This document shows, in pieces, positions 1 through 64,000 of a stretch of 64,000 bases of DNA. Position numbers and translations under genes: made by a program. The notes beneath the pieces are model-generated. The model was not told the origin of the DNA. It saw nothing but the letters and a program-made list of their open reading frames with translations, and searched no databases. The stretch covers positions 615,993 through 679,992 of the forward strand of contig CDRNVI010000063.1 in NCBI GenBank assembly GCA_977017575.1. Reading direction: 5' to 3'. This DNA comes from Paramoeba atlantica. Lineage: Eukaryota; Protista; Discosea. How positions within the stretch are numbered: position 1 is the first letter of the stretch; every line of letters starts with the position of its first letter.

Positions 1-94
1 TAAAGTCTTTCAACAGGGCTTGGAGCCGGGTAAATGCTTTCGAAAGTTGAACTGCGTCATTTGATACAAGATTAACGTCGTCGACGTAAGCATG
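1..94 (-). pseudogene. Fragment of a CRE-type reverse transcriptase around catalytic motif C, cut by the window edge
   Basis: Minus-strand translation HAYVDDVNLVSNDAVQLSKAFTRLQALLKDF parallels FAYIDDINFASDDPALLTKAF in the CRE ORF at 12540-14756. Confidence 0.75.
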
Positions 95-739
95 GACCTC
101 GGCCAGCCGACCTCGGCCAGCGACCTCGGCCACCCGATCGTCCTCCGAGATGTCTGATCCTGATGCAGATGAGCTCTCCGATCCTTCGTCATGTGACATG
201 TCCGCTTGTCCGAGGTTCGCCTTCGTTAGATCAGAGCTACGGAGTATCACTTTTACCTTTTTCGGAGTTTTCTTCAGTCGTGTCTCTTTTCTGATCTTAA
301 TTTTCAAGGATGACTCTCCAGTTTGACTTCTTCGTAGAATTTCATTTCTCCGAACACTGGCAAAAGCGGTTTCCTCGTCTTTCGTGTTGTGGCGGCCGTG
401 GTCTGACGTTGGGTTTTTCTCGATGCTTTGCGCTTTGTGTTCCATCTTCTTTTGCCAGTTGAGGGGAATATGCTGTGGAATGGGGGTTGTGTACATGAGG
501 TCGTCGTACGTGCTAGCGTCTTGGATGAGTTTCTTGTTTGCCTCAAACTGGTCCCATGATCCAATCTCGTGTCTATTCGCTTGTTCCGTAAAGTTCAAGT
601 TGTGCTCCTTTACGCCAGTGGACCTCACTGCTGCAGTGTTCTGCTGCTGATGCGACGGCGTGCCTTGCGCCGCCCTCGGGGGAGGTTCTGACATAAAAGA
701 AAGAAAAGCAAAGTAGTAAAAATCAACAAGGTACAGAAA
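95..739 (-). mobile_element. 5' portion of an SL-capped CRE-type element; near-identical inverted copy of about 16680-17290
   Basis: Shadow ORFs 304..564 and 16855..17115 are almost identical; ATG at 694; partial SL at 724-739. Confidence 0.85.
724..739 (-). other. Retroposed partial spliced-leader exon (3' 16 nt, TTTCTGTACCTTGTTG)
   Basis: Exact match to the 3' end of the 39-nt motif at 38543-38581, followed by a short T-rich 5'UTR and ATG. Confidence 0.8.
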
Positions 740-754
740 AGGTTCTTGTTAGGT

Positions 755-1495
755 TTTTTTTTTTTTTTGGACCTGAACCTGGAAATAAACTTCCACAAGT
801 GTGAAATCTTTATGAGACATGTTCACCTTCCCCCCTTCTCTCAATTTTCAAAGAGAAACTATCCCGAAAATGAAATCTATATAATTTTATAAGCTGACTC
901 AGCTTATAGTGATATTGTGTTTAGAACTTATATACTATATTCTTGAGTTTGCGTGCAGCCGTCTAAGTATTTCTTTAGCTGCGCATAAATCCCTAATCCA
1001 TTAAGCTCCTGAATCGTCAGCTTCATTTCGAGTTCGACCTGTTTCCTGTTTAGCATGGCCGCGTCTGCTAGCGAGTGTACCAAATTCTGCGTATTGCGGT
1101 GCAAAGCGCCTCCTGCCAGTACGGGTAAACATTGAAATGAGTCTTCACGAATTAAGTTCGTACGTACATATGTGTTGGACTTTCGCTGCAGCGCGTCATT
1201 CATGAGCTGTGTGCATTTCTTTCCACGATTAGACATTGAGAGTTCGTGAATAACTGTCAGATCATAGAAGACCGCACCCGTGTTCCAATAGATCACGAGA
1301 TCGGGGCCAGACCGACAAAGTTTTTTTCCTGCACAAGTCTTCTGATGTACCAACTGGTTTTCCGGACTGATTGTAGATCGGCAAGCGATGCACTTCCACG
1401 TAGAAAAGTTTCTAGGTTCCGTTTCACATGGGATGCCTGCTTTCACGCATAGACGATGTAAAAATCCGACAAGTGAGTTATGTTTCACGGTCGTA
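755..1495 (-). mobile_element. 5'-truncated CRE-type element: RLE C-terminus, 3'UTR and poly(A)
   Basis: ORF 928..1488: KHNSLV...CEtEPR...CIAC...H...C...RSGPDLVIYWNTGAVFYDLTVIH, homologous to the C-terminus of 12540..14756; T-run at 755-768. Confidence 0.85.
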
Positions 1496-1744
1496 TTTAT
1501 ACCTGAACATTGAGCATTTTTTTTTTTTTGTTTTCCGAAAACGAAAGCGTTCTAAAAATATATATATATCTTTCGGAAGGCATTTTTCTGTAGAATTCCG
1601 ATAGCTTTTTTTTTTTGACGTTATCCCTCCGGGTGTAGATCCTTAAGCTTTTTTTTTTTCGTATTCCTAATTTATCCTCCTACCTTTTCCACTTCTTCCT
1701 ATTACTACCTTATCCACCAAATAAGTCCAGACTCGGACTCGACT

Positions 1745-2333
1745 CTAATAAGCATACTCATCTTTCGGATCCGGTAAGTAGCTACGCAATTGCGCCTGGA
1801 CTATCGCTCCATTCAATTCCTGTTGAAGAAGCACAAAATCATTCAGAATCGCCTTGGGTTCGCGGTAGACCTTTTCCGCCAGGAGCTGTAGTAGAGATTT
1901 TGTGTTATTGTGGAGAGCCCCGCAGGACAATATAGGGAGGCATTGAAATTGATCATTTCGCAACATAGTTGATTTTACATATTTCGCATGCTTCCGAGCG
2001 ATGGCGATTGAGCACAGCCTGGGATATGGGTGAGGGCGTTTCGGTTATTGAGGAGAATACCGCACCCTGGAAACAATAGACTGGTAGGTAGATCTGGGTG
2101 TTGGGCATTTAGTCGTGGCATAATCGCGAGTTTGAAGAGATGGGAAGGGATGTACTTCGCGTTGGAAAGGATCCAGTCGCTGTTTCCTTTGAAGGATGTG
2201 GCTTGTAGAATGTGCTTAATGTCGGGATCCGTTTGCAACTCTTTCAATACTTCGACGATGAATGCTGGTGGAAGCTTTTTCGTCCACTGGTATGACTTTC
2301 ATTGTCGAGTTCTTAGGAATAGACGGGTGTGAT
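1745..2333 (-). pseudogene. Degenerate, internally deleted CRE-type CCHC/RLE fragment
   Basis: ORFs 1975..2247 (SNAKYIPSHLFKLAIMPRL...NALTHIPGC) and 1745..1966 (FQCLPILSCGALH...LQQELNG). Confidence 0.8.
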
Positions 2334-2492
2334 GGCACCGCGTTGTCGATCCGAGCTTTTTTTTTAACCCATCTAACCTAAATTTATTCATTACTAACAA
2401 AGGAAAATTTTTTTTTTTACCTACCAAATAATTATATTAGGACCAGAATCCAATCAATATCCAAAAGACTCAAGGCGGGCATCCAACATTAG

Positions 2493-3316
2493 TTTTTTTT
2501 TTTTTTACATAATATGACCGGTCTTTTCAGATAATGAAAAATATGATTTTCTCTCATGTGTTGAGCCGGAACCAAAATTACTTTCTCAAGTTTTCATAAT
2601 TAATAAAGAATGGTTGATTAAATCGCCGTATCTTCTCGGCTCTGCGGCACTAGAAATTTGCCAAGTTGCGAGAGAACAACCCATCCGTTGAATTCTTGTA
2701 ATCGAAGTGTAAAATCTTGGATCACGTAATCCCGCGCTAATCCGAGCTGATTTCCTTCTGGGTGACGAATGGTTGGGCTCTCGTCTTGCGACACTTTGTC
2801 AGCTCTTGTCTGAAGAAGGTTGAGTTGTTTGTTTCGCCGATTGAAGAAATTTGAAGACAGCAGTGCGTTCTTAATTGTGACTTTGCAGTCACTTTTCGGC
2901 AGTGGGGTCGGCGATCGACGCATCGACGGAGGAGGAGATTGTGGACACGCAGATGGCGTTGATGGTGGTGATGGCGGCGGTAGTGGCGGCGGAAGTGGCG
3001 GTGAAGTAGGTGACCGCGATGCGGCGGGGACGGGCGATGGAAGAGACGGAGTTTCAGTGGACAAAGTCGTGGGTGGTGAGGGCGGCGGGGGCGGCGGGGG
3101 CGGCGGGGGCGGCGAAGGAGAAGCGCTCGGTTCGGACGGAGCCTCAGGCGGTTTCTCCTCAATTGTTTTCTTCCTGCGACGGGTCGGAGGTAGAGGCTGT
3201 ACGACGGGAGCTACTCCCGTTTCTTTCGCCCGGCTCCGCGTGATCATGCCCATGAAAGTGAGAAAGTAATAGAAAATAAATCAACAAGGTACAGAAACTG
3301 TATCTTTATCGTTAAA
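2493..3316 (-). mobile_element. SL-capped, internally deleted mini-element; ORF 2618-3253 has a Pro-rich N-terminus and the CRE RLE C-terminal tail
   Basis: SL 3282-3316; ATG 3253; C-terminus QDFTLRLQEFNGWVVLSQLGKFL matches NDFILLLQEMNGNILLGQLRKYL; T-run 2493-2506. Confidence 0.7.
3282..3316 (-). other. Retroposed spliced-leader exon (35 nt)
   Basis: TTTAACGATAAAGATACAGTTTCTGTACCTTGTTG on the minus strand, 28 nt upstream of ATG, no GT donor after it. Confidence 0.85.
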
Positions 3317-3966
3317 TATATCGTATATTTATAATTACCTCAATCTATCCCTGGTACATAGATAAATAGTTTAGACCCATTTCGGGGTAGAATTTGAAAA
3401 CAGTTTAGACCCCTTTCGGGGCACCATCTGCAATATCAACAAAATAAAGTCTCCTAAATTTCTTATCGTAAACTTATAGAAATCAACGGACCCTTTCTTC
3501 TGCCATAAACTTCGTAAAATAAGGTAAACAAAGAAATCAATATTTCCCATGTATAAATAGAAGATTTATCCCGCTATACCCATTTCCTTTGTAATCAATA
3601 AAATATACTAAGTATCACAAGTATCACCAAATAGAGCTCTTTAACCTAGCAAACATTCCCTGTAACTTACGAACGGGCGTTATGCCCACCACGTCGCGAA
3701 CCAACCCGTTCGCACGTCACCACGCACACCAAGTCTCGTTACACACCCCCACTCTCCTCGCACCCTTCACTCCCTCACTCTCCCTCCCATCCCCTCACGA
3801 CAACCCAACGCAACTAACCACAGTACAGCACCCTTTCACTCGTCAAACACGTGTTTTCGTCGTACACGTGTGCATGAATAACTAAAGAACGTATATATAT
3901 AGTTTTTTTTTTTTTTTTAAGGTCGAGGTGGGGGGATACGGCGCAGGGGGATGATGGGACGAGAAG

Positions 3967-4797
3967 TTTTTTTTTTTTTTTTAAGTATAAAACGCGGCAT
4001 TGCCTCTATATTTTTACTCAGTAGACGAACCAAGTAGGTCCATTGGGGGGGTATATGATTTGTAAACAAGCAATCAAATTAGCAATTTCACATGTTGTAG
4101 CCCAAAACTAATAATTCAACCTGCCTTAAGTTACAGTATTTATGATTTTGATAACAATAATAATAAAAAGAAGCAATTTATGCCCAATTCATTCGCGCGT
4201 TCCGGACTGGGTCTTTCGACCACTCCTCGGCCTGACTTGTGAACTCTTCCCTTGTTATATGGGAGGGCGCAGGCGCGGGCTTGTGCCGACAGCGGCACGG
4301 TCGCGAAACAGGGTGCTGGCCGACGGGGAGGAAGTTTTAGTTCCCGACCCATGTCCTACCTCACTTGGAGTACCTAGCCCTTGAGGGCTAGGCGTGAGCA
4401 TAGACCCTGTCGGCATCGACCAGCATCCAGGCCAGCCATCTATGAGGGCGCAAACGTGGGTCTGTGCTGACTGCCGTCCGGTCAGGAAACGTTTACTCCC
4501 CCAAGCAAGAAAACGGGTCATCAGTGAGAAGGCGATTAACCATCATGCGGGCCTGAAGGCGCATGAGGGTCACGTTTAACTCCGTGAAGATTCTGCTCGT
4601 CGCCCCCCCTTCTGTCAATAACCCGCACGAGGCGTGCGAAAGCCGTTCTCCAACTTTACGGAGTACTGCGGATGCACCGCTGCTCCACGCACCGTAGCTC
4701 TCCACCACCATGGCGGTGAAGGCACAGCCCCCTGGGCCTCTGTTGCCAAGACTTTTTTCTCGTTGTGGGGCCAGTTTGGCTCTGCTGCAAAGGTCGG
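3967..4797 (-). mobile_element. 3' fragment of an E-family CRE element (RLE end, structured 3'UTR, poly(A))
   Basis: ORF 4493..4711 MVVESYGAWS...LNVTLMRLQARM matches MVVESFGSWS...LNVTLMRSQARM of 39201..43265; UTR homologous to 38603-39060; T-run 3967-3982. Confidence 0.85.
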
Positions 4798-5185
4798 TTT
4801 TATTAAGACAACGTTTTTTATTAAGACAACGTTTTTTATTAAGACAACGTTTTTTATTAAGACAACGTTTTTTATTAAGACAACGTTTTTTATTAAGACA
4901 ACGTTTTTTATTAAGACAACGTTTTTTATTAAGACAACGTTTTTTATTAAGACAACGTTTTTTATTAAGACAACGTTTTTTATTAAGACAACGTTTTTTA
5001 TTAAGACAACGTTTTTTATTAAGACAACGTTTTTTATTAAGACAACGTTTGTATTAAGACAACGTTTTTTATTAAGACAACGTTTTTTATTAAGACAACG
5101 TTTTTTATTAAGACAACGTTTTTTATTAAGACAACGTTTTTTATTAAGACAACGTTTTTTATTAAGACAACGTTTTTTATTAAGA
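4798..5185 (+). repeat. Tandem array A1, 18-bp unit ATTAAGACAACGTTTTTT, about 21 copies
   Basis: Directly visible; one 17-bp variant ending GTTTGT near 5047. Confidence 0.98.
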
Positions 5186-6822
5186 GGAGTGAAGAAAACT
5201 CGCATTACCGATCTAAATTACGCCGACGATATTGCATTTTTTGCAGAATCTCGAAATATTCTGAGGGATATGATAGAAGCACTATGCGCAGAATCGGAAA
5301 AGGCTGGTTTGCATATAAACATAGGCGTGACCAAAACTGCTTGGATGGCAGTGGGCAAAGGACTTAAAGGAGGTTGTCAAGAGAGTGCGCTTGTAACTAA
5401 ATTTGGAGCAATACCAGAAGTAGTAGAATATCGATATCTTGGACACAAGAAGAATTCACAGCAAATATCTTTGACACTGCAAGAACGAGTTGCTTTATCT
5501 TGGAAAGCGTTTCATCGTCTTAAGCCGCTTTGGAATTCTAGCTTAAGCATTGCGCTTCGCCTGAGGATTTTCAGCGCGCTGGTAAACAGTGTTTTAATAT
5601 ACGGTTCTGCATCTCTCGTCGCCACGAAGAAGGAATTGAAGGAGGTGGACATCGAAGTAAACAAGATGCGACGTATGGCGACGGGAATGCCACTCTGGGA
5701 TGGAAGGAAACGAACGCCTACAGCTGCATTGTATCGCGGAGAATCACTGTTTTCAACACAACTGCGAGTAAACAGAGCCAAGCTTGTCGGTCATTTGTTG
5801 AGACACGATTCCTCGTTTGCCGACGTCATGCTCTGGAACGAAAATGACAAAGCGCGCATAAAGTCTCTGTCCGAGGCTACAGCAGAAGATTTGGGGATAG
5901 ATGTTGCAGAAATGTTTGATTTAGCGAAGAACCGTGAGGAATGGAAATTAAAAGTTGAGCGTTTACGGACTCGATTAGAACCTACAGCGACCTACAAGTC
6001 ACACTCGAGTCAATCATGTCGTTCAGAAGTTGAAAACATTTTCCGTTCTGAGCGATCAGCTTCAGAAAAATGGTCTGCACTACAATTCTATGAGGAGGGT
6101 CCTGTAAGCTGGCCAGAGAAAGATCTGCGTCATTTATACTGTGACGGTTCTGTTAGGGGAAGTAAAGAAGCGCTTTGTGCAGGAATATCGGTTGTGCTCT
6201 TTGAGAATGAAAGATGTACATTTATAGAGCAACAAGAACTCTCAAAACAAGATCGAACCCCCATACGAGCAGAACTACGTGCTTTTCTGCAAGCCTTGAC
6301 AATCGGACATCAACGAGAAGGAGACTTCGTGGTGCATGTAGACTCCGAGCACGTATGGCAGTTTTGGCATCGACATCGCATCAGTTTTCAACTAGATGGT
6401 TATACAACACTCGAAAATGCGGATCTATTAAAGAAAATTGGTGATAAGGCGCAATGTATATTTGAGACGGCAAATGTACATGTCGTCAAGGTAAGGGCGC
6501 ACTGCGAAAATGCACGAAACGATTTGGCGGACAGAGTAGCCTACAAAGCAGCAGAAGGTATCGTATCCTTTCTACTAATACAAGAGATTGCCCCTCCACC
6601 TGCTTGTGAAAATGCACAGAATAGTAACGAGGCAGTTAGGCATGAATCGAAGGAGTGTGCTCATCGGTGTAAAGACAAGGAAGCATGCGGACATAAATGC
6701 TGCAAAAGGCATTTGCGTCAGTCCAAAGAATAAGAGAAAGAAAGTAGCATTCAAAGTCATGGCAGAAAGATTCCTAACCACTTTTAAGAACTAAGTGGTA
6801 TATTATTATTATTATTATTATT
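5182..6822 (+). mobile_element. 5'-truncated APE-RT-RNase H family A element (RT motif C, thumb, RNase H, (ATT)n tail)
   Basis: RITDLNYADDIAFF; RNase H LYCDGS...ELRAFLQAL...VHVDSEH...KVRAHCENARNDLADRVA; stop at 6733; (ATT)7 tail 6802-6822. Confidence 0.9.
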
Positions 6823-8508
6823 AAGACAACGTTTTTTATTAAGACAACGTTTTTTATTAAGACAACGTTTTTTATTAAGAAAACGTTTTTTATTAAGACA
6901 ACGTTTTTTATTAAGACAACGTTTTTTATTAAGACAACGTTTTTTATTAAGACAACGTTTTTTATTAAGACAACGTTTTTTATTAAGACAACGTTTTTTA
7001 TTAAGACAACGTTTTTTATTAAGACAACGTTTTTTATTAAGACAACGTTTTTTATTAAGACAACGTTTTTTATTAAGACAACGTTTTTTATTAAGACAAC
7101 GTTTTTTATTAAGACAACGTTTTTTATTAAGACAACGTTTTTTATTAAGACAACGTTTTTTATTAAGACAACGTTTTTTATTAAGACAACGTTTTTTATT
7201 AAGACAACGTTTTTTATTAAGACAACGTTTTTTATTAAGACAACGTTTTTTATTAAGACAACGTTTTTTATTAAGACAACGTTTTTTATTAAGACAACGT
7301 TTTTTATTAAGACAACGTTTTTTATTAAGACAACGTTTTTTATTAAGACAACGTTTTTTATTAAGACAACGTTTTTTATTAAGACAACGTTTTTTATTAA
7401 GACAACGTTTTTTATTAAGACAACGTTTTTTATTAAGACATCGTTTTTTATTAAGACAACGTTTTTTATTAAGACAACGTTTTTTATTAAGACAACGTTT
7501 TTTATTAAGACAACGTTTTTTATTAAGACAACGTTTTTTATTAAGACAACGTTTTTTATTAAGACAACGTTTTTTATTAAGACAACGTTTTTTATTAAGA
7601 CACCGTTTTTTATTAAGACAACGTTTTTTATTAAGACAACGTTTTTTATTAAGACATCGTTTTTTATTAAGACAACGTTTTTTATTAAGACAACGTTTTT
7701 TATTAAGACAACGTTTTTTATTAAGACAACGTTTTTTATTAAGACAACGTTTTTTATTAAGACAACGTTTTTTATTAAGACATCGTTTTTTATAAAGACA
7801 TCGTTTTTTATTAAGACAACGTTTTTTATTAAGACAACGTTTTTTATTAAGACAACGTTTTTTATTAAGACAACGTTTTTTATTAAGACAACGTTTTTTA
7901 TTAAGACAACGTTTTTTATTAAGACAACGTTTTTTATTAAGACAACGTTTTTTATTAAGACACCGTTTTTTATTAAGACAACGTTTTTTATTAAGACAAC
8001 GTTTTTTATTAAGACATCGTTTTTTATTAAGACAACGTTTTTTATTAAGACAACGTTTTTTATTAAGACAACGTTTTTTATTAAGACAACGTTTTTTATT
8101 AAGACAACGTTTTTTATTAAGACAACGTTTTTTATTAAGACAACGTTTTTTATTAAGACAACGTTTTTTATTAAGACAACGTTTTTTATTAAGACAACGT
8201 TTTTTATTAAGACAACGTTTTTTATTAAGACAACGTTTTTTATTAAGACAACGTTTTTTATTAAGACAACGTTTTTTATTAAGACAACGTTTTTTATTAA
8301 GACAACGTTTTTTATTAAGACAACGTTTTTTATTAAGACAACGTTTTTTATTAAGACAACGTTTTTTATTAAGACAACGTTTTTTATTAAGACAACGTTT
8401 TTTATTAAGACAACGTTTTTTATTAAGACAACGTTTTTTATTAAGACAACGTTTTTTATTAAGACAACGTTTTTTATTAAGACAACGTTTTTTATTAAGA
8501 CAACGTTT
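6820..8508 (+). repeat. Tandem array A2, same 18-bp unit ATTAAGACAACGTTTTTT, about 94 copies
   Basis: Directly visible; rare CATCG/CACCG variants. Confidence 0.98.
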
Positions 8509-10373
8509 CGTCCAGAACCTCACGAAACACCTCAACGTCGAATCACTGTTGCGCTACAACGCAAGCAGTATTACAACGGCAAGGGCTCTCGGGACGCAGA
8601 GAGTCTCAGCACGTCTCCCAGTGCTGTAACCTCGGAGCACGTGGCAAAGTGCTTCGAGGAAGTGCCTTACCTTCGCAGGCACTCCGTTGTTTGTGCACGC
8701 CGCTCTTCACGGCTAGCCAAGGCACACGACGCTCACCTACCTTTGCACGTTAAGAAGTCGATACCTGTTATCCATTTGGATCAGGTTAAGGAGTGGATGA
8801 GTATGTCAGCTGCCACTCGTTTTCGCAAGGTAGTGGATGAATTATTATGGGTACCTAAAGCCCCGTACTCCGAACCTAGTGTGAAAGGTTCATTGCCTGA
8901 GGCGGACGTCCGATTGTTGGAGGACGCAGGCATAATCTCCAAGGTCCCGGCGCAGGAGTTGAGAAAGCGCCCATCGATGCAGTTCATGATTCCCTTCACG
9001 GTTGTGGAGACCGATGATGAGGGCAATCAGCGCAGAAGATTTATTTCATGGACAAGGGACGATAACGATAGATTAAAATCATATGAACCAAAGGTCCCAT
9101 TATATCATCCCTCCAAGTATCTTCATAAGGCGCACGAGCCGATGGCTGTGAAGCGGGACTTCACGTGTGGATTTTACCAGATTGGTATCCCAAAGAGGGC
9201 GCGGCCCAAATTCCGCCTTAGAACGAACAGTGGAGACGTGTTTGAGATGAACGTCCTCCCGATGGGCCATAGGTGTGCACCGGAGGTTATGCACACGGTT
9301 ACCGCCGCGATTGCTGGCGAGGCGTCGATTTGTTCTCAGCGCTACTCGTTTCACCGAGGCGCTATCGACGTTTATGTTGACGGAGTTCGGTTTGCAGGAA
9401 CCCACTCCGAGGCCACCACGTACGCTCAGTTCATTGACGAGCGTTGCGACAAAGCGAACGGTCTTTTCAAAGATCGGGGTCAGCCCCCTGTAGCACAGTA
9501 CGTGTTCAATGGGGTGGCGTTCGACCATAACGCGCATACGGTCTGCCTGGGACCGCGAGTGATCAGGAAACTGCGAGCCGACTCTTTCTTCAACATTTCC
9601 TTTGTTGACCTAGAGGCGGTGGTGGGGCGCCTCATTTATGGCTCCGCAGTTCTCCGGCTCAATATGCCGCGATTTTATTTCGCTTTGAAGGTGGCGCAAC
9701 GGCGTATCAACTTGTTGAACCGTTGCCCGAAGTTATGTGACCGTCCGGTCGCACTCCCTGTCGTCACTCGCTCCATGCTAGCAGAATGGAGAAACGAGTT
9801 GCTGGAGAATGTTCCACGGTCTCCACCTCCCCATCCCGATGTTGTTCCACACAAGCATCGTCTCTACACCGATGCCTCGGTGAAAGGATGGGGAGCGATT
9901 ATGTATTTAGACAGCGGAGAGGTTTTGATTACGGGTGAGGCGTGGCCTGAGTCATCCTCGTATGAGGTGAACCGTGCGGAAGCTGCAGCAGTCCGCTTAG
10001 CCCTCGAGAAGTTTTCCGCGCATTGCCCCCGTGGAACCTGCTTGGATGTTTTTGTTGACAACACCTCCTGTCAGGCTGCACTGAACAGGAGGATCTCCAA
10101 GTCAGAGGGGGTTTCAATGGAATTGCGCGAAGTCCTGCGACTGACAGAGGACAAAGGTATTTGTGTCAAGGCAGCGTACATATCCACGGATGAGAACCCG
10201 GCGGATGCTGTCAGTCGCGGGAAGGAGATTGAGAGAGAGAAGGTTGAGAAATATAAAGGCAACATCGACAAATACAGCGATAATCAGCATCATCATATTG
10301 GTAAGCTAGACAGTCATATTGAAGGAAAACCCTAGGGGACAGGATCACCAAATACAAAAAAAAAAAAAAAAAA
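8509..10373 (+). mobile_element. 5'-truncated VIPER/TATE-type YR retroelement (YR C-terminus, RT-RNase H ORF 8641-10335, poly(A))
   Basis: Near-identical to about 22650-24516; RT DFTCGFYQI, LPMG, YVDG; RNase H LYTDAS, AEAAAV, VDNT, NPADAVSR; A-run 10356-10373. Confidence 0.9.
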
Positions 10374-10860
10374 GACAAGAAAAAAAGAAAAAAAACAAAG
10401 ACAAAAAAAAAAAAAAAAAAAAAAGCGAGCGGACGGGGTCCTGGGGTTTGGAGGTTGTCCCTATAATTTTGGAAGGTTATGGATGTTAATCGGTTGACAA
10501 ACTTTATCCTCACGCCTTGGTTTTCGAAAACAAGGTTCCCCAATGTGAGATAAAGGTGAGTAAAGTTTTCTTTACTCTGCGATTAGCGCCTTAATGTTTT
10601 TAACCGCGTCATTGTTGACACGGCCGTACACCACGCCTAGTTGCTCCACACTTCTAGGTCCCAAGTTGGTATATGGGCAGAGGTTGAAAGCGTAACCTGT
10701 GTAGCTCGTGTGAGCTTGTAAAGGGCGTGGTAATGGACTGGTCATCTATTGCTATCGTTATCCTTTTGTGAGCTCTGCATGTTTTGATATTTTCTATCTA
10801 TTAATATTTGACTACGTGATTGGGCATTTTGCGTTTATTGTGACGTGTGTGTGGGCAGGT

Positions 10861-11496
10861 TGGCCGAGGGTTCCGGTGGGGGGGAACCCCGTTAACAGAG
10901 TAACATTGATTGTGTTGTTTTATGCAGGCTTGTTTCTTTTCCATCTTTGTGCGTGTGAAATGAATGAATGATACGTTGTGTCATTTTGAATTACGATTGA
11001 GCTATTCATAGTTGTTCATTTATTCATATATGTTATCAGTGTATATGTTTCCAGGGAGCCCCTCGGCGTGGATTTCTAATAGTTCACGTTTTGAAATTTA
11101 GCCGAGGGGCGGCTATATATTTGCCTGCTGGCCCTTCGGGGCACATAATTTTCTCAAATTATGATGTAGTATTCTCTAATTGCATGGAGGGGGGTGTTTA
11201 CTCGTTTGTTATATTCTTGTTAGGTTGTTATTTTGTTACGTTTAAAGTTTTGTGCCCACCCACCGAGCCCCCAGCCATTTGGCCGAGGGTTCCGGTGGGG
11301 GGGAACCCCGTTAACAGAGTGACATTGATTGTGTTGTTTTATGCAGGCTTGTTTCTTTTCCATCTTTGTGCGTGTGAAATGAATGAATGATACGTTGTGT
11401 CATTTTGAATTACGATTGAGCTATTCATAGTTGTTCATTTATTCATATATGTTATCAGTGTATATGTTTCCAGGGAGCCCCTCGGCGTGGATTTCA
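10861..11496 (+). repeat. About 217-bp direct duplication (10861-11076 and 11280-11496) around a 178-bp segment that recurs at 15963-16140
   Basis: TGGCCGAGGGTTCCGGTGGG...CCCCTCGGCGTGGATTTC occurs twice; TAATAGTTCACG...AAAGTTTTGTG occurs at 11077 and 15963. Confidence 0.9.
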
Positions 11497-14400
11497 ACCT
11501 TGATATCAAATACACTGCCTTCTTTAGCCCAATTGGCGGACCCTGCGCCGGATGCGCAAACAACAGCCTCCAAGTCCAAACCAGTTGCGCAACCTGAAAT
11601 TCAGCCAGAAGAGTTCTACGACTGCAGCTCACCCGCGTCAGAGGAGAAAGGACAATCACCCAGCCCAGGCCGCATACCCTCGCCCCTGCCGCTTGATGAA
11701 GTGAATGTAGATTCGACGAACAATGCAGACCGACTAACGCAAATTGTGGACGACATGCGCGCAAACGTGAAACCTGAGACTGAGTTCCCATTGACGCCGC
11801 AAGAAGTGGAGTCACATACCAGAAATGCTCGGAAAGGCGACGAATGCGTGGTAGCGTGGTGTTTCGACCAACAAGTATTGTTAAACATCTCTGCTGGCAC
11901 AGTTCAAACGGCGAGATCAAGGGCAGGTGTACGCAGACTGACTGTAAAATACGACGGCCTACAAGGACACTGCAAGGAACGAAGCTTCGCGGGATCGATT
12001 CCTGCTCAGGAAAGTGTGCGCATCTATAAAATTGTATGGATTAACGTTTTGAATAGAGGCGCTCAAGACGAGCAAGTCGCGTCTGCAAAAGATATACCGT
12101 CTGTGAAGCAAACAGTCGAAGATTTGGATTACGAACCTATTCCTACAGTCAGAAACGTAAGCGCTGAATTTATACCGTGCGTGGTGTCGGTTTACCGCGA
12201 TCTTATGAGGGATTATGCAGATTGTGATTATGCTCACCGCTGTCGGATATGGCACAGGGTGCTCTCCGCGATGAAATACTCGCTGGCAGAATTAAGAGAG
12301 CAGTCAGCGCGCAGTCGACGACGTCGCCCAGTGCTTACGCAATCCGAGCTTCAAGAAAGAGAGAAGGACGCGGATGAAGGGCAATTCGCTGATCGCAGAG
12401 CGATAAAAAAAGCCACACGCCTTGTGCTCGAGGGATCGATCTCAAAAGCGGCAAAAGTTCTGGATCAGGTCACGGTAATCAACAAATTATCTGACAAAGA
12501 AACATTTGCCAAACTCCAAAAACTGCACCCTGCGGCTCCTTGCGTTTTCGAATTACCAGCAGACGCGACACAGACAGCGATCATAACAACGGAAGAACTC
12601 CGCGAGGCAGGTCGTCGATTGGCCAAGGGCGCGGCACCCGGTCCATCTGGGACAACGGACGGTATAGTCAGACTGTTGCTCGACGATCAAATCTGTTGCA
12701 CAGCTCTGTGTCACATGTTACTGGATGTTGTAAATGGAGCGATCTCGAAAGACGTGATGGACAGGTTGAAGAGGGCAAGGTTAGTCGCCATACCGAAAGC
12801 AAATGGAAGGGACGTGCGCCCGGTTGCTGTTGGGGAGATTTTTTTCTAAAATTAGCAGAGATCGTCTTGTTGCAAAAATATGAACATTGTCTGCCGCCGA
12901 TTTTTGCTCCGTGGCAATTCGGAGTGGCAACTAAATCAGGATGTGAAACAGTAGTACACCGCCTACATAAACTCTATCAGGAAGGACAATCAATCCTAAC
13001 AATGGACATCAGCAATGCATTCAACACTCCTTGGAGGCAAGACATCGCGAACGCACTCTTCGCGTTCTCTAGTTTGCGACCGTTCTGGAGGCTTTTTCAC
13101 GCTCAATATGCCGAGCCGTCGGAGCTGCTGTATTTTGGATCAGACGGAAAGTTACACGACAAAGTTTTCAGCACAGCAGGAGTTCGACAGGGGTCTCCCC
13201 TTTCTACGCTTCTTTTCTGTACAATGATGCAACCCATCCTCGCAACGCTGGCCTTAGAATTTCCCTCGATCAAAATATTCGCATACATAGACGACATAAA
13301 CTTTGCTTCGGATGATCCTGCACTCCTAACGAAGGCATTTTATAGAGTGTGGGATTTGTTGAATGAAAGAAACATGCAAATGGCAAATCATAAATGTGTG
13401 TGGTTCGGAGGAACGAAGGGCACGGAAATTCCGGAAGTTCTGCGAATGGCGCAAGTCAACGTAGAGAAGGACGCAATCAAGGTTCTCGGCGCTTACGTGG
13501 GAGAAGACGAAAAGGTAGATCCCCTACTACTAGAAAAGCTACAGAAACATAAAACAATTTTCCGTCGGTTAAGTCAGATGGGAGCGAGCAACGTATCTAC
13601 TATCCTGCTCTCTAAATGTGTTAACATTCGTCATCGTTTTCATATTCGCACACACACACCGAACTCCTCTGAAGCGATGGCAAAGGAGTTTGACGGCGAA
13701 GTTGAGAAAGTTCTGAAGACATGGTTCGGACCAATGACGCAAGATCAACTGGACTGGGCAAGGCTTCCCCTTCGTATGGGTGGGCTGGGCCTGCCTTCTA
13801 CTGATGCACTCCTGATGCGCAGTGTGGCTTTTGAGCAGCCAAAATTCCTTTCAGCTCAAGTCACGCCTAGCGAGTCGGACACTGCACCTGTCGCTGAGAT
13901 GACGGCAGTCGAAGTCAAGATGCACAAAGAAGTGAAGGAGCGCCTTCGGAAGAACAAGAAATTTGCAAGAATCATGGACGCTACAACGAAGAAGGGTAGT
14001 TATACATGGATACAAGCAAACGAGCGACTCGTGCCGTCGCGGAAATTCACCTTAGCAGTAATGCCCCGCCTGGGAATGGGCCATCCACGTCTTCCCGAAT
14101 CTCTCACCTGCCCCGGATGCAGAGTTCTTCTAAACAGTGCCACTGCCCTTACACATATTCCGGGTTGCGTCCGATGTGCGGGAATGAATACAACGGTAAA
14201 GCACAACGCACTAGTACGCTATATTCATAATATGTGTCTGCGTGCGGGTATTCCTTGTGAGTTAGAGCCACGGCAATTCTCCACATATGTGTGCACATCA
14301 TGCTCCGAGGTGATCCGAGAAGAACGTCGGCGAGAGCACATTGCGACATGCAAAGGCAGCACGCTACACCGTTCAGGGCCCGATTTGGTTATTTATTGGG

Positions 14401-14872
14401 CGACAGGTGAAATCTTCTATGATCTCACCGTCGTACACGATCTGGCACCATCTCTTGCGGGAACAACACCGGCGAAGGCAATCAAAGATGCGATCGCGCG
14501 GAAAAACACCAAATACGTCTCATCGAATATGTTCGCCGAGGAGCGATTCGCCTGTTTACCGGTGCTGTCAAGTGGCTCGTTGCACGCCCGAACTCGGGAG
14601 CTGCTACGGCTTCTGGCGGAAAAGATTTCTATTGAGCCCAGCAAGGTGGAAAACGATTTCATACTTCTCTTGCAGGAGATGAATGGAAACATTCTCCTAG
14701 GCCAGCTCAGAAAGTACCTGAGCCAAAGCCATGGGGACGATATTTGCGCTTTTTGATGGAATATGCAGTGAGAATCCGTGGTAGGAAGTCTCATAGTTTA
14801 CGAAAAGAATTGTTTGAAGAGGATTCGCAGTTTATATCATACAATTATTAAGACAACGTTTAAAAAAAAAAA
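11497..14872 (+). mobile_element. CRE-type non-LTR element G, probably 5'-truncated; RT-CCHC-RLE; frameshift in the T-run near 12840
   Basis: ORFs 11431..12849 and 12540..14756: RPVAVGE, GVRQGSPLS, YIDD, CPGC...HIPGC, KHNALV, GPDLVIYW...YDLTVVH; poly(A) 14862-14872. Confidence 0.9.
14845..14861 (+). repeat. Single copy of array-A unit (TTATTAAGACAACGTTT) directly before the poly(A) of element G
   Basis: Exact 17-nt match to array A sequence. Confidence 0.85.
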
Positions 14873-14963
14873 TAATTCTGTAAAAAAAAAAATTTTGACA
14901 GGATGTGTTATCACTACATAATGTATATTGATAATTTGTTTTAACGGGGAATTTGAACATTAC

Positions 14964-15128
14964 AGAGATGGAGTTTAAATTACTGTTGCAAGAACAAAAT
15001 GGGCTCGAAGTGTATGCGCAGCTTCGTAGTCACCTGGCCGACAGGAAGGTGCAAGAATTAAGTGTTTAGTGTGATAATCATAATCTATTAATGTCCTTTA
15101 TTAAGACCTTCACCTTTATTAAGACCTT
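14964..15128 (+). pseudogene. Micro-fragment of CRE C-terminus plus two 18-bp-period repeats CCTTTATTAAGACCTT(CA) at 15095-15128
   Basis: Translation EMEFKLLLQEQNGLEVYAQLRSHL matches EMKLTIQELNGLGIYAQLKKYL of ORF 928..1488. Confidence 0.7.
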
Positions 15129-15962
15129 TAGGTAATACAATAGAAGTCTACGCATGGAAATTTAACCGAGGGGCTAATATCGGGTCAAATGACCCGGAAG
15201 GGGGTTATAATTTTCAAAAAAAAAAAAAAAAAAAAAAAAATACACCATCTTCCAGACCATGGGAGGGCACCCCCCTCAAATACACTCCTTTTTGTCGGCA
15301 TCCCCCTTCCCCGTCTCGTCCCATCACCCCCCTGCGCCGCATCCCCCCACCTCACCCTCCCTCCGCAGTGCGCTTGCCCCCCTGTTGTGTTTCTCTCTCG
15401 TGTCCCCCACCCCCGTGTCAGCAGCCAAAAGTATACAATACTTGCTCACGGGGTGGGGGCAGAGTTCCTGGCAGATGGGCCCGTGCTTCGCCTCCTCTCG
15501 CCCCTGCGTCAGTCCCCCCGTGTCTCTCTCCGCGCTCTTCTCCCTCGGCGTGACGACGTCTTTGTGTTTCGTGGCCTCCACGTCTCCCACCCTCGTACGG
15601 CAACCAAAAGTATTTATTACTGCTAACGGGGTGGGAGCGGAGGTGCAGGACCATACGGGCCTGGGTGCATGCGGATCGGTGAGTGGGGTAGGGAGTGAGG
15701 GAAGGGAAGTACGAGAGGGCTAAGAGGAGTAGGTGTGGAAAGTATGGGGAGTAAGGGAAAGTGAAGGGCCGTAAGTGTGGAAATTGTGGAAAAGTTGGAC
15801 TCCATACATAAAAAGTTAGACTCAATACTATTCCCCCCAATTATTTGAAGGAAACCCCCAATTATTTGCAAAAAAAAAAAAAAAAAATCAGAAATCCACG
15901 CCGAGGGGGCTCCATGAAACATATAAGTAACAAACAAATATAAGCAAATACCTATGACTAAT

Positions 15963-16679
15963 TAATAGTTCACGTTTCGAAATTTAGCCGAGGGGCGGCT
16001 ATATATTTGCCTGCTGGCCCTTCGGGGCACATAATTTTCTCAAATTATGATGTAGTATTCTCTAATTGCATGGAGGGGGGTGTTTACTCGTTTGTTATAT
16101 TCTTGTTAGGTTGTTATTTTGTTACGTTTAAAGTTTTGTGTATGAGATCCCAACGTTTACGGGCTCCGTCGGAGCCACGCCAGGAGCGCGATAGATCACC
16201 GAAGCGGAATAGGGCGCCGACACCCATTCAGACCTCCTCCGTCCAAGACCATTCTAAGCGTCAGTCCCTTTCGTGCCCTCCCGTGCGCCCCCCTCTCCCC
16301 CCTCTCCCCACGCAGCCGGCTCCGCAGGTATCCGCGCGACCTCCTCCGATTCCCCCTACTCCTGTCCCAGCGCGCCGAAAGGTACGCCCTTCAGGAAGAG
16401 CACTCAGCCCCGCCCGCGAACCGCCTAGCCCTCTCCCTTCCAACCTTCCCAGTTTGCCTGCGAGCTCCCTCCCTAGCCCGTACCCTTTTCCGCTGGAGGC
16501 TCCCGAGCCCCATATGCGACGAAGAGGAACCCTTAACCCCGACCAGGTTGCGGCTTCTCGCTCGCCGCGCCGTTACGAGGCCCTTGACATTGACCACGTC
16601 GAGTTGCCGCAGCGTTCACGCTGTGATGCGCGTGGGATCATGACACAATCCAGCAAAGAAGAGTTCATCACGAAAGTGA
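15963..16679 (+). other. Pro/Arg-rich ORF fragment with leader, possibly the 5' part of another retroelement
   Basis: MRSQRLRAPSEPRQERDRSPKR...PPLPPLPTQP; composition resembles the YR N-terminus at 21586; cut off by the SL fragment at 16680. Confidence 0.4.
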
Positions 16680-16695
16680 TTTCTGTACCTTGTTG
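16680..16695 (+). other. Retroposed partial spliced-leader exon (3' 16 nt)
   Basis: TTTCTGTACCTTGTTG, 29 nt upstream of ATG 16725. Confidence 0.8.
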
Positions 16696-19600
16696 ATTTT
16701 TACTACTTTGCTTTTCTTTCTTTTATGTCAGAACCTCCCCCGAGGGCGGCGCAAGGCACGCCGTCGCATCCGCAGCAGAACACTGCAGCAGTGAGGTCCA
16801 CTGACGTAAAGGAGCACAACTTGAACTTTACGGAACAAGCGAATAGACACGAGATTGGATCATGGGACCAGTTTGAGGCAAACAAGAAACTCATCCAAGA
16901 CGCTAGCACGTACGACGACCTCATGTACACAACCCCCATTCCGCAGCATATTCCCCTCAACTGGCAAAAGAAGATGGAACACAAAGCGCAAAGCATCGAG
17001 AAAAACCCAACGTCAGACCACGGCCGCCACAACACGAAAGACGAGGAAACCGCTTTTGCCAGTGTTCGGAGAAATGAAATTCTACGAAGAAGTCAAACTG
17101 GAGAGTCATCCTTGAAAATTAAGATCAGAAAAGAGACACGACTGAAGAAAACTCCGAAAAAGATAAAAGTGATACTCCGTAGCTCTGATCTAACGAAGGC
17201 GAACCTCGGACAAGCGGACATGTCACATGACGAAGGATCGGAGAGCTCATCTGCATCAGGATCAGACATCTCGGAGGACGATCGGGTGGCCGAGGTCGCC
17301 GAAGAAACAATGAAAGCTCCGGACCAAATACTAAAGATAATCAACGACTGGGGAAAAGGAACTACTTGCGAGCTACATTGGAAATTCCGCCACAGCAGTG
17401 AGATTTATCAGTCGATTGGAGAAGTTGTTACGCGACATTCTAGAAAAGGTGCAATCAGGGTAAAGATTTCCTACACACCGCAGCATCAGCCAGGTCCATC
17501 AGGATTTCTATATCTACCTGCATCTCACAAGATTAACATCTTCCGATTACGGGTGGTAAAGCTCAACCGTATTGTGACACAAACGCCATTTTTGGATATC
17601 GAAGAAACACAAGATTGTGACACGGGATGCGACTTGGAGCTTCTTCCCCCACTCGCCCACATCGACCCCACGTTTGCCGCTCACGTCATAGCAATCTTTA
17701 GATCAATCCTGCGAGGATATCCCACGCTCAAGCTTATAACAGAGAAAACATCCGTCTGGCACAAGTTTCTAAACGCACCCCGCGACTCACTCACCACTGT
17801 GCGACAAGCGATCCAGCGGAAGTATCATGTGCCAAACAAATTGCGCAACGAGGAGCCGGCGTTCTCCTCACCTGACGAGAAACTTGAACGTGAAGTCGAC
17901 CGCCGATCAATCCGCAGTGCGCTTCGAACGGCTAGGGCTGGTAACCTAAGCAAAGCTACGCGTATCCTCGACAACGTATATTTTGACTCGAACCTTAGCG
18001 TTGAGGAGAAAGTAGCGGAGCTCAAGAGTCTACATCCCGATGGAGAGCGCCCACAAGCTCAGACGGACGCAGACCCCCGAACAGGAATCATCGAAAAACA
18101 CGAACTTCGGGCCGCGATAGAGAAACTGGCTCCGGGAGCTTCCCCGGGCCCTACGGGATTGAGTGAAGCCATGTTGCGCCTACTTGCGGATGACGAGGAA
18201 TCCAGCACCGCGCTCTGCCATATGTAGTGAACGGGGAGATCGCATCGTCGGTGCGTGACAGACTGACACGATGTCGACTAATGGCCATCAACAAACCGCA
18301 GAACGGAATACGACCGATTGCAATTGGGGAGACTCTATTGAAAGTATGTGGCTCGATCCTTCTAAACAGGAACGAAGAGAAACTGAAGAAATTTTTCCAG
18401 CCTGTCCAAAGAGGGATCCTCCAAAAGAATGCGTGCGAGGGAATTGTTCACGAGGTGCTCGATGAATATGACAAGGGACACGCCATCTTGGCGATCGATT
18501 ATAAGAATGCCTACAATACCCCCACGCGTCAAGCAATCTTCGAAGCACTCAAGAAAGACGGCATCTTCAAGCCTTTCATGCGGATTTTTAATCTTGAGTA
18601 CGGGGACTCGTCTGATCTGCTCTTCTTTGCCAATAACTCGCCCCATTCGATCGTGAAGAGCACTTCTGGCGTTCGACAGCGCTCAGCGCTTTCGTCACTA
18701 TACTTCTGTGCCCTGATACAGGATTCGCTCAAAGAAATCGAAGAGTCCTTTCCAGATGTAACGGTTCGAGCGTACATGGACGACATAACCTTGTCATCAA
18801 CAAATCCCCTATCCTTGCAGACCGCCTTTCTACACCTGCACGAATCTTCACGACTTCTGGGACTGGAAATGAACTTCCAGAAATGCGAATGGTTCAAGAA
18901 AACAGACACTCCATGGACGCCCCAAACTCTGCAAGCGATGGGGGTAGCCTGCCCGCAAGAAACAGTGAAAATTCTAGGTGCATATATCGGACAGGACGAG
19001 ATGGTAAGTGAATGCCTAAAGAAAAAGATGGACAAACACAAGTGTCTCTTTCGCCGTCTTCGACTCATGGGACCGAGCAACCTATCCCTCGCAATTCTGA
19101 ATCGGTGCGCCATCCCCCGTCAAGACTATCACCTCCGAGTACACAAGCCCGAAGCATCCCTTGAAATCGCCCAGCAGTTCGACGCGGAAGTAGGCAGTAT
19201 TATTCAGCATTGGTTTAATGCAACGGGCCCTACTGCAAAACTCGCCACACTTCCGCAATATCTCGGCGGACTCGGACTTACTCCGTCATGTTTGAAGCAA
19301 AAGCACTTTTTCCAAGCGTCTCGCAAAGCCATTGAAGAGCAATCCAAAACCAATAACGCTCCGGTGGTCATAGCGGGATCCAAGCGAAACAGGGCTCTGA
19401 ACGAACGTGGCAGCCAGAAGAATGATACTTCCAAGCGATTAGTCATGAAAGCAATACGATCTGAACAAAAACGATTTGCAACCGAGCTGAGAAAGGACAT
19501 GCGCCTCAAAGAACTAATGGAGCGAGGATCCGCATCATTTCACCACCTGCAATCAACCAGCAACTACATCAATCCGTACCTCTTCCGTTTCTGTATAATG

Positions 19601-20700
19601 ATGCGCCTGGGAATAGTGCCAGAAAATATGCCTAAGAGTGTGGTATGCCCGGGATGCCTGACAGAATATTCTTCTGATACCATCTTCCAGCACATTCCTG
19701 GATGTACACAATGCTGTGGGATAAATGCAACGAAGAAGCACACACGATTAGTCCGTTTCCTAGGTGAATTGTGTGCCAAAGCAGGGGTGCCCCATGTTAT
19801 AGAACCTCGAGTACATTCATCATTCTTCTGCACCAAATGTAAGGCCACCATATCCGAAGAGCTCTCTGAACATCACCCATGCAGAGCAAGACGTATGCGA
19901 TCAGGCCCTGATCTCGGTATCATGTGGTCCCATCTCGGAGAAATTCTCTACGATGTCACCGTAGTTCACAGTTGTGCCCCGAGCTATGCCAAAACCTCCG
20001 TCGAGCAGTTAATCCAAAATGCCCTTGAGCGCAAGCACAAAAAATACGTTGTACAAGGAGGCATACCGAAAGAAAGTTTCAGCTGCTTGGCAATGACCGA
20101 ATTAGGACAGTTGCACAACAACACGAAAACTCTCATTGTCTCGCTCGCACAACGGTCACAACAAAACGTGAAGGATGTCAAAGAAGCGTTCCAACTTGAA
20201 ATAGAGAAGATGAACGCGTACACAATTGCCACGCAACTCCGACAATACTTTCCACCAATTCAGTGGCTCGGAGGACTTGAACACTAATCAGAATTTCCTT
20301 TCACTTACAACCTCTATTTGATTTGATAAAATTCCCCGTCATCTCCGTTGATATCATCTCATGATCTAAGTTGATATTAACTTATTTCAGATAAAGAGCT
20401 CATGGAGAGTATTGCTGCTGTTAATGTCTGTACTTTTCTCAATATGCTTTACAATAGGAGGAACCAAGGAGTGAATTTTGTTTGTTTGGAGTGAATTTTG
20501 CTTGTTTTAATAGCTTACTCATTATTCATTCTTCGCTTGGCATGTAACTCAGCCGTTATGGAAAAAGATATTTTATGTATAAAATGGTTTTCTATAGACG
20601 CAAATTAAGAAAATTTCATGTTGGAGTTTCTTGAACACACAACATTCTATAAATTGAATTCATAGTACAGATACTCCAAATTGTAACGGGGCAAAAAAAA
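16680..20700 (+). mobile_element. SL-capped CRE-type element H (LsmAD-like, RT, CCHC, RLE), disrupted by a small deletion near 18225
   Basis: ORFs 16725..18227 and 18227..20287; RPIAIGE, GVRQ, YMDD, CPGC...HIPGC, GPDLGIMW...YDVTVVH; collinear with 44610..48098 (CHMLRDVINGE became CHM*VNGE); 3' boundary uncertain. Confidence 0.88.
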
Positions 20701-20712
20701 TTTGACTGTGAA

Positions 20713-21582
20713 GTGATTGAGCTTCTGCGCAAGGACTACGAGGTCACCGTCGAGGCTGTATGGTCCCTTCCCCGTGACGGCCTACGGCAGACGGTTATAG
20801 GGTTGGTGCATATGACGCATCCTAAGGACCCTAACTCAACTGAGTTGTTCGCCGAGTGGGATGGGGACAAGAACACTGCCTATCGTTTTCCCCATCCCGA
20901 GATCAACTACCACTCTTTGGAACTGGCCCATGTTCGGGCGCAGATGCCGGGTGGGAAACCAGTTGAAGATCTGATCCCCACGTTTGAACGCGTCCGTATT
21001 ACGGACCCGAAAGGCTTCTCCCCCTACGATCCGGTTACTTGGCAACCGTGGATCGACACGGATGATTTGTTCAAGCCACGTGAACTCACCCGTGAGCTGC
21101 GCGAAGCTCCGCAGCTTGGGGTACGCTTCAACCCTCCGCCGCAGCGTGAGCGCCTGTTCAAGATGTTAACTGAATGGGTGTACGCTGCGTGCAATACGGA
21201 GGGATGGCTAGAGAAGCACAACCTCGCCGTAGCCCTTCTCATCATCGAAGAGCTTCGCAACCATTATTGGGCTGCGGCGGGCGTTGCTGTCGAGCGTGTG
21301 CAACAGCGGTTGCACCGTGACGACGACCCTCAGGACCGCTACGGTCAGCTTGTGGTTGACGAGCAACTGAGGGGCCGGACTGCGCAGCGTGCTCCTCGTC
21401 GACGCAGCCAAGGACCTTTCTGTTTTGGCTGTCATCAGCCAGGCCACCTCCGATCGAACTGCCCCCAAGCGTCCCAACAGCAGGGGGGGCAGTTCCGTAC
21501 CACACGCACCCCGCAACAGGATTTTCGCGGCGGGGTGGTGGGCGGCGCCAACCGTTACGGCGCAACACGGGCTTTCCACTAG
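20713..21582 (+). CDS. Gag-like protein with CCHC zinc knuckle, probably 5'-truncated
   Basis: CFGCHQPGHLRSNC; ORF opens at GTG directly after an A-run. Confidence 0.8.
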   Translation: MIELLRKDYEVTVEAVWSLPRDGLRQTVIGLVHMTHPKDPNSTELFAEWDGDKNTAYRFPHPEINYHSLELAHVRAQMPGGKPVEDLIPTFERVRITDPKGFSPYDPVTWQPWIDTDDLFKPRELTRELREAPQLGVRFNPPPQRERLFKMLTEWVYAACNTEGWLEKHNLAVALLIIEELRNHYWAAAGVAVERVQQRLHRDDDPQDRYGQLVVDEQLRGRTAQRAPRRRSQGPFCFGCHQPGHLRSNCPQASQQQGGQFRTTRTPQQDFRGGVVGGANRYGATRAFH

Positions 21583-21585
21583 GAA

Positions 21586-22770
21586 ATGCCCCCCACCCCA
21601 ATTACTGCTCGTGCCCGTCGTCCCAGGCGACGACGGGTGGATATTCTTACCCCCGTTTCCTCCCCGTCTCTCCGCCAGCGCGAAAGACGGCCACGCGTGC
21701 GTGGCACTACTCCTCCTCCCCGCCCTCTCTCCCCGTTACGTCTAAGGCGCAGAAGCGTCTCCCTCCCAATCCGTCCTCTACCCCGGCTTCCCGTTCCCGT
21801 TTACACCGCCGCCAAGACCGCCGCCGCCAAAACCGCTGCCGTCGTAACCGCCGACGCCGCGCAGCCTCCAGGAGGACGCCGCCAGGAGCTGCTGAGGGCG
21901 ATTCTTCGAATGCCCCCCGAGGACCCGCGCGCCACTCAATTGGGCGAGGCGCTCAGACCCATGTGGGCAACGGCCACGTGGGCCACAAGGGAGCGACTGT
22001 GGTTCCGCCTGCGCGAGTATTGCCAGGCGAAGGGAATCACCGCGAATCCTGCAAACGCGGTGCTCTTCCTGGAGACTCTGCCTCTCGCTACCTCGACGCG
22101 CATGGGGTACGCAGGGGCATTGAGGACTCTGTTCGAGCTCATGGGAATCGAAGGTACCCCATTGAGTCTCTACGTAAAGGCCCTGCAAGCTCAGGGGGGG
22201 CTAGAACCCACGCGGCAGATGCTACCAATCACGCCACTTCTTCTAAAGAAGCTGAGACGTCATCTCGACGTAAAGGAGAGCATATGTTGCCTCCTGTGTT
22301 GGAAAGCCGCTGCGAGATGGACCGAGACCGCCGACCTGAGGCGGGAGCAGTTCGTGAGTGTGGCCAGTCACGAGGTAATCATTTATTGGGGCAGGGGGAC
22401 CAAGACAACCCGTCTGAATCCTTACCGGCCGTACCTCTACGCGATAGTGACTGGACCGGGGACACCCGAACTGGCTCAGTTTGTGGGAAGTTTGAGACCA
22501 GGCCAGCGCCTGTGTTACACGACGGTCCGGGAGATGGACCACAGGATGAATCAACTTCTCGGTCCGGGGTATGGAACACATTCCATAAAAAGAGGTGCAA
22601 TTACTTACCTATTCCACGAGATCTCCCTCGGGAATCTCAGGATGGAGGACGTCCAGAACCTCACGAAACACCTCAACGTCGAATCACTGTTGCGCTACAA
22701 CGCAAGCAGTATTACAACGGCAAGGGCTCTAGGGACGCAGAGAGTCTCAGCACGTCTCCCAGTGCTGTAA
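21586..22770 (+). CDS. Tyrosine recombinase
   Basis: Catalytic pattern WKAAARW...THSIKRGA...TKH...LLRY; Pro/Arg-rich N-terminus. Confidence 0.85.
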   Translation: MPPTPITARARRPRRRRVDILTPVSSPSLRQRERRPRVRGTTPPPRPLSPLRLRRRSVSLPIRPLPRLPVPVYTAAKTAAAKTAAVVTADAAQPPGGRRQELLRAILRMPPEDPRATQLGEALRPMWATATWATRERLWFRLREYCQAKGITANPANAVLFLETLPLATSTRMGYAGALRTLFELMGIEGTPLSLYVKALQAQGGLEPTRQMLPITPLLLKKLRRHLDVKESICCLLCWKAAARWTETADLRREQFVSVASHEVIIYWGRGTKTTRLNPYRPYLYAIVTGPGTPELAQFVGSLRPGQRLCYTTVREMDHRMNQLLGPGYGTHSIKRGAITYLFHEISLGNLRMEDVQNLTKHLNVESLLRYNASSITTARALGTQRVSARLPVL

Positions 22771-24476
22771 CCTCGGAGCACGTGGCAAAGTGCTTCGAGG
22801 AAGTGCCTTACCTTCGCAGGCACTCCGTTGTTTGTGCACGCCGCTCTTCACGGCTAGCCAAGGCACACGACGCTCACCTACCTTTGCACGTTAAGAAGTC
22901 GATACCTGTTATCCATTTGGATCAGGTTAAGGAGTGGATGAGTCTGTCAGCTGCCACTCGTTTTCGCAAGGTAGTGGATGAATTATTATGGGTACCTAAA
23001 GCCCCGTACCCCGAACCTAGTGTGAAAGGTTCATTGCCTGAGGCGGACGTCCGATTGTTGGAGGACGCAGGCATAATCTCCAAGGTCCCGGCGCAGGAGT
23101 TGAGAAAGCGCCCATCGATGCAGTTCATGATTCCCTTCACGGTTGTGGAGACCGATGATGAGGGCAATCAGCGCAGAAGATTTATTTCATGGACAAGGGA
23201 CGATAACGATAGATTAAAATCATATGAACCAAAGGTCCCATTATATCATCCCTCCAAGTATCTTCATAAGGCGCACGAGCCGATGGCTGTGAAGCGGGAC
23301 TTCACGTGTGGATTTTACCAGATTGGTATCCCAAAGAGGGCGCGGCCCAAATTCCGCCTTAGAACGAACAGTGGAGACGTGTTTGAGATGAACGTCCTCC
23401 CGATGGGCCATAGGTGTGCACCGGAGGTTATGCACACGGTTACCGCCGCGATTGCTGGCGAGGCGTCTATTTGTTCTCAGCGCTACTCGTTTCACCGAGG
23501 CGCTATCGACGTTTATGTTGACGGAGTTCGGTTTGCAGGAACCCACTCCGAGGCCACCACGTACGCTCAGTTCATTGACGAGCGTTGCGACAAGGCGAAC
23601 GGTCTTTTTAAAGATCGGGGTCAGCCCCCTGTAGCACAGTACGTGTTCAATGGGGTGGCGTTCGACCATAACGCGCATACGGTCTGCCTGGGACCGCGAG
23701 TGATCAGGAAACTGCGAGCCGACTCTTTCTTCAACATTTCCTTTGTTGACCTAGAGGCGGTGGTGGGGCGCCTCATTTATGGCTCCGCAGTTCTCCGACT
23801 CAATATGCCGCGATTTTATTTCGCTTTGAAGGTGGCGCAACGGCGTATCAACTTGTTGAACCGTTGCCCGAAGTTATGTGACCGTCCGGTCGCACTCCCT
23901 GTCGTCACTCGCTCCATGCTAGCAGAATGGAGAAACGAGTTGCTGGAGAATGTTCCACGGTCTCCACCTCCCCATCCCGATGTTGTTCCACACAAGCATC
24001 GTCTCTACACCGATGCCTCGGTGAAAGGATGGGGAGCGATTATGTATTTAGACAGCGGAGAGGTTTTGATTACGGGAGAGGCGTGGCCTGAGTCATCCTC
24101 GTATGAGGTGAATCGTGCGGAAGCTGCAGCAGTCCGCTTAGCCCTCGAGAAGTTTTCCGCGCATTGCCCCCGTGGAACCTGCTTGGATGTTTTTGTTGAC
24201 AACACCTCCTGTCAGGCTGCACTGAACAGGAGGATCTCCAAGTCAGAGGGGGTTTCAATGGAATTGCGCGAAGTCCTGCGACTGACAGAGGACAAAGGTA
24301 TTTGTGTCAAGGCAGCGTACATATCCACGGATGAGAACCCGGCGGATGCTGTCAGTCGCGGGAAGGAGATTGAGAGAGAGAAGGTTGAGAAATATAAAGG
24401 CAACATCGACAAATACAGCGATAATCAGCATCATCATATTGGTAAGCTAGACAGTCATATTGAAGGAAAACCCTAG
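21963..24476 (+). CDS. Reverse transcriptase-RNase H (homologous part starts near 22770; the upstream open frame overlaps YR)
   Basis: PLHVK, FTVVE, RRRFISW, DFTCGFYQI, LPMG, YVDG, YTDAS, DNT, NPADAVSR. Confidence 0.88.
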   Translation: MGNGHVGHKGATVVPPARVLPGEGNHRESCKRGALPGDSASRYLDAHGVRRGIEDSVRAHGNRRYPIESLRKGPASSGGARTHAADATNHATSSKEAETSSRRKGEHMLPPVLESRCEMDRDRRPEAGAVRECGQSRGNHLLGQGDQDNPSESLPAVPLRDSDWTGDTRTGSVCGKFETRPAPVLHDGPGDGPQDESTSRSGVWNTFHKKRCNYLPIPRDLPRESQDGGRPEPHETPQRRITVALQRKQYYNGKGSRDAESLSTSPSAVTSEHVAKCFEEVPYLRRHSVVCARRSSRLAKAHDAHLPLHVKKSIPVIHLDQVKEWMSLSAATRFRKVVDELLWVPKAPYPEPSVKGSLPEADVRLLEDAGIISKVPAQELRKRPSMQFMIPFTVVETDDEGNQRRRFISWTRDDNDRLKSYEPKVPLYHPSKYLHKAHEPMAVKRDFTCGFYQIGIPKRARPKFRLRTNSGDVFEMNVLPMGHRCAPEVMHTVTAAIAGEASICSQRYSFHRGAIDVYVDGVRFAGTHSEATTYAQFIDERCDKANGLFKDRGQPPVAQYVFNGVAFDHNAHTVCLGPRVIRKLRADSFFNISFVDLEAVVGRLIYGSAVLRLNMPRFYFALKVAQRRINLLNRCPKLCDRPVALPVVTRSMLAEWRNELLENVPRSPPPHPDVVPHKHRLYTDASVKGWGAIMYLDSGEVLITGEAWPESSSYEVNRAEAAAVRLALEKFSAHCPRGTCLDVFVDNTSCQAALNRRISKSEGVSMELREVLRLTEDKGICVKAAYISTDENPADAVSRGKEIEREKVEKYKGNIDKYSDNQHHHIGKLDSHIEGKP

Positions 24477-24589
24477 GGGACAGGATCACCAAATACAAAA
24501 AAAAAAAAAAAAAAAAGTCACACATTACTCGTCACACATGACGACCGGCTGGATTCATTCCGAACTGGTCGTTTGCGCCCATGAACATC

Positions 24590-25121
24590 TGGTCGGGATG
24601 CTGGTCGGGTCGACAGAGTCTATGCTCACGCCTAGTCCGTCAGGGCTAGGTACCCCAAGTGAGGTAGTACACGGGTAGTGAATCTCCTCCCCGTCGACCA
24701 GCATCCTGTTTCGCGACCGTGTCGCTGTCGACACAGGCCCGCGCCTGCGCCCTCCCATATAGCAAGGGAAGGGTTCACAAGTCAGGCCGTGGAGAGGTCG
24801 AAAGACCCGGTCCGGGACGCGCGAATGGATTGGGTCTGTATTGCTTGTTTTAGTTTTTACTGTTTCTTGTTTGTATTATATACTTAGGGGAGATTAAATT
24901 GCTAGTTTTGGGCTGAGAGAAAAAACAATAGGTACATCTGTGGAAACAAAAAGATTTGCTAAAAAAATTTTCAAATTGCTAATTTGATTGTTTGTTTTCA
25001 ACTCGTATCCCCCCCCCCCCCAATGGACCTACTTGGTTCGTCTACTGGGTCAAAATATAGAGGCAATGCCGCGTTTTATACTTCTCCCCCCTTATTAAAA
25101 AAAAAAAAAAAAAAAAAAAAA
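24590..25121 (+). mobile_element. 3'UTR-only retrocopy of the E-family CRE element with poly(A) (SINE-like module)
   Basis: Reverse-complement homology to 3967-4430 and 38603-39060; A-run 25097-25121. Confidence 0.8.
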
Positions 25122-26777
25122 CTTCCACCTGATCCCTCATCTGAATTATTGGAGCGCGCTGACAAGATTGCCTGCGACATTAAGAACTCTACAGAAGGCG
25201 AAACGCCAGACACAGGACACCAGAATGCTACCACCGAAGAAGAACTGTTCTCCAGTGTCCGCCCGACGGAAAGCCTCGAGTTCCAATTCGAAGGAGCCAA
25301 TTCCTCTTCACTCAGCCAATTAAAGTCCTCTAGCAAGGCTGTGAAGGAGAAGTACGAGCGCCATAACCGCAGGGTAGGCTGTGCCGAATATGACTATGCT
25401 GATAACAGGCTAGTTTTTCCTGATCTCACGCCTCCTGATCTTCGCTTCTCAGTAAAGGGTAGCAGTAAAGGCCGTAAAAAGAAGAAACGCCCGAAGGGCA
25501 TCAATCTTTCTCAGCTGGATGCAGTGTCCGGGGCCGACAGCGAGGAACGCGACAATATAGAGTCCAGCGCGAATTCACCCGGGCCACGCACTCATGCCAC
25601 CGGAGTCATGGACAGCCCGTCTATCAAATTGTCCCAAAAGGAACAGAACACTAACACCCCCACGGGTAAGCGTAAACGTCACGTGCAGGTGTCGAAACCA
25701 GGGCCACGCGATTCCTCAGATACCGAAAGGCTCAATCAACCCCCCAATACCACTCCAGAAAAGCCACCTACAGTCAATGGAAACACGCGGAAATGTCCTT
25801 CTCAGGGATGTGCATGGCAAACTGTGCCTCACGGGGGCCAATGGCAATCCTTTTATAACCACGTATCCCACAGACACGGGGACGAGGTGCCTGATACCTG
25901 GTGGAACGAGGAGGGACGTTTCCGATGCAGGGATTGCAACAGGCACTACAACCTAAGCAAACAGGTCACCCATGCCGAAAACTGCGCTTTCCGCTGCTCT
26001 TCTCCCCCACCTATCTCCGAACCTACACAGACAGGGGGCGACCCGAGGGACAACCCTGCATTTTTTGCCGCACAAGCCGTCGCCGAACCCCTTCCCTCCC
26101 TGGCGTCAATCTGTTCGACACCTCTCAACACATGCAAAGACATTCCCAACAGCTGTCGCCAGGGGTGGGCGAAAGTCTTCTGTGAGTGTCTCTCTTCCGC
26201 TGTACGAGACAATACAGTTGAGGCCTGGACTCTTCTCGCCATGCTACCGAAATGCGTACTACCGGCACCTCATCGTGGGGGGAGCAGGGCAAAACTATCG
26301 TACGCCTCGCACGTTCGGAAGTGTCTCGCCCGGTGGTCACGGAAAGAATTTCTCCCCCTTTGGAACGAAACAATTGCGAGCCTACAACACAAAAAACGCG
26401 TCGCACAAGCACAGAGTCCGGAGGACGAGATAACCAAATCTGCTATGCGAGCTGAAAGACTCGTTCGCGACTCGGAACTATCTCGAGCTATGGCTGCCCT
26501 AACCTCTGAACCAGTAGCCCCGTATGACGATGATACTTACACTAAACTCCAAGCTAAGCATCCATCCCGACTCGCTACGTCGGTGAAACCCCTCAGTTCT
26601 TCGACGGAAATGGGACCAAAACCACTTCGAGCCACAGAGGAAGACGTAACGCAGGCTCTTGCAACTTTTCACCGGGGGTCATCGGGTGGCGCTTTTGGGC
26701 TACGCCCTGAACACGTACAAGTGGCACTAGAGTACCACCATGACGGCCGTACGGATCCATTGGGTACACTGACCCAT
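25122..26777 (+). mobile_element. E-family CRE element I, 5'-truncated within LsmAD and broken inside RT by array B
   Basis: CPSQGC...HVSHRH, CRDC...H...C, WTLLAMLPKCVL, GAFGLRPEH; collinear with 39201..43265 until DPLGTLTH. Confidence 0.88.
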
Positions 26778-29700
26778 TTAAGACCACTTTTTGTATTAAG
26801 ACCACTTTTTGTATTAAGACCACTTTTTGTATTAAGACCACTTTTTGTATTAAGACCACTTTTTGTATTAAGACCACTTTTTGTATTAAGACCACTTTTT
26901 GTATTAAGACCACTTTTTGTATTAAGACCACTTTTTGTATTAAGACCACTTTTTGTATTAAGACCACTTTTTGTATTAAGACCACTTTTTGTATTAAGAC
27001 CACTTTTTGTATTAAGACCACTTTTTGTATTAAGACCACTTTTTGTATTAAGACCACTTTTTGTATTAAGACCACTTTTTGTATTAAGACCACTTTTTGT
27101 ATTAAGACCACTTTTTGTATTAAGACCACTTTTTGTATTAAGACCACTTTTTGTATTAAGACCACTTTTTGTATTAAGACCACTTTTTGTATTAAGACCA
27201 CTTTTTGTATTAAGACCACTTTTTGTATTAAGACCACTTTTTGTATTAAGACCACTTTTTGTATTAAGACCACTTTTTGTATTAAGACCACTTTTTGTAT
27301 TAAGACCACTTTTGTATTAAGACCACTTTTTGTATTAAGACCACTTTTTGTATTAAGACCACTTTTTGTATTAAGACCACTTTTTGTATTAAGACCACTT
27401 TTTGTATTAAGACCACTTTTTGTATTAAGACCACTTTTTGTATTAAGACCACTTTTTGTATTAAGACCACTTTTTGTATTAAGACCACTTTTTGTATTAA
27501 GACCACTTTTTGTATTAAGACCACTTTTTGTATTAAGACCACTTTTTGTATTAAGACCACTTTTTGTATTAAGACCACTTTTTGTATTAAGACCACTTTT
27601 TGTATTAAGACCACTTTTTGTATTAAGACCACTTTTTGTATTAAGACCACTTTTTGTATTAAGACCACTTTTTGTATTAAGACCACTTTTTGTATTAAGA
27701 CCACTTTTTGTATTAAGACCACTTTTTGTATTAAGACCACTTTTTGTATTAAGACCACTTTTTGTATTAAGACCACTTTTTGTATTAAGACCACTTTTTG
27801 TATTAAGACCACTTTTTGTATTAAGACCACTTTTTGTATTAAGACCACTTTTTGTATTAAGACCACTTTTTGTATTAAGACCACTTTTTGTATTAAGACC
27901 ACTTTTTGTATTAAGACCACTTTTTGTATTAAGACCACTTTTTGTATTAAGACCACTTTTTGTATTAAGACCACTTTTTGTATTAAGACCACTTTTTGTA
28001 TTAAGACCACTTTTTGTATTAAGACCACTTTTTGTATTAAGACCACTTTTTGTATTAAGACCACTTTTTGTATTAAGACCACTTTTTGTATTAAGACCAC
28101 TTTTTGTATTAAGACCACTTTTTGTATTAAGACCACTTTTTGTATTAAGACCACTTTTTGTATTAAGACCACTTTTTGTATTAAGACCACTTTTTGTATT
28201 AAGACCACTTTTTGTATTAAGACCACTTTTTGTATTAAGACCACTTTTTGTATTAAGACCACTTTTTGTATTAAGACCACTTTTTGTATTAAGACCACTT
28301 TTTGTATTAAGACCACTTTTTGTATTAAGACCACTTTTTGTATTAAGACCACTTTTTGTATTAAGACCACTTTTTGTATTAAGACCACTTTTTGTATTAA
28401 GACCACTTTTTGTATTAAGACCACTTTTTGTATTAAGACCACTTTTTGTATTAAGACCACTTTTTGTATTAAGACCACTTTTTGTATTAAGACCACTTTT
28501 TGTATTAAGACCACTTTTTGTATTAAGACCACTTTTTGTATTAAGACCACTTTTTGTATTAAGACCACTTTTTGTATTAAGACCACTTTTTGTATTAAGA
28601 CCACTTTTTGTATTAAGACCACTTTTTGTATTAAGACCACTTTTTGTATTAAGACCACTTTTTGTATTAAGACCACTTTTTGTATTAAGACCACTTTTTG
28701 TATTAAGACCACTTTTTGTATTAAGACCACTTTTTGTATTAAGACCACTTTTTGTATTAAGACCACTTTTTGTATTAAGACCACTTTTTGTATTAAGACC
28801 ACTTTTTGTATTAAGACCACTTTTTGTATTAAGACCACTTTTTGTATTAAGACCACTTTTTGTATTAAGACCACTTTTTGTATTAAGACCACTTTTTGTA
28901 TTAAGACCACTTTTTGTATTAAGACCACTTTTTGTATTAAGACCACTTTTTGTATTAAGACCACTTTTTGTATTAAGACCACTTTTTGTATTAGACCACT
29001 TTTTGTATTAAGACCACTTTTTGTATTAAGACCACTTTTTGTATTAAGACCACTTTTTGTATTAAGACCACTTTTTGTATTAAGACCACTTTTTGTATTA
29101 AGACCACTTTTTGTATTAAGACCACTTTTTGTATTAAGACCACTTTTTGTATTAAGACCACTTTTTGTATTAAGACCACTTTTTGTATTAAGACCACTTT
29201 TTGTATTAAGACCACTTTTTGTATTAAGACCACTTTTTGTATTAAGACCACTTTTTGTATTAAGACCACTTTTTGTATTAAGACCACTTTTTGTATTAAG
29301 ACCACTTTTTGTATTAAGACCACTTTTTGTATTAAGACCACTTTTTGTATTAAGACCACTTTTTGTATTAAGACCACTTTTTGTATTAAGACCACTTTTT
29401 GTATTAAGACCACTTTTTGTATTAAGACCACTTTTTGTATTAAGACCACTTTTTGTATTAAGACCACTTTTTGTATTAAGACCACTTTTTGTATTAAGAC
29501 CACTTTTTGTATTAAGACCACTTTTTGTATTAAGACCACTTTTTGTATTAAGACCACTTTTTGTATTAAGACCACTTTTTGTATTAAGACCACTTTTTGT
29601 ATTAAGACCACTTTTTGTATTAAGACCACTTTTTGTATTAAGACCACTTTTTGTATTAAGACCACTTTTTGTATTAAGACCACTTTTTGTATTAAGACCA

Positions 29701-31009
29701 CTTTTTGTATTAAGACCACTTTTTGTATTAAGACCACTTTTTGTATTAAGACCACTTTTTGTATTAAGACCACTTTTTGTATTAAGACCACTTTTTGTAT
29801 TAAGACCACTTTTTGTATTAAGACCACTTTTTGTATTAAGACCACTTTTTGTATTAAGACCACTTTTTGTATTAAGACCACTTTTTGTATTAAGACCACT
29901 TTTTGTATTAAGACCACTTTTTGTATTAAGACCACTTTTTGTATTAAGACCACTTTTTGTATTAAGACCACTTTTTGTATTAAGACCACTTTTTGTATTA
30001 AGACCACTTTTTGTATTAAGACCACTTTTTGTATTAAGACCACTTTTTGTATTAAGACCACTTTTTGTATTAAGACCACTTTTTGTATTAAGACCACTTT
30101 TTGTATTAAGACCACTTTTTGTATTAAGACCACTTTTTGTATTAAGACCACTTTTTGTATTAAGACCACTTTTTGTATTAAGACCACTTTTTGTATTAAG
30201 ACCACTTTTTGTATTAAGACCACTTTTTGTATTAAGACCACTTTTTGTATTAAGACCACTTTTTGTATTAAGACCACTTTTTGTATTAAGACCACTTTTT
30301 GTATTAAGACCACTTTTTGTATTAAGACCACTTTTTGTATTAAGACCACTTTTTGTATTAAGACCACTTTTTGTATTAAGACCACTTTTTGTATTAAGAC
30401 CACTTTTTGTATTAAGACCACTTTTTGTATTAAGACCACTTTTTGTATTAAGACCACTTTTTGTATTAAGACCACTTTTTGTATTAAGACCACTTTTTGT
30501 ATTAAGACCACTTTTTGTATTAAGACCACTTTTTGTATTAAGACCACTTTTTGTATTAAGACCACTTTTTGTATTAAGACCACTTTTTGTATTAAGACCA
30601 CTTTTTGTATTAAGACCACTTTTTGTATTAAGACCACTTTTTGTATTAAGACCACTTTTTGTATTAAGACCACTTTTTGTATTAAGACCACTTTTTGTAT
30701 TAAGACCACTTTTTGTATTAAGACCACTTTTTGTATTAAGACCACTTTTTGTATTAAGACCACTTTTTGTATTAAGACCACTTTTTGTATTAAGACCACT
30801 TTTTGTATTAAGACCACTTTTTGTATTAAGACCACTTTTTGTATTAAGACCACTTTTTGTATTAAGACCACTTTTTGTATTAAGACCACTTTTTGTATTA
30901 AGACCACTTTTTGTATTAAGACCACTTTTTGTATTAAGACCACTTTTTGTATTAAGACCACTTTTTGTATTAAGACCACTTTTTGTATTAAGACCACTTT
31001 TTGTATTAA
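26778..31009 (+). repeat. Tandem array B, 18-bp unit ATTAAGACCACTTTTTGT, about 235 copies
   Basis: Directly visible; only two 1-nt deletions seen (about 27310 and 28993). Confidence 0.98.
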
Positions 31010-34000
31010 TACGTTGGTACAAAATGGCGGAGGCCTCCGGACCGTTCGAAAGTGTGTTGGAAGTCTGTGGCAAACTTCGGACGGCCAGGTGTGGTCGGGG
31101 CAACCTTTTTCTGCCTCCACAGCAGAGGGGGGTTGGGACAAAACTCCGGCAGCGGGCCCTTTTACAGATGTCAAAGGTTTTGGCTGTGGGAAAACGCGTG
31201 GCTGTTGTTTGGTGTATGGCTTATAACGAACGTATTACACTCTGGGAAGGGGTGGTTCACTCATCGCTTGATGGGTCTGGTTGGCTCGTCAAGTACGACT
31301 TGATGAATGGGCGCCTTCTCCCGTTTCCTCCGAGAGATGATCGTATCCATGTGCTAGGCGGCAGAGTTGGACTGCTTCCAAAATCTTTGCGCAAACGTAA
31401 TCGGAAACGCAAATCCTGCTTTCGGCGTGGCTACCGAGAGCAGAGACCCAAGATCAAAGCTATGAGAGAGGGGTTTGCAGTAAGCACCATGAATGTAGAT
31501 ACTTTAAAGTGTAAAACCACAGACGAGTTTGCTCTACGTAAATGTTTCCGTTTGCATCAAGCTGTAGAGTTCATGCGAAGTTACGGCGTAACAATAATGG
31601 CCTTGCAGGAAACGCGACTATCGTTCAAGAGCGAGGAACCGATCATTCATCGTAGGCTCTATCTGGCTGGCATTAGTGTTCATATATATATTATGAGTGC
31701 AATAAAGGGCTATAACGGAATGGCAATGCTGAGTCTGCAACCCATGGGTGTTGAAAAGATCAATGATCGCATTATGAAAGGAACAATGCATATTGGAAAG
31801 ATGAAGGCGTGTATATTTAATGTTTACTCCCCGACGGCTGGTGCAAAGAAAGATAAGCAAGAATCGTTTGATGAGGAGCTATTTGATGCTTGGCATGATT
31901 CACAATGTTCGCTAAAGATAATATGCGGAGACATGAACGCACCTTTGCAAGATCCAAATGGCAGAAAATGTTGTTCGGAAAGAGCGCAAGAATTTCGCAA
32001 ATTTTTGGTAACCCTTGGATCTAAATCGGCTCATCAATGTTGCAGCGCAGAAAGAAAGTGGACTTATAGGTTTCCACCTACGCCGAAACACCCTGATGGT
32101 CTAACAAAACAGCTTGATCATATCATAATAAATTCCCGTTTCAGCTCAGCATTTCGGTATCAGAAGGTGCTTTTGGCTCCCATACCTACGAGACACTGTG
32201 CAGTAATAGCAGGATTAAATATAAAATGGAGAGTGGCATGCAAACCTGGTAAGTTACAACCGTTTTGGGGATCCTTGAGAAACGAAACCATATGTGATAC
32301 ATTCGTGAAAAATGTGGAGGAGTCAATTCAGGGGGGAAATAAACGGTCACGAGAAGGGTCAATTGGTCCCGCTTTATGGGATAAGCTATCGTCCGCAGTC
32401 AACTCCGCCGCAGAGAAATTACCCAGGAAAATTGCCAATATTGGAAAAGCTCCTGACTCGGAAACTGACTCGCATTCCCTTGATATGAAAACTATTGTGC
32501 AAATTGCTCGAAATCGAAGGACTTTCGATACCTTTGCTCGAGAACATGGAAAAATGATTGAAGAATGCGTGAAAGAAGAATGTGAAGTGATCCAAGAAAA
32601 GCTATATAAATGTCCAAAAAGCGCGTATCAAGCAATTCGCTATATTGTAGGGGAAAATCGAAAAGTATTCTCCATGTTTGGTGAAAATGTTCGAGACAGT
32701 ATGTGCAGAGTGAGAGGACATTTTCAGGCGATAGGTAACCAATTAAATCAAATTTCCGAACCGATAAACTTTCCTAACTGTAATAAAAGCTTAATTGGTA
32801 TTGAGGATACGGAATTTACCCTAAAGGAGCTCAGAATTTCTCTGCAAAAAGTCAAATCTGGAAAAGCCTCAGGCTCCGACAACATTCCTATTGAGGCTCT
32901 CTCTACATTGGCTCAGAGCGAAGAAGCACTTGGCATGCTCTTGAACATAATAAATGAAGTAATGTGTACTGGTGCCGCGGCGGATAAATGGAAGATGATT
33001 CTGCAAGTGCCACTTCCAAAGAAAGGGAATCTCAATGATCTTACAAATTGGAGACCGATATGCATTGTAAACCATGTGGTAAAGGTAATGAACCGGATGG
33101 TACTAGAGCGTATACAACCAGCCGTTGAGAATATGCTTCGCTCAAATCAGTTTGGATTTCGCCCGCACCGATCCACTGCCGGCGCAAAGGCAACTTTCGT
33201 GGAAATAGCTACTAAAGCTTCGAGGGGAGAAGGTGTTGCGGTAGCGTTTGTTGACTTTAAGCAGGCATTTCCTTCCGTTACTTTCTCTGCAATACGAGAT
33301 GCGCTGAGAGCATTCCACATACCGGAAAATATTACTAAAGTTATTATGAGCATGTATGAAGGCCTGAAATCTTATGTGAGGACGCCTCATGGTGACACCG
33401 AATCGTTTTCTATTGAAAATGGTACTCTACAAGGGGATGTGCTCGCGCCATATCTCTTTATTATGGTCCTCGACAGGATTATGGCAGAGGCCATTGACGC
33501 GAAGGGGTTGGGTGTCATTGCTTATTCCACCGGGACGAAGAGTCGCGGCGAAAAGCACCTCCGAATTTCTGATGTGGCATATGCAGATGACGTAGTTCTC
33601 TTCGCTTCTTCTAGGTCTGAACTCTCCGAAATGCTAGAAAACCTGTGCAAGTATGCAAAGAGGGCAAACCTTCAGGTAAATCTGGGCAAAAACAAGACCG
33701 CATGGATGGTTCTAGGAAAAATTGATGACATGACAGCTCCCCTTCTAGTCCCAAGTGTTGGAGAAATCCCCCGAGTATACAAATATAAATATCTTGGAAG
33801 TACACAAGAGAATGAAAATCGTCATGTAGCCCCACAAGAACGCATTCGTCTAGGATGGGCCACAATGCATAAACTTCATGCGATATGGAACTCACCCATT
33901 CAAGTCGCAAGTCGGTTAAAAATATTTCGAACACTTGTTATGCCTGTTATTAATTACAACTGCGGCACGTGGAATATTTCATCGAATCAAATGAGCGAAT

Positions 34001-35758
34001 TGGACGTACAAGTCAGCAAAATGCGAAGATGGGTATGCGGAGTAGGGAAAAGATGGAAAACGGGAAAGTGCATTCGTCTTGAATCTCTTTATCAAGATGA
34101 CTTGAAACTCAGCACAACATCAAAAATACAACGTGCTCAACTTATTGGCCATCTTGTTCGACATGAATCGCCGTTTAGCCTAGCCATTCTGTGGCGCGTG
34201 CAAGACAAATCATCATACCCTTCGATCTCTGAATTATGCGCAAAAGATTTAAATCTTTCAATAGAAGAAGTCATACATTCGTCTCGGGACCGCGCCTTAT
34301 GGAGGTCAAGCGTTGATCGACTACGAAATCGGATCGAACCACGCCCTGATTATGTACCCATCGAAGCAAAATCATGGGAAAAACGAGCAATGGTTGCACG
34401 AAAAGAATATAAGTCACTACAATTCGTCGAAGAAGGCGCATTGCCATTCCCAAATATTTCTCCAGCCGTACACATGTATACTGATGGCTCCCTTAAAACA
34501 ACGAAATCGAAAGTTACTCCTGGATGCGGAATCGTGTGGTGGGGGGATGGTATTGAGAAGTCCTTAATGGGAGTACGACCTCCAACGGATATTGAGCTCA
34601 CCATAACTGCGGTAGAGCTCTATGCCGTATATGAGGCACTGAATCTTGCGGCACATTATGGGCAGGACATTGTATTACACACAGACTCAAAATACGTATG
34701 GGAATTCTTCCACATTATAAGGCATCGATTTTGCATAGTTGGGTTTCAATTATTCCAGAGCGCGCAACTACTCAAGAAGATACAACTTTTGTGTTCTAAG
34801 ATCGAGCAAAATAGCAATGTATATTGCATCAAAACCAGAGGGCATGAAGGAAACCCGCACAACGCAACCTCAGACTGGCTCGCTAAACGAGCTTGCGCAC
34901 ATCAAGACGAAAACCCTTCCTTTACTTACCGCGGTTTTGATATCGTGACCAATCAAAAGAGGAAAGGTAACGAAATTCAAAACAATATGAAAAAGAACAA
35001 AAACAAAAATACGAAATTACCAGAGTTTGCGCACACACCTATCGAAATGTCTCCTACGCACTCTATAAGCACGAAAAATAAAGGTAACCTGATAAATGAA
35101 AAGGGGAAACGATCAAGATCCAAGAACAAGCGTGAAAATGCGAATACGCACAGCAACCAAAAAGCACGAAAAGCTGATGGAAAGAGGAGTACGAATACAT
35201 ATTCACCAGGATTCGCAGAGGTAACTTTAGCAAGAAAGCATCCACAAAGAAAGCGAGCTAATTGTGAAGAGGAGTGCAAGAGAACTCGAAAGGGGGGGAG
35301 CTCTTCTTCTAAAACGTGATTTTGGAAGCCCAAAAGTTGAATGGAGTATCATTTTATTTATTTTGTTTATTTATTTTTACTTTTATTTTATATTCAATAA
35401 TGCGATCAATTGGTCTGTTTCAGCAGTTGAAGAGGGGGTTGTGAGACGAAGGGTTGTTCATATATTTATATATATATTTATAAATTGTATTTATACGTTA
35501 TTATTTGTTTTAGTTGTGTTTCGCCAGCAGATAAGGTGGCCAAGTGTATGGGAGGTGAGTTGGAGGACATTTTCGCCCTATAGGGCCATTCTCATAAGAA
35601 AGTAATGAGGATGCACGAGTTCTTGGCTGCAGATGGACTCTTTGCGCGTAAATTTTATGTGAGTTTACATGGAGAAGTGTTTATGTTTATGGTGTAAATT
35701 GTAAACCCCCCAGCTGATATATATGTATCAGTGTCTTTGTTGTTTGTTGTTGTTGTTG
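31010..35758 (+). mobile_element. Full-length APE-RT-RNase H non-LTR element, family B, with (TTG)n tail
   Basis: Single ORF 31024..35319; about 440-nt 3'UTR; TTG repeats 35737-35758. Confidence 0.9.
31024..35319 (+). CDS. 1431-aa APE endonuclease-RT-RNase H polyprotein
   Basis: APE STMNV, LQETR, NVYSPT, GDMNA, QLDHI; RT NWRPI, NQFGFR, VDFKQAF, GTLQGDVLAP, YADD; RNase H YTDGS, ELYAV, HTDSKY, RGHEGNPHNATSDWLA. Confidence 0.95.
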   Translation: MAEASGPFESVLEVCGKLRTARCGRGNLFLPPQQRGVGTKLRQRALLQMSKVLAVGKRVAVVWCMAYNERITLWEGVVHSSLDGSGWLVKYDLMNGRLLPFPPRDDRIHVLGGRVGLLPKSLRKRNRKRKSCFRRGYREQRPKIKAMREGFAVSTMNVDTLKCKTTDEFALRKCFRLHQAVEFMRSYGVTIMALQETRLSFKSEEPIIHRRLYLAGISVHIYIMSAIKGYNGMAMLSLQPMGVEKINDRIMKGTMHIGKMKACIFNVYSPTAGAKKDKQESFDEELFDAWHDSQCSLKIICGDMNAPLQDPNGRKCCSERAQEFRKFLVTLGSKSAHQCCSAERKWTYRFPPTPKHPDGLTKQLDHIIINSRFSSAFRYQKVLLAPIPTRHCAVIAGLNIKWRVACKPGKLQPFWGSLRNETICDTFVKNVEESIQGGNKRSREGSIGPALWDKLSSAVNSAAEKLPRKIANIGKAPDSETDSHSLDMKTIVQIARNRRTFDTFAREHGKMIEECVKEECEVIQEKLYKCPKSAYQAIRYIVGENRKVFSMFGENVRDSMCRVRGHFQAIGNQLNQISEPINFPNCNKSLIGIEDTEFTLKELRISLQKVKSGKASGSDNIPIEALSTLAQSEEALGMLLNIINEVMCTGAAADKWKMILQVPLPKKGNLNDLTNWRPICIVNHVVKVMNRMVLERIQPAVENMLRSNQFGFRPHRSTAGAKATFVEIATKASRGEGVAVAFVDFKQAFPSVTFSAIRDALRAFHIPENITKVIMSMYEGLKSYVRTPHGDTESFSIENGTLQGDVLAPYLFIMVLDRIMAEAIDAKGLGVIAYSTGTKSRGEKHLRISDVAYADDVVLFASSRSELSEMLENLCKYAKRANLQVNLGKNKTAWMVLGKIDDMTAPLLVPSVGEIPRVYKYKYLGSTQENENRHVAPQERIRLGWATMHKLHAIWNSPIQVASRLKIFRTLVMPVINYNCGTWNISSNQMSELDVQVSKMRRWVCGVGKRWKTGKCIRLESLYQDDLKLSTTSKIQRAQLIGHLVRHESPFSLAILWRVQDKSSYPSISELCAKDLNLSIEEVIHSSRDRALWRSSVDRLRNRIEPRPDYVPIEAKSWEKRAMVARKEYKSLQFVEEGALPFPNISPAVHMYTDGSLKTTKSKVTPGCGIVWWGDGIEKSLMGVRPPTDIELTITAVELYAVYEALNLAAHYGQDIVLHTDSKYVWEFFHIIRHRFCIVGFQLFQSAQLLKKIQLLCSKIEQNSNVYCIKTRGHEGNPHNATSDWLAKRACAHQDENPSFTYRGFDIVTNQKRKGNEIQNNMKKNKNKNTKLPEFAHTPIEMSPTHSISTKNKGNLINEKGKRSRSKNKRENANTHSNQKARKADGKRSTNTYSPGFAEVTLARKHPQRKRANCEEECKRTRKGGSSSSKT

Positions 35759-38581
35759 GATGCAACGTAAGCCGCGGAGGCGTGGAGAGCTGCGGATCTC
35801 AGACCTAATCCCCCATGACGCTTCAGTCGCTGTGCTTGAGATTGTGCTGACCTGTCCAGAGGACAGATGATTGCCTCTATAGCGGTCATGAGAAAGTCGT
35901 CTAAACGGGAGCAAAGGTGAATCAGGGACTGTGGGGGCGTGCTTCTCATGGCATACACCATTTGACAGAACCCCGCACATTGACGAATTAGGGCAAGCGC
36001 GACCTGGGGGTCCTGAATGTTGGTGATGGCATCGAGGGTATCCTCGGCTGGTTCTAGGGCGTGAGAAAGAAGATAAGCAGAGCAGTGGTCGGCGGATCCT
36101 ACAGGACTCCCTAGTATGTCAAAGTTCCCCTGCGAATTGATCTTCTCGTCGGGTATGTCTGGGAAGTAATCAGCCTGGTGGGCCGAGCTGGGGGAAGTAA
36201 TAATTTCGCATTTCGACGTATTGAGATACAAGTCCCATTGAGGTCCTACTCGGGCGATCGTGTCTAGGGCGTCTCTAACTTCCTGCGCCTGGCCAACGAG
36301 GACGCCATCGTCGAGATACCAGAGTTGGGCGGGAATATCAGTTTGAAGGTTAATGGCTTCTGAGAGCTCCAGGGCCACTAACGAGAAGAGCAATGGTCCT
36401 AGGGGATCGCCCTGTTGTACTCCTTCCTCGGAGGAGATGAATCGGGCCCCGTAGGTAAGAGAGCTGGGGTCGGAATAGCACCAATTGATCCAAGGGAAGA
36501 GTTCCGGGAAATATTCCTGTACTAGTGGAAGGAAGGCAGCCCTGCTTACGTTATTGAAAGCGTTACGTAGGTCCACTTTGCACATGACGAAGTTCGGGTT
36601 TTCCATATTGGACGACATGGCCAGGCGACACATGTGAATGACTCTTTCGGCCCCGGCTGGAGCTGCCACTCCGTACTGTTTGCCTTCAAAGAGCTCGCTC
36701 GCTTTGGGTCGGATTGCGTTGCATACGGCTTTGCTCGCTAATCGCCGAAGGGTTTCACCGGCAGCGATCGGACGAACATCATTTTCACCCTTTGATAGGG
36801 CGCATAAGCGCGCCCCTGCGAAGTGCGCCTGTACTTCAGAGGGTGCCTTCCCAGCTAGGAGGTGATTTGTTAGCTTTGTGAGGGATCGGAGAAAGTCATT
36901 TCCGTGTACGAGCAGTGCTGCCTGTAGGTGCTCTGGGCGTAATCCCATAGTGCCGGCAGAGGAACCCCTGTTGAAGCTCTTCAGCGTCTTTGCAACTTCG
37001 CGTTCGTCAAGTTCCAGTGGAGCGCAGTTCGGGGGCGGGCAGTTTTCGCACGAGTCAATTTGAAGACGACGGGGGTGTTTTTCTAGCAATTTTTCAAATG
37101 TTCGTCATCGTCAGGCGCCATTGGATCTGACGTTAGGGAGGCCAACCCTCTAGAGAGCTCGCCGTGGCGGACGAGGAGTTCTGCTCGAATCGCTGCCTTC
37201 TCGTCTTCGTCAGGGAATTCCGTTGGAGATTTTTGCTTTTTTCGACAGGCTACAATTGCTTCGCTCCATAGGTCCGAGTACTCTTGTTCCGCCCAACGCT
37301 GCATGCATTTATACGCATGTGAGGCATATGCCATGTGGCCTTTGCGGCCCCCTCGATGCGGAGCTGGTAAAACGCATTTGGGAAGCATGGCCAGAAGCGT
37401 CCATGCCTGTAAGGAGTTTTCAGAGACCGCGTTCCGAATGGCGGAGGAGAGGATTTCTTCCCAGATCTGGCGGCAACGATAAGGCACGTCTTTGCACGTA
37501 CTCAGCTGAAGAGAGCAGACAGAAGGAAGAGGTGGGAGCTCAAAGTTGGTGTTCTCTGGTGTTGGTGCGGTGCTCACTTCGTTGGGTGGAGTAAGAAGTT
37601 CGGGAGAAAGGAGCGCGACGGTTTTCGTTCCTTTGCAGCTGTGTGTGTGCGATGATCGTTTGTGGTTGTCGTAGTGGCGTCCGCATGAGGTGCATAGAAA
37701 ACGGCCTTCTCTGTACCACCATTCATTAGGGATGCTGTTACCGTGCCGGCATGCGACATGGTTATAGAAGGCTTGCCAGGATCCGCCATGCGACGGACTG
37801 CGCCATGAACATCCCTGGGCCGGGCACTCTCGGAGCGCGGCAGACTTTCCTTGGGACAATGAGTTGGGCTCAGCGAGGCTAACGCCAGCGTTTTCAATAT
37901 TCTGGGTTTCGTGTCTTCTTCCTGGTTGCTCTTGAGATGGGCCCGGAATAAGTTCATAAGGATGCAAGAGTGAAGGTGTCTCTGGGTCTACCCGGTATCG
38001 GATGAGCTTATTTCTCCGTGGAGTAGGGGTTTTCTTGGAGTGACCTTTAATGTCCTCATTGCTACGTGCTTGGGCGGATAGAGCAGTTTTGAGTGGTGTA
38101 CTTAGATGCTGTGTAGCATTCAAAGCCTCTTTCGTCTTCTTCGCTGGCGTTACTTGCCTGATAACAGCGGAGTGTTGCATCTCTTCATTTTCGACCTCCG
38201 TGTGACCTGTGTCCGGTGTTTCATTAACCCCACCTACGATCGCGTTCGTTCGGCGGATCCAATCTTCAGGAATATTCTGAGGGATGGGGGTCGTGTAAAG
38301 GTCTTCATGGTATGTGCTCGTCCCCGTGATTAAATGTTCGTTTCCTTTAAATTGGTCCCAAGACCCCGGTCGGTGAGTTCTGCCATTAATTTCTAAGCAT
38401 TTGTCGTCCGTCTCCATGGCTTCGGCTTCGTGGTCCGGATTTCCGCTGTTGTCGTCTATGGGAGGAAGTGTGACTGCGGGGGGGATGATACCAGACATAA
38501 AAATTAACCCGTACCTCGGAAAGAGATGAAATAGAAAAAATTCAACAAGGTACAGAAACTGTATCTTTATCGTTAAAGATT
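35759..38581 (-). mobile_element. SL-capped E-like CRE element D; frameshift near 37085; 3' part lost at the junction with the tail of element B
   Basis: ATG 38498; LsmAD-like GSWDQFKGNEHL...TYHEDLYTT; two Zn fingers; RT RPIAAGE, DLRNAF, GVQQGDPLGP, WYLDD; ends at SAAYVAS. Confidence 0.88.
38543..38581 (-). other. Retroposed full-length 39-nt spliced-leader exon
   Basis: AATCTTTAACGATAAAGATACAGTTTCTGTACCTTGTTG on the minus strand, abutting the poly(A) of the upstream element. Confidence 0.88.
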
Positions 38582-39200
38582 TTTTTTTTTTTTTTTTTTT
38601 TTGGGTATATGAATTTAAAACAAGCAATCAAATTGGCAATTCTTTTTATTTCCACAGAAGCATATTTTCTTTTTCTTTTTTTTCTCAGCCCAAAACTAGC
38701 AATTCACCTTTTTTTTTTTTTCTTTTTCTTTTTTCTCAGCCCAAAACTAGCAATTCAATCTCCCCTAAGTATATACGACAAATAAGACACAGTAAAAATT
38801 AAAACAAGCAATCCAGACCCAATCCATTCGCGCGTTCCGGACCGGGTCTTTCGACCTCTCCACGGCCTGACTTGTGAACCCTTCCCTTGCTATACGGGAG
38901 GGCGCAGGCGCGGGCCTGTGTCGACAACGACACGGTCACGAAACAGGATGCTGGCCGACGGGGAGGAGATTCACTACCCGTGTACTACCTCACTTGGGGT
39001 ACCTAGCCCTGACGGACTAGGCGTGAGCATAGACTCTGTCGACCCGACCAGCATCCGTACCGGGAGTTTCCCACGAAAGTCACCTGGCCATACCCCTGGT
39101 CATACACAACGAGAGCCGGGTCGGCGTTTGCCGCGGGAAAACGTTGTATAGCGGCCAGATTTCGCAGGCGAGGAAGTCTTTGGGTGTGGCGAGTGATCCA

Positions 39201-42200
39201 CTACTCGTTCCCATAGCCTAGGAGCGCTGAATCAGGACCCACAGCAGGCCGGCGTAGGACGAGCATGCGGGCTTGGGATCTCATGAGGGTTACATTTAGG
39301 GATGTAAGCAACCGGTGTAGAGCATCCCCTTTCGGTAAAATATCCCCGGAATTGGCATTGCATGCCCTACCTGCAGCAACCACCCTAAGGATTGACATTG
39401 CGCTAGGGCTCCACGAGCCAAACGATTCTACCACCATGGCGGTAAACTTCATTCGCACCGCTTCAGCCTCTTCTCGTTGTTTAGCCTTGTTGGCGGTCGC
39501 GTATTGCTCCGCAAACGACCCCGCCGTCACCCAGTTAGCGTCACGGACTGTGTCCGTATATTTTTGTTGCTGGACATGAGTGACAGCGAAGTCGAGTACG
39601 AGGGCCTGACCGCGACCGAAACTTCGGATGAATACGTCCCCAGGTCTGGTGAGTGCGCCACCCGGACCTATGTTCCCCAAACTCACTTCTCTTTGAGGGG
39701 CAAGCCCGGCCTTTGAACATTCCGCAGAGAATTGGGATACCAAGGCACTGTGCCGAGCAGTGATCCCGTGCCCGCATTTGCATGCCAGTGCGTGTTCACC
39801 CCCTGGGCCTAAGGGCTGTTTGCACTTTTCCATGGGGCAGGGACGGAGGCCCGGGTAGATGGTTTCCCCCAGCCACCAACGGATTAACATGCGAAACTCC
39901 GTGGGGGCGTACGCAAAGCCGTTCTTTTTGGACGGCAACACGAAAGCCCACTCCGACGCCCCTTCTCCCGTTTCCGAGCTCCACCGAGCCCTCGTGCTTG
40001 GATCAGCGTGGGCGAGTGCGTGTTCGAACGCGTGGGATGAAATAGCATGGCTCAGGTCCCTTTGTCGAGGTATGACCAATTTATTGTCTATTTCATGGAT
40101 CGGATTGGTTTGAAAGGGTTGGTGCTCTGAAACGGCCGAGCTTTGTAGAATTTTGCCCGTTTCATTGTCAACGATATTCTTCCCTGCGCGTTTGTTCACG
40201 TCGATCACTGCCTCATCGAAATCTTTTGCGTCCGTTGGATCCCAAAAGTCTTTCTCCGCTGCGAAGGCGACTGAGGCCACATAAGCGGAGGCAGAATGCT
40301 CCTCAGCTGAACGGAGTCCCAAGCCACCAAACCGTTTGCCTCTCTGTGCTTGGCGCCTTGCTGCGTCGCTGAATGGCCCGAAAAAGTGTGAGGTAGCGTC
40401 TTGCACTGCGTCGTCGAGACGTCGGCAGAGATCCTGGAGCTCCGACGTTGGGGTAGTACGGAGTGAGTAGACCATCTGACAGAAGCCCGTGCAATGCCGA
40501 ATAAGTGAAAGGGCTACCTGGGGGTCCTCGAGGTTGGTAATGGCTTCCAGCGAGTCCTCTGCGTGTTCAATGGCGTTGTCAAGGAGAAATTGACGGCGGA
40601 ACTCGGTTGTCCCTACAGGGCTACCTAACATATGGAAATTACCCTCAGTGTTTTTATTCGATCCAGGTAGGTCGGGGAAGACAGAAGAACGATGAGACGA
40701 TGCGGGGTGCGCAGCGAGTTCACATTTCGCAGCATTCAGATGTAAACCCCATCGCGGGCCGTTTAGTTCTAGCACATCAAATGCGTGTCGTACATCGCAT
40801 GATGCGCCCGCCAGTATTCCGTCATCTAGATACCATAGATTCAGGTCTAGTTTCGGTGTTGCCGCGTGGATTTCCGAAGCAAGCTCCCTCATAACCAGTG
40901 AGAAGAGGAGGGGGCCAAGGGGGTCGCCTTGTTGTACCCCTTCAGAAGACTTTACCGTACGCGTACCGAATGTGAGTAAACTTTCTGTAGAATAACACCA
41001 CTCTACATAATGACTGAGTTCGGGAAAGTGCATGCGCGTTAAATCAGTGAACCTGTCACGGGACACCTGGTTGAAGGCATTCCGGAGGTCTATTTTGCAT
41101 AGAAGGAAGTCGTCATCGTCTACGTGGGCCGCGAATGTCTGACGGCAAAGATGGATAACACGTTCCGCCCCGGCCGGTGTAGCGACCCCGTATTGGTGTC
41201 CCTTAAAAAGTTTGCGGGCTCTGGTTTTGGCAGAGAAGCAAGCAACTTTGCTGGCCAAGCGGCGAAGGGTTTCACCAGCGGCGATCGGGCGTACGTCGTG
41301 TTCCCCCTTCTTCAAGGCACACAATCGACCTCCAGCGTAGTGGCTTTTGACTTCTAATGGTGCTTTTCCGGCTAGCATGTGATTGGTGAACTTTGTGAGT
41401 ATTTCCAAAGGACCGGTCTGACCATCGTGATGACCATGTATAGCAACTTGCACGTGTTCCGGCCGCAGACCAAAGGCACCCCCGGAGGAACCCCGATGAA
41501 AAGTCGAGAGTGCCGCCGATACTTCATCCTCCGTCACTTTAAGAGGTTCCACGTCCACTGATGGGCTGGGTGTATCTGATGCGGAGAGTCGGGGGGGATG
41601 CTTTGCCTGAAGCTTTGCGTAAGTCTCATCATTGTCCGGAGCGAGTGGCGCAGATGTCAGTGCGGTCATGGCGCGTGAGAGCTCCCCGTCACGTACGAGT
41701 CTTTCGGCTCGTAGTGCGGATTTTTTCTCTTCTTCTTCGAGACTCTGCGCTTTCTCCACGCTTCTCTTCTTCTTGCCCGTGACGCTCTTGACAGCTTCAG
41801 CCCAGAGCGCCAGGAACTCTTTCTTGGACCAGCGAGAAAGGCATTTCCGTACGTGGGAAGCATACGATGTTTTCGCCCGGCTACCTCCTCGATGGGGGGC
41901 AGGTATAACGCATTTGGGCAGCATAGCGAGGAGAGTCCACGCTTCAATGGTATTCTCTCGGATTACCGAATCTAGACACCCGCAAAGCGCCTTTGCCCAC
42001 TCTGGTCGGCAGCTGTTGGGTATATCTTTGCAAGTGGTAATGGGCAAGGCGCATATGGAAAAGAGACTTGGAAGGGGTGTGTCACTGTTCATTATATAGG
42101 TTTCGTCGGTAGTGTTCTGGTCTGCCTGTGCGTCGGATATTTCGTTTTTCTCTAGCGGCACGTCAGCACTCGAGACAGAAGTGTCGTCACTCGGTGTGGG

Positions 42201-43226
42201 GTTCCGTTGAGTGTGCGTCGAGGAAGCGCGGAACGAGCAATTCTTAATATGAGCGTCCTGTTTGCTTAGATCATAATGTTTTTCACATTTTCGGCATCGA
42301 AATCTTCCTTCCCCTGTCCACCAGCTGTCCGGAGCTTCGTCTCCATGTCTGTGGGCTACGTGATTATAGTATGATTGCCATTGACCACCGTGCGGCCCCG
42401 TCGTCCAGGTACACCCCTGAATAGGACATTTCCGGAACGTGTCACTTTGTGAAAGTGCCTTTCTGGGTGTAGCAACCACATTTCTGGCTGTATTCGGTTG
42501 GGTGTAAGCTTTTTTAAGGGCTTGATCGTGGCGCTTGCGCTTTCCTTCGGGGGGGACGGGGGTTTGGTCTTTCGGAGGAGAGTCTGTGACATCCCCGTCA
42601 CTGCTATCACTTGTGGGAACACTACTCACTTGAGAATACTGGGTGGTCTTAGGGCTCTTCTTCTTTTTTCGTCTTCCTGGCCGTGCGCTGATCGAAAAAT
42701 CGAGGTCATTTTGAGTAAGGTCTGGAAATACTATGTCATTCTCGTTTTGTTGAGAGTCGTTCGGATTCGTTTTCCGGAGGACGCGTTCGCACTTCTCCTT
42801 TACAGCCTTATTTGATAACTTGGATTGGCTGAGCAAAGAAGAGTCAGAGCCTATGAATTGGAATCGAAAACCCCCGTTTTCCTCCTGAGCGCAATTTTTC
42901 TCCCCAAAGCGAGCACCTACATTTTCCTCCTGAAGGACATTGGAATGAATATCTGCCTCAGTCATTCCGTCAACGTGACCTGTGTCAGGTGTTGGGCCGG
43001 CAGGTGCGTTTGTTATGCTAAAGGCAATGTCTTCCGCTTGCTGTATTTTTTCAGGGGAAAGGTCCTGCGGTATTTCTGTGGTGTAAAGTAGTTCGTCGTA
43101 AGTACTCTTCCCGTTCGTTAGGTGTTCGTTAGCCTTAAATTGATCATACGACCCTACCTTGTGAGAGGCAGCTTCCTTCCCAAAGTTACAGTCCGTTCGT
43201 GTTTTAGAACTCGTTGACACGCCCAT
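39201..43226 (-). CDS. About 1340-aa protein: LsmAD-like, CCHH and CCHC Zn fingers, RT, CCHC, RLE
   Basis: Likely start MGVST at 43226; CPIQGC...HVAHRH; CRKC...H...C; DLRNAF; GVQQGDPLGP; WYLDD; CPMEKC...HALAC; RHSALV; RPGD...DFAVTH...K. Confidence 0.93.
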   Translation of the reverse strand: MGVSTSSKTRTDCNFGKEAASHKVGSYDQFKANEHLTNGKSTYDELLYTTEIPQDLSPEKIQQAEDIAFSITNAPAGPTPDTGHVDGMTEADIHSNVLQEENVGARFGEKNCAQEENGGFRFQFIGSDSSLLSQSKLSNKAVKEKCERVLRKTNPNDSQQNENDIVFPDLTQNDLDFSISARPGRRKKKKSPKTTQYSQVSSVPTSDSSDGDVTDSPPKDQTPVPPEGKRKRHDQALKKAYTQPNTARNVVATPRKALSQSDTFRKCPIQGCTWTTGPHGGQWQSYYNHVAHRHGDEAPDSWWTGEGRFRCRKCEKHYDLSKQDAHIKNCSFRASSTHTQRNPTPSDDTSVSSADVPLEKNEISDAQADQNTTDETYIMNSDTPLPSLFSICALPITTCKDIPNSCRPEWAKALCGCLDSVIRENTIEAWTLLAMLPKCVIPAPHRGGSRAKTSYASHVRKCLSRWSKKEFLALWAEAVKSVTGKKKRSVEKAQSLEEEEKKSALRAERLVRDGELSRAMTALTSAPLAPDNDETYAKLQAKHPPRLSASDTPSPSVDVEPLKVTEDEVSAALSTFHRGSSGGAFGLRPEHVQVAIHGHHDGQTGPLEILTKFTNHMLAGKAPLEVKSHYAGGRLCALKKGEHDVRPIAAGETLRRLASKVACFSAKTRARKLFKGHQYGVATPAGAERVIHLCRQTFAAHVDDDDFLLCKIDLRNAFNQVSRDRFTDLTRMHFPELSHYVEWCYSTESLLTFGTRTVKSSEGVQQGDPLGPLLFSLVMRELASEIHAATPKLDLNLWYLDDGILAGASCDVRHAFDVLELNGPRWGLHLNAAKCELAAHPASSHRSSVFPDLPGSNKNTEGNFHMLGSPVGTTEFRRQFLLDNAIEHAEDSLEAITNLEDPQVALSLIRHCTGFCQMVYSLRTTPTSELQDLCRRLDDAVQDATSHFFGPFSDAARRQAQRGKRFGGLGLRSAEEHSASAYVASVAFAAEKDFWDPTDAKDFDEAVIDVNKRAGKNIVDNETGKILQSSAVSEHQPFQTNPIHEIDNKLVIPRQRDLSHAISSHAFEHALAHADPSTRARWSSETGEGASEWAFVLPSKKNGFAYAPTEFRMLIRWWLGETIYPGLRPCPMEKCKQPLGPGGEHALACKCGHGITARHSALVSQFSAECSKAGLAPQREVSLGNIGPGGALTRPGDVFIRSFGRGQALVLDFAVTHVQQQKYTDTVRDANWVTAGSFAEQYATANKAKQREEAEAVRMKFTAMVVESFGSWSPSAMSILRVVAAGRACNANSGDILPKGDALHRLLTSLNVTLMRSQARMLVLRRPAVGPDSALLGYGNE

Positions 43227-43259
43227 GTAATGGTTGAATGTAAGAAAGAAAAAATAATT

Positions 43260-43297
43260 CAACAAGGTACAGAAACTGTATCTTTATCGTTAAAGAT
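43260..43297 (-). other. Retroposed spliced-leader exon (38 nt)
   Basis: ATCTTTAACGATAAAGATACAGTTTCTGTACCTTGTTG, 33 nt upstream of ATG 43226. Confidence 0.88.
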
Positions 43298-43301
43298 ATT
43301 C

Positions 43302-43304
<3 letters not shown>

Positions 43305-43334
<30 letters not shown>

Positions 43335-44457
43335 AATTAATAAGGGGGGAGAAGTATGAATCGCGGCATTGCCTCTATATTTTGACCCAGTAGACGAACC
43401 AAGTACATAGTAGGTCCATTAGGGGGGTATATGAATTTAAAGGGGTATATGAATTTAAAATAAAATTTTTTTTTTTTTTTTTTAGATATCGTAAAAGAAC
43501 CATGAAGGTCCATTGGGGGGGGTATATGATTTGTAAACAAGCAATCAAATTAGCAATTTCACATGTTGTAGCCCAAAACTAGTAATTCAACCTGCCTTAA
43601 GTTATTTATGATTCTGATAACAATAATAATAAAAAAGGAAGCAATCCACGCCCAATCCATCCGCGCGTTCCATTTTTTTTTTTTTTTTTTTTTTGTTTTT
43701 ATGCAAATAAAGAAAATTTTTCTCTCTCTTTCTCCTCTTTCTCACCTCTTGACATACTTTTCCCACCTTTCTCCCTACTTTCCTGCTTTCCCCTACCCAA
43801 CTTTTCAACTTTTCAGGGGGGGTAAGGTCTCCCTCAGCTTCGCCTCACCCGGCCTGCAGGCGGCTCCTCAACCATTCGCGCGTTCCGGACCGGGTCTTTC
43901 GACCTCTCCACGGCCTGACTTGTGGACCTTTTTTTTTTTTTTTTTTTTTTTAGGGGGGAGAAGTATGAATCGCGGCATTGCCTCTATATTTTGACCCAGT
44001 AGACGAACCAAGTAGGTCCATTGGGGGGGTATACGAGTTGAAAACAAGTAATCAAATTAGCAATTCTTTTTGTTTCCACAGATGTACCTTTTGTTTTTTC
44101 TCTCAGCCCAAAACTAGCAATTTTTTTTTTTTTTTTTTTTGTTTTTATGCAAATAAAGAAATTTTTTCTCTCTCTCTTTCTCCTCTTTCTCACCTCTTGA
44201 CATACTTTTCCCACCTTTCTCCCTACTTTCCTGCTTTCCCCTACCCAACTTTTCAACTTTTCAGGGGGGGTAAGGTCTCCCTCAGCTTCGCCTCACCCGG
44301 CCTGCAGGCGGCTCCTCAACCATTCGCGCGTTCCGGACCGGGTCTTTCGAACTCTCCACGGCCTGACTTGTGGACCCTTCCCTTGTTATACGGGAGGGCG
44401 CAGGCGCGGGCCTGTGTCAACAGCGACACGGTCACGTGTCGCTGTTTTGTCACGTGT
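43305..44457 (-). mobile_element. Stack of poly(A)-ended E-family 3'UTR modules with chimeric inserts (about 43695-43927 duplicated at 44141-44375)
   Basis: Repeated AATCGCGGCATTGCCTCTATATTTTGACCCAGTAGACG and CCATTCGCGCGTTCCGGACCGGG blocks separated by long T-runs. Confidence 0.8.
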
Positions 44458-44609
44458 TTTTTTTTTTTTTTTTTTTTTTTTTTTGAGCCTTCTCCCAAAG
44501 ATCGTTCGTATTATCCTAAATCTCGCAGGCATTCTAAACACGGATAATCGTTGTGAATAATAATAGGAACTTTTAAGAGCTTTTCTAATGTGCGAACTTG
44601 TTGGTCGAC

Positions 44610-47600
44610 TCACTGACGCAGTCCACCAATCCAATGTGCTTCTGGAATATACTCGCGGAGCTGCGATACAATAGTATACGCTGCTAGCTTTTCTATCTCG
44701 AGTTGGAAGGCCTCACGTACGTCTTCGTACTTTTGTTTGGCTCGTTGGGATAATGCCTTGAGGAGGGTTTTGGTGTCGTTGTGCAGAAGACCGCAGTCAG
44801 AGGCGGCCAGGCAACGAAAAGAGTCGCTTTCTACGCCTTTCTCCGTAACGTACTTCTTGAATTTCTTGTCGAGCACGTGCTGCATCAGCGCTGTACTTGT
44901 TTGTTTGGCATAGCTGCTGCAACAAGTGTGAACAACGGTAAAATCATACAGGACCTCCCCCATGTGGGGCCACATAATAGCAAGATCAGTACCGGATCGG
45001 ATTCTGCGGGCTTTGCAAGGATGATGTTCAGCTACTTCCGCTGAGATGGAACACTTGCACTTAGTACAGAAAAACGAAGAATGGATGCGCGGTTCGATAA
45101 TACAAGGGAGACCAGCTTTGGAGCACAAATCTGCGAGGTACCTCACTATGTGTGAGTGCTTTCTGGTGCAATTCATGCCCGAGCACCGGGAGCATCCTGC
45201 GACGTGTGGTATAATGCTGGTAGGAGATTCATGGCCACAGCATCCAGGGCATATAACATCGGCCGGTGCGTTATGTAATCCGATGCCCAAACGCATCATC
45301 AAAGTGTATCGGAAGAGGTACGGGTTTACATAATTGCTGGTGCTTTCTAAATGCATGTTTGATTCCTTTGTACGCTTCAATAAAAGTCCCATGTGAGAAT
45401 CCTTCTGCAGCTCAGTTATCTGTTTATCGTGTTCTGCACTTAGCTTCTTTTTCAATAGCTTGCGCGCTGCCTCTCCTCGACTTTGCGGTTGTTTCACAGC
45501 TTTTTCGCTGCCTTTCTGATCTACCGGAGCGTTATTGGGTTTAAGGTGCTCATCAATAGATTTGCTGGCAGTTTCGAAGAAATGTTTTTGCTTCAGAGTC
45601 GAGGAAATTAAGCCTAGGCCACCGAGTTTCTGTGGTAGAGCGGCGAGTTTCAGGGCGTTTGCGTCTGCTCCACTCCACTTTTCTAGAACTTTGTTTACTT
45701 GGTTCTCGAAGGATTGTGCTAGTTGGAAAGTAGCGCCTGGCCGATGTACTCGTAGATGGTAATCGTGCCGTGGAATCGTACAACGGCGGAGAATGGCAAG
45801 AGACAAATTACTGGGACCCATAAGCAACAACCTGCGGAATAGGCACTTGTGTTTCTCCATTTTCTTGATCAGCAGATTTTCCACGACTTGGTCTGTACCT
45901 ACGTATGCGCCTAAGACTTTTATCGCATCACTGCAAAAGTTTACTCCAAGTTTTTCCAACGGAGGAGGCTGAGCTATGTTGGGAATGTTCTTCTGAAACC
46001 AATCGCATTTCTGGAAATTAATTCGGAGGTTCATCTCTGCGGCGATCTCACGCAGGTAAAAGAAAGCTGCCTCCAATGCTTGCACGTTTTTGGAGCTCAA
46101 AGTCACATCGTCTTGGTATGCTCGGATCTTCACGTCAGGATAGAGGTGCATGAGTTCTCGTAGCGGGCCTTGCAAAAGTGCGCAGAAGTACATTGATGAA
46201 AGTTCCGATCCTTGGCGAATTCCTGAAGAGCTTTCGATGGTAGCAAACAGAGCATTGTGCGCAAAAAATAGCAGCTCAGAGGGAATCCCATATTCTAGGT
46301 AGAATAGGCGCATGAAAGGCTTGAAAATGGGATTACCAAGGAGTGCCTCAGCAATGGCGTTGCGTTGTGGTGTATTATACGCGTTGCTAAAATCGACGGT
46401 GAGGAGAGCATGTCCTTCTTCGTATTCATTTAAAAGTTCGTGAACGATGGACTCACATGCGTTTTTTTGCAAAATGCCTCGTTGAATTGGGGAGAAAAAA
46501 TTTTGCAGAGCGTTTTCATGTCGTTGTAGAAGGATGGAACCGCAAATCTTCAGAATGGTATCCCCCATCGCAATAGGTCGAATTCCATTTTGAGGTTTCG
46601 CTAGCGCGATGATTCTGCATCGGGTTAGACGTTTTCGCACATTCAGAGGAACTTCGCCGTTGATGACATCCCGAAGCATGTGGCAAAGTGAAAGACATGA
46701 CTCTTCGTCGTCTACGAGCAGTCGCATCATGCTTTCACTCAGGCCGGTTGGTCCTGGTGAAGCGCCTCTGGATAATTTTTCGGTCGCTAGGCGAACCTCT
46801 GATTTCTCAACAACGCCAGTCCGTGGGAAGTCTGCTTCCGGGATTCGTATGGCGTCGCCTTCAGGATGAAGTTGTTGAAGCTTTCGCACTTTTTCTTCAG
46901 GAGTGAGAGCTGATTCCTTGTAGACATTGTCCAGGATCCGAGTTGCTTTGCCAAGGTTTCCTGCCCGCGCCGTCTGTAGGGCGTGCCTGATCGAACGCCT
47001 GTCAATTTCTAACTCCGCCCGTTGTTCCGCACTCAAGTTGCTAGCTTCCAAGTTTTCTCGGTCGTTGCGAACATGAGCTACTTTTTGGTTTCGTCGAATT
47101 GCTTGACGTACTGTCGCAAGTGAATCGCGAGGCGCATTCAAAAATTTGTGCCATATCGCCTCTTTTTCTGAGTCAAGCTCCGCCGCTGCATATCCCCGAA
47201 TTATCGCACGGAAAATCGCCACAACATGAACCGCGAAAGATGGGCCTATTTGAGCCATAGGCGGGAGCGGATCAAGGTCACTCTGACCGTCTTCGCATGA
47301 GATGTGCTCCGCTTGTTCCTCCAAATTTTGTGTCGGCATCTCGATTTTGAATAACTTAGTGGCTTGGAGGTTACAGATTCTGATTTTATTGGACGGTGGA
47401 AGATAAAGAAAACCGCATGGACCATCGTGACCTAGAGCCGGCTCGTATGAAATCTTGACTTTCACGGTTGATTTTCGCACGGTCCTGCCTACAACGATGC
47501 CGTTTGACTTGTAGTTTGTAGTGTTCTGTCGGAAGCCCCATTCGATCACACATTCTGTACCCTTGCCCCACTTGGAAACGATGTTGTACACTTGGTCGGG

Positions 47601-48098
47601 CGATTTGTTGCCGGCCTGTGTCATTAGCTCCTGTACTCGATCTTGCGTCGATCCATCGTCGTCCAGACACATTGTATCACTGGTCTCGCTTTCTGTTTCG
47701 GACATTTCTTTGGCTGGGTCCTCTTGGATATGGTTTTCGTCATGGGCTATGTTCTCGTGTGATTGACTCGTAGATCCGATGCGGAAGTTCTTGGCTTTGA
47801 TTTTGATTAGATTCCGCGATGTGATTTCACACGGAGGCTCATGGTCCGCCCAATTCGGGGCTAGTGTTTTGGAACCTATTATCTTGATCTTTGGAGTCTT
47901 CTTCACCTTCACTGGTGTCTCCGTGTGCGATCCTGATTCTTCTGCTACCTTTATTCCGTTCGTCTTGCTTTGATCTCGTTGAGTACGTTGTTTTTCAACT
48001 CTCCCGTGAGACTTCCCGTTGTTCACTGTTGTTCTGCTGCCCTTTTTCCGCGTGTTTTCGGAATCTAAACGAGAAGACGTACGAGAAAGGCGTGTCAT
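44610..48098 (-). CDS. 1162-aa RT-CCHC-RLE protein
   Basis: RPIAMGD, DFSNAYN, GIRQGS, YQDD, CPGC...HVAGC, KHSHIV, GTDLAIMW...YDFTVVH. Confidence 0.92.
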   Translation of the reverse strand: MTRLSRTSSRLDSENTRKKGSRTTVNNGKSHGRVEKQRTQRDQSKTNGIKVAEESGSHTETPVKVKKTPKIKIIGSKTLAPNWADHEPPCEITSRNLIKIKAKNFRIGSTSQSHENIAHDENHIQEDPAKEMSETESETSDTMCLDDDGSTQDRVQELMTQAGNKSPDQVYNIVSKWGKGTECVIEWGFRQNTTNYKSNGIVVGRTVRKSTVKVKISYEPALGHDGPCGFLYLPPSNKIRICNLQATKLFKIEMPTQNLEEQAEHISCEDGQSDLDPLPPMAQIGPSFAVHVVAIFRAIIRGYAAAELDSEKEAIWHKFLNAPRDSLATVRQAIRRNQKVAHVRNDRENLEASNLSAEQRAELEIDRRSIRHALQTARAGNLGKATRILDNVYKESALTPEEKVRKLQQLHPEGDAIRIPEADFPRTGVVEKSEVRLATEKLSRGASPGPTGLSESMMRLLVDDEESCLSLCHMLRDVINGEVPLNVRKRLTRCRIIALAKPQNGIRPIAMGDTILKICGSILLQRHENALQNFFSPIQRGILQKNACESIVHELLNEYEEGHALLTVDFSNAYNTPQRNAIAEALLGNPIFKPFMRLFYLEYGIPSELLFFAHNALFATIESSSGIRQGSELSSMYFCALLQGPLRELMHLYPDVKIRAYQDDVTLSSKNVQALEAAFFYLREIAAEMNLRINFQKCDWFQKNIPNIAQPPPLEKLGVNFCSDAIKVLGAYVGTDQVVENLLIKKMEKHKCLFRRLLLMGPSNLSLAILRRCTIPRHDYHLRVHRPGATFQLAQSFENQVNKVLEKWSGADANALKLAALPQKLGGLGLISSTLKQKHFFETASKSIDEHLKPNNAPVDQKGSEKAVKQPQSRGEAARKLLKKKLSAEHDKQITELQKDSHMGLLLKRTKESNMHLESTSNYVNPYLFRYTLMMRLGIGLHNAPADVICPGCCGHESPTSIIPHVAGCSRCSGMNCTRKHSHIVRYLADLCSKAGLPCIIEPRIHSSFFCTKCKCSISAEVAEHHPCKARRIRSGTDLAIMWPHMGEVLYDFTVVHTCCSSYAKQTSTALMQHVLDKKFKKYVTEKGVESDSFRCLAASDCGLLHNDTKTLLKALSQRAKQKYEDVREAFQLEIEKLAAYTIVSQLREYIPEAHWIGGLRQ

Positions 48099-48129
48099 AA
48101 GCGTAGAAAAATAGAAAATTAAAATGAAT

Positions 48130-48142
48130 CAACAAGGTACAG
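48130..48142 (-). other. Retroposed partial spliced-leader exon (3' 13 nt, CTGTACCTTGTTG)
   Basis: Match to SL 3' end, 31 nt upstream of ATG 48098; fused to a broken APE-family RT. Confidence 0.7.
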
Positions 48143-49550
48143 TAAGCATGATTTTTAATTCAGGTTTCGTTGCAGCAAACAATACAATATCATCCGCGTA
48201 ATCAATGTCAGAAATTCTCAGTTCTTTGAGTCCTCGACTTTTTGTCCCGGATGTGTGCGTTACCAGCCCGAGCTTGTTCATGTCAATATCCTCTACCAAA
48301 ATTCGGTCCAGAACCATAACAAATAAGTAAGGAGCTAGAACATCTCCTTGAAGAGTGCCGCTTACAATAGGAAAATCTTCCGTTGTTCCGTAAGGGGTCC
48401 GTACATGAGATCGAAGATTTTTGTAAATTGACATCACAGCTGCACTCAGTTTTGGAGGTATTTCAAAAGCTCGGAGAGCCTCTTCAATCAATGATTCATC
48501 TTACTTTGCTTGCTTGTTTGCTCGTTTTTCCTAGAAGGATTGTTATTCCAGGTTGAAAAGTGATATTCAAAAAGTGTATCAATATCCACCTAATTGCCAC
48601 GGTGCCAATACTACTGTCGAATTGTTTGGTCCATTGTATTCTCTCAAAATGATTGAAAAACATAGCACGGGAAGCCTCTTTTATGGAGTCGAACGATATT
48701 GATGGAAAGGCTTTCTTGAAGTCTACGAAACATGCGTACACGCCTGTTCCTCTGTGCGATTTGCTTGCAATCTCCATAAATGTTGCCTGCGCGCCTGCTG
48801 TAGATCGATTCGGGCGGAAACCAAATTGGTTCCCACGGAGAGACTTCTCTACTGCTGGTTGGATGCGGTTTAGGATCATTCTGTTCAACACTTTAACCAC
48901 ATGGTTGACAAGGCATATTGGTCTCCAATTTCCCAGTGATTGCAAGTTTCCATTTTTTGGCAGCGGTACCTGTAATATGGACTTCCAAGATTGTTCCGCG
49001 TTCCCAGTTTCATGAACATCGTTCATTATATCAAGCAAAACAGTTCTCAACTCGCTGTCATCTGAAATTGCTCTGAGCGCCTCGATAGGTATGCTATCAG
49101 CCCCAGGAGCTTTTCCCGATTTGACCATTTGAAGAGCTGAAGACAATTCTTCTGGGCGAAATTTTCCGTCGTCAATCTGTTCTAAGCGTTTCGGTGCCGT
49201 TGGAAATCGAATGGTGCCTTTTTCAGCCACTGTCTCGTGTCCGACTTTCGAAAAATGATTTCTAACTGCTTCGAGACTTTCTTTGGCAGTTCTCCCAAAT
49301 ATTGCAAATTCACTTCTATTATCCCCAACAATATTTCGTATGGTTCTATACGCTGATTTAGGCGCCGATTTTAGTTCCTTTTCCAAAATTTCACACTCAG
49401 TTAAAATAGATGTCTCAATTCGATCAGAAAATATCTTAGTCGCATGTTTAAATTCACTTTTGCTGGAAACTACTTTCATAATATTCTTTAAGTTTAACAC
49501 ATCTGGGTCAATTTCCGAAAGAGCCGCATTATCCGCATTTTTTATTTGAT
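48143..49550 (-). pseudogene. Internal RT fragment of another APE-RT-RNase H family, with an about 165-bp insertion near 48495-48655
   Basis: GKAPGADSIP, NWRPICLVNHVVK, NQFGFR, VDFKKAF; then GTLQGDVLAPYLF, IDYADD. Confidence 0.85.
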
Positions 49551-50110
49551 CCCCTTGACGCTGAAGGGATCGCATGTAGGCTGTTACTGTCGACTTTTGC
49601 AATTGACCCCCAGATCGGAATATGATTTGTATCAGACTCTTTGCATACGTATGTGCGGTTTGGATGCTGATGGTACCCGTTGAGTTTGCGGATTGATTAG
49701 TCTCATTTTCGACTCCAAGAAGCATATTATGCACCAATCTTCGCTTGGAACGTCATTTCCGAGATTTTCCTTCCAAACTGTATACTGTTTGTATACGCTG
49801 GAAAGGTGATTCCAGCGCGAGTTGGATTTCTCTTCTAATAGACGATCCTGGCCTAGTACGATCATTTGTTGAACGTCGACTGTAGGAATCGCGGCTCTTG
49901 TTTCTCTGTTGCCTTCCACGCGGTCGAGGAAGAGGTCTTCGATCTCCAGTAAGTTCTTTGCTCTTGATCTTGTTACTATCCCTGTAAAAGCCCTGTTGCT
50001 CGTGGAAGGTTGCTTGTACTGAGTACTTCGGACATGACTGGTAGTGCCGGCGCCGGTTGTGGTTTCCGTTTGATTTCCGTATGTTTCGTTTCCCGGGTAC
50101 GAGGACACTT
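49550..50110 (-). pseudogene. N-terminal fragment of a VIPER/TATE-like tyrosine recombinase
   Basis: SRWNHLSSVYKQY...WCIICFLES and SIQTAHTYAKSLIQII...TAYMRSLQRQG align by eye with ATWATRERLWFRL...AVLFLET and STRMGYAGALRTLF...SLYVKALQAQG of 21586..22770. Confidence 0.6.
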
Positions 50111-50821
50111 CCGTGAGTACTCATCGAAACGCCCACGTGTCAAAACGAAACTCATCGAAACGAAAGAAACTCATCGAAGGTGATTTTAATTACTTTTGAG
50201 GTGGTAGCTGCATTTTCGACTAAAAAACAAATACACAATACTGCGGAAGTGGCAGACATAGGTCCTCAGTGCGCGATCTCAGTGCGGAGTTAATATCCTC
50301 CACCTCTCGTGCTCTAATCTTGAGCGCCGAAAATCCCATTCTGCTCGGTTGGACCTCGAGGCACTGGTTGGCGTAAACGTCGGGATGAATATGAAGGGTG
50401 TAGCTGTGGGGCGTGTCTTTTGGAAGTCTGTTTGTAAGACAGATTAGTATGAAGTAAAGCCCTTGAAGGGGCAAAGATATCAGAACGCTGAAAATATGGA
50501 GTAAAAAAATGCATTAGAAATCAACGGACCCTTTTTTTAAGAATAAATTATAAGAAGATATACGTTGACAACGCCTGCGTAGCGAAAACTACGAAATTCA
50601 GTGAGCTTCGCAAATTGCTTCCCACTAACGACGCACAGGGGAATCCTACGCGGGGTACGGCTCAGGCCCGCTCACGCGGGCCCTCGCCGTTTCGCGGCCG
50701 CGCGCACCCCCGCTCACGCGGGGGCCCCCGCGCGGCCAAAATGGGTACTAAAATTTGTTATCAAGGTAGTTGGGCTTCGCAAATTGCTTCCCACGAATCT
50801 AGAGAGAAGCACACGTACAAT

Positions 50822-50860
50822 AATCTTTAACGATAAAGATACAGTTTCTGCACCTTGTTG
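50822..50860 (+). other. Retroposed full-length spliced-leader exon (39 nt, one T>C)
   Basis: AATCTTTAACGATAAAGATACAGTTTCTGCACCTTGTTG followed by a T-rich UTR and ATG 50884. Confidence 0.85.
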
Positions 50861-50883
50861 ATTATTTACTTTTTTTACCTTTC

Positions 50884-51159
50884 ATGGGAGTGTTCACACG
50901 CTCCAAAGCAAAAGAATCAGGAGTGGCTCCTGAGATTTTGCCGCTCCCTCCTGCCCGCCGGAAAAAGAAGGCCGTGATGCCAACTCCTCCTCCGCCCGCC
51001 GTGCCAATATCCACCACCTCCGCATGGAGCGCGCGGGTCGCCAAAAAATATAATTTTGTCCCAGGGCTACGCTCACAGTTGGGCCTTGCTCGCAAACGGG
51101 GGCTTTTGCCTCCAGAAGTGGGCTTCGCTCAAAGTTGGGCCTTGCCTCCAGACACGTAA
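50884..51159 (+). CDS. Short Pro/Lys-rich ORF homologous to the mini-element ORF at 2618-3253
   Basis: MGVFTRSKAKESGVAPEILPLPPARRKKK vs MGMITRSRAKETGVAPVVQPLPPTRRRKK; both contain QLGLAR. Confidence 0.6.
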   Translation: MGVFTRSKAKESGVAPEILPLPPARRKKKAVMPTPPPPAVPISTTSAWSARVAKKYNFVPGLRSQLGLARKRGLLPPEVGFAQSWALPPDT

Positions 51160-51556
51160 ACTAGGTGTCATAGTATAGGAAAACAAATACACAAACCTGC
51201 GGAAGTGGCAGACACAGATTCTCAGTGTCGCCGCTTTCTTATTTTCATGTTCTCGATTTTTTTCTTGCCAAAGCAATTAAAATCACCTTCGATGAGAAGA
51301 TTGACGTTTCGATGAGTCACCCTGTGACACGTAGGCACTTCGATGAGAAATCATCGAAGTGTCTCAAAAACTCACTGAAGTGCCCGTGGAGCCCGTTTCC
51401 CTCTTCTTGAAATTGATTTTTTATGCCCCTTAATAAATATATTTCCAGAATATTCTTCACTGTAAAGATTATTGCCCCTAATGTCGATAGTTCTATTATA
51501 TTGCCCCTTATATAATCTATTGTTTCTTGGACTAAATTTCTGTTGAATTCTTCGAG

Positions 51557-52329
51557 TCAGAATTTTTTCCCTTGCGGTTTTGTCATCGGGCCCGCGTTTC
51601 GCCCTGTTCGGTCGTTTTTTGTATCCATGGCTTTGATCATTGCAGGTAGAATTTTTCCCCGCAGTCCCCCGGTCGTTTTTGCTTCTTCAAGAACCTGTGC
51701 GAAGACGCGGCAGTCCCCATGTTGAACGCGAACTTTGTAAGCAACCAACGCCGCCAATATGTTGTCCCCGACCGCCATGTTCCCGTCTGATTTCCATACA
51801 AGTCCCATTTTCATTGAGTTTCGCACCCAAGCCAAAAATGCTAGCAACAAATCGTTCTTCCGATGCTCGTCTTGGTGATAGCGTGGGGCATTGCGTTCGG
51901 CAGCTCCAATACCAAAGTAGCGACGCAAATGAGCGTCCAATTCCACAAAACTACGATCTCGCGTCTCCGAGGGTGCCTCGATGAACATCGCGTACGTAGA
52001 TAATTCAAGCGGTTCGAACGTTCCAGTCTCTCGGCCTTCAACACGCTCCATCGCAGCGGAGTAAGGGTCAGTGGCGAGTTTCTCCACCACACGTAATCGA
52101 GCATTCGTCGGAGGAAACGTAAGCTCGCCAATTTCGCATAGTCCACCAACATGGTTGTTTTCTCTTCGCCAATCTTCTTCACCACTCCCTTCCACATTTC
52201 TCCACGTGGCACTTTGTCTGAGGACCATAAAACCGCGATAGTGTCGCCAACCTGACTCTCGGCCACAAACCGTCCAATGCGAGAGTCAGATAGTTGGGGG
52301 AGGTCATTCACGGTGCGTTTTTTTTGCAT
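51557..52329 (-). pseudogene. Frameshifted gag/ORF1-like gene, homologous to 20713-21582
   Basis: FEPLELSTYAMFI ~ YDPVTWQPWI; KNDLLLAFLAWV ~ RERLFKMLTEWV; NMAVGDNILAAL ~ NLAVALLIIEEL; split between ORFs 51841..52329 and 51557..52228. Confidence 0.65.
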
Positions 52330-52331
52330 TG

Positions 52332-53614
52332 AGAGTGCATAAATCCACTTTGGCGCGCCGCTGCTGCTGCGCGTGGTCTCAGGTTTTGGTTTTCAGAAAA
52401 AGGCATATCAAAGTTTTGTGACTTCACGACTTCAATCGCGGCGATTTGCGTGTGCGGTGCCTCGGATCGCGCAACGCAAATCCATCAACATTCGGAGCGC
52501 ACACTCACGAGTGCATAAATCCACTTTGGCGCGCCGCTGCGTGCTGCGCGTGGTCTCAGCTTTCGGTTTTCAGAAAAAGGCGCATCAAAGTTTTGCGACT
52601 TCACGACTTCAATCGCGGCGATTTGCGTGTGCGGTGCCTCGGATCGCGCAACGCAAATCCATCAACATTCGGAGCGCACACTCACGATTGCATAAATCCA
52701 CTTTGGCGCGCCGCTGCGTGCTGCGCGTGGTCTCAGCTTTCGGTTTTCAGAAAAAGGCGCATCAAAGTTTTGTGACTTCGCGACTTCAATCGCGGCGATT
52801 TGCGTGTGCGGTGCCTCGGATCGCGCAACGCAAATCCATCAACATTCGGAGCGCACACTCACGAGTGCATAAATCCACTTTGGCGCGCCGCTGCGTGCTG
52901 CGCGTGGTCTCAGCTTTCGGTTTTCAGAAAAAGGCGCATCAAAGTTTTGCGACTTCACGACTTCAATCGCGGCGATTTGCGTGTGCGGTGCCTCGGATCG
53001 CGCAACGCAAATCCATCAACATTCGGAGCGCACACTCACGAGTGCATAAATCCACTTTGGCGCGCCGCTGCGTGCTGCGCGTGGTCTCAGCTTTCGGTTT
53101 TCAGAAAAAGGCGCATCAAAGTTTTGCGACTTCACGACTTCAATCGCGGCGATTTGCGTGTGCGGTGCCTCGGATCGCGCAACGCAAATCCATCAACATT
53201 CGGAGCGCACACTCACGATTGCATAAATCCACTTTGGCGCGCCGCTGCGTGCTGCGCGTGGTCTCAGCTTTCGGTTTTCAGAAAAAGGCGCATCAAAGTT
53301 TTGTGACTTCGCGACTTCAATCGCGGCGATTTGCGCGATGTGTGCGGTGCCTCGGATCGCGCAACGAAAATCCATCAACATTCGGAATGCGCACTCACGA
53401 GTGCATAAATCCACTTTGGCGCGCCCCTGCTGCTGCGCGTGGTCTCAGGTTTTGGTTTTCAGAAAAAGACATATCAAAGTTTTCTGACATCACGACTTCA
53501 ATCGCGGCGATTTGCATGTGCGCTGCCTCGGATCGCGCAACGCAAATCCATCAACATTCGGAGCTCACACTCACGAGTGCATATATCCACTTTGGCGCGC
53601 CGCTGCGTGCTGCG
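52332..53614. repeat. 177-bp tandem repeat, about 7.2 copies
   Basis: Anchor CA(T/A)A(A/T)ATCCACTTTGGCGCG recurs at 52338, 52514, 52691, 52868, 53045, 53222, 53404, 53580. Confidence 0.95.
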
Positions 53615-53673
53615 AAACCATATGTGATACATTCGTGAAAAATGTGGAGGAGTCAATTCAGGGGGGAAATAAA
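53613..53673 (+). other. 61-bp insert identical to an internal segment of element B (32283-32343)
   Basis: CGAAACCATATGTGATACATTCGTGAAAAATGTGGAGGAGTCAATTCAGGGGGGAAATAAA at both sites. Confidence 0.9.
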
Positions 53674-53679
53674 GGGGGG

Positions 53680-54574
53680 AGACTACTACGAGTAGATCTT
53701 ATGTTTTCCTTTTTGTAAATTATGCAGTCTGACTTAGCTTCTAATATCGATTAGAAGTTCGGATTCTCTTTTGACCATGGATCTCCAACTCTAAATTCCC
53801 AACTCTGCGGCACCCTTATCCTTCTCCAGAAAAGACCGCAGCTGTGAATGCACAACGGCCCCATTTAACTCTTGCAGGTGGAGCTGAAATTCGAGGTGTA
53901 CTTGCTTCCGGGGGAGACAGCACGCATCTGCTAGAGCACTCAGAAGGGACTTCGTGTTGTGGTGAAGCGCCCCCCCTGACAGCATTGGAATGCATCTGAA
54001 CATGTCCTCAGGAATTGTGCCGGGTCGGACGTAAGTGTCATGCTTACGTTTGATGGCATCACGAAACAGCTTTGCACAGTTTGTACCTAGGTTCGATGCC
54101 TCTAATTCATGAATTACGGTGAAATCATAAAAAATTTCCCCTGTATTCCAAAAAACGACAAGGTCAGGTCCTGATCTTCGAAAAGAACGACCACCGCATA
54201 CCTTTTCATGCGTCCGCCGGTAATCGGAGTCCACTTTCTGGTTACACTGCGTGCACGCATATGTCGAGAAATTACGCGGTTCTTTTTCGCATGGAATGCC
54301 TGCCTTCAAACAGAGCTCGTAAAGAAAATTGACTAGCGAATTATGTTTTGTAGTTGCGTTTAAGCCTTGGCACTTCGAACACCCGGGGATGTGTGTTAAA
54401 ATTGTTTGCGATTCTAGTAGCATTTTGCAACCCGGGCAGAGCAATTGCTTAGGTAGACTCGGATGAGCAATACCCAATCTCGGCATCATTGCAAGCGAGA
54501 ACAAATGCGAGGGCACAAATTTTGCATTGGACATAACCCATTCTGCATTACCCGTGTAACTTACCGCTTTCAGG
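53680..54574 (-). mobile_element. 3' fragment of a G-like CRE element (CCHC-RLE and 3'UTR)
   Basis: ORF 53791..54606: CPGC...HIPGC, KHNSLV, RSGPDLVVFWNTGEIFYDFTVIH. Confidence 0.87.
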
Positions 54575-57500
54575 ATCCAATCCAATCCAATCCAAAAGAC
54601 CGACATATGTCGGTTAGAATGTTAAATGTTTTCCCCCCGAACTTATACTCCCTCGCCTTCCAGTTCAGAGTTTAGTAGTGCCTACTATTTTACTTTCACA
54701 CAATACTTTTCCTTTATCTTCCTGAACTCTTCCTCAGGGTATTCCGAACCTGCTGGTGGAAACACGTCTTCCGCCCAACTCTTACTATGAAGGCGCCCTC
54801 TTTCCACCAGTTTTCGCAATCTTCCCGCACAGCGTGACTTTAGCCTCGGCGCCACGCTTGGGTGCTGGATTGGTTTTCGTCTTTCCCTTTTCCAAGGTTC
54901 TATGTTTTATCAGCTTTTCCAAGGATTTGTCGATTTGTGATGCGTTGGAATCATTACTTGTTTTTCTCTTTTTCTGCTCAGGCGGTCGAGGAACTTTTCG
55001 CGCTGCAATCAGTGCTAACCCATCTGCCTCGTCGTTCCATTTATTTCCTGAGTGACCCTTGACTTTGCACATATATATTGAGTACAAATCATGTTTTAAG
55101 GACCGTAATTTTCCGTCTAACTGGGAGAACAAATCTCCATTTAAAACCCCCTTGTAACCAACGATTCGCCGCCGATATCGAAGATTGTGAAAGAAGTCCC
55201 ATAGATAGTAAGAGTCTGTATGAAACAGACAAGCGCATGGTTTTGACGGCAGTTGGAGAAGGGCATGCTGAAAAGCTAAGATCTCTACTCGCTCAATAGT
55301 GTCTGATTCCAATGGTATGGATATCCGTGAGGGTTCGCATCGTGGTTTTAGAACTACGATACCTATGCCACTTCGAATCTCTTTCGTATTTTTCATCGGC
55401 AGAACAGAGCCATCGGTATATATTTGTATGGCTTTATAGGCTGGAAAAGGCACATTTGATTCTTCAACGAACTGTAATTCTGAAGGACTTTTTTGTTTTT
55501 TAGCTTTGGCAAGAGCAGTTTTCCACTTTGCTGACCCAATTTTTTCGTATTCTATGAGCGGTTCAAGTTCACGTCGCAATTTTTCTGTCAGACGATACCA
55601 GTGTTCACGGTCTGACGCAAATACCAATGCCTCTTCCAGTGTAATGTTAAGATCCTTGAAGCAAGCCTCGCTTGGAGATAAATTGCGTGCATTCGGGCGT
55701 TGTTTCCACTGTACAAGCTCTTGAAAATCACTGGAGTGCCTCAGCATGTGCCCGACGAGCTTGGCCCTCTGAACCTTGTGTATAGTAGAAAAGCGCTCAG
55801 TTTCAAGATACAGAGAAGCATTCGGGTAGCTCATTCCGTATTCATCTAATCTGTTGCATTGGCAAACTATTCTTCTCATGTTATTAACTTCAACGTCAAT
55901 TCTTCGGAGCATGGATTTTGAAATAGAAAGTGCACCTGTCCCAAAGTTTAGCACCGGATATACTATTGAATCGTAGAGGCGCAGCTTAGTCTCCGGGCTA
56001 AGTGGTGAAGACCAAATACCATTCATTCGAAAGAGAGATCCCCAAGCTAGTTTCAATCGATCTTTAACTGTAGATGTAAAATCATTTTCCTGCCGATGCC
56101 CTAAGTGTTTGTAAGACGTAACTTTCGGAATCATCCCCGAGAATTTGCTGTTCAGGCTCTCGCTGCTCATTTGAGATTTACCAAAAGTTAACCAGGCTGT
56201 CTTGTTTGCTCCGACGGCTAGTTTCAGATTAGCTTTGCGTGACTCTTCAGCTACATTGTCTATCATATTTGTCAAACCAATCTTCGTGTCACTAAATAAC
56301 GCTATATCGTCCGCATACTCAATGTCACTCAGGCGCTTTTCATGAAGACCCCGCTTTCTTGTACCCCTAGAGCTGAGAAGAACCCCGTCTGATTTTCCAT
56401 CTAGTGCTTTATTGAGAATTCTATCTAACACCATAACGAACAGATAAGGCGCCAATACATCACCTTGAAGTATTCCTGTAGTGATAGGGAAAGGTTTTGT
56501 GATTCCAATAGAAGTTCGTACAGTGCCTTTCAGCTCATCGTATATAGACATTATCATCTTAGAAAGACATGGACCTACTCGAAATGCATGCAAACTAGCT
56601 TTAATAGCAGCGAACGATACCGAAGGAAATGCTTTAGCAAAGTCTATAAAAGCTACAGAAAGGCCTTGTCCTCTGAATGCTTTGGTTTTTATTTCGTTCA
56701 TGATAATCTGAGCTCCAGAAGTCGCTCGGTTAGGTCGAAACCCATACTGGTTACCCCGAAGAGACTTTTCAATGTTGGGTCTAATGCGGGAGAGTATCAT
56801 ATGATTCATGAGCTTAACTACGCTATTTACTACGCATATAGGCCGCCAATTCTCAATGTTAGTGAGGTCTCCTTTCTTTGGGATGGGTATTTGAAGAGTG
56901 TTGCGCCAGGCTTCCTCTGTGACTCCCGTTTCGTGTACCTGGTTGATTATATTCAGGAGATGCGATCTCAGATCAGGGTGGACCGCTATAGCTTGAAGGG
57001 CTTCCATTGGTATTCCGTCACTTCCCGGTGTTTTTCCTCTTCTGAAATGTTCTAAAGATGTGCTTAACTCCTCGCTTGTAAATGCTGCATCGGATATTGG
57101 TACTAACGGCGGCGGCAGCAGTTCAAAGCTAAGATTTGGATCTCCATCATCAGCGCCACTAAATTTCATGAAGTACGATCGAATTTCGTTAAGTTTATCA
57201 TTTCGTGAGCTTCCGTTCGTGCTAAAGGTATCACGATATTGCCCGCATATCTTTCGAATCGTTCTCCATGGGTTTGAATGGTTTTTACGAAGCTGTTTTT
57301 CAATCTCCAAGCATTCGTCAGAAATAATCTCTTCAACTTCCGCTTTATTCTCCTTTACGAGAGCGTTGAACACCTTTTTGTTTCTGCTCTTGTGATATAA
57401 ACCGCGCAAATCATGTATTTTTGAGTCCTTTACAGCTTCTTTGTTCAAATTTCGTTTCGTCGGTTTTTTGAAAGTTTTTACAGCATTTTTCATATATTGT

Positions 57501-58876
57501 GCGAGAGCGCCCCATGATCGACAAGAGTTCGAGGTTGCTCGATATTGGTCGTGAACTTTATTGATGAAATTCTTCCTATCCTCACTATTTCGAAGAGAAA
57601 TCCACGAGAGCTGATTCGTATTCGTTTTGGGATCACTGACTCGCCATTTAATTTTAATTCTGGCTATAACACAACAGTGAGTAGTAGGAATGGGTGCCTT
57701 GATCACTTTGTGTCGTTGAATTGCCGATGCAAATCTGCTACAAATAAATATGTGATCTAACTGCCTTAAAGCTTTGTTTGGTAATTCGCATGTCCATTTC
57801 CGACTACTTGGACAAAGACTGTGCGCAGACTTACAGTCTATAGAACAAGAAAGTCCTTTAAGACGGGCGGCCGCAATGGGATCTAGATCCTTATTTGTTA
57901 TATGTGTCAAAGGTGCATTAAAGTCGCCCAGCACAATTAATGGGCGACGCGGGTTGCTTTCCCTTATTCTCAAGCAGCAACGTTCGAGTTCTCCGTAGAA
58001 CTCCGTAACCTCGACGTCCTTAGAATCGCGTGTAGGAGAATATACGTTAATAACTGTTGCGACTCCTTCCTCCATCTCAAATTCACCCGACATAATCCTT
58101 TCACTGATTTTAGATACCTTAGACAAGGGAAAAGTGCTGACGAATCCCATTCCATTGTATGCATCCTTTGCGCGCGCTGGAATGAGGCTCAAGTGAAACT
58201 CTGCGTTCCGATATTGTACTTTGCGGTGAAGGACATCCGACTTTTCAGAAGATGGGAATCTAAATCGCGTTTCCTGCAGGCCCAGAATATTTATTCCCTT
58301 CAGATCAATGAAGGTAAGTACTTCGCAAAGGTGTCCGCACTTTCGTAGGCTAAACTCGTCTTCACCTTTCAGCTTAAGAGTAGTTACGTTCAAGGTTCCC
58401 ACACTCAACATTCTCTTCACAGCGGGGCCCCCAGGGCCCACCAAGTCACGGAGAGCACGTTTGCCAGACTGTGCCCTGTATTTGCGAGAGCGCTTTTTGA
58501 AACGACGTCTACGCTTAGGCGCACAAACCCGAGCAGCACAGAGGACGATGTGAGGACTACATGGAGGGAACGGAAGCGTAAATCGCGAACACTGAGCGTA
58601 GCGAACACGCCAGCGGCTCGGCACCCAACTCTCTACTACCCCCTCCCAAACACTGTAGTTCGATGAATCCGCGTACCTCCAAACCACCGAAAGCTTAGCG
58701 CCTAAACAAAGCAGTCGCATAATGTGTCCTAACGACCTCGCGCGGAGTTTAGCAGATTCCGTTCCACCCTTCGCAGGACGGAAAAGAATCCCCCGATCAA
58801 GCTTGGAACACGCAAGAAGATTCATAATAGCAGTGGGCATGCGTGCACCGGAAGCATCCGCCATTTTGCAAATAAA
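54575..58876 (-). mobile_element. Full-length APE-RT-RNase H non-LTR element, family C, with (GATTG)n tail
   Basis: Single ORF 54785..58864; about 190-nt 3'UTR; ATCCA repeats at 54575-54595 on plus. Confidence 0.9.
54785..58864 (-). CDS. 1359-aa APE endonuclease-RT-RNase H polyprotein
   Basis: GTLNV, LQETR, NVYSPT, GDFNA, QLDHI; NWRPI, NQYGFR, IDFAKAF, GILQGDVLAP, YADD; YTDGS, EILAF, HTDSY, KGHSGNKWNDEADGLA. Confidence 0.95.
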   Translation of the reverse strand: MADASGARMPTAIMNLLACSKLDRGILFRPAKGGTESAKLRARSLGHIMRLLCLGAKLSVVWRYADSSNYSVWEGVVESWVPSRWRVRYAQCSRFTLPFPPCSPHIVLCAARVCAPKRRRRFKKRSRKYRAQSGKRALRDLVGPGGPAVKRMLSVGTLNVTTLKLKGEDEFSLRKCGHLCEVLTFIDLKGINILGLQETRFRFPSSEKSDVLHRKVQYRNAEFHLSLIPARAKDAYNGMGFVSTFPLSKVSKISERIMSGEFEMEEGVATVINVYSPTRDSKDVEVTEFYGELERCCLRIRESNPRRPLIVLGDFNAPLTHITNKDLDPIAAARLKGLSCSIDCKSAHSLCPSSRKWTCELPNKALRQLDHIFICSRFASAIQRHKVIKAPIPTTHCCVIARIKIKWRVSDPKTNTNQLSWISLRNSEDRKNFINKVHDQYRATSNSCRSWGALAQYMKNAVKTFKKPTKRNLNKEAVKDSKIHDLRGLYHKSRNKKVFNALVKENKAEVEEIISDECLEIEKQLRKNHSNPWRTIRKICGQYRDTFSTNGSSRNDKLNEIRSYFMKFSGADDGDPNLSFELLPPPLVPISDAAFTSEELSTSLEHFRRGKTPGSDGIPMEALQAIAVHPDLRSHLLNIINQVHETGVTEEAWRNTLQIPIPKKGDLTNIENWRPICVVNSVVKLMNHMILSRIRPNIEKSLRGNQYGFRPNRATSGAQIIMNEIKTKAFRGQGLSVAFIDFAKAFPSVSFAAIKASLHAFRVGPCLSKMIMSIYDELKGTVRTSIGITKPFPITTGILQGDVLAPYLFVMVLDRILNKALDGKSDGVLLSSRGTRKRGLHEKRLSDIEYADDIALFSDTKIGLTNMIDNVAEESRKANLKLAVGANKTAWLTFGKSQMSSESLNSKFSGMIPKVTSYKHLGHRQENDFTSTVKDRLKLAWGSLFRMNGIWSSPLSPETKLRLYDSIVYPVLNFGTGALSISKSMLRRIDVEVNNMRRIVCQCNRLDEYGMSYPNASLYLETERFSTIHKVQRAKLVGHMLRHSSDFQELVQWKQRPNARNLSPSEACFKDLNITLEEALVFASDREHWYRLTEKLRRELEPLIEYEKIGSAKWKTALAKAKKQKSPSELQFVEESNVPFPAYKAIQIYTDGSVLPMKNTKEIRSGIGIVVLKPRCEPSRISIPLESDTIERVEILAFQHALLQLPSKPCACLFHTDSYYLWDFFHNLRYRRRIVGYKGVLNGDLFSQLDGKLRSLKHDLYSIYMCKVKGHSGNKWNDEADGLALIAARKVPRPPEQKKRKTSNDSNASQIDKSLEKLIKHRTLEKGKTKTNPAPKRGAEAKVTLCGKIAKTGGKRAPS

Positions 58877-61800
58877 TTTACAAAAAACTTGATCTTTACA
58901 AAAAACTTGATCTTTACAAAAAACTTGATCTTTACAAAAAACTTGATCTTTACAAAAAACTTGATCTTTACAAAAAACTTGATCTTTACAAAAAACTTGA
59001 TCTTTACAAAAAACTTGATCTTTACAAAAAACTTGATCTTTACAAAAAACTTGATCTTTACAAAAAACTTGATCTTTACAAAAAACTTGATCTTTACAAA
59101 AAACTTGATCTTTACAAAAAACTTGATCTTTACAAAAAACTTGATCTTTACAAAAAACTTGATCTTTACAAAAAACTTGATCTTTACAAAAAACTTGATC
59201 TTTACAAAAAACTTGATCTTTACAAAAAACTTGATCTTTACAAAAAACTTGATCTTTACAAAAAACTTGATCTTTACAAAAAACTTGATCTTTACAAAAA
59301 ACTTGATCTTTACAAAAAACTTGATCTTTACAAAAAACTTGATCTTTACAAAAAACTTGATCTTTACAAAAAACTTGATCTTTACAAAAAACTTGATCTT
59401 TACAAAAAACTTGATCTTTACAAAAAACTTGATCTTTACAAAAAACTTGATCTTTACAAAAAACTTGATCTTTACAAAAAACTTGATCTTTACAAAAAAC
59501 TTGATCTTTACAAAAAACTTGATCTTTACAAAAAACTTGATCTTTACAAAAAACTTGATCTTTACAAAAAACTTGATCTTTACAAAAAACTTGATCTTTA
59601 CAAAAAACTTGATCTTTACAAAAAACTTGATCTTTACAAAAAACTTGATCTTTACAAAAAACTTGATCTTTACAAAAAACTTGATCTTTACAAAAAACTT
59701 GATCTTTACAAAAAACTTGATCTTTACAAAAAACTTGATCTTTACAAAAAACTTGATCTTTACAAAAAACTTGATCTTTACAAAAAACTTGATCTTTACA
59801 AAAAACTTGATCTTTACAAAAAACTTGATCTTTACAAAAAACTTGATCTTTACAAAAAACTTGATCTTTACAAAAAACTTGATCTTTACAAAAAACTTGA
59901 TCTTTACAAAAAACTTGATCTTTACAAAAAACTTGATCTTTACAAAAAACTTGATCTTTACAAAAAACTTGATCTTTACAAAAAACTTGATCTTTACAAA
60001 AAACTTGATCTTTACAAAAAACTTGATCTTTACAAAAAACTTGATCTTTACAAAAAACTTGATCTTTACAAAAAACTTGATCTTTACAAAAAACTTGATC
60101 TTTACAAAAAACTTGATCTTTACAAAAAACTTGATCTTTACAAAAAACTTGATCTTTACAAAAAACTTGATCTTTACAAAAAACTTGATCTTTACAAAAA
60201 ACTTGATCTTTACAAAAAACTTGATCTTTACAAAAAACTTGATCTTTACAAAAAACTTGATCTTTACAAAAAACTTGATCTTTACAAAAAACTTGATCTT
60301 TACAAAAAACTTGATCTTTACAAAAAACTTGATCTTTACAAAAAACTTGATCTTTACAAAAAACTTGATCTTTACAAAAAACTTGATCTTTACAAAAAAC
60401 TTGATCTTTACAAAAAACTTGATCTTTACAAAAAACTTGATCTTTACAAAAAACTTGATCTTTACAAAAAACTTGATCTTTACAAAAAACTTGATCTTTA
60501 CAAAAAACTTGATCTTTACAAAAAACTTGATCTTTACAAAAAACTTGATCTTTACAAAAAACTTGATCTTTACAAAAAACTTGATCTTTACAAAAAACTT
60601 GATCTTTACAAAAAACTTGATCTTTACAAAAAACTTGATCTTTACAAAAAACTTGATCTTTACAAAAAACTTGATCTTTACAAAAAACTTGATCTTTACA
60701 AAAAACTTGATCTTTACAAAAAACTTGATCTTTACAAAAAACTTGATCTTTACAAAAAACTTGATCTTTACAAAAAACTTGATCTTTACAAAAAACTTGA
60801 TCTTTACAAAAAACTTGATCTTTACAAAAAACTTGATCTTTACAAAAAACTTGATCTTTACAAAAAACTTGATCTTTACAAAAAACTTGATCTTTACAAA
60901 AAACTTGATCTTTACAAAAAACTTGATCTTTACAAAAAACTTGATCTTTACAAAAAACTTGATCTTTACAAAAAACTTGATCTTTACAAAAAACTTGATC
61001 TTTACAAAAAACTTGATCTTTACAAAAAACTTGATCTTTACAAAAAACTTGATCTTTACAAAAAACTTGATCTTTACAAAAAACTTGATCTTTACAAAAA
61101 ACTTGATCTTTACAAAAAACTTGATCTTTACAAAAAACTTGATCTTTACAAAAAACTTGATCTTTACAAAAAACTTGATCTTTACAAAAAACTTGATCTT
61201 TACAAAAAACTTGATCTTTACAAAAAACTTGATCTTTACAAAAAACTTGATCTTTACAAAAAACTTGATCTTTACAAAAAACTTGATCTTACAAAAAACT
61301 TGATCTTACAAAAAACTTGATCTTACAAAAAACTTGATCTTACAAAAAACTTGATCTTACAAAAAACTTGATCTTACAAAAAACTTGATCTTACAAAAAA
61401 CTTGATCTTACAAAAAACTTGATCTTACAAAAAACTTGATCTTACAAAAAACTTGATCTTACAAAAAACTTGATCTTACAAAAAACTTGATCTTACAAAA
61501 AACTTGATCTTACAAAAAACTTGATCTTACAAAAAACTTGATCTTACAAAAAACTTGATCTTACAAAAAACTTGATCTTACAAAAAACTTGATCTTACAA
61601 AAAACTTGATCTTACAAAAAACTTGATCTTACAAAAAACTTGATCTTACAAAAAACTTGATCTTACAAAAAACTTGATCTTACAAAAAACTTGATCTTAC
61701 AAAAAACTTGATCTTACAAAAAACTTGATCTTACAAAAAACTTGATCTTACAAAAAACTTGATCTTACAAAAAACTTGATCTTACAAAAAACTTGATCTT

Positions 61801-64000
61801 ACAAAAAACTTGATCTTACAAAAAACTTGATCTTACAAAAAACTTGATCTTACAAAAAACTTGATCTTACAAAAAACTTGATCTTACAAAAAACTTGATC
61901 TTACAAAAAACTTGATCTTACAAAAAACTTGATCTTACAAAAAACTTGATCTTACAAAAAACTTGATCTTACAAAAAACTTGATCTTACAAAAAACTTGA
62001 TCTTACAAAAAACTTGATCTTACAAAAAACTTGATCTTACAAAAAACTTGATCTTACAAAAAACTTGATCTTACAAAAAACTTGATCTTACAAAAAACTT
62101 GATCTTACAAAAAACTTGATCTTACAAAAAACTTGATCTTACAAAAAACTTGATCTTACAAAAAACTTGATCTTACAAAAAACTTGATCTTACAAAAAAC
62201 TTGATCTTACAAAAAACTTGATCTTACAAAAAACTTGATCTTACAAAAAACTTGATCTTACAAAAAACTTGATCTTACAAAAAACTTGATCTTACAAAAA
62301 ACTTGATCTTACAAAAAACTTGATCTTACAAAAAACTTGATCTTACAAAAAACTTGATCTTACAAAAAACTTGATCTTACAAAAAACTTGATCTTACAAA
62401 AAACTTGATCTTACAAAAAACTTGATCTTACAAAAAACTTGATCTTACAAAAAACTTGATCTTACAAAAAACTTGATCTTACAAAAAACTTGATCTTACA
62501 AAAAACTTGATCTTACAAAAAACTTGATCTTACAAAAAACTTGATCTTACAAAAAACTTGATCTTACAAAAAACTTGATCTTACAAAAAACTTGATCTTA
62601 CAAAAAACTTGATCTTACAAAAAACTTGATCTTACAAAAAACTTGATCTTACAAAAAACTTGATCTTACAAAAAACTTGATCTTACAAAAAACTTGATCT
62701 TACAAAAAACTTGATCTTACAAAAAACTTGATCTTACAAAAAACTTGATCTTACAAAAAACTTGATCTTACAAAAAACTTGATCTTACAAAAAACTTGAT
62801 CTTACAAAAAACTTGATCTTACAAAAAACTTGATCTTACAAAAAACTTGATCTTACAAAAAACTTGATCTTACAAAAAACTTGATCTTACAAAAAACTTG
62901 ATCTTACAAAAAACTTGATCTTACAAAAAACTTGATCTTACAAAAAACTTGATCTTACAAAAAACTTGATCTTTACAAAAAACTTGATCTTTACAAAAAA
63001 CTTGATCTTTACAAAAAACTTGATCTTTACAAAAAACTTGATCTTTACAAAAAACTTGATCTTTACAAAAAACTTGATCTTTACAAAAAACTTGATCTTT
63101 ACAAAAAACTTGATCTTTACAAAAAACTTGATCTTTACAAAAAACTTGATCTTTACAAAAAACTTGATCTTTACAAAAAACTTGATCTTTACAAAAAACT
63201 TGATCTTTACAAAAAACTTGATCTTTACAAAAAACTTGATCTTTACAAAAAACTTGATCTTTACAAAAAACTTGATCTTTACAAAAAACTTGATCTTTAC
63301 AAAAAACTTGATCTTTACAAAAAACTTGATCTTTACAAAAAACTTGATCTTTACAAAAAACTTGATCTTTACAAAAAACTTGATCTTTACAAAAAACTTG
63401 ATCTTTACAAAAAACTTGATCTTTACAAAAAACTTGATCTTTACAAAAAACTTGATCTTTACAAAAAACTTGATCTTTACAAAAAACTTGATCTTACAAA
63501 AAACTTGATCTTACAAAAAACTTGATCTTACAAAAAACTTGATCTTACAAAAAACTTGATCTTACAAAAAACTTGATCTTACAAAAAACTTGATCTTACA
63601 AAAAACTTGATCTTACAAAAAACTTGATCTTACAAAAAACTTGATCTTACAAAAAACTTGATCTTACAAAAAACTTGATCTTACAAAAAACTTGATCTTA
63701 CAAAAAACTTGATCTTACAAAAAACTTGATCTTACAAAAAACTTGATCTTACAAAAAACTTGATCTTACAAAAAACTTGATCTTACAAAAAACTTGATCT
63801 TACAGAAAACTTGATCTTACAAAAAACTTGATCTTACAAAAAACTTGATCTTACAAAAAACTTGATCTTACAAAAAACTTGATCTTACAAAAAACTTGAT
63901 CTTACAAAAAACTTGATCTTACAAAAAACTTGATCTTACAAAAAACTTGATCTTACAAAAAACTTGATCTTACAAAAAACTTGATCTTACAAAAAACTTG
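58877..64000 (-). repeat. Tandem array C (element strand GTAAAGATCAAGTTTTTT, 18 bp, and a 17-bp variant), over 5.1 kb, runs off the window
   Basis: Plus strand TTTACAAAAAACTTGATC / TTACAAAAAACTTGATC in alternating homogeneous blocks. Confidence 0.98.

What the first reader, a model, noticed from the sequence alone, without database searches (positions are those of the whole stretch)
26778..35758. Second independent element-array pair: family B ORF directly behind about 235 copies of its own 18-mer
Seen: unit ATTAAGACCACTTTTTGT ends 14 nt before the ATG. Both full-length elements begin CAAAATGGCGGA(G/T)GC(C/T)TCCGG, yet the proteins are clearly divergent and the units differ, so each family has its own repeat. 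The far end of the array joins a CRE element broken inside RT (GACCCATT-TAAGACC, short microhomology), so here the array is internal. Inference: arrays co-evolve with, and may be made by, their element, and a capped end was later fused or extended.
Basis: partly seen in the sequence, partly recalled or inferred. Interest (0 to 1): 0.88.

Follow-up and report, generated by a model that had tools for sequence, protein, structure and literature searches.

The report
LINE with 18-base repeat leader
An intact jumping gene (a LINE) in a spliced-leader protist carries about 235 flawless copies of an 18-base motif as its own front end, a build shared by its whole LINE clade in several organisms, so these elements seed satellite-like DNA; nothing supports the idea that the array is a telomere-like cap.

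Summary
Observation confirmed. Window 26778-31009 holds 232 exact and 2 one-base-shorter copies of ATTAAGACCACTTTTTGT. The array ends in a partial unit (ATTAA) 14 nt before the ATG of an intact 1431-aa APE-RT-RNase H ORF.

It is the LINE's own 5' leader, not a telomere cap and not a pre-existing target satellite. At least 12 related families have the same build, in a second assembly of this organism and in three other metagenome samples (plus one doubtful contig). The unit is 17-19 nt (pyrimidine run plus AAG). The array ends in a partial unit cut just before that G, followed by a short unique leader and the ATG. Copy number runs from 0.7 to more than 525. One relative has its array inside a 14-nt target duplication, and a second B copy keeps 13 nt of the unit.

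Units are family-specific but follow protein phylogeny only loosely (Mantel p=0.21); a C-like family carries a B-like unit. A spliced-leader origin of the units is not supported.

The CRE junction is real. It reads best as a template switch or 5' transduction; no target duplication was found for B.

How the arrays grow and what they do remain open. The scan had already found this trait on other DNA of this genome (s1-396026, s1-369753).

The parts
25122..26777 (+). CRE-like retroelement fragment. It is 5'-truncated (starts directly after a 25-nt poly(A) of the element before it) and 3'-truncated just before or at the start of its RT domain, where array B begins.
   Evidence: tblastn to the full copy at 39204-43265 covers roughly aa 68 to 620.
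26778..31009 (+). Array B: 232 exact units of ATTAAGACCACTTTTTGT and 2 one-base-shorter units, ending in the partial unit ATTAA (31005-31009). The distal end begins TTAAGACC.
31010..31023 (+). Unique 14-nt leader TACGTTGGTACAAA between the partial unit and the ATG.
   Evidence: The same leader follows 13 nt of the unit in the second B copy, L001:9975-10000.
31024..35319 (+). Intact family B ORF, 1431 aa. Tudor/Spindlin-like barrel at about aa 55-120 (31186-31383), APE aa 171-373 (31534-32142), RT aa 665-926 (33016-33801), RNase H aa 1148-1291 (34465-34896).
35320..35758 (+). 3' UTR ending in a (TTG)n tail at 35740-35758.
   Evidence: A related 3' end with a TTG/TTTG tail lies at L001:273-381.
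35759..38590 (-). CRE-like element carrying a spliced leader at its 5' end (SL 3' end at 38543-38561). It is cut at about aa 998 where B's tail abuts it. No target duplication links it to the left flank of the array.
54785..58864 (-). Family C ORF, 1359 aa, APE-RT-RNase H, 37% identical to B. Its 3' tail is (TTGGA)n, ending at about 54576.
58877..64000 (-). Array C, at least 290 units, running off the window. Blocks from distal to proximal: 17-mer x29, 18-mer x29, 17-mer x99, 18-mer x133. It ends ...GTAAA and then TTTATTTGCAAA ATG.
4798..5185 (+). Array A1, 21.6 units of ATTAAGACAACGTTTTTT, joined at ATTAAGA to a 5'-truncated LINE.
5186..6817 (+). 5'-truncated LINE starting in its RT domain, 54% identical to family H of L007. 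Its (ATT)n tail runs in register into array A2, and ATTAAGA is repeated at both junctions.
6818..8508 (+). Array A2, 94 units with a duplicated 20-unit variant block. Its proximal end is joined to a 5'-truncated copy (8509-10373) of the poly(A) element at 22650-24514.

Best explanation
The 4.2-kb array is the 5' leader of the family B LINE itself.

Shown: a whole clade of APE-RT-RNase H LINEs (with an N-terminal Tudor-like barrel) has this build. It starts with a 17-19-nt unit made of a pyrimidine run followed by AAG, repeated from under 1 to more than 525 times. The array always ends in a partial unit cut just before the G of AAG (ATTAA|T in B), then a short unique leader (3-25 nt in the families read), then the ATG. 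The array travels with the element: it lies inside a target duplication in family F, and a second B copy retains 13 nt of the unit.

Inferred: the leader is present in the RNA that is reverse-transcribed. Its length changes by out-of-register realignment between the short direct repeats that bound each unit (ATTAA...ATTAA). This could happen while the reverse transcriptase copies the RNA's 5' end, by replication slippage or unequal exchange afterwards, or both. The flawless B array is a very recent product. Older broken copies carry short or decayed arrays with block duplications.

Inferred function: each unit is a pyrimidine-tract + AG module, which is the form of a trans-splice acceptor in SL-using protists. 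This would let a LINE lying in a polycistronic transcript yield a capped, translatable mRNA. A promoter-monomer role, as in mouse L1, is the main alternative.

Inferred for the far junction: the link to a 3'-truncated sense CRE fragment arose by a template switch from the end of the leader onto a CRE RNA, or by 5' transduction from a parent locus. It is not a fused chromosome end.

The arrays are also frequent landing sites for clade members, whose microsatellite tails join them in register.
For: - Anatomy of B.
- The same build is seen in A (L001:3310-3480), C (window), D (L002, L010), F (L006), G (L007), I (L010) and J (L009), and in other samples: L004 (JGI 3300014822), L008/L012 (JGI 3300020578) and L011 (ENA ERZ19568283).
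- Every array ends in ..TAA before the G of AAG.
- Copy number varies within a family: B 235 vs 0.7, D >=525 vs 5.9, A 94, 21.6, 8.6 and 6.8.
- Family F has CTATTGTATTTTGA directly before its array and again directly after its 3' end, within about 40 nt of collinear similarity. About 0.006 such matches are expected by chance, on my estimate.
- The clade makes ordinary target duplications: 11 nt around the C-like copy in L009.
- Intact young copies have flawless arrays (B; blocks of C). Broken copies have short or 94%-identical arrays with higher-order blocks.
- The pyrimidine tract, not just a T run, is what is kept: D has TTTCTTCCT.
- A relative in another organism (L003) carries an SL directly before a T-run + ACATAAA|T motif, so clade RNAs are trans-spliced near this spot.
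- A second case of a 3'-truncated sense fragment joined to an array: L010:7809-8432|array I. Note s1-369753 (unchecked by me) reports 7SL|array|LINE inside one target duplication.
- In-register insertions into arrays: window 5186-6817, L007:6230-6685, and the 3' end of L004.
Against: - No target duplication was found for this B copy. Its two flanks are 5' parts of two different CRE-like elements in opposite orientation, so this locus has been rearranged or is a compound insertion.
The RNA 5' end, trans-splicing at the unit AAG and any promoter activity are therefore untested.
- No array has an SL at its distal end in the 7 arrays I could read. That argues against SL-capped RNA being the template.
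- The distal phase of the arrays is not constant.
- The family F target duplication is a single case, in AT-rich sequence.
- A 4-10-kb leader would block cap-dependent scanning unless the mRNA is trans-spliced close to the ATG, so the translated RNA and the copied RNA may differ.
Confidence: 0.72

Rival explanations
1. The arrays are made new at each retrotransposition by the element's own reverse transcriptase. On reaching the RNA's 5' end, the cDNA 3' end (complement of AUUAA) realigns on the internal AUUAA 18 nt downstream and copies the same unit again and again, as telomerase does. Only 1.3 units need be present in the RNA.
For: The array structure is n units plus a partial unit bounded by a 5-nt direct repeat, in every family and organism seen. 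B is flawless, with 232 of 234 units exact and only two singleton homopolymer deletions. Intact copies have the longest and cleanest arrays. These reverse transcriptases already reiterate at the 3' end, giving family-specific tails: (TTG)n, (TTGGA)n, (ATT)n, (GAT)n, (TAGG)n, (TTAG)n. Other sequence is joined beyond the distal end of arrays, as expected if the array is finished before a template switch (note s1-369753).
Against: Array C has alternating blocks of 17-mers and 18-mers that fit one 128-unit duplication. A2 and D have multi-unit higher-order blocks. A single fixed template unit cannot give these, so at least part of the growth works on multi-unit templates. The same 'n plus partial unit' structure results from any slippage between direct repeats. 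There is no biochemical or RNA evidence.
Confidence: 0.3
2. The array grew only after insertion, by replication slippage and unequal exchange. It is a neutral minisatellite seeded by a short direct repeat in the 5' UTR, with no role for the reverse transcriptase and no function.
For: Higher-order block duplications in A2, C, D and G are what unequal exchange produces. Copy number varies widely within a family.
Against: A neutral by-product should not be kept at the same spot, with the same boundary, the same 17-19-nt period and the same pyrimidine-run + AAG content, across families only about 30% identical in protein and found in several organisms. The youngest, intact copies have the longest perfect arrays, not the shortest.
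Confidence: 0.15
3. The 18-mer array is a pre-existing satellite, and family B is a site-specific LINE that inserts into it, as TRAS and SART insert into telomeric repeats.
For: Clade members do insert into arrays in register: window 5186-6817 between A1 and A2, L007:6230-6685 inside the G array, and the tail of L004 running into another array.
Against: B and C have no array at their 3' side. The array-to-leader junction is in the same phase in independent copies and families. Family F has its array inside the target duplication. In L004 the units at the 5' and 3' sides differ.
Confidence: 0.07
4. One reading: the array is a telomere-like cap added to a chromosome end that carried the element, and that end was later fused to other DNA.
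For: The arrays are long, perfectly homogeneous and oriented, and array C runs off the window end.
Against: Arrays lie inside insertions and target duplications (notes s1-396026 and s1-369753). The same build occurs with 0.7 to 15 units, which could not cap anything. The piece beyond the B array is a 3'-truncated sense retroelement fragment that itself follows another element's poly(A), a retrocopy chain rather than a fusion point. Other notes on this genome report separate telomere repeats (unchecked).
Confidence: 0.04
5. The units are relics of the spliced leader, stacked up by repeated rounds of trans-splicing and retrotransposition, as in dinoflagellate gene recycling.
For: The unit and leader of family C align with a kinetoplastid-type SL 3' half (p=0.0055 against the SL of L003). 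SL-capped retrocopies are common in this window.
Against: For 8 of 9 unit types the similarity to either SL is no better than for shuffled units, and the one hit does not survive correction for 18 tests. No full SL sits at the distal end of any array. 235 identical units would need 235 rounds without mutation.
Confidence: 0.03

Closest known systems
Mouse/rodent L1 5' UTR monomer arrays (A, F, Gf, Tf monomers)
   Same: Both have tandem repeats forming the 5' UTR directly upstream of the ORF of a LINE. Copy number varies between copies, the outermost unit is truncated, and monomer types are family-specific and can be exchanged between ORF lineages. Here, a C-like protein carries a B-like unit.
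   Different: The unit here is 17-19 nt, not about 200 bp. Copy number runs to hundreds or more than 500, not a handful. The unit content is a pyrimidine run plus AAG. Promoter activity is not shown here. The host uses SL trans-splicing.
ingi/L1Tc-type APE-RT-RNase H LINEs of trypanosomatids
   Same: Same domain order (APE, RT, RNase H), a kinetoplastid-type host, and the same need to produce an expressible RNA from within polycistronic transcription.
   Different: ingi and L1Tc solve the 5' end problem with the 77-nt Pr77 promoter and HDV-like ribozyme (my own knowledge). No Rfam ribozyme or other family matches the 5' ends here, and the leader here is a tandem array. Clade membership by RT phylogeny was not tested.
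Telomerase and telomere-linked retroelements (HeT-A/TART, TRAS/SART, Penelope-like Athena)
   Same: A reverse transcriptase is associated with long, perfect, oriented short-unit arrays. The unit is bounded by a short direct repeat that could serve for realignment. Elements join arrays in register through their tails.
   Different: The array lies at the 5' (last-copied) end of a coding RNA, not on a dedicated template RNA. It is internal and lies inside target duplications. There is no evidence of an end-protection role.
LINE-mediated chimeric retrocopies (for example U6-L1 chimeras) and 5' transduction
   Same: A foreign sense-strand RNA piece is joined upstream of the LINE's 5' end with short microhomology: CRE fragment|array B here, and F-like fragment|array I in L010.
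   Different: Here the landing point is inside the other RNA rather than at its 3' end. For B, no target duplication encloses the composite, so the event is inferred and not shown.

Membership tests
APE-type non-LTR retrotransposon (LINE) with RNase H | APE endonuclease, reverse transcriptase and RNase H domains in one ORF, in that order | tested here: met
   Pfam: Exo_endo_phos aa 171-373, RVT_1 aa 665-926, RNase_H aa 1148-1291.
APE-type non-LTR retrotransposon (LINE) with RNase H | Target-site duplication around the insertion | tested here: inconclusive
   None found for B in this window. Relatives do have them: 14 nt for F in L006 and 11 nt for the C-like copy in L009.
APE-type non-LTR retrotransposon (LINE) with RNase H | 5'-truncated copies and a simple-repeat or A-rich 3' tail | tested here: met
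   The L001 B copy starts 13 nt into the last unit. The tail is (TTG)n. A 5'-truncated relative lies at 5186-6817.
ingi/L1Tc clade | Pr77 hallmark with HDV-like ribozyme at the 5' end; placement within the ingi clade in an RT tree | not tested
   Rfam gave no ribozyme at the 5' ends. No RT tree with reference clades was built.
L1-like 5' UTR monomer array | Tandem units directly upstream of the ORF that vary in number between copies of one family | tested here: met
   B 235 vs 0.7, D >=525 vs 5.9, A 6.8 to 94.
L1-like 5' UTR monomer array | Units have promoter activity | not testable with these tools
Telomere-forming or telomere-specific retroelement system | Arrays and elements lie at chromosome termini and replace or extend the telomere | tested here: not met
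   Array B is internal, flanked by retroelement pieces on both sides. The array of family F lies inside a target duplication. Chromosome-scale context could not be examined.
Site-specific LINE that targets a satellite | The target repeat is present on both sides of a full-length insertion | tested here: not met
   The 3' flanks of B and C are other retroelements, not array. This feature is met only by the truncated element at 5186-6817.
Relict spliced-leader stacks (dinoflagellate-type cDNA recycling) | Units are truncated SL copies, with a full SL at the outer end | tested here: not met
   Alignment against shuffled controls gave p>0.09 for 8 of 9 unit types against both SLs; only family C reached p=0.0055, and only against the L003 SL. 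No SL lies next to any array.
Telomerase-like reiterative reverse transcription | Template bounded by a short direct repeat; product is a perfect tandem array ending in a partial unit | tested here: met
   ATTAA...ATTAA bounds the unit, and 232 of 234 units are exact. This is necessary but not sufficient, because any slippage gives the same form.
Telomerase-like reiterative reverse transcription | The array is synthesised by the reverse transcriptase from a template of about one unit | not testable with these tools
   This needs a retrotransposition or in vitro RT assay. The block structure of C, A2 and D argues that at least some growth uses multi-unit templates.

The most novel reading that the evidence does not exclude
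A LINE reverse transcriptase that behaves like telomerase at the far end of its own RNA. After copying the 5'-terminal unit, it realigns on a 5-nt direct repeat and re-copies the same 18 nt hundreds of times, so each new insertion is born with a fresh kilobase-scale satellite. This would be a living intermediate between retrotransposon and telomerase-type synthesis, and a direct source of satellite DNA.
Probability: 0.3. Interest if true: 0.9.

Novelty: new variant of a known kind. Interest (0 to 1): 0.66.

Why it matters
LINEs with repeated 5' UTR monomers are known from rodents. My paper searches found no description of a LINE clade whose leader is a 17-19-nt unit repeated up to hundreds of times and conserved in form across organisms.

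If the trait holds, three things follow:
- These elements are a direct, dispersing source of satellite-like DNA. Arrays make up 18% of this window.
- The arrays show how a retrotransposon may cope with polycistronic, trans-spliced gene expression.
- They offer a tractable test of whether a LINE reverse transcriptase can perform telomerase-like reiterative synthesis.

The arrays also act as landing pads that build head-to-tail retroelement islands.

Tried and rejected
As a result I have no read-level check of array length, junctions or expression.
- The look-up of sequencing runs found four DNA runs from one study and no RNA holder.
- Exact look-up of the B protein found no record. Homologue searches gave only one near-identical partial copy (P0001) and one N-terminal relative.
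- The search for related loci with a clade alignment failed for lack of a conserved stretch. With P0016 it returned one locus.
- SL origin of the units was tested by alignment against shuffles and rejected.
- Ribozyme or other known RNA at the 5' ends: nothing in Rfam.
- Target duplication for B: no shared word of 10 nt or more between either flank and the rest of the window.
- One 31-kb compound insertion into a single CRE(-) element: I considered that 4502-4797 and 35758-38378 are two halves of one element. About 180 aa of that element would be missing between them and there is no duplication, so this is not shown.
- Splice-junction reading of the distal ends (array starting right after AAG) fits L010 and possibly L006, but not B, A or G. 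Rejected as a general rule.
- A paper search for the SL string returned nothing, so the organism was not identified.
- Mantel test of unit distance against protein distance was not significant.

Full report
**What is there.** TRF finds four arrays of 17-18-nt units in the window:
- 4798-5185 and 6818-8508, unit ATTAAGACAACGTTTTTT ('A');
- 26778-31009, unit ATTAAGACCACTTTTTGT ('B', 235.2 copies);
- 58877-64000 and beyond, unit GATCAAGTTTTTTGTAAA on the minus strand ('C').

Array B has 232 exact units and two units with a one-base homopolymer deletion. It ends in the partial unit ATTAA at 31009, followed by 14 unique bases and the ATG of a 1431-aa ORF with APE, RT and RNase H domains. Family C has the same layout on the other strand. 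Its protein is 37% identical to B. The 3' UTR of B ends in (TTG)n at 35758 and that of C in (TTGGA)n.

**The host.** The host is a spliced-leader protist. Several CRE-like elements in the window start with ...GATACAGTTTCTGTACCTTGTTG, which is an SL copied from trans-spliced RNA. I could not identify the species.

**The array belongs to the element.**
- A second B copy, 99% identical, in another assembly (L001, ENA ERZ24900291) begins with 13 nt of the unit followed by the same leader, and has unrelated DNA upstream.
- The same build appears in every relative whose 5' end I could fetch: unit xN, then a partial unit cut just before the G of AAG, then a short leader, then the ATG.

| Family | Locus | Units |
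|---|---|---|
| A | L001 | 8.6 |
| D | L002; L010 | >=525 (19-mer); 5.9 |
| F | L006 | 15 |
| G | L007 | 83 + 11 |
| I | L010 | 87 |
| J | L009 | 2 |

- The build also appears on short metagenome contigs from other samples. These contigs start inside the array: L004 (JGI 3300014822), L008/L012 (JGI 3300020578), L011 (ENA ERZ19568283) and perhaps L005.
- The proteins of these relatives are only about 24-37% identical to B or to each other.
- In family F the 14-mer CTATTGTATTTTGA lies directly before the array and again directly after the element's 3' end, within about 40 nt of collinear similarity. The array is therefore inside the target duplication.
- A C-like copy in L009 has an 11-nt duplication and only 0.7 unit.
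- Notes from other windows of this genome report the same trait (s1-396026, s1-369985, s1-369784, s1-396094, s1-370234). I tested it only on L006.

**What is conserved in the unit.** Unit sequences differ a great deal. All of them keep a period of 17-19 nt, a pyrimidine run on the sense strand, an AAG a few bases later (L005 is the doubtful exception), and the proximal boundary before that G. In D the run is TTTCTTCCT, so pyrimidines, not T alone, are what is kept. That is the form of a trans-splice acceptor. A clade member from another organism (L003) carries an SL immediately upstream of a T-run + ACATAAA|T motif, so RNAs of this clade are trans-spliced near this point.

Against SL-capped RNA as the copied template: none of the seven distal array ends I could read has an SL. 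The idea that the units derive from the SL fails a shuffle test for 8 of 9 unit types. Only C reaches p=0.0055, which does not survive 18 tests. Rfam finds no ribozyme or other known RNA at the 5' ends.

**Co-evolution.** At family level the link holds, because the same unit recurs in independent copies of B, D and A. At deeper levels it is loose:
- A, B and F (53-69% identical N-termini) have units 3-5 edits apart.
- D, in the same protein group, is 7-8 edits away, which is the distance of shuffled units.
- The C-like family I has a unit 17/18 identical to B's.
- A Mantel test on 9 families gives rho 0.22, p 0.21.

This pattern recalls the mosaic 5' ends of rodent L1.

**How the arrays change.**
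- B is flawless.
- C has clean blocks (17-mer x29, 18-mer x29, 17-mer x99, 18-mer x133) that one 128-unit duplication explains.
- A2 holds a duplicated 20-unit variant block.
- D, attached to a broken ORF, is 94% homogeneous with kilobase-scale higher-order blocks.

Intact young copies therefore have long clean arrays, and old copies have short or decayed ones. Growth includes multi-unit steps. The n-plus-partial-unit form bounded by ATTAA direct repeats is what telomerase-like realignment would give, but any slippage gives the same form. I cannot decide between reverse-transcriptase realignment, copying of a long RNA leader, and DNA-level expansion.

**The far junction.** The piece left of array B is a sense CRE-like fragment lacking both ends. 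It follows directly on the poly(A) of the element before it. To the right of B's tail lies the 5' part of another CRE-like element on the other strand, cut at about aa 998. No target duplication was found. L010 shows the same pattern, with an F-like fragment (aa 1-209) joined to array I. Note s1-369753 reports 7SL|array|LINE inside one duplication (not checked by me). A template switch from the end of the leader, or 5' transduction from a parent locus, explains this better than a fused chromosome end. Nothing here links the arrays to termini.

**Arrays as landing sites.**
- The truncated LINE at 5186-6817 (54% identical to family H, whose single 5' unit resembles unit A) sits between A1 and A2. 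ATTAAGA is repeated at both junctions and the element's (ATT)n tail is in register.
- A 456-bp element made only of G-type 3' UTR sits in phase inside the G array.
- The (GAT)n tail of L004 runs in register into a different 18-mer array.
- A2 is also joined to a 5'-truncated copy of the poly(A) element at 22650-24514, but the array does not resume after that copy.

B and C themselves are not inserted in arrays.

**Limits.**
Those places were kept out of all later searches.
- No RNA run holds the element.
- The genome itself could not be scanned by pattern, so counts of copies and target duplications are small samples.

Noticed in passing
window 31186-31383 (B aa ~55-120); alignment A2: The N-terminal module shared by the clade (invariant W63, W74, G76, V78, FPP101-103) folds as a five-strand barrel (pLDDT about 90). 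Its best PDB matches are all Spindlin Tudor-like histone methyl-lysine readers (E about 0.03, 25-32% identity over about 65 residues). It may be a chromatin reader that steers insertion.
   Followed up: partly
window 31027-31041 and the same spot in L002, L003, L004, L005, L006, L007, L009, L010, L011: The start of the ORF is conserved at nucleotide level: GCG-NNN-GCN-TCC-GG. The Ser codon is TCC in all 11 families aligned, although the proteins are only about 30% identical. CGGA....TCCG can form a small hairpin. This may be an RNA or DNA signal overlapping the coding sequence.
   Followed up: partly
window 3282-3300(-), 38543-38561(-), 43260-43278(-), 50842-50860(+); partial at 724-742(-), 16677-16695(+): CRE-like elements begin with a copy of the spliced leader, often directly after the poly(A) of the previous element. 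These are retrocopies of trans-spliced RNA, arranged head to tail.
   Followed up: partly
window 8509-10373 and 22650-24514: Two copies, 99.5% identical, of the 3' part of a poly(A)-tailed element with a weak RT_RNaseH match. The first is 5'-truncated and joined directly to array A2.
   Followed up: partly
L007:6230-6685(-), L007 about 345-810(-), window 15141-15216(-): A short non-autonomous element consisting of the last 27 nt of the family G ORF plus its 3' UTR (about 456 bp). It recurs with the same 5' start (GAAATCCAC...): once inside a G array, once stacked behind a G element, and as a 76-nt piece in the window.
   Followed up: partly
window 52333-53614: A 177-bp tandem repeat, 7.2 copies, 95% matches, GC-rich, between retroelement fragments.
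   Followed up: no
window 120-739 vs 16680-17299: An inverted duplicate, 99.4% identical over 620 bp, covering the 5' end of a CRE-like element with a partial SL.
   Followed up: no
L009 (ENA ERZ24900291 ctg3800c): The contig is marked circular and repeats with a period of 12,510 bp (2930-6234 equals 15440-18744). This is probably a tandem block of nested retroelements closed into a circle by the assembler.
   Followed up: no
L002:2-9999: Variant units of the D array mostly keep an AG (ATTCAG x54, ATTAAAG x39, ATAAG x24, against ATTACG x13). This may reflect selection on the AG or may be chance.
   Followed up: no
L001:1502-1557(-): A further 18-mer type, TATAAAGAACACCTTTTT x3.1, followed by unrelated sequence. 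It is an array stub with no element attached.
   Followed up: no

Follow-up and report, generated by a model that had tools for sequence, protein, structure and literature searches.

The window analyzed here, a 64-kb stretch of DNA, contains an intact non-LTR retrotransposon (element C) that is preceded by a kilobase-scale array of 17- and 18-bp repeats. The same layout, that is, a perfect 17–19-bp array followed by a degenerate last unit and then an ATG within 4–14 nt, was found in five families, which were drawn from three or more independent assemblies. The array is a physical part of the element that is inserted together with it, not a chance neighbor. The reading that we favor, and to which we give an even chance, is that the array would be a reiteration of the element's own 5′-terminal ~18 nt (a very short 5′UTR), a conserved module of this clade and not a chromosome cap. 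The clade itself is best read as a putative group of single-ORF APE-RT-RNase H non-LTR elements with microsatellite tails from euglenozoan (spliced-leader) protists.

Element C and its 5′ array

Element C is encoded on the minus strand in a single intact frame (54785–58864; 1359 aa, no internal stops), as delineated from the ORF list, Pfam domains, sequence motifs and a match to L1. The N-terminal domain, which opens with M-A-D-A-S-G, is followed by an APE endonuclease, a reverse transcriptase (RT) and an RNase H (Exo_endo_phos, residues 182–378; RVT_1, 661–922; RNase_H, 1144–1285), and the motifs QETR, GDFN, LDH, FIDFAKAFP, YADD, TDGS and HTDS were found in the protein. The match to human L1 ORF2p is colinear (E = 8e-20), and RNase HI was matched as well. 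Element C is an APE-type non-LTR (LINE) retrotransposon, with the AP-endonuclease and the RT in one ORF. The nearest named database matches are insect Jockey/I-like proteins, with 29% identity or less. An exact look-up of the C protein in databases returned no record, and the search with the full-length protein retrieved only relatives with at most 27% identity, because the search words fall in the poorly conserved N-terminus; the distant matches L001–L004 had repeats in the 3′UTR or nothing and were uninformative.

The array, in which GATCAAGTTTTTTGTAA(A) is repeated as ~290 units of 17 and 18 bp, occupies positions 58877–64000 (minus strand) and extends to the final base of the window. TRF reports an 18-bp period with 291.8 copies and 99% matches, and the unit census in the sense (minus) orientation comprises 162 copies of GATCAAGTTTTTTGTAAA, 127–128 copies of a 17-bp form without one A, and 1 substitution variant; in the block map, the units are sorted into four pure blocks (17/18/17/18). 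Between the array and the ATG (58864) lies the 12-nt leader TTTATTTGCAAA (58865–58876, minus strand), which, together with the preceding AAA, makes up a degenerate extra unit (“unit 0”) that reaches the ATG, with a match of ~12/17 when compared by eye. TRF, the census and the sequence itself thus bear out the initial annotation, which had placed the 1359-aa ORF 12 nt from a nearly invariant array that leaves the window. At the Rfam gathering threshold, no family, HDV-like ribozymes included, was detected in the whole window, and a scan of JGI metagenomes for the C array gave 0 matches.

At the other end of the element, the 3′UTR (~190 nt; 54576–54784, minus strand) ends in (TTGGA)4 (54576–54595), not in poly(A). 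This tail directly joins a 5′-truncated RLE-type (CRE-like) element (53640–54575, minus strand; tblastn and sequence), which covers residues ~478–732 of an H-like protein along with its own 3′UTR and shares 49% identity with family H of the window. The tail of C is, as had been noted, fused mid-ORF to an unrelated CRE fragment, which is the DNA to which the tail is joined and lies outside element C.

Element B and array A in the window

The architecture recurs, as claimed previously, in element B with a different unit. The array of B (26778–31009, plus strand; TRF, census and boundary table) consists of 235 units of TTAAGACCACTTTTTGTA (232/234 identical) and ends 14 nt before the ATG of an intact 1431-aa APE-RT-RNase H ORF, a paralogue with 37% identity to the C protein (leader and ORF, 31010–35319, plus strand; Pfam, motifs and boundary table). 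The first TAC of the leader TACGTTGGTACAAA (31010–31023), combined with the last TTAA of the array, forms a degenerate partial unit, TTAATAC, which leaves GTTGGTACAAA as the 11 unique nucleotides. Distally, the array is joined to a D-like ORF that is cut mid-way.

Array A is interrupted by another element. Its left part (4798–5185, plus strand; 21.6 units of TTAAGACAACGTTTTTTA; TRF and boundary table) and its right part, A2 (6818–8508, plus strand; 93.9 units, among which a higher-order pattern of variants is duplicated; TRF and variant map), flank “X” (5186–6817, plus strand; tblastn and sequence), a 5′-truncated APE-RT-RNase H element that runs from the YADD motif to an (ATT)n tail. X, the only element for which a target site duplication was seen (an apparent TTAAGA), was considered as a case of an array added onto a truncated copy; this interpretation was dropped because the array phase, as read from the sequence, is continuous across X between the two parts and because the TTAAGA duplication points to insertion. 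The proximal end of A2 is joined to a 5′-truncated copy of F, an unrelated poly(A) element (8509–10424), and no A-family body, which would explain this junction as a simple insertion, was found after the poly(A) tail of the truncated F.

Recurrence in other families and samples

On a related ENA contig (L008), an 8.6-unit array A is located directly before a B-like N-terminus. Two JGI metagenome contigs from other samples, with proteins 29–32% identical to that of B, start with arrays whose lengths (106 and 123 nt from the contig start) are lower bounds and whose distal ends are uninformative: L010 begins with 5.9 perfect 18-bp units, followed by ACATG, and L011 begins with 6.5 perfect 19-bp units, with the ATG 10 nt past the periodic run, so that the two arrays end 4–10 nt before the start codon. 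In every cognate array in the boundary table, unit 0 is degenerate, holds the leader and reaches the ATG. The start codon of the array families is the conserved one, which opens M-A-[DE]-A-S-G, followed by RGxLF.

The units of A and B match at 15 of 18 positions (shuffle p = 2e-4), and the N-termini of the two families are 53% identical; the units of B and C match at 12 of 18 positions. In these comparisons, unit similarity follows protein relatedness across families. A T-run and a (T)AAG(A) core are common to the units of A, B, B′ and C, and are found in a looser form in L010, L011, L036 and L037. The presence of the same layout in five families, together with unit similarity that tracks the proteins, substantiates the earlier contention that the adjacency of array and element is not due to chance. 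The distal end meets a poly(A) tail in L008 and the D-like ORF in the window, both of them unrelated DNA, which indicates that the array is part of what was inserted. Six distal ends start within one 7-nt phase window of the 18-nt unit, which is of borderline significance (p ~ 0.05 by our own estimate).

The array copy number ranges from less than one to at least 285 units, a spread seen even between copies that are 99% identical. The B element of the window and the B copy in L008 share 99.0% DNA identity over 2559 nt, with homology that begins inside unit 0; of its last unit, the L008 copy retains only 15 nt, fused to the ORF of another element (0.8 vs 235 units). Only two full-length copies with long arrays were seen, the relative from L012 shows no array, and X, I and the copy in L009 are truncated at the 5′ end. 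Microsatellite 3′ tails are present in C, X, L010, L011, L012, L036 and L037; the tails of the relatives are (TAGG)n, (TCCTTAG)n, (CGTAT)n, (TAGT)n and (AGT)n. Short orphan arrays of 3–7 units were detected within other elements, in both orientations. Orphan arrays whose proximal end meets unrelated sequence, which is the truncated F in the case of the window and was also seen in L006 and L008, call for additional events in every model, whether insertions, deletions or template switches. In the literature that we searched, no description of this architecture was found.

It could be asked whether the arrays are pre-existing satellites for which the elements are site-specific, as TRAS/SART are for telomeric repeats and Waldo/Mino are for microsatellites. 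The location of truncated X in array A with its apparent target duplication, the similarity of the (ATT)n tail of X to the TTATTAA of the array A unit, and the 5′-truncated relative in L009 that adjoins a 177-bp satellite are all compatible with such targeting. We nevertheless regard it as very unlikely because the 3′ junctions of C, L010, L011, L036 and L037 are to unrelated, non-repeated DNA, as appears to be that of B, with the boundary set by eye. Furthermore, the unit differs by family, the unit nearest to the ORF is decayed and includes both leader and start codon, and in L008, part of unit 0 is retained by the B copy at a site that is not an array.

The host and its spliced leader

The host is a euglenozoan with a spliced leader (SL) of the kinetoplastid/diplonemid type, a relative of trypanosomes and diplonemids, because the neighboring poly(A) elements begin with the 38-nt SL sequence. 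Full or partial leaders are present at the 5′ ends of the retrotransposed neighboring RLE-type elements; the leader likewise stands at the 5′ end of the CRE-like elements themselves, none of which was seen inside SL RNA genes. In a P0037-family copy, which belongs to a relative within the clade, an SL relic is located exactly at the array position of A, B and C, which suggests that this position corresponds to the RNA 5′ end.

This relic, together with small stacks of SL 3′ relics in L006 and L009 and the SL on neighboring elements, is what would be expected if the arrays were stacked host SL relics, one added per cycle of trans-splicing and retrotransposition, or products of leader slippage. 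The unit of C can be aligned with SL nucleotides 12–30 (16/20 with one gap, shuffle p ~ 0.008), and the unit of B is colinear with the SL (p ~ 0.16). We consider this origin unlikely, given that 4–7 positions separate the units from the host SL, that the units are also not the same among the families of one genome, that the units of A and L011 lack significant SL similarity, and that the SL is absent from every distal array end in the boundary table. In addition, unit 0 of C is closer, by eye, to the post-SL 5′UTR of the L037 relative than to the SL.

A pattern search limited to the window yielded nothing further, protein-pattern scans produced one irrelevant fragment in a prokaryote genome set and nothing in viral contigs, and the RLE-type E protein had no match in the PDB.

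The proposed role of the arrays as chromosome caps

The initial annotation had proposed a retrotransposon-linked, telomere-like cap, in which the element joins a DNA end and the reiterated repeats are made last. Array C is indeed located on the 5′ (distal) side and leaves the window, and many neighbors are arranged head to tail, with poly(A) tails adjoining the 5′ end of the next element, as in Drosophila telomeres. This part of the initial interpretation is not supported by the rest of the window, and a capping role seems very unlikely. Copy C, whose array and upstream flank leave the window, may itself be either terminal or internal. Arrays A and B lie within the window, between other elements, and the distal end of B joins the cut D-like ORF. 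The element orientation flips twice in 64 kb (minus in 1–4797, plus in 4798–35400, minus in 35758–64000), giving three blocks rather than a uniform head-to-tail terminal array, and the head-to-tail runs are formed by poly(A) elements, not by array-bearing ones. The 99%-identical B copy in L008 lacks an array, and the orphan arrays are inside other elements in both orientations. TTAGGG-type repeats were found neither in the window nor in any of the fetched loci. The host SL is of the kinetoplastid/diplonemid type, and trypanosomatids, which belong to the same SL group, maintain telomeres with telomerase. The array is best read as an element-level 5′ end device rather than a chromosome cap.

Growth of the arrays and possible function

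If the array is a reiteration of the element's 5′-terminal unit, its growth would involve either stuttering of the RT at the RNA 5′ end or expansion at the DNA level. Under the first scheme, the RT would run to the 5′ end of the RNA as target-primed reverse transcription (TPRT) finishes, the cDNA tip would realign on the proximal unit, which is decayed, and the terminal unit would be recopied repeatedly, in a telomerase-like stutter, with unequal exchange in the DNA reshaping the arrays later. An origin from one template fits the homogeneity of array B, in which 232/234 units are identical beside an intact ORF. As to function, the units could hold a cis signal required at the 5′ end of the element, which might act, for example, as an initiator/promoter or as a site recognized by an RNP, and many copies of the unit would buffer the element against 5′ truncation.

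The DNA-level scheme posits an ordinary tandem-repeat module in the 5′UTR, comparable to the mouse L1 monomers, that expands from a few units to kilobases solely through replication slippage, unequal sister-chromatid exchange and satellite-like amplification, with the RT merely copying whatever the RNA contains. We see this as a possible but less likely explanation of the arrays. Four pure blocks, as in C, and a duplicated pattern of variants, as in A2, are the product expected of unequal exchange or segmental duplication, whereas a stutter on a fixed template would give singly scattered errors. The alternation of two variants in the 18-bp array of L009, the amplification of other tandems in this genome (the 177-bp satellite and, in L005, a 5.37-kb unit that comprises E and flank) and the short length (3–9 units) of many arrays in long-read contigs fit the same process. 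DNA-level change alone does not readily account for a 4.2-kb array of B with only two variant units beside an intact ORF, for a unit length kept at 17–19 bp across the five families, whose hosts differ, despite the change in sequence, or for the shared phase of the distal ends. Moreover, a 0.8-unit copy cannot grow by unequal exchange, so arrays must also travel via RNA or arise at insertion.

A stronger version of the stutter, which we put forward as a doubtful proposal, is that the RNase H-bearing RT of this clade acts in a telomerase-like manner at the 5′ end of its own RNA, recopying the last 17–19 nt hundreds of times at each insertion. Realignment of the cDNA on the decayed copy of the terminal unit would then make kilobase arrays de novo. 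The RT may sometimes extend other cDNAs or DNA ends in the same way, which would explain the orphan arrays on truncated foreign elements. The conserved 17–19-nt period could reflect the geometry of the enzyme, for example, the spacing between the polymerase and RNase H sites, which is ~17–18 nt in retroviral RTs.

Comparison with known systems

The elements described here resemble the ingi/L1Tc clade in the euglenozoan host, the single ORF with APE, RT and RNase H, and a special cis element, here a putative one, at the 5′ end. In ingi/L1Tc, the extreme 5′ end is formed by the 77-nt Pr77 promoter/ribozyme, present once, and the tail is poly(A) (PMC12278014). The present elements, in contrast, have a reiterated 17–19-bp unit and microsatellite tails, and the 5′ end of C, consisting of the 18-bp array and the 12-nt leader, would leave no room for a 77-nt unique element. 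In mouse L1 (A, Tf and Gf monomers), tandem repeats also form the 5′UTR directly upstream of the ORF in variable copy number, but the monomers are ~200 bp long and number from a few to about a dozen, whereas here the units are 17–19 bp, reach at least 285 copies and are followed by almost no unique leader.

Like Drosophila HeT-A/TART/TAHRE and Bombyx TRAS/SART, these are elements of the TPRT type in a neighborhood with head-to-tail, poly(A)-to-5′ runs. Unlike HeT-A/TART/TAHRE, they occur in mixed orientations with internal arrays (A and B), and unlike TRAS/SART, they are not flanked by repeats on both sides, with only the truncated X embedded in array A. In stringent-type LINEs, such as eel UnaL2 with its 3′-tail slippage, and in telomerase, the RT reiterates a short templated unit by realignment; the process suggested here would be similar except that it would take place at the template 5′ end, with an 18-nt unit, as judged from sequence. 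The sequence features that bear on it indirectly are the perfect array, a decayed proximal unit on which the cDNA could align, and the fixed phase of the distal ends. Retrotransposed RLE-type copies that begin with the leader in a trans-splicing host are reminiscent of the SL-relic retrogenes of dinoflagellates, from which the arrays differ in that their units are not the host leader; the element beside C, for its part, is a CRE-like RLE type, as are CRE/SLACS/CZAR.

LINEs lose their 5′ ends at nearly every jump, so that keeping a working 5′ end is a long-standing problem, and in trans-splicing hosts, a retrocopy additionally loses upstream signals. A clade in which the terminal 18 nt are reiterated to lengths that reach at least 5 kb would represent a new solution to this loss. 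If the repeats are made by the RT, they would constitute a natural case of telomerase-style repeat addition by a retrotransposon enzyme and would bear on the proposed kinship of telomerase and non-LTR RTs. The arrays further illustrate a route by which satellite DNA can originate from transposons in diplonemid- and kinetoplastid-like protists, which have repeat-rich genomes and for which descriptions of mobile elements are scarce (PMC10161547).

The 177-bp repeat is present in the window as well (52333–53614). It was rejected as an SL gene, as it does not contain the leader sequence, and as the 5′ array of fragment I, the region 49738–52332 having no similarity to B or C. The ORFs in L009 annotated as “POT1A (faint)” are located inside this satellite and were taken to be spurious.

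Element C and its 5' array

The ORF of element C (54785-58864, minus strand) encodes an uninterrupted protein of 1359 aa. Pfam assigns residues 182-378 to an AP-endonuclease, 661-922 to a reverse transcriptase and 1144-1285 to an RNase H; YADD and the other catalytic motifs are in place, and colinear alignments were obtained with human L1 ORF2p (E=8e-20) and RNase HI. Upstream of the ATG, a leader of only 12 nt, TTTATTTGCAAA, separates the ORF from array C (58877-64000, minus-strand sense), which extends to the window edge and comprises, according to Tandem Repeats Finder, 291.8 copies of an 18-bp unit with 99% matches. By unit census in the minus-strand sense, there are 162 copies of GATCAAGTTTTTTGTAAA, 127-128 copies that are one A shorter and one substitution variant, arranged in four pure blocks with unit lengths of 17, 18, 17 and 18 bp in turn. 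The 3'UTR of ~190 nt (minus strand) terminates in (TTGGA)4 (54576-54595), and the 3' end of the element is fused to what is left of an RLE-type, CRE-like element, its C-terminal third. Thus, the initial annotation of the ORF, the 12-nt gap, the array and the 3' fusion was right in all checkable details.

Long "ORFs" within the 18-bp arrays, such as 58889-61303 (plus strand), arise artefactually because the 6-codon period contains no stop, and they terminate at the frame shifts made by 17-bp units.

Recurrence of the layout across the clade

The same arrangement, with a different unit, had been claimed for family B, and this is borne out: array B (26778-31009) consists of 235 18-bp units, with 232 of 234 identical, and ends proximally in the partial unit TTAATAC, followed by 11 nt and the ATG of element B (ORF 31024-35319, plus strand). 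A profile search of ENA and JGI data detected about 15 members of the clade. In L008, an ENA contig, a B-like N-terminus (53% identity with B residues 3-93) is preceded by 8.6 array A units and one decayed unit. The JGI contig L010 starts with 5.9 perfect 18-bp units followed by ACATG and a protein 32% identical to B, and L011, also from JGI, starts with 6.5 perfect 19-bp units, the periodic run stopping 10 nt short of the ATG of a protein 29% identical to B; both counts are lower bounds because the contig start cuts the array. In every cognate case, the array runs into a degenerate unit beside the ORF (unit 0), which includes the leader and extends as far as the start codon. This codon opens a conserved N-terminus, [DE]-A-S-G ... 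RGxLF, in B, C and the related locus L036; the motif is retained with a 1-nt frameshift in the A-like copy of L008, and without an ATG in L037.

The units themselves are related: A and B match at 15 of 18 positions (shuffle p=2e-4), A and C at 13 of 18 (p=0.01), and B and C at 12 of 18 (p=0.03), the nearest units going with the nearest proteins. A core consisting of a T-run and (T)AAG(A) is common to units A, B, C and the further variant B', and a looser form of it recurs in the units of L010 and L011 and, for L036 and L037, in a 5' region that is single-copy. The 3' microsatellite tails of the clade are family-specific, namely, (TTGGA)n, (ATT)n, (TAGG)n, (TCCTTAG)n, (CGTAT)n, (TAGT)n and (AGT)n. 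At the level of sequence, these comparisons show that the array reiterates the 5' end of the element itself.

A Cys/His-rich C-terminal motif, C-x-H-x-C-K-D-K-x3-C-x-H-x-C-C-K-R-H, closes the ORF of the truncated element X (6660-6720, plus strand); it is also present in several other clade proteins (P0036, P0037 and P0038, with a PHD-like finger as well in P0037) and is absent from C.

Linkage, copy number and orphan arrays

In long-read contigs, the arrays comprise 0.8, 3.1, 6.4, 6.8, 8.6, about 115 (A1 and A2 combined), 235 and at least 285 units. The lowest value comes from a second B copy, in L008, which is 99.0% identical to window B over 2559 nt; homology between the two begins within unit 0 (TTTTTGTATTAATAC...), at which point the L008 copy abuts an H-like element's ORF, and it therefore has 0.8 unit compared with 235 in window B. 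The array moves with the element, yet is not obligatory. Across the clade, these comparisons demonstrate a conserved array design that is inserted along with the element, with a highly variable number of units.

Distally, the arrays join unrelated DNA, including a D-like ORF cut mid-way (window B) and a poly(A) tail (array A of L008). Six distal ends start within one 7-nt phase window of the unit; given an estimated p of about 0.05, this common phase is only suggestive.

Arrays A1 (4798-5185) and A2 (6818-8508), both with an 18-bp unit, flank X (5186-6817, plus strand), which begins at the YADD motif of the reverse transcriptase. Because A1 terminates in TTAAGA, and A2 restarts with TTAAGA in phase after the (ATT)n tail of X, the likeliest reading of X is a 5'-truncated element of the ordinary kind that inserted into an array already in place, duplicating its target. 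Proximally, A2 abuts a 5'-truncated copy of the poly(A) element F that is 99.5% identical to 22650-24514, and no A-family body was found downstream of it. Additional short arrays with unrelated proximal flanks and scattered proximal phases are present in L006 and L008. These orphan arrays were either broken up by later events or are now and then attached to other sequences.

An 18-bp array with two alternating variants (CTGGTTGAGCATTTAATC, 11.7 units) occurs twice in L009 (3072-3360 and 14130-14417), followed after about 70 nt by (TTG)7, and might be a short non-autonomous derivative with a 5' array and a 3' end. By eye, a similar TTG run also closes the segment that immediately precedes the D-like element lying downstream of B in the window.

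The distribution of the arrays bears on the earlier proposal that they form a retrotransposon-linked, telomere-like cap. Arrays A and B lie inside the window, element orientations there are mixed, and array C leaves the window and so may or may not be terminal; one young B copy is without an array; orphan arrays, in either orientation, are embedded in other elements; and no telomeric repeat runs were detected in the window or any related locus. Read 5' to 3' toward the end of the window, the strand is rich in A and C (GC skew -0.5), which is compatible with a cDNA strand and adds no support for a cap. Hence the telomere interpretation is not supported.

The host and its spliced leader

Poly(A) and RLE-type elements share a 38-nt sequence at their 5' ends, ATCTTTAACGATAAAGATACAGTTTCTGTACCTTGTTG, whole or 5'-truncated, frequently straight after the poly(A) with which the element before it ends. 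This sequence shares the ACAGTTTCTGTAC core and overall design with the spliced leaders (39 nt) listed for kinetoplastids and diplonemids (PMC3795323), so the host is a euglenozoan. The leader-bearing elements are retrotransposed copies of trans-spliced mRNAs, piled up head to tail. The ENA assembly ERZ24900291, in which family E is 99% identical to that of the window, contains the same organism or a close strain.

Sites of the 38-nt type in the window are 43272(-), 38555(-), 3294(-), 50848(+), 16683(+), 48142(-) and 736(-); the sequence is also present in L005-L007 and heads RLE-type, D and other poly(A) elements. Stacks of partial leader 3' ends (TGTACCTTGTTG-like, 7-13 nt) precede some elements, at L006 18958-18990(-) and L009 4131(-) and 15189(-), and recall the spliced-leader relics of dinoflagellate retrogenes.

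Origin and growth of the arrays

The ancestral unit possibly originated from the spliced leader: unit C matches leader nucleotides 12-30 at 16/20 positions (p about 0.008), and a leader relic occupies the array position in a copy of the P0037 family. This origin, however, leaves unexplained both the family-specific units and the missing leader at distal ends.

As for growth, we propose that the reverse transcriptase stutters at the RNA 5' end during target-primed reverse transcription: once the cDNA tip had realigned on the proximal unit, the enzyme would copy the terminal unit over and over. Such a process would resemble telomerase and the template slippage that occurs at the 3' tails of some LINEs. 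It would account for the near perfection of arrays that lie beside intact ORFs, for the decay of the proximal unit and for a distal phase that is fixed, and the constant 17-19-nt period across hosts is consistent with it, too. The main rival is DNA-level duplication because it could, alone, explain the large array sizes. The pure 17- and 18-bp blocks in C and a duplicated variant pattern in A2 show that duplication, too, has been at work on the arrays. Reiterative synthesis is thus attractive but unproven. Functionally, the array might provide a cis signal (for example, an initiator/promoter or RNP site) and protect the element when its 5' end is truncated.

Comparison with known elements

Ingi/L1Tc elements resemble those described here in domain order and host group, but combine one 77-nt Pr77 element with poly(A) tails (PMC12278014); such a tail, a defining feature, is absent here. 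The tandem-monomer 5'UTR of mouse L1 is nearest in layout, although the unit here is ten-fold smaller and the copy numbers are far higher. In the literature searched, we found no description of this LINE 5'-array architecture, and one diplonemid genome paper states that its own transposable elements were not rigorously characterised (PMC10161547). LINEs with a tandem-repeat 5' end are known as a general kind; the elements described here are a fresh variant that is real, recurrent and, apparently, undescribed.

Other elements of the window

The window as a whole is a nest of non-LTR retrotransposons, with orientation switching twice (minus to 4797, plus to about 35400, minus thereafter). The APE-RT-RNase H group has four representatives, C, B, X and fragment I (48132-49548); the RLE-type families are E, G, H and the fragment adjoining C, and there are, further, family D and element F. 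The latter (20713-24514 and 8509-10424) has a poly(A) tail, one ORF with a weak zinc-knuckle match and an 837-aa ORF whose sole match is a weak RT-RNaseH, with no recognisable reverse transcriptase.

Between E and D, ~1.1 kb of short pieces ending in poly(A) (43333-44456, minus strand), with an internal 98% duplication (43675-43931 versus 44121-44379), may represent SINE-like or processed-transcript insertions. A 177-bp satellite (52333-53614; units 93-95% identical) also occurs in the ENA contig L009 (4455-8309 and 15498-19454), in inverted arrays about 3 kb long, and adjoins a 5'-truncated APE-RT-RNase H element. The satellite contains no spliced-leader sequence, and the faint POT1-like matches of its ORFs look spurious. 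In L005 (ena:ERZ24900291:ctg3698c), which carries a circular label, family E and a 520-bp antisense C-like fragment are repeated in tandem with a 5371-bp period, that is, an entire retrotransposon is amplified in satellite fashion.
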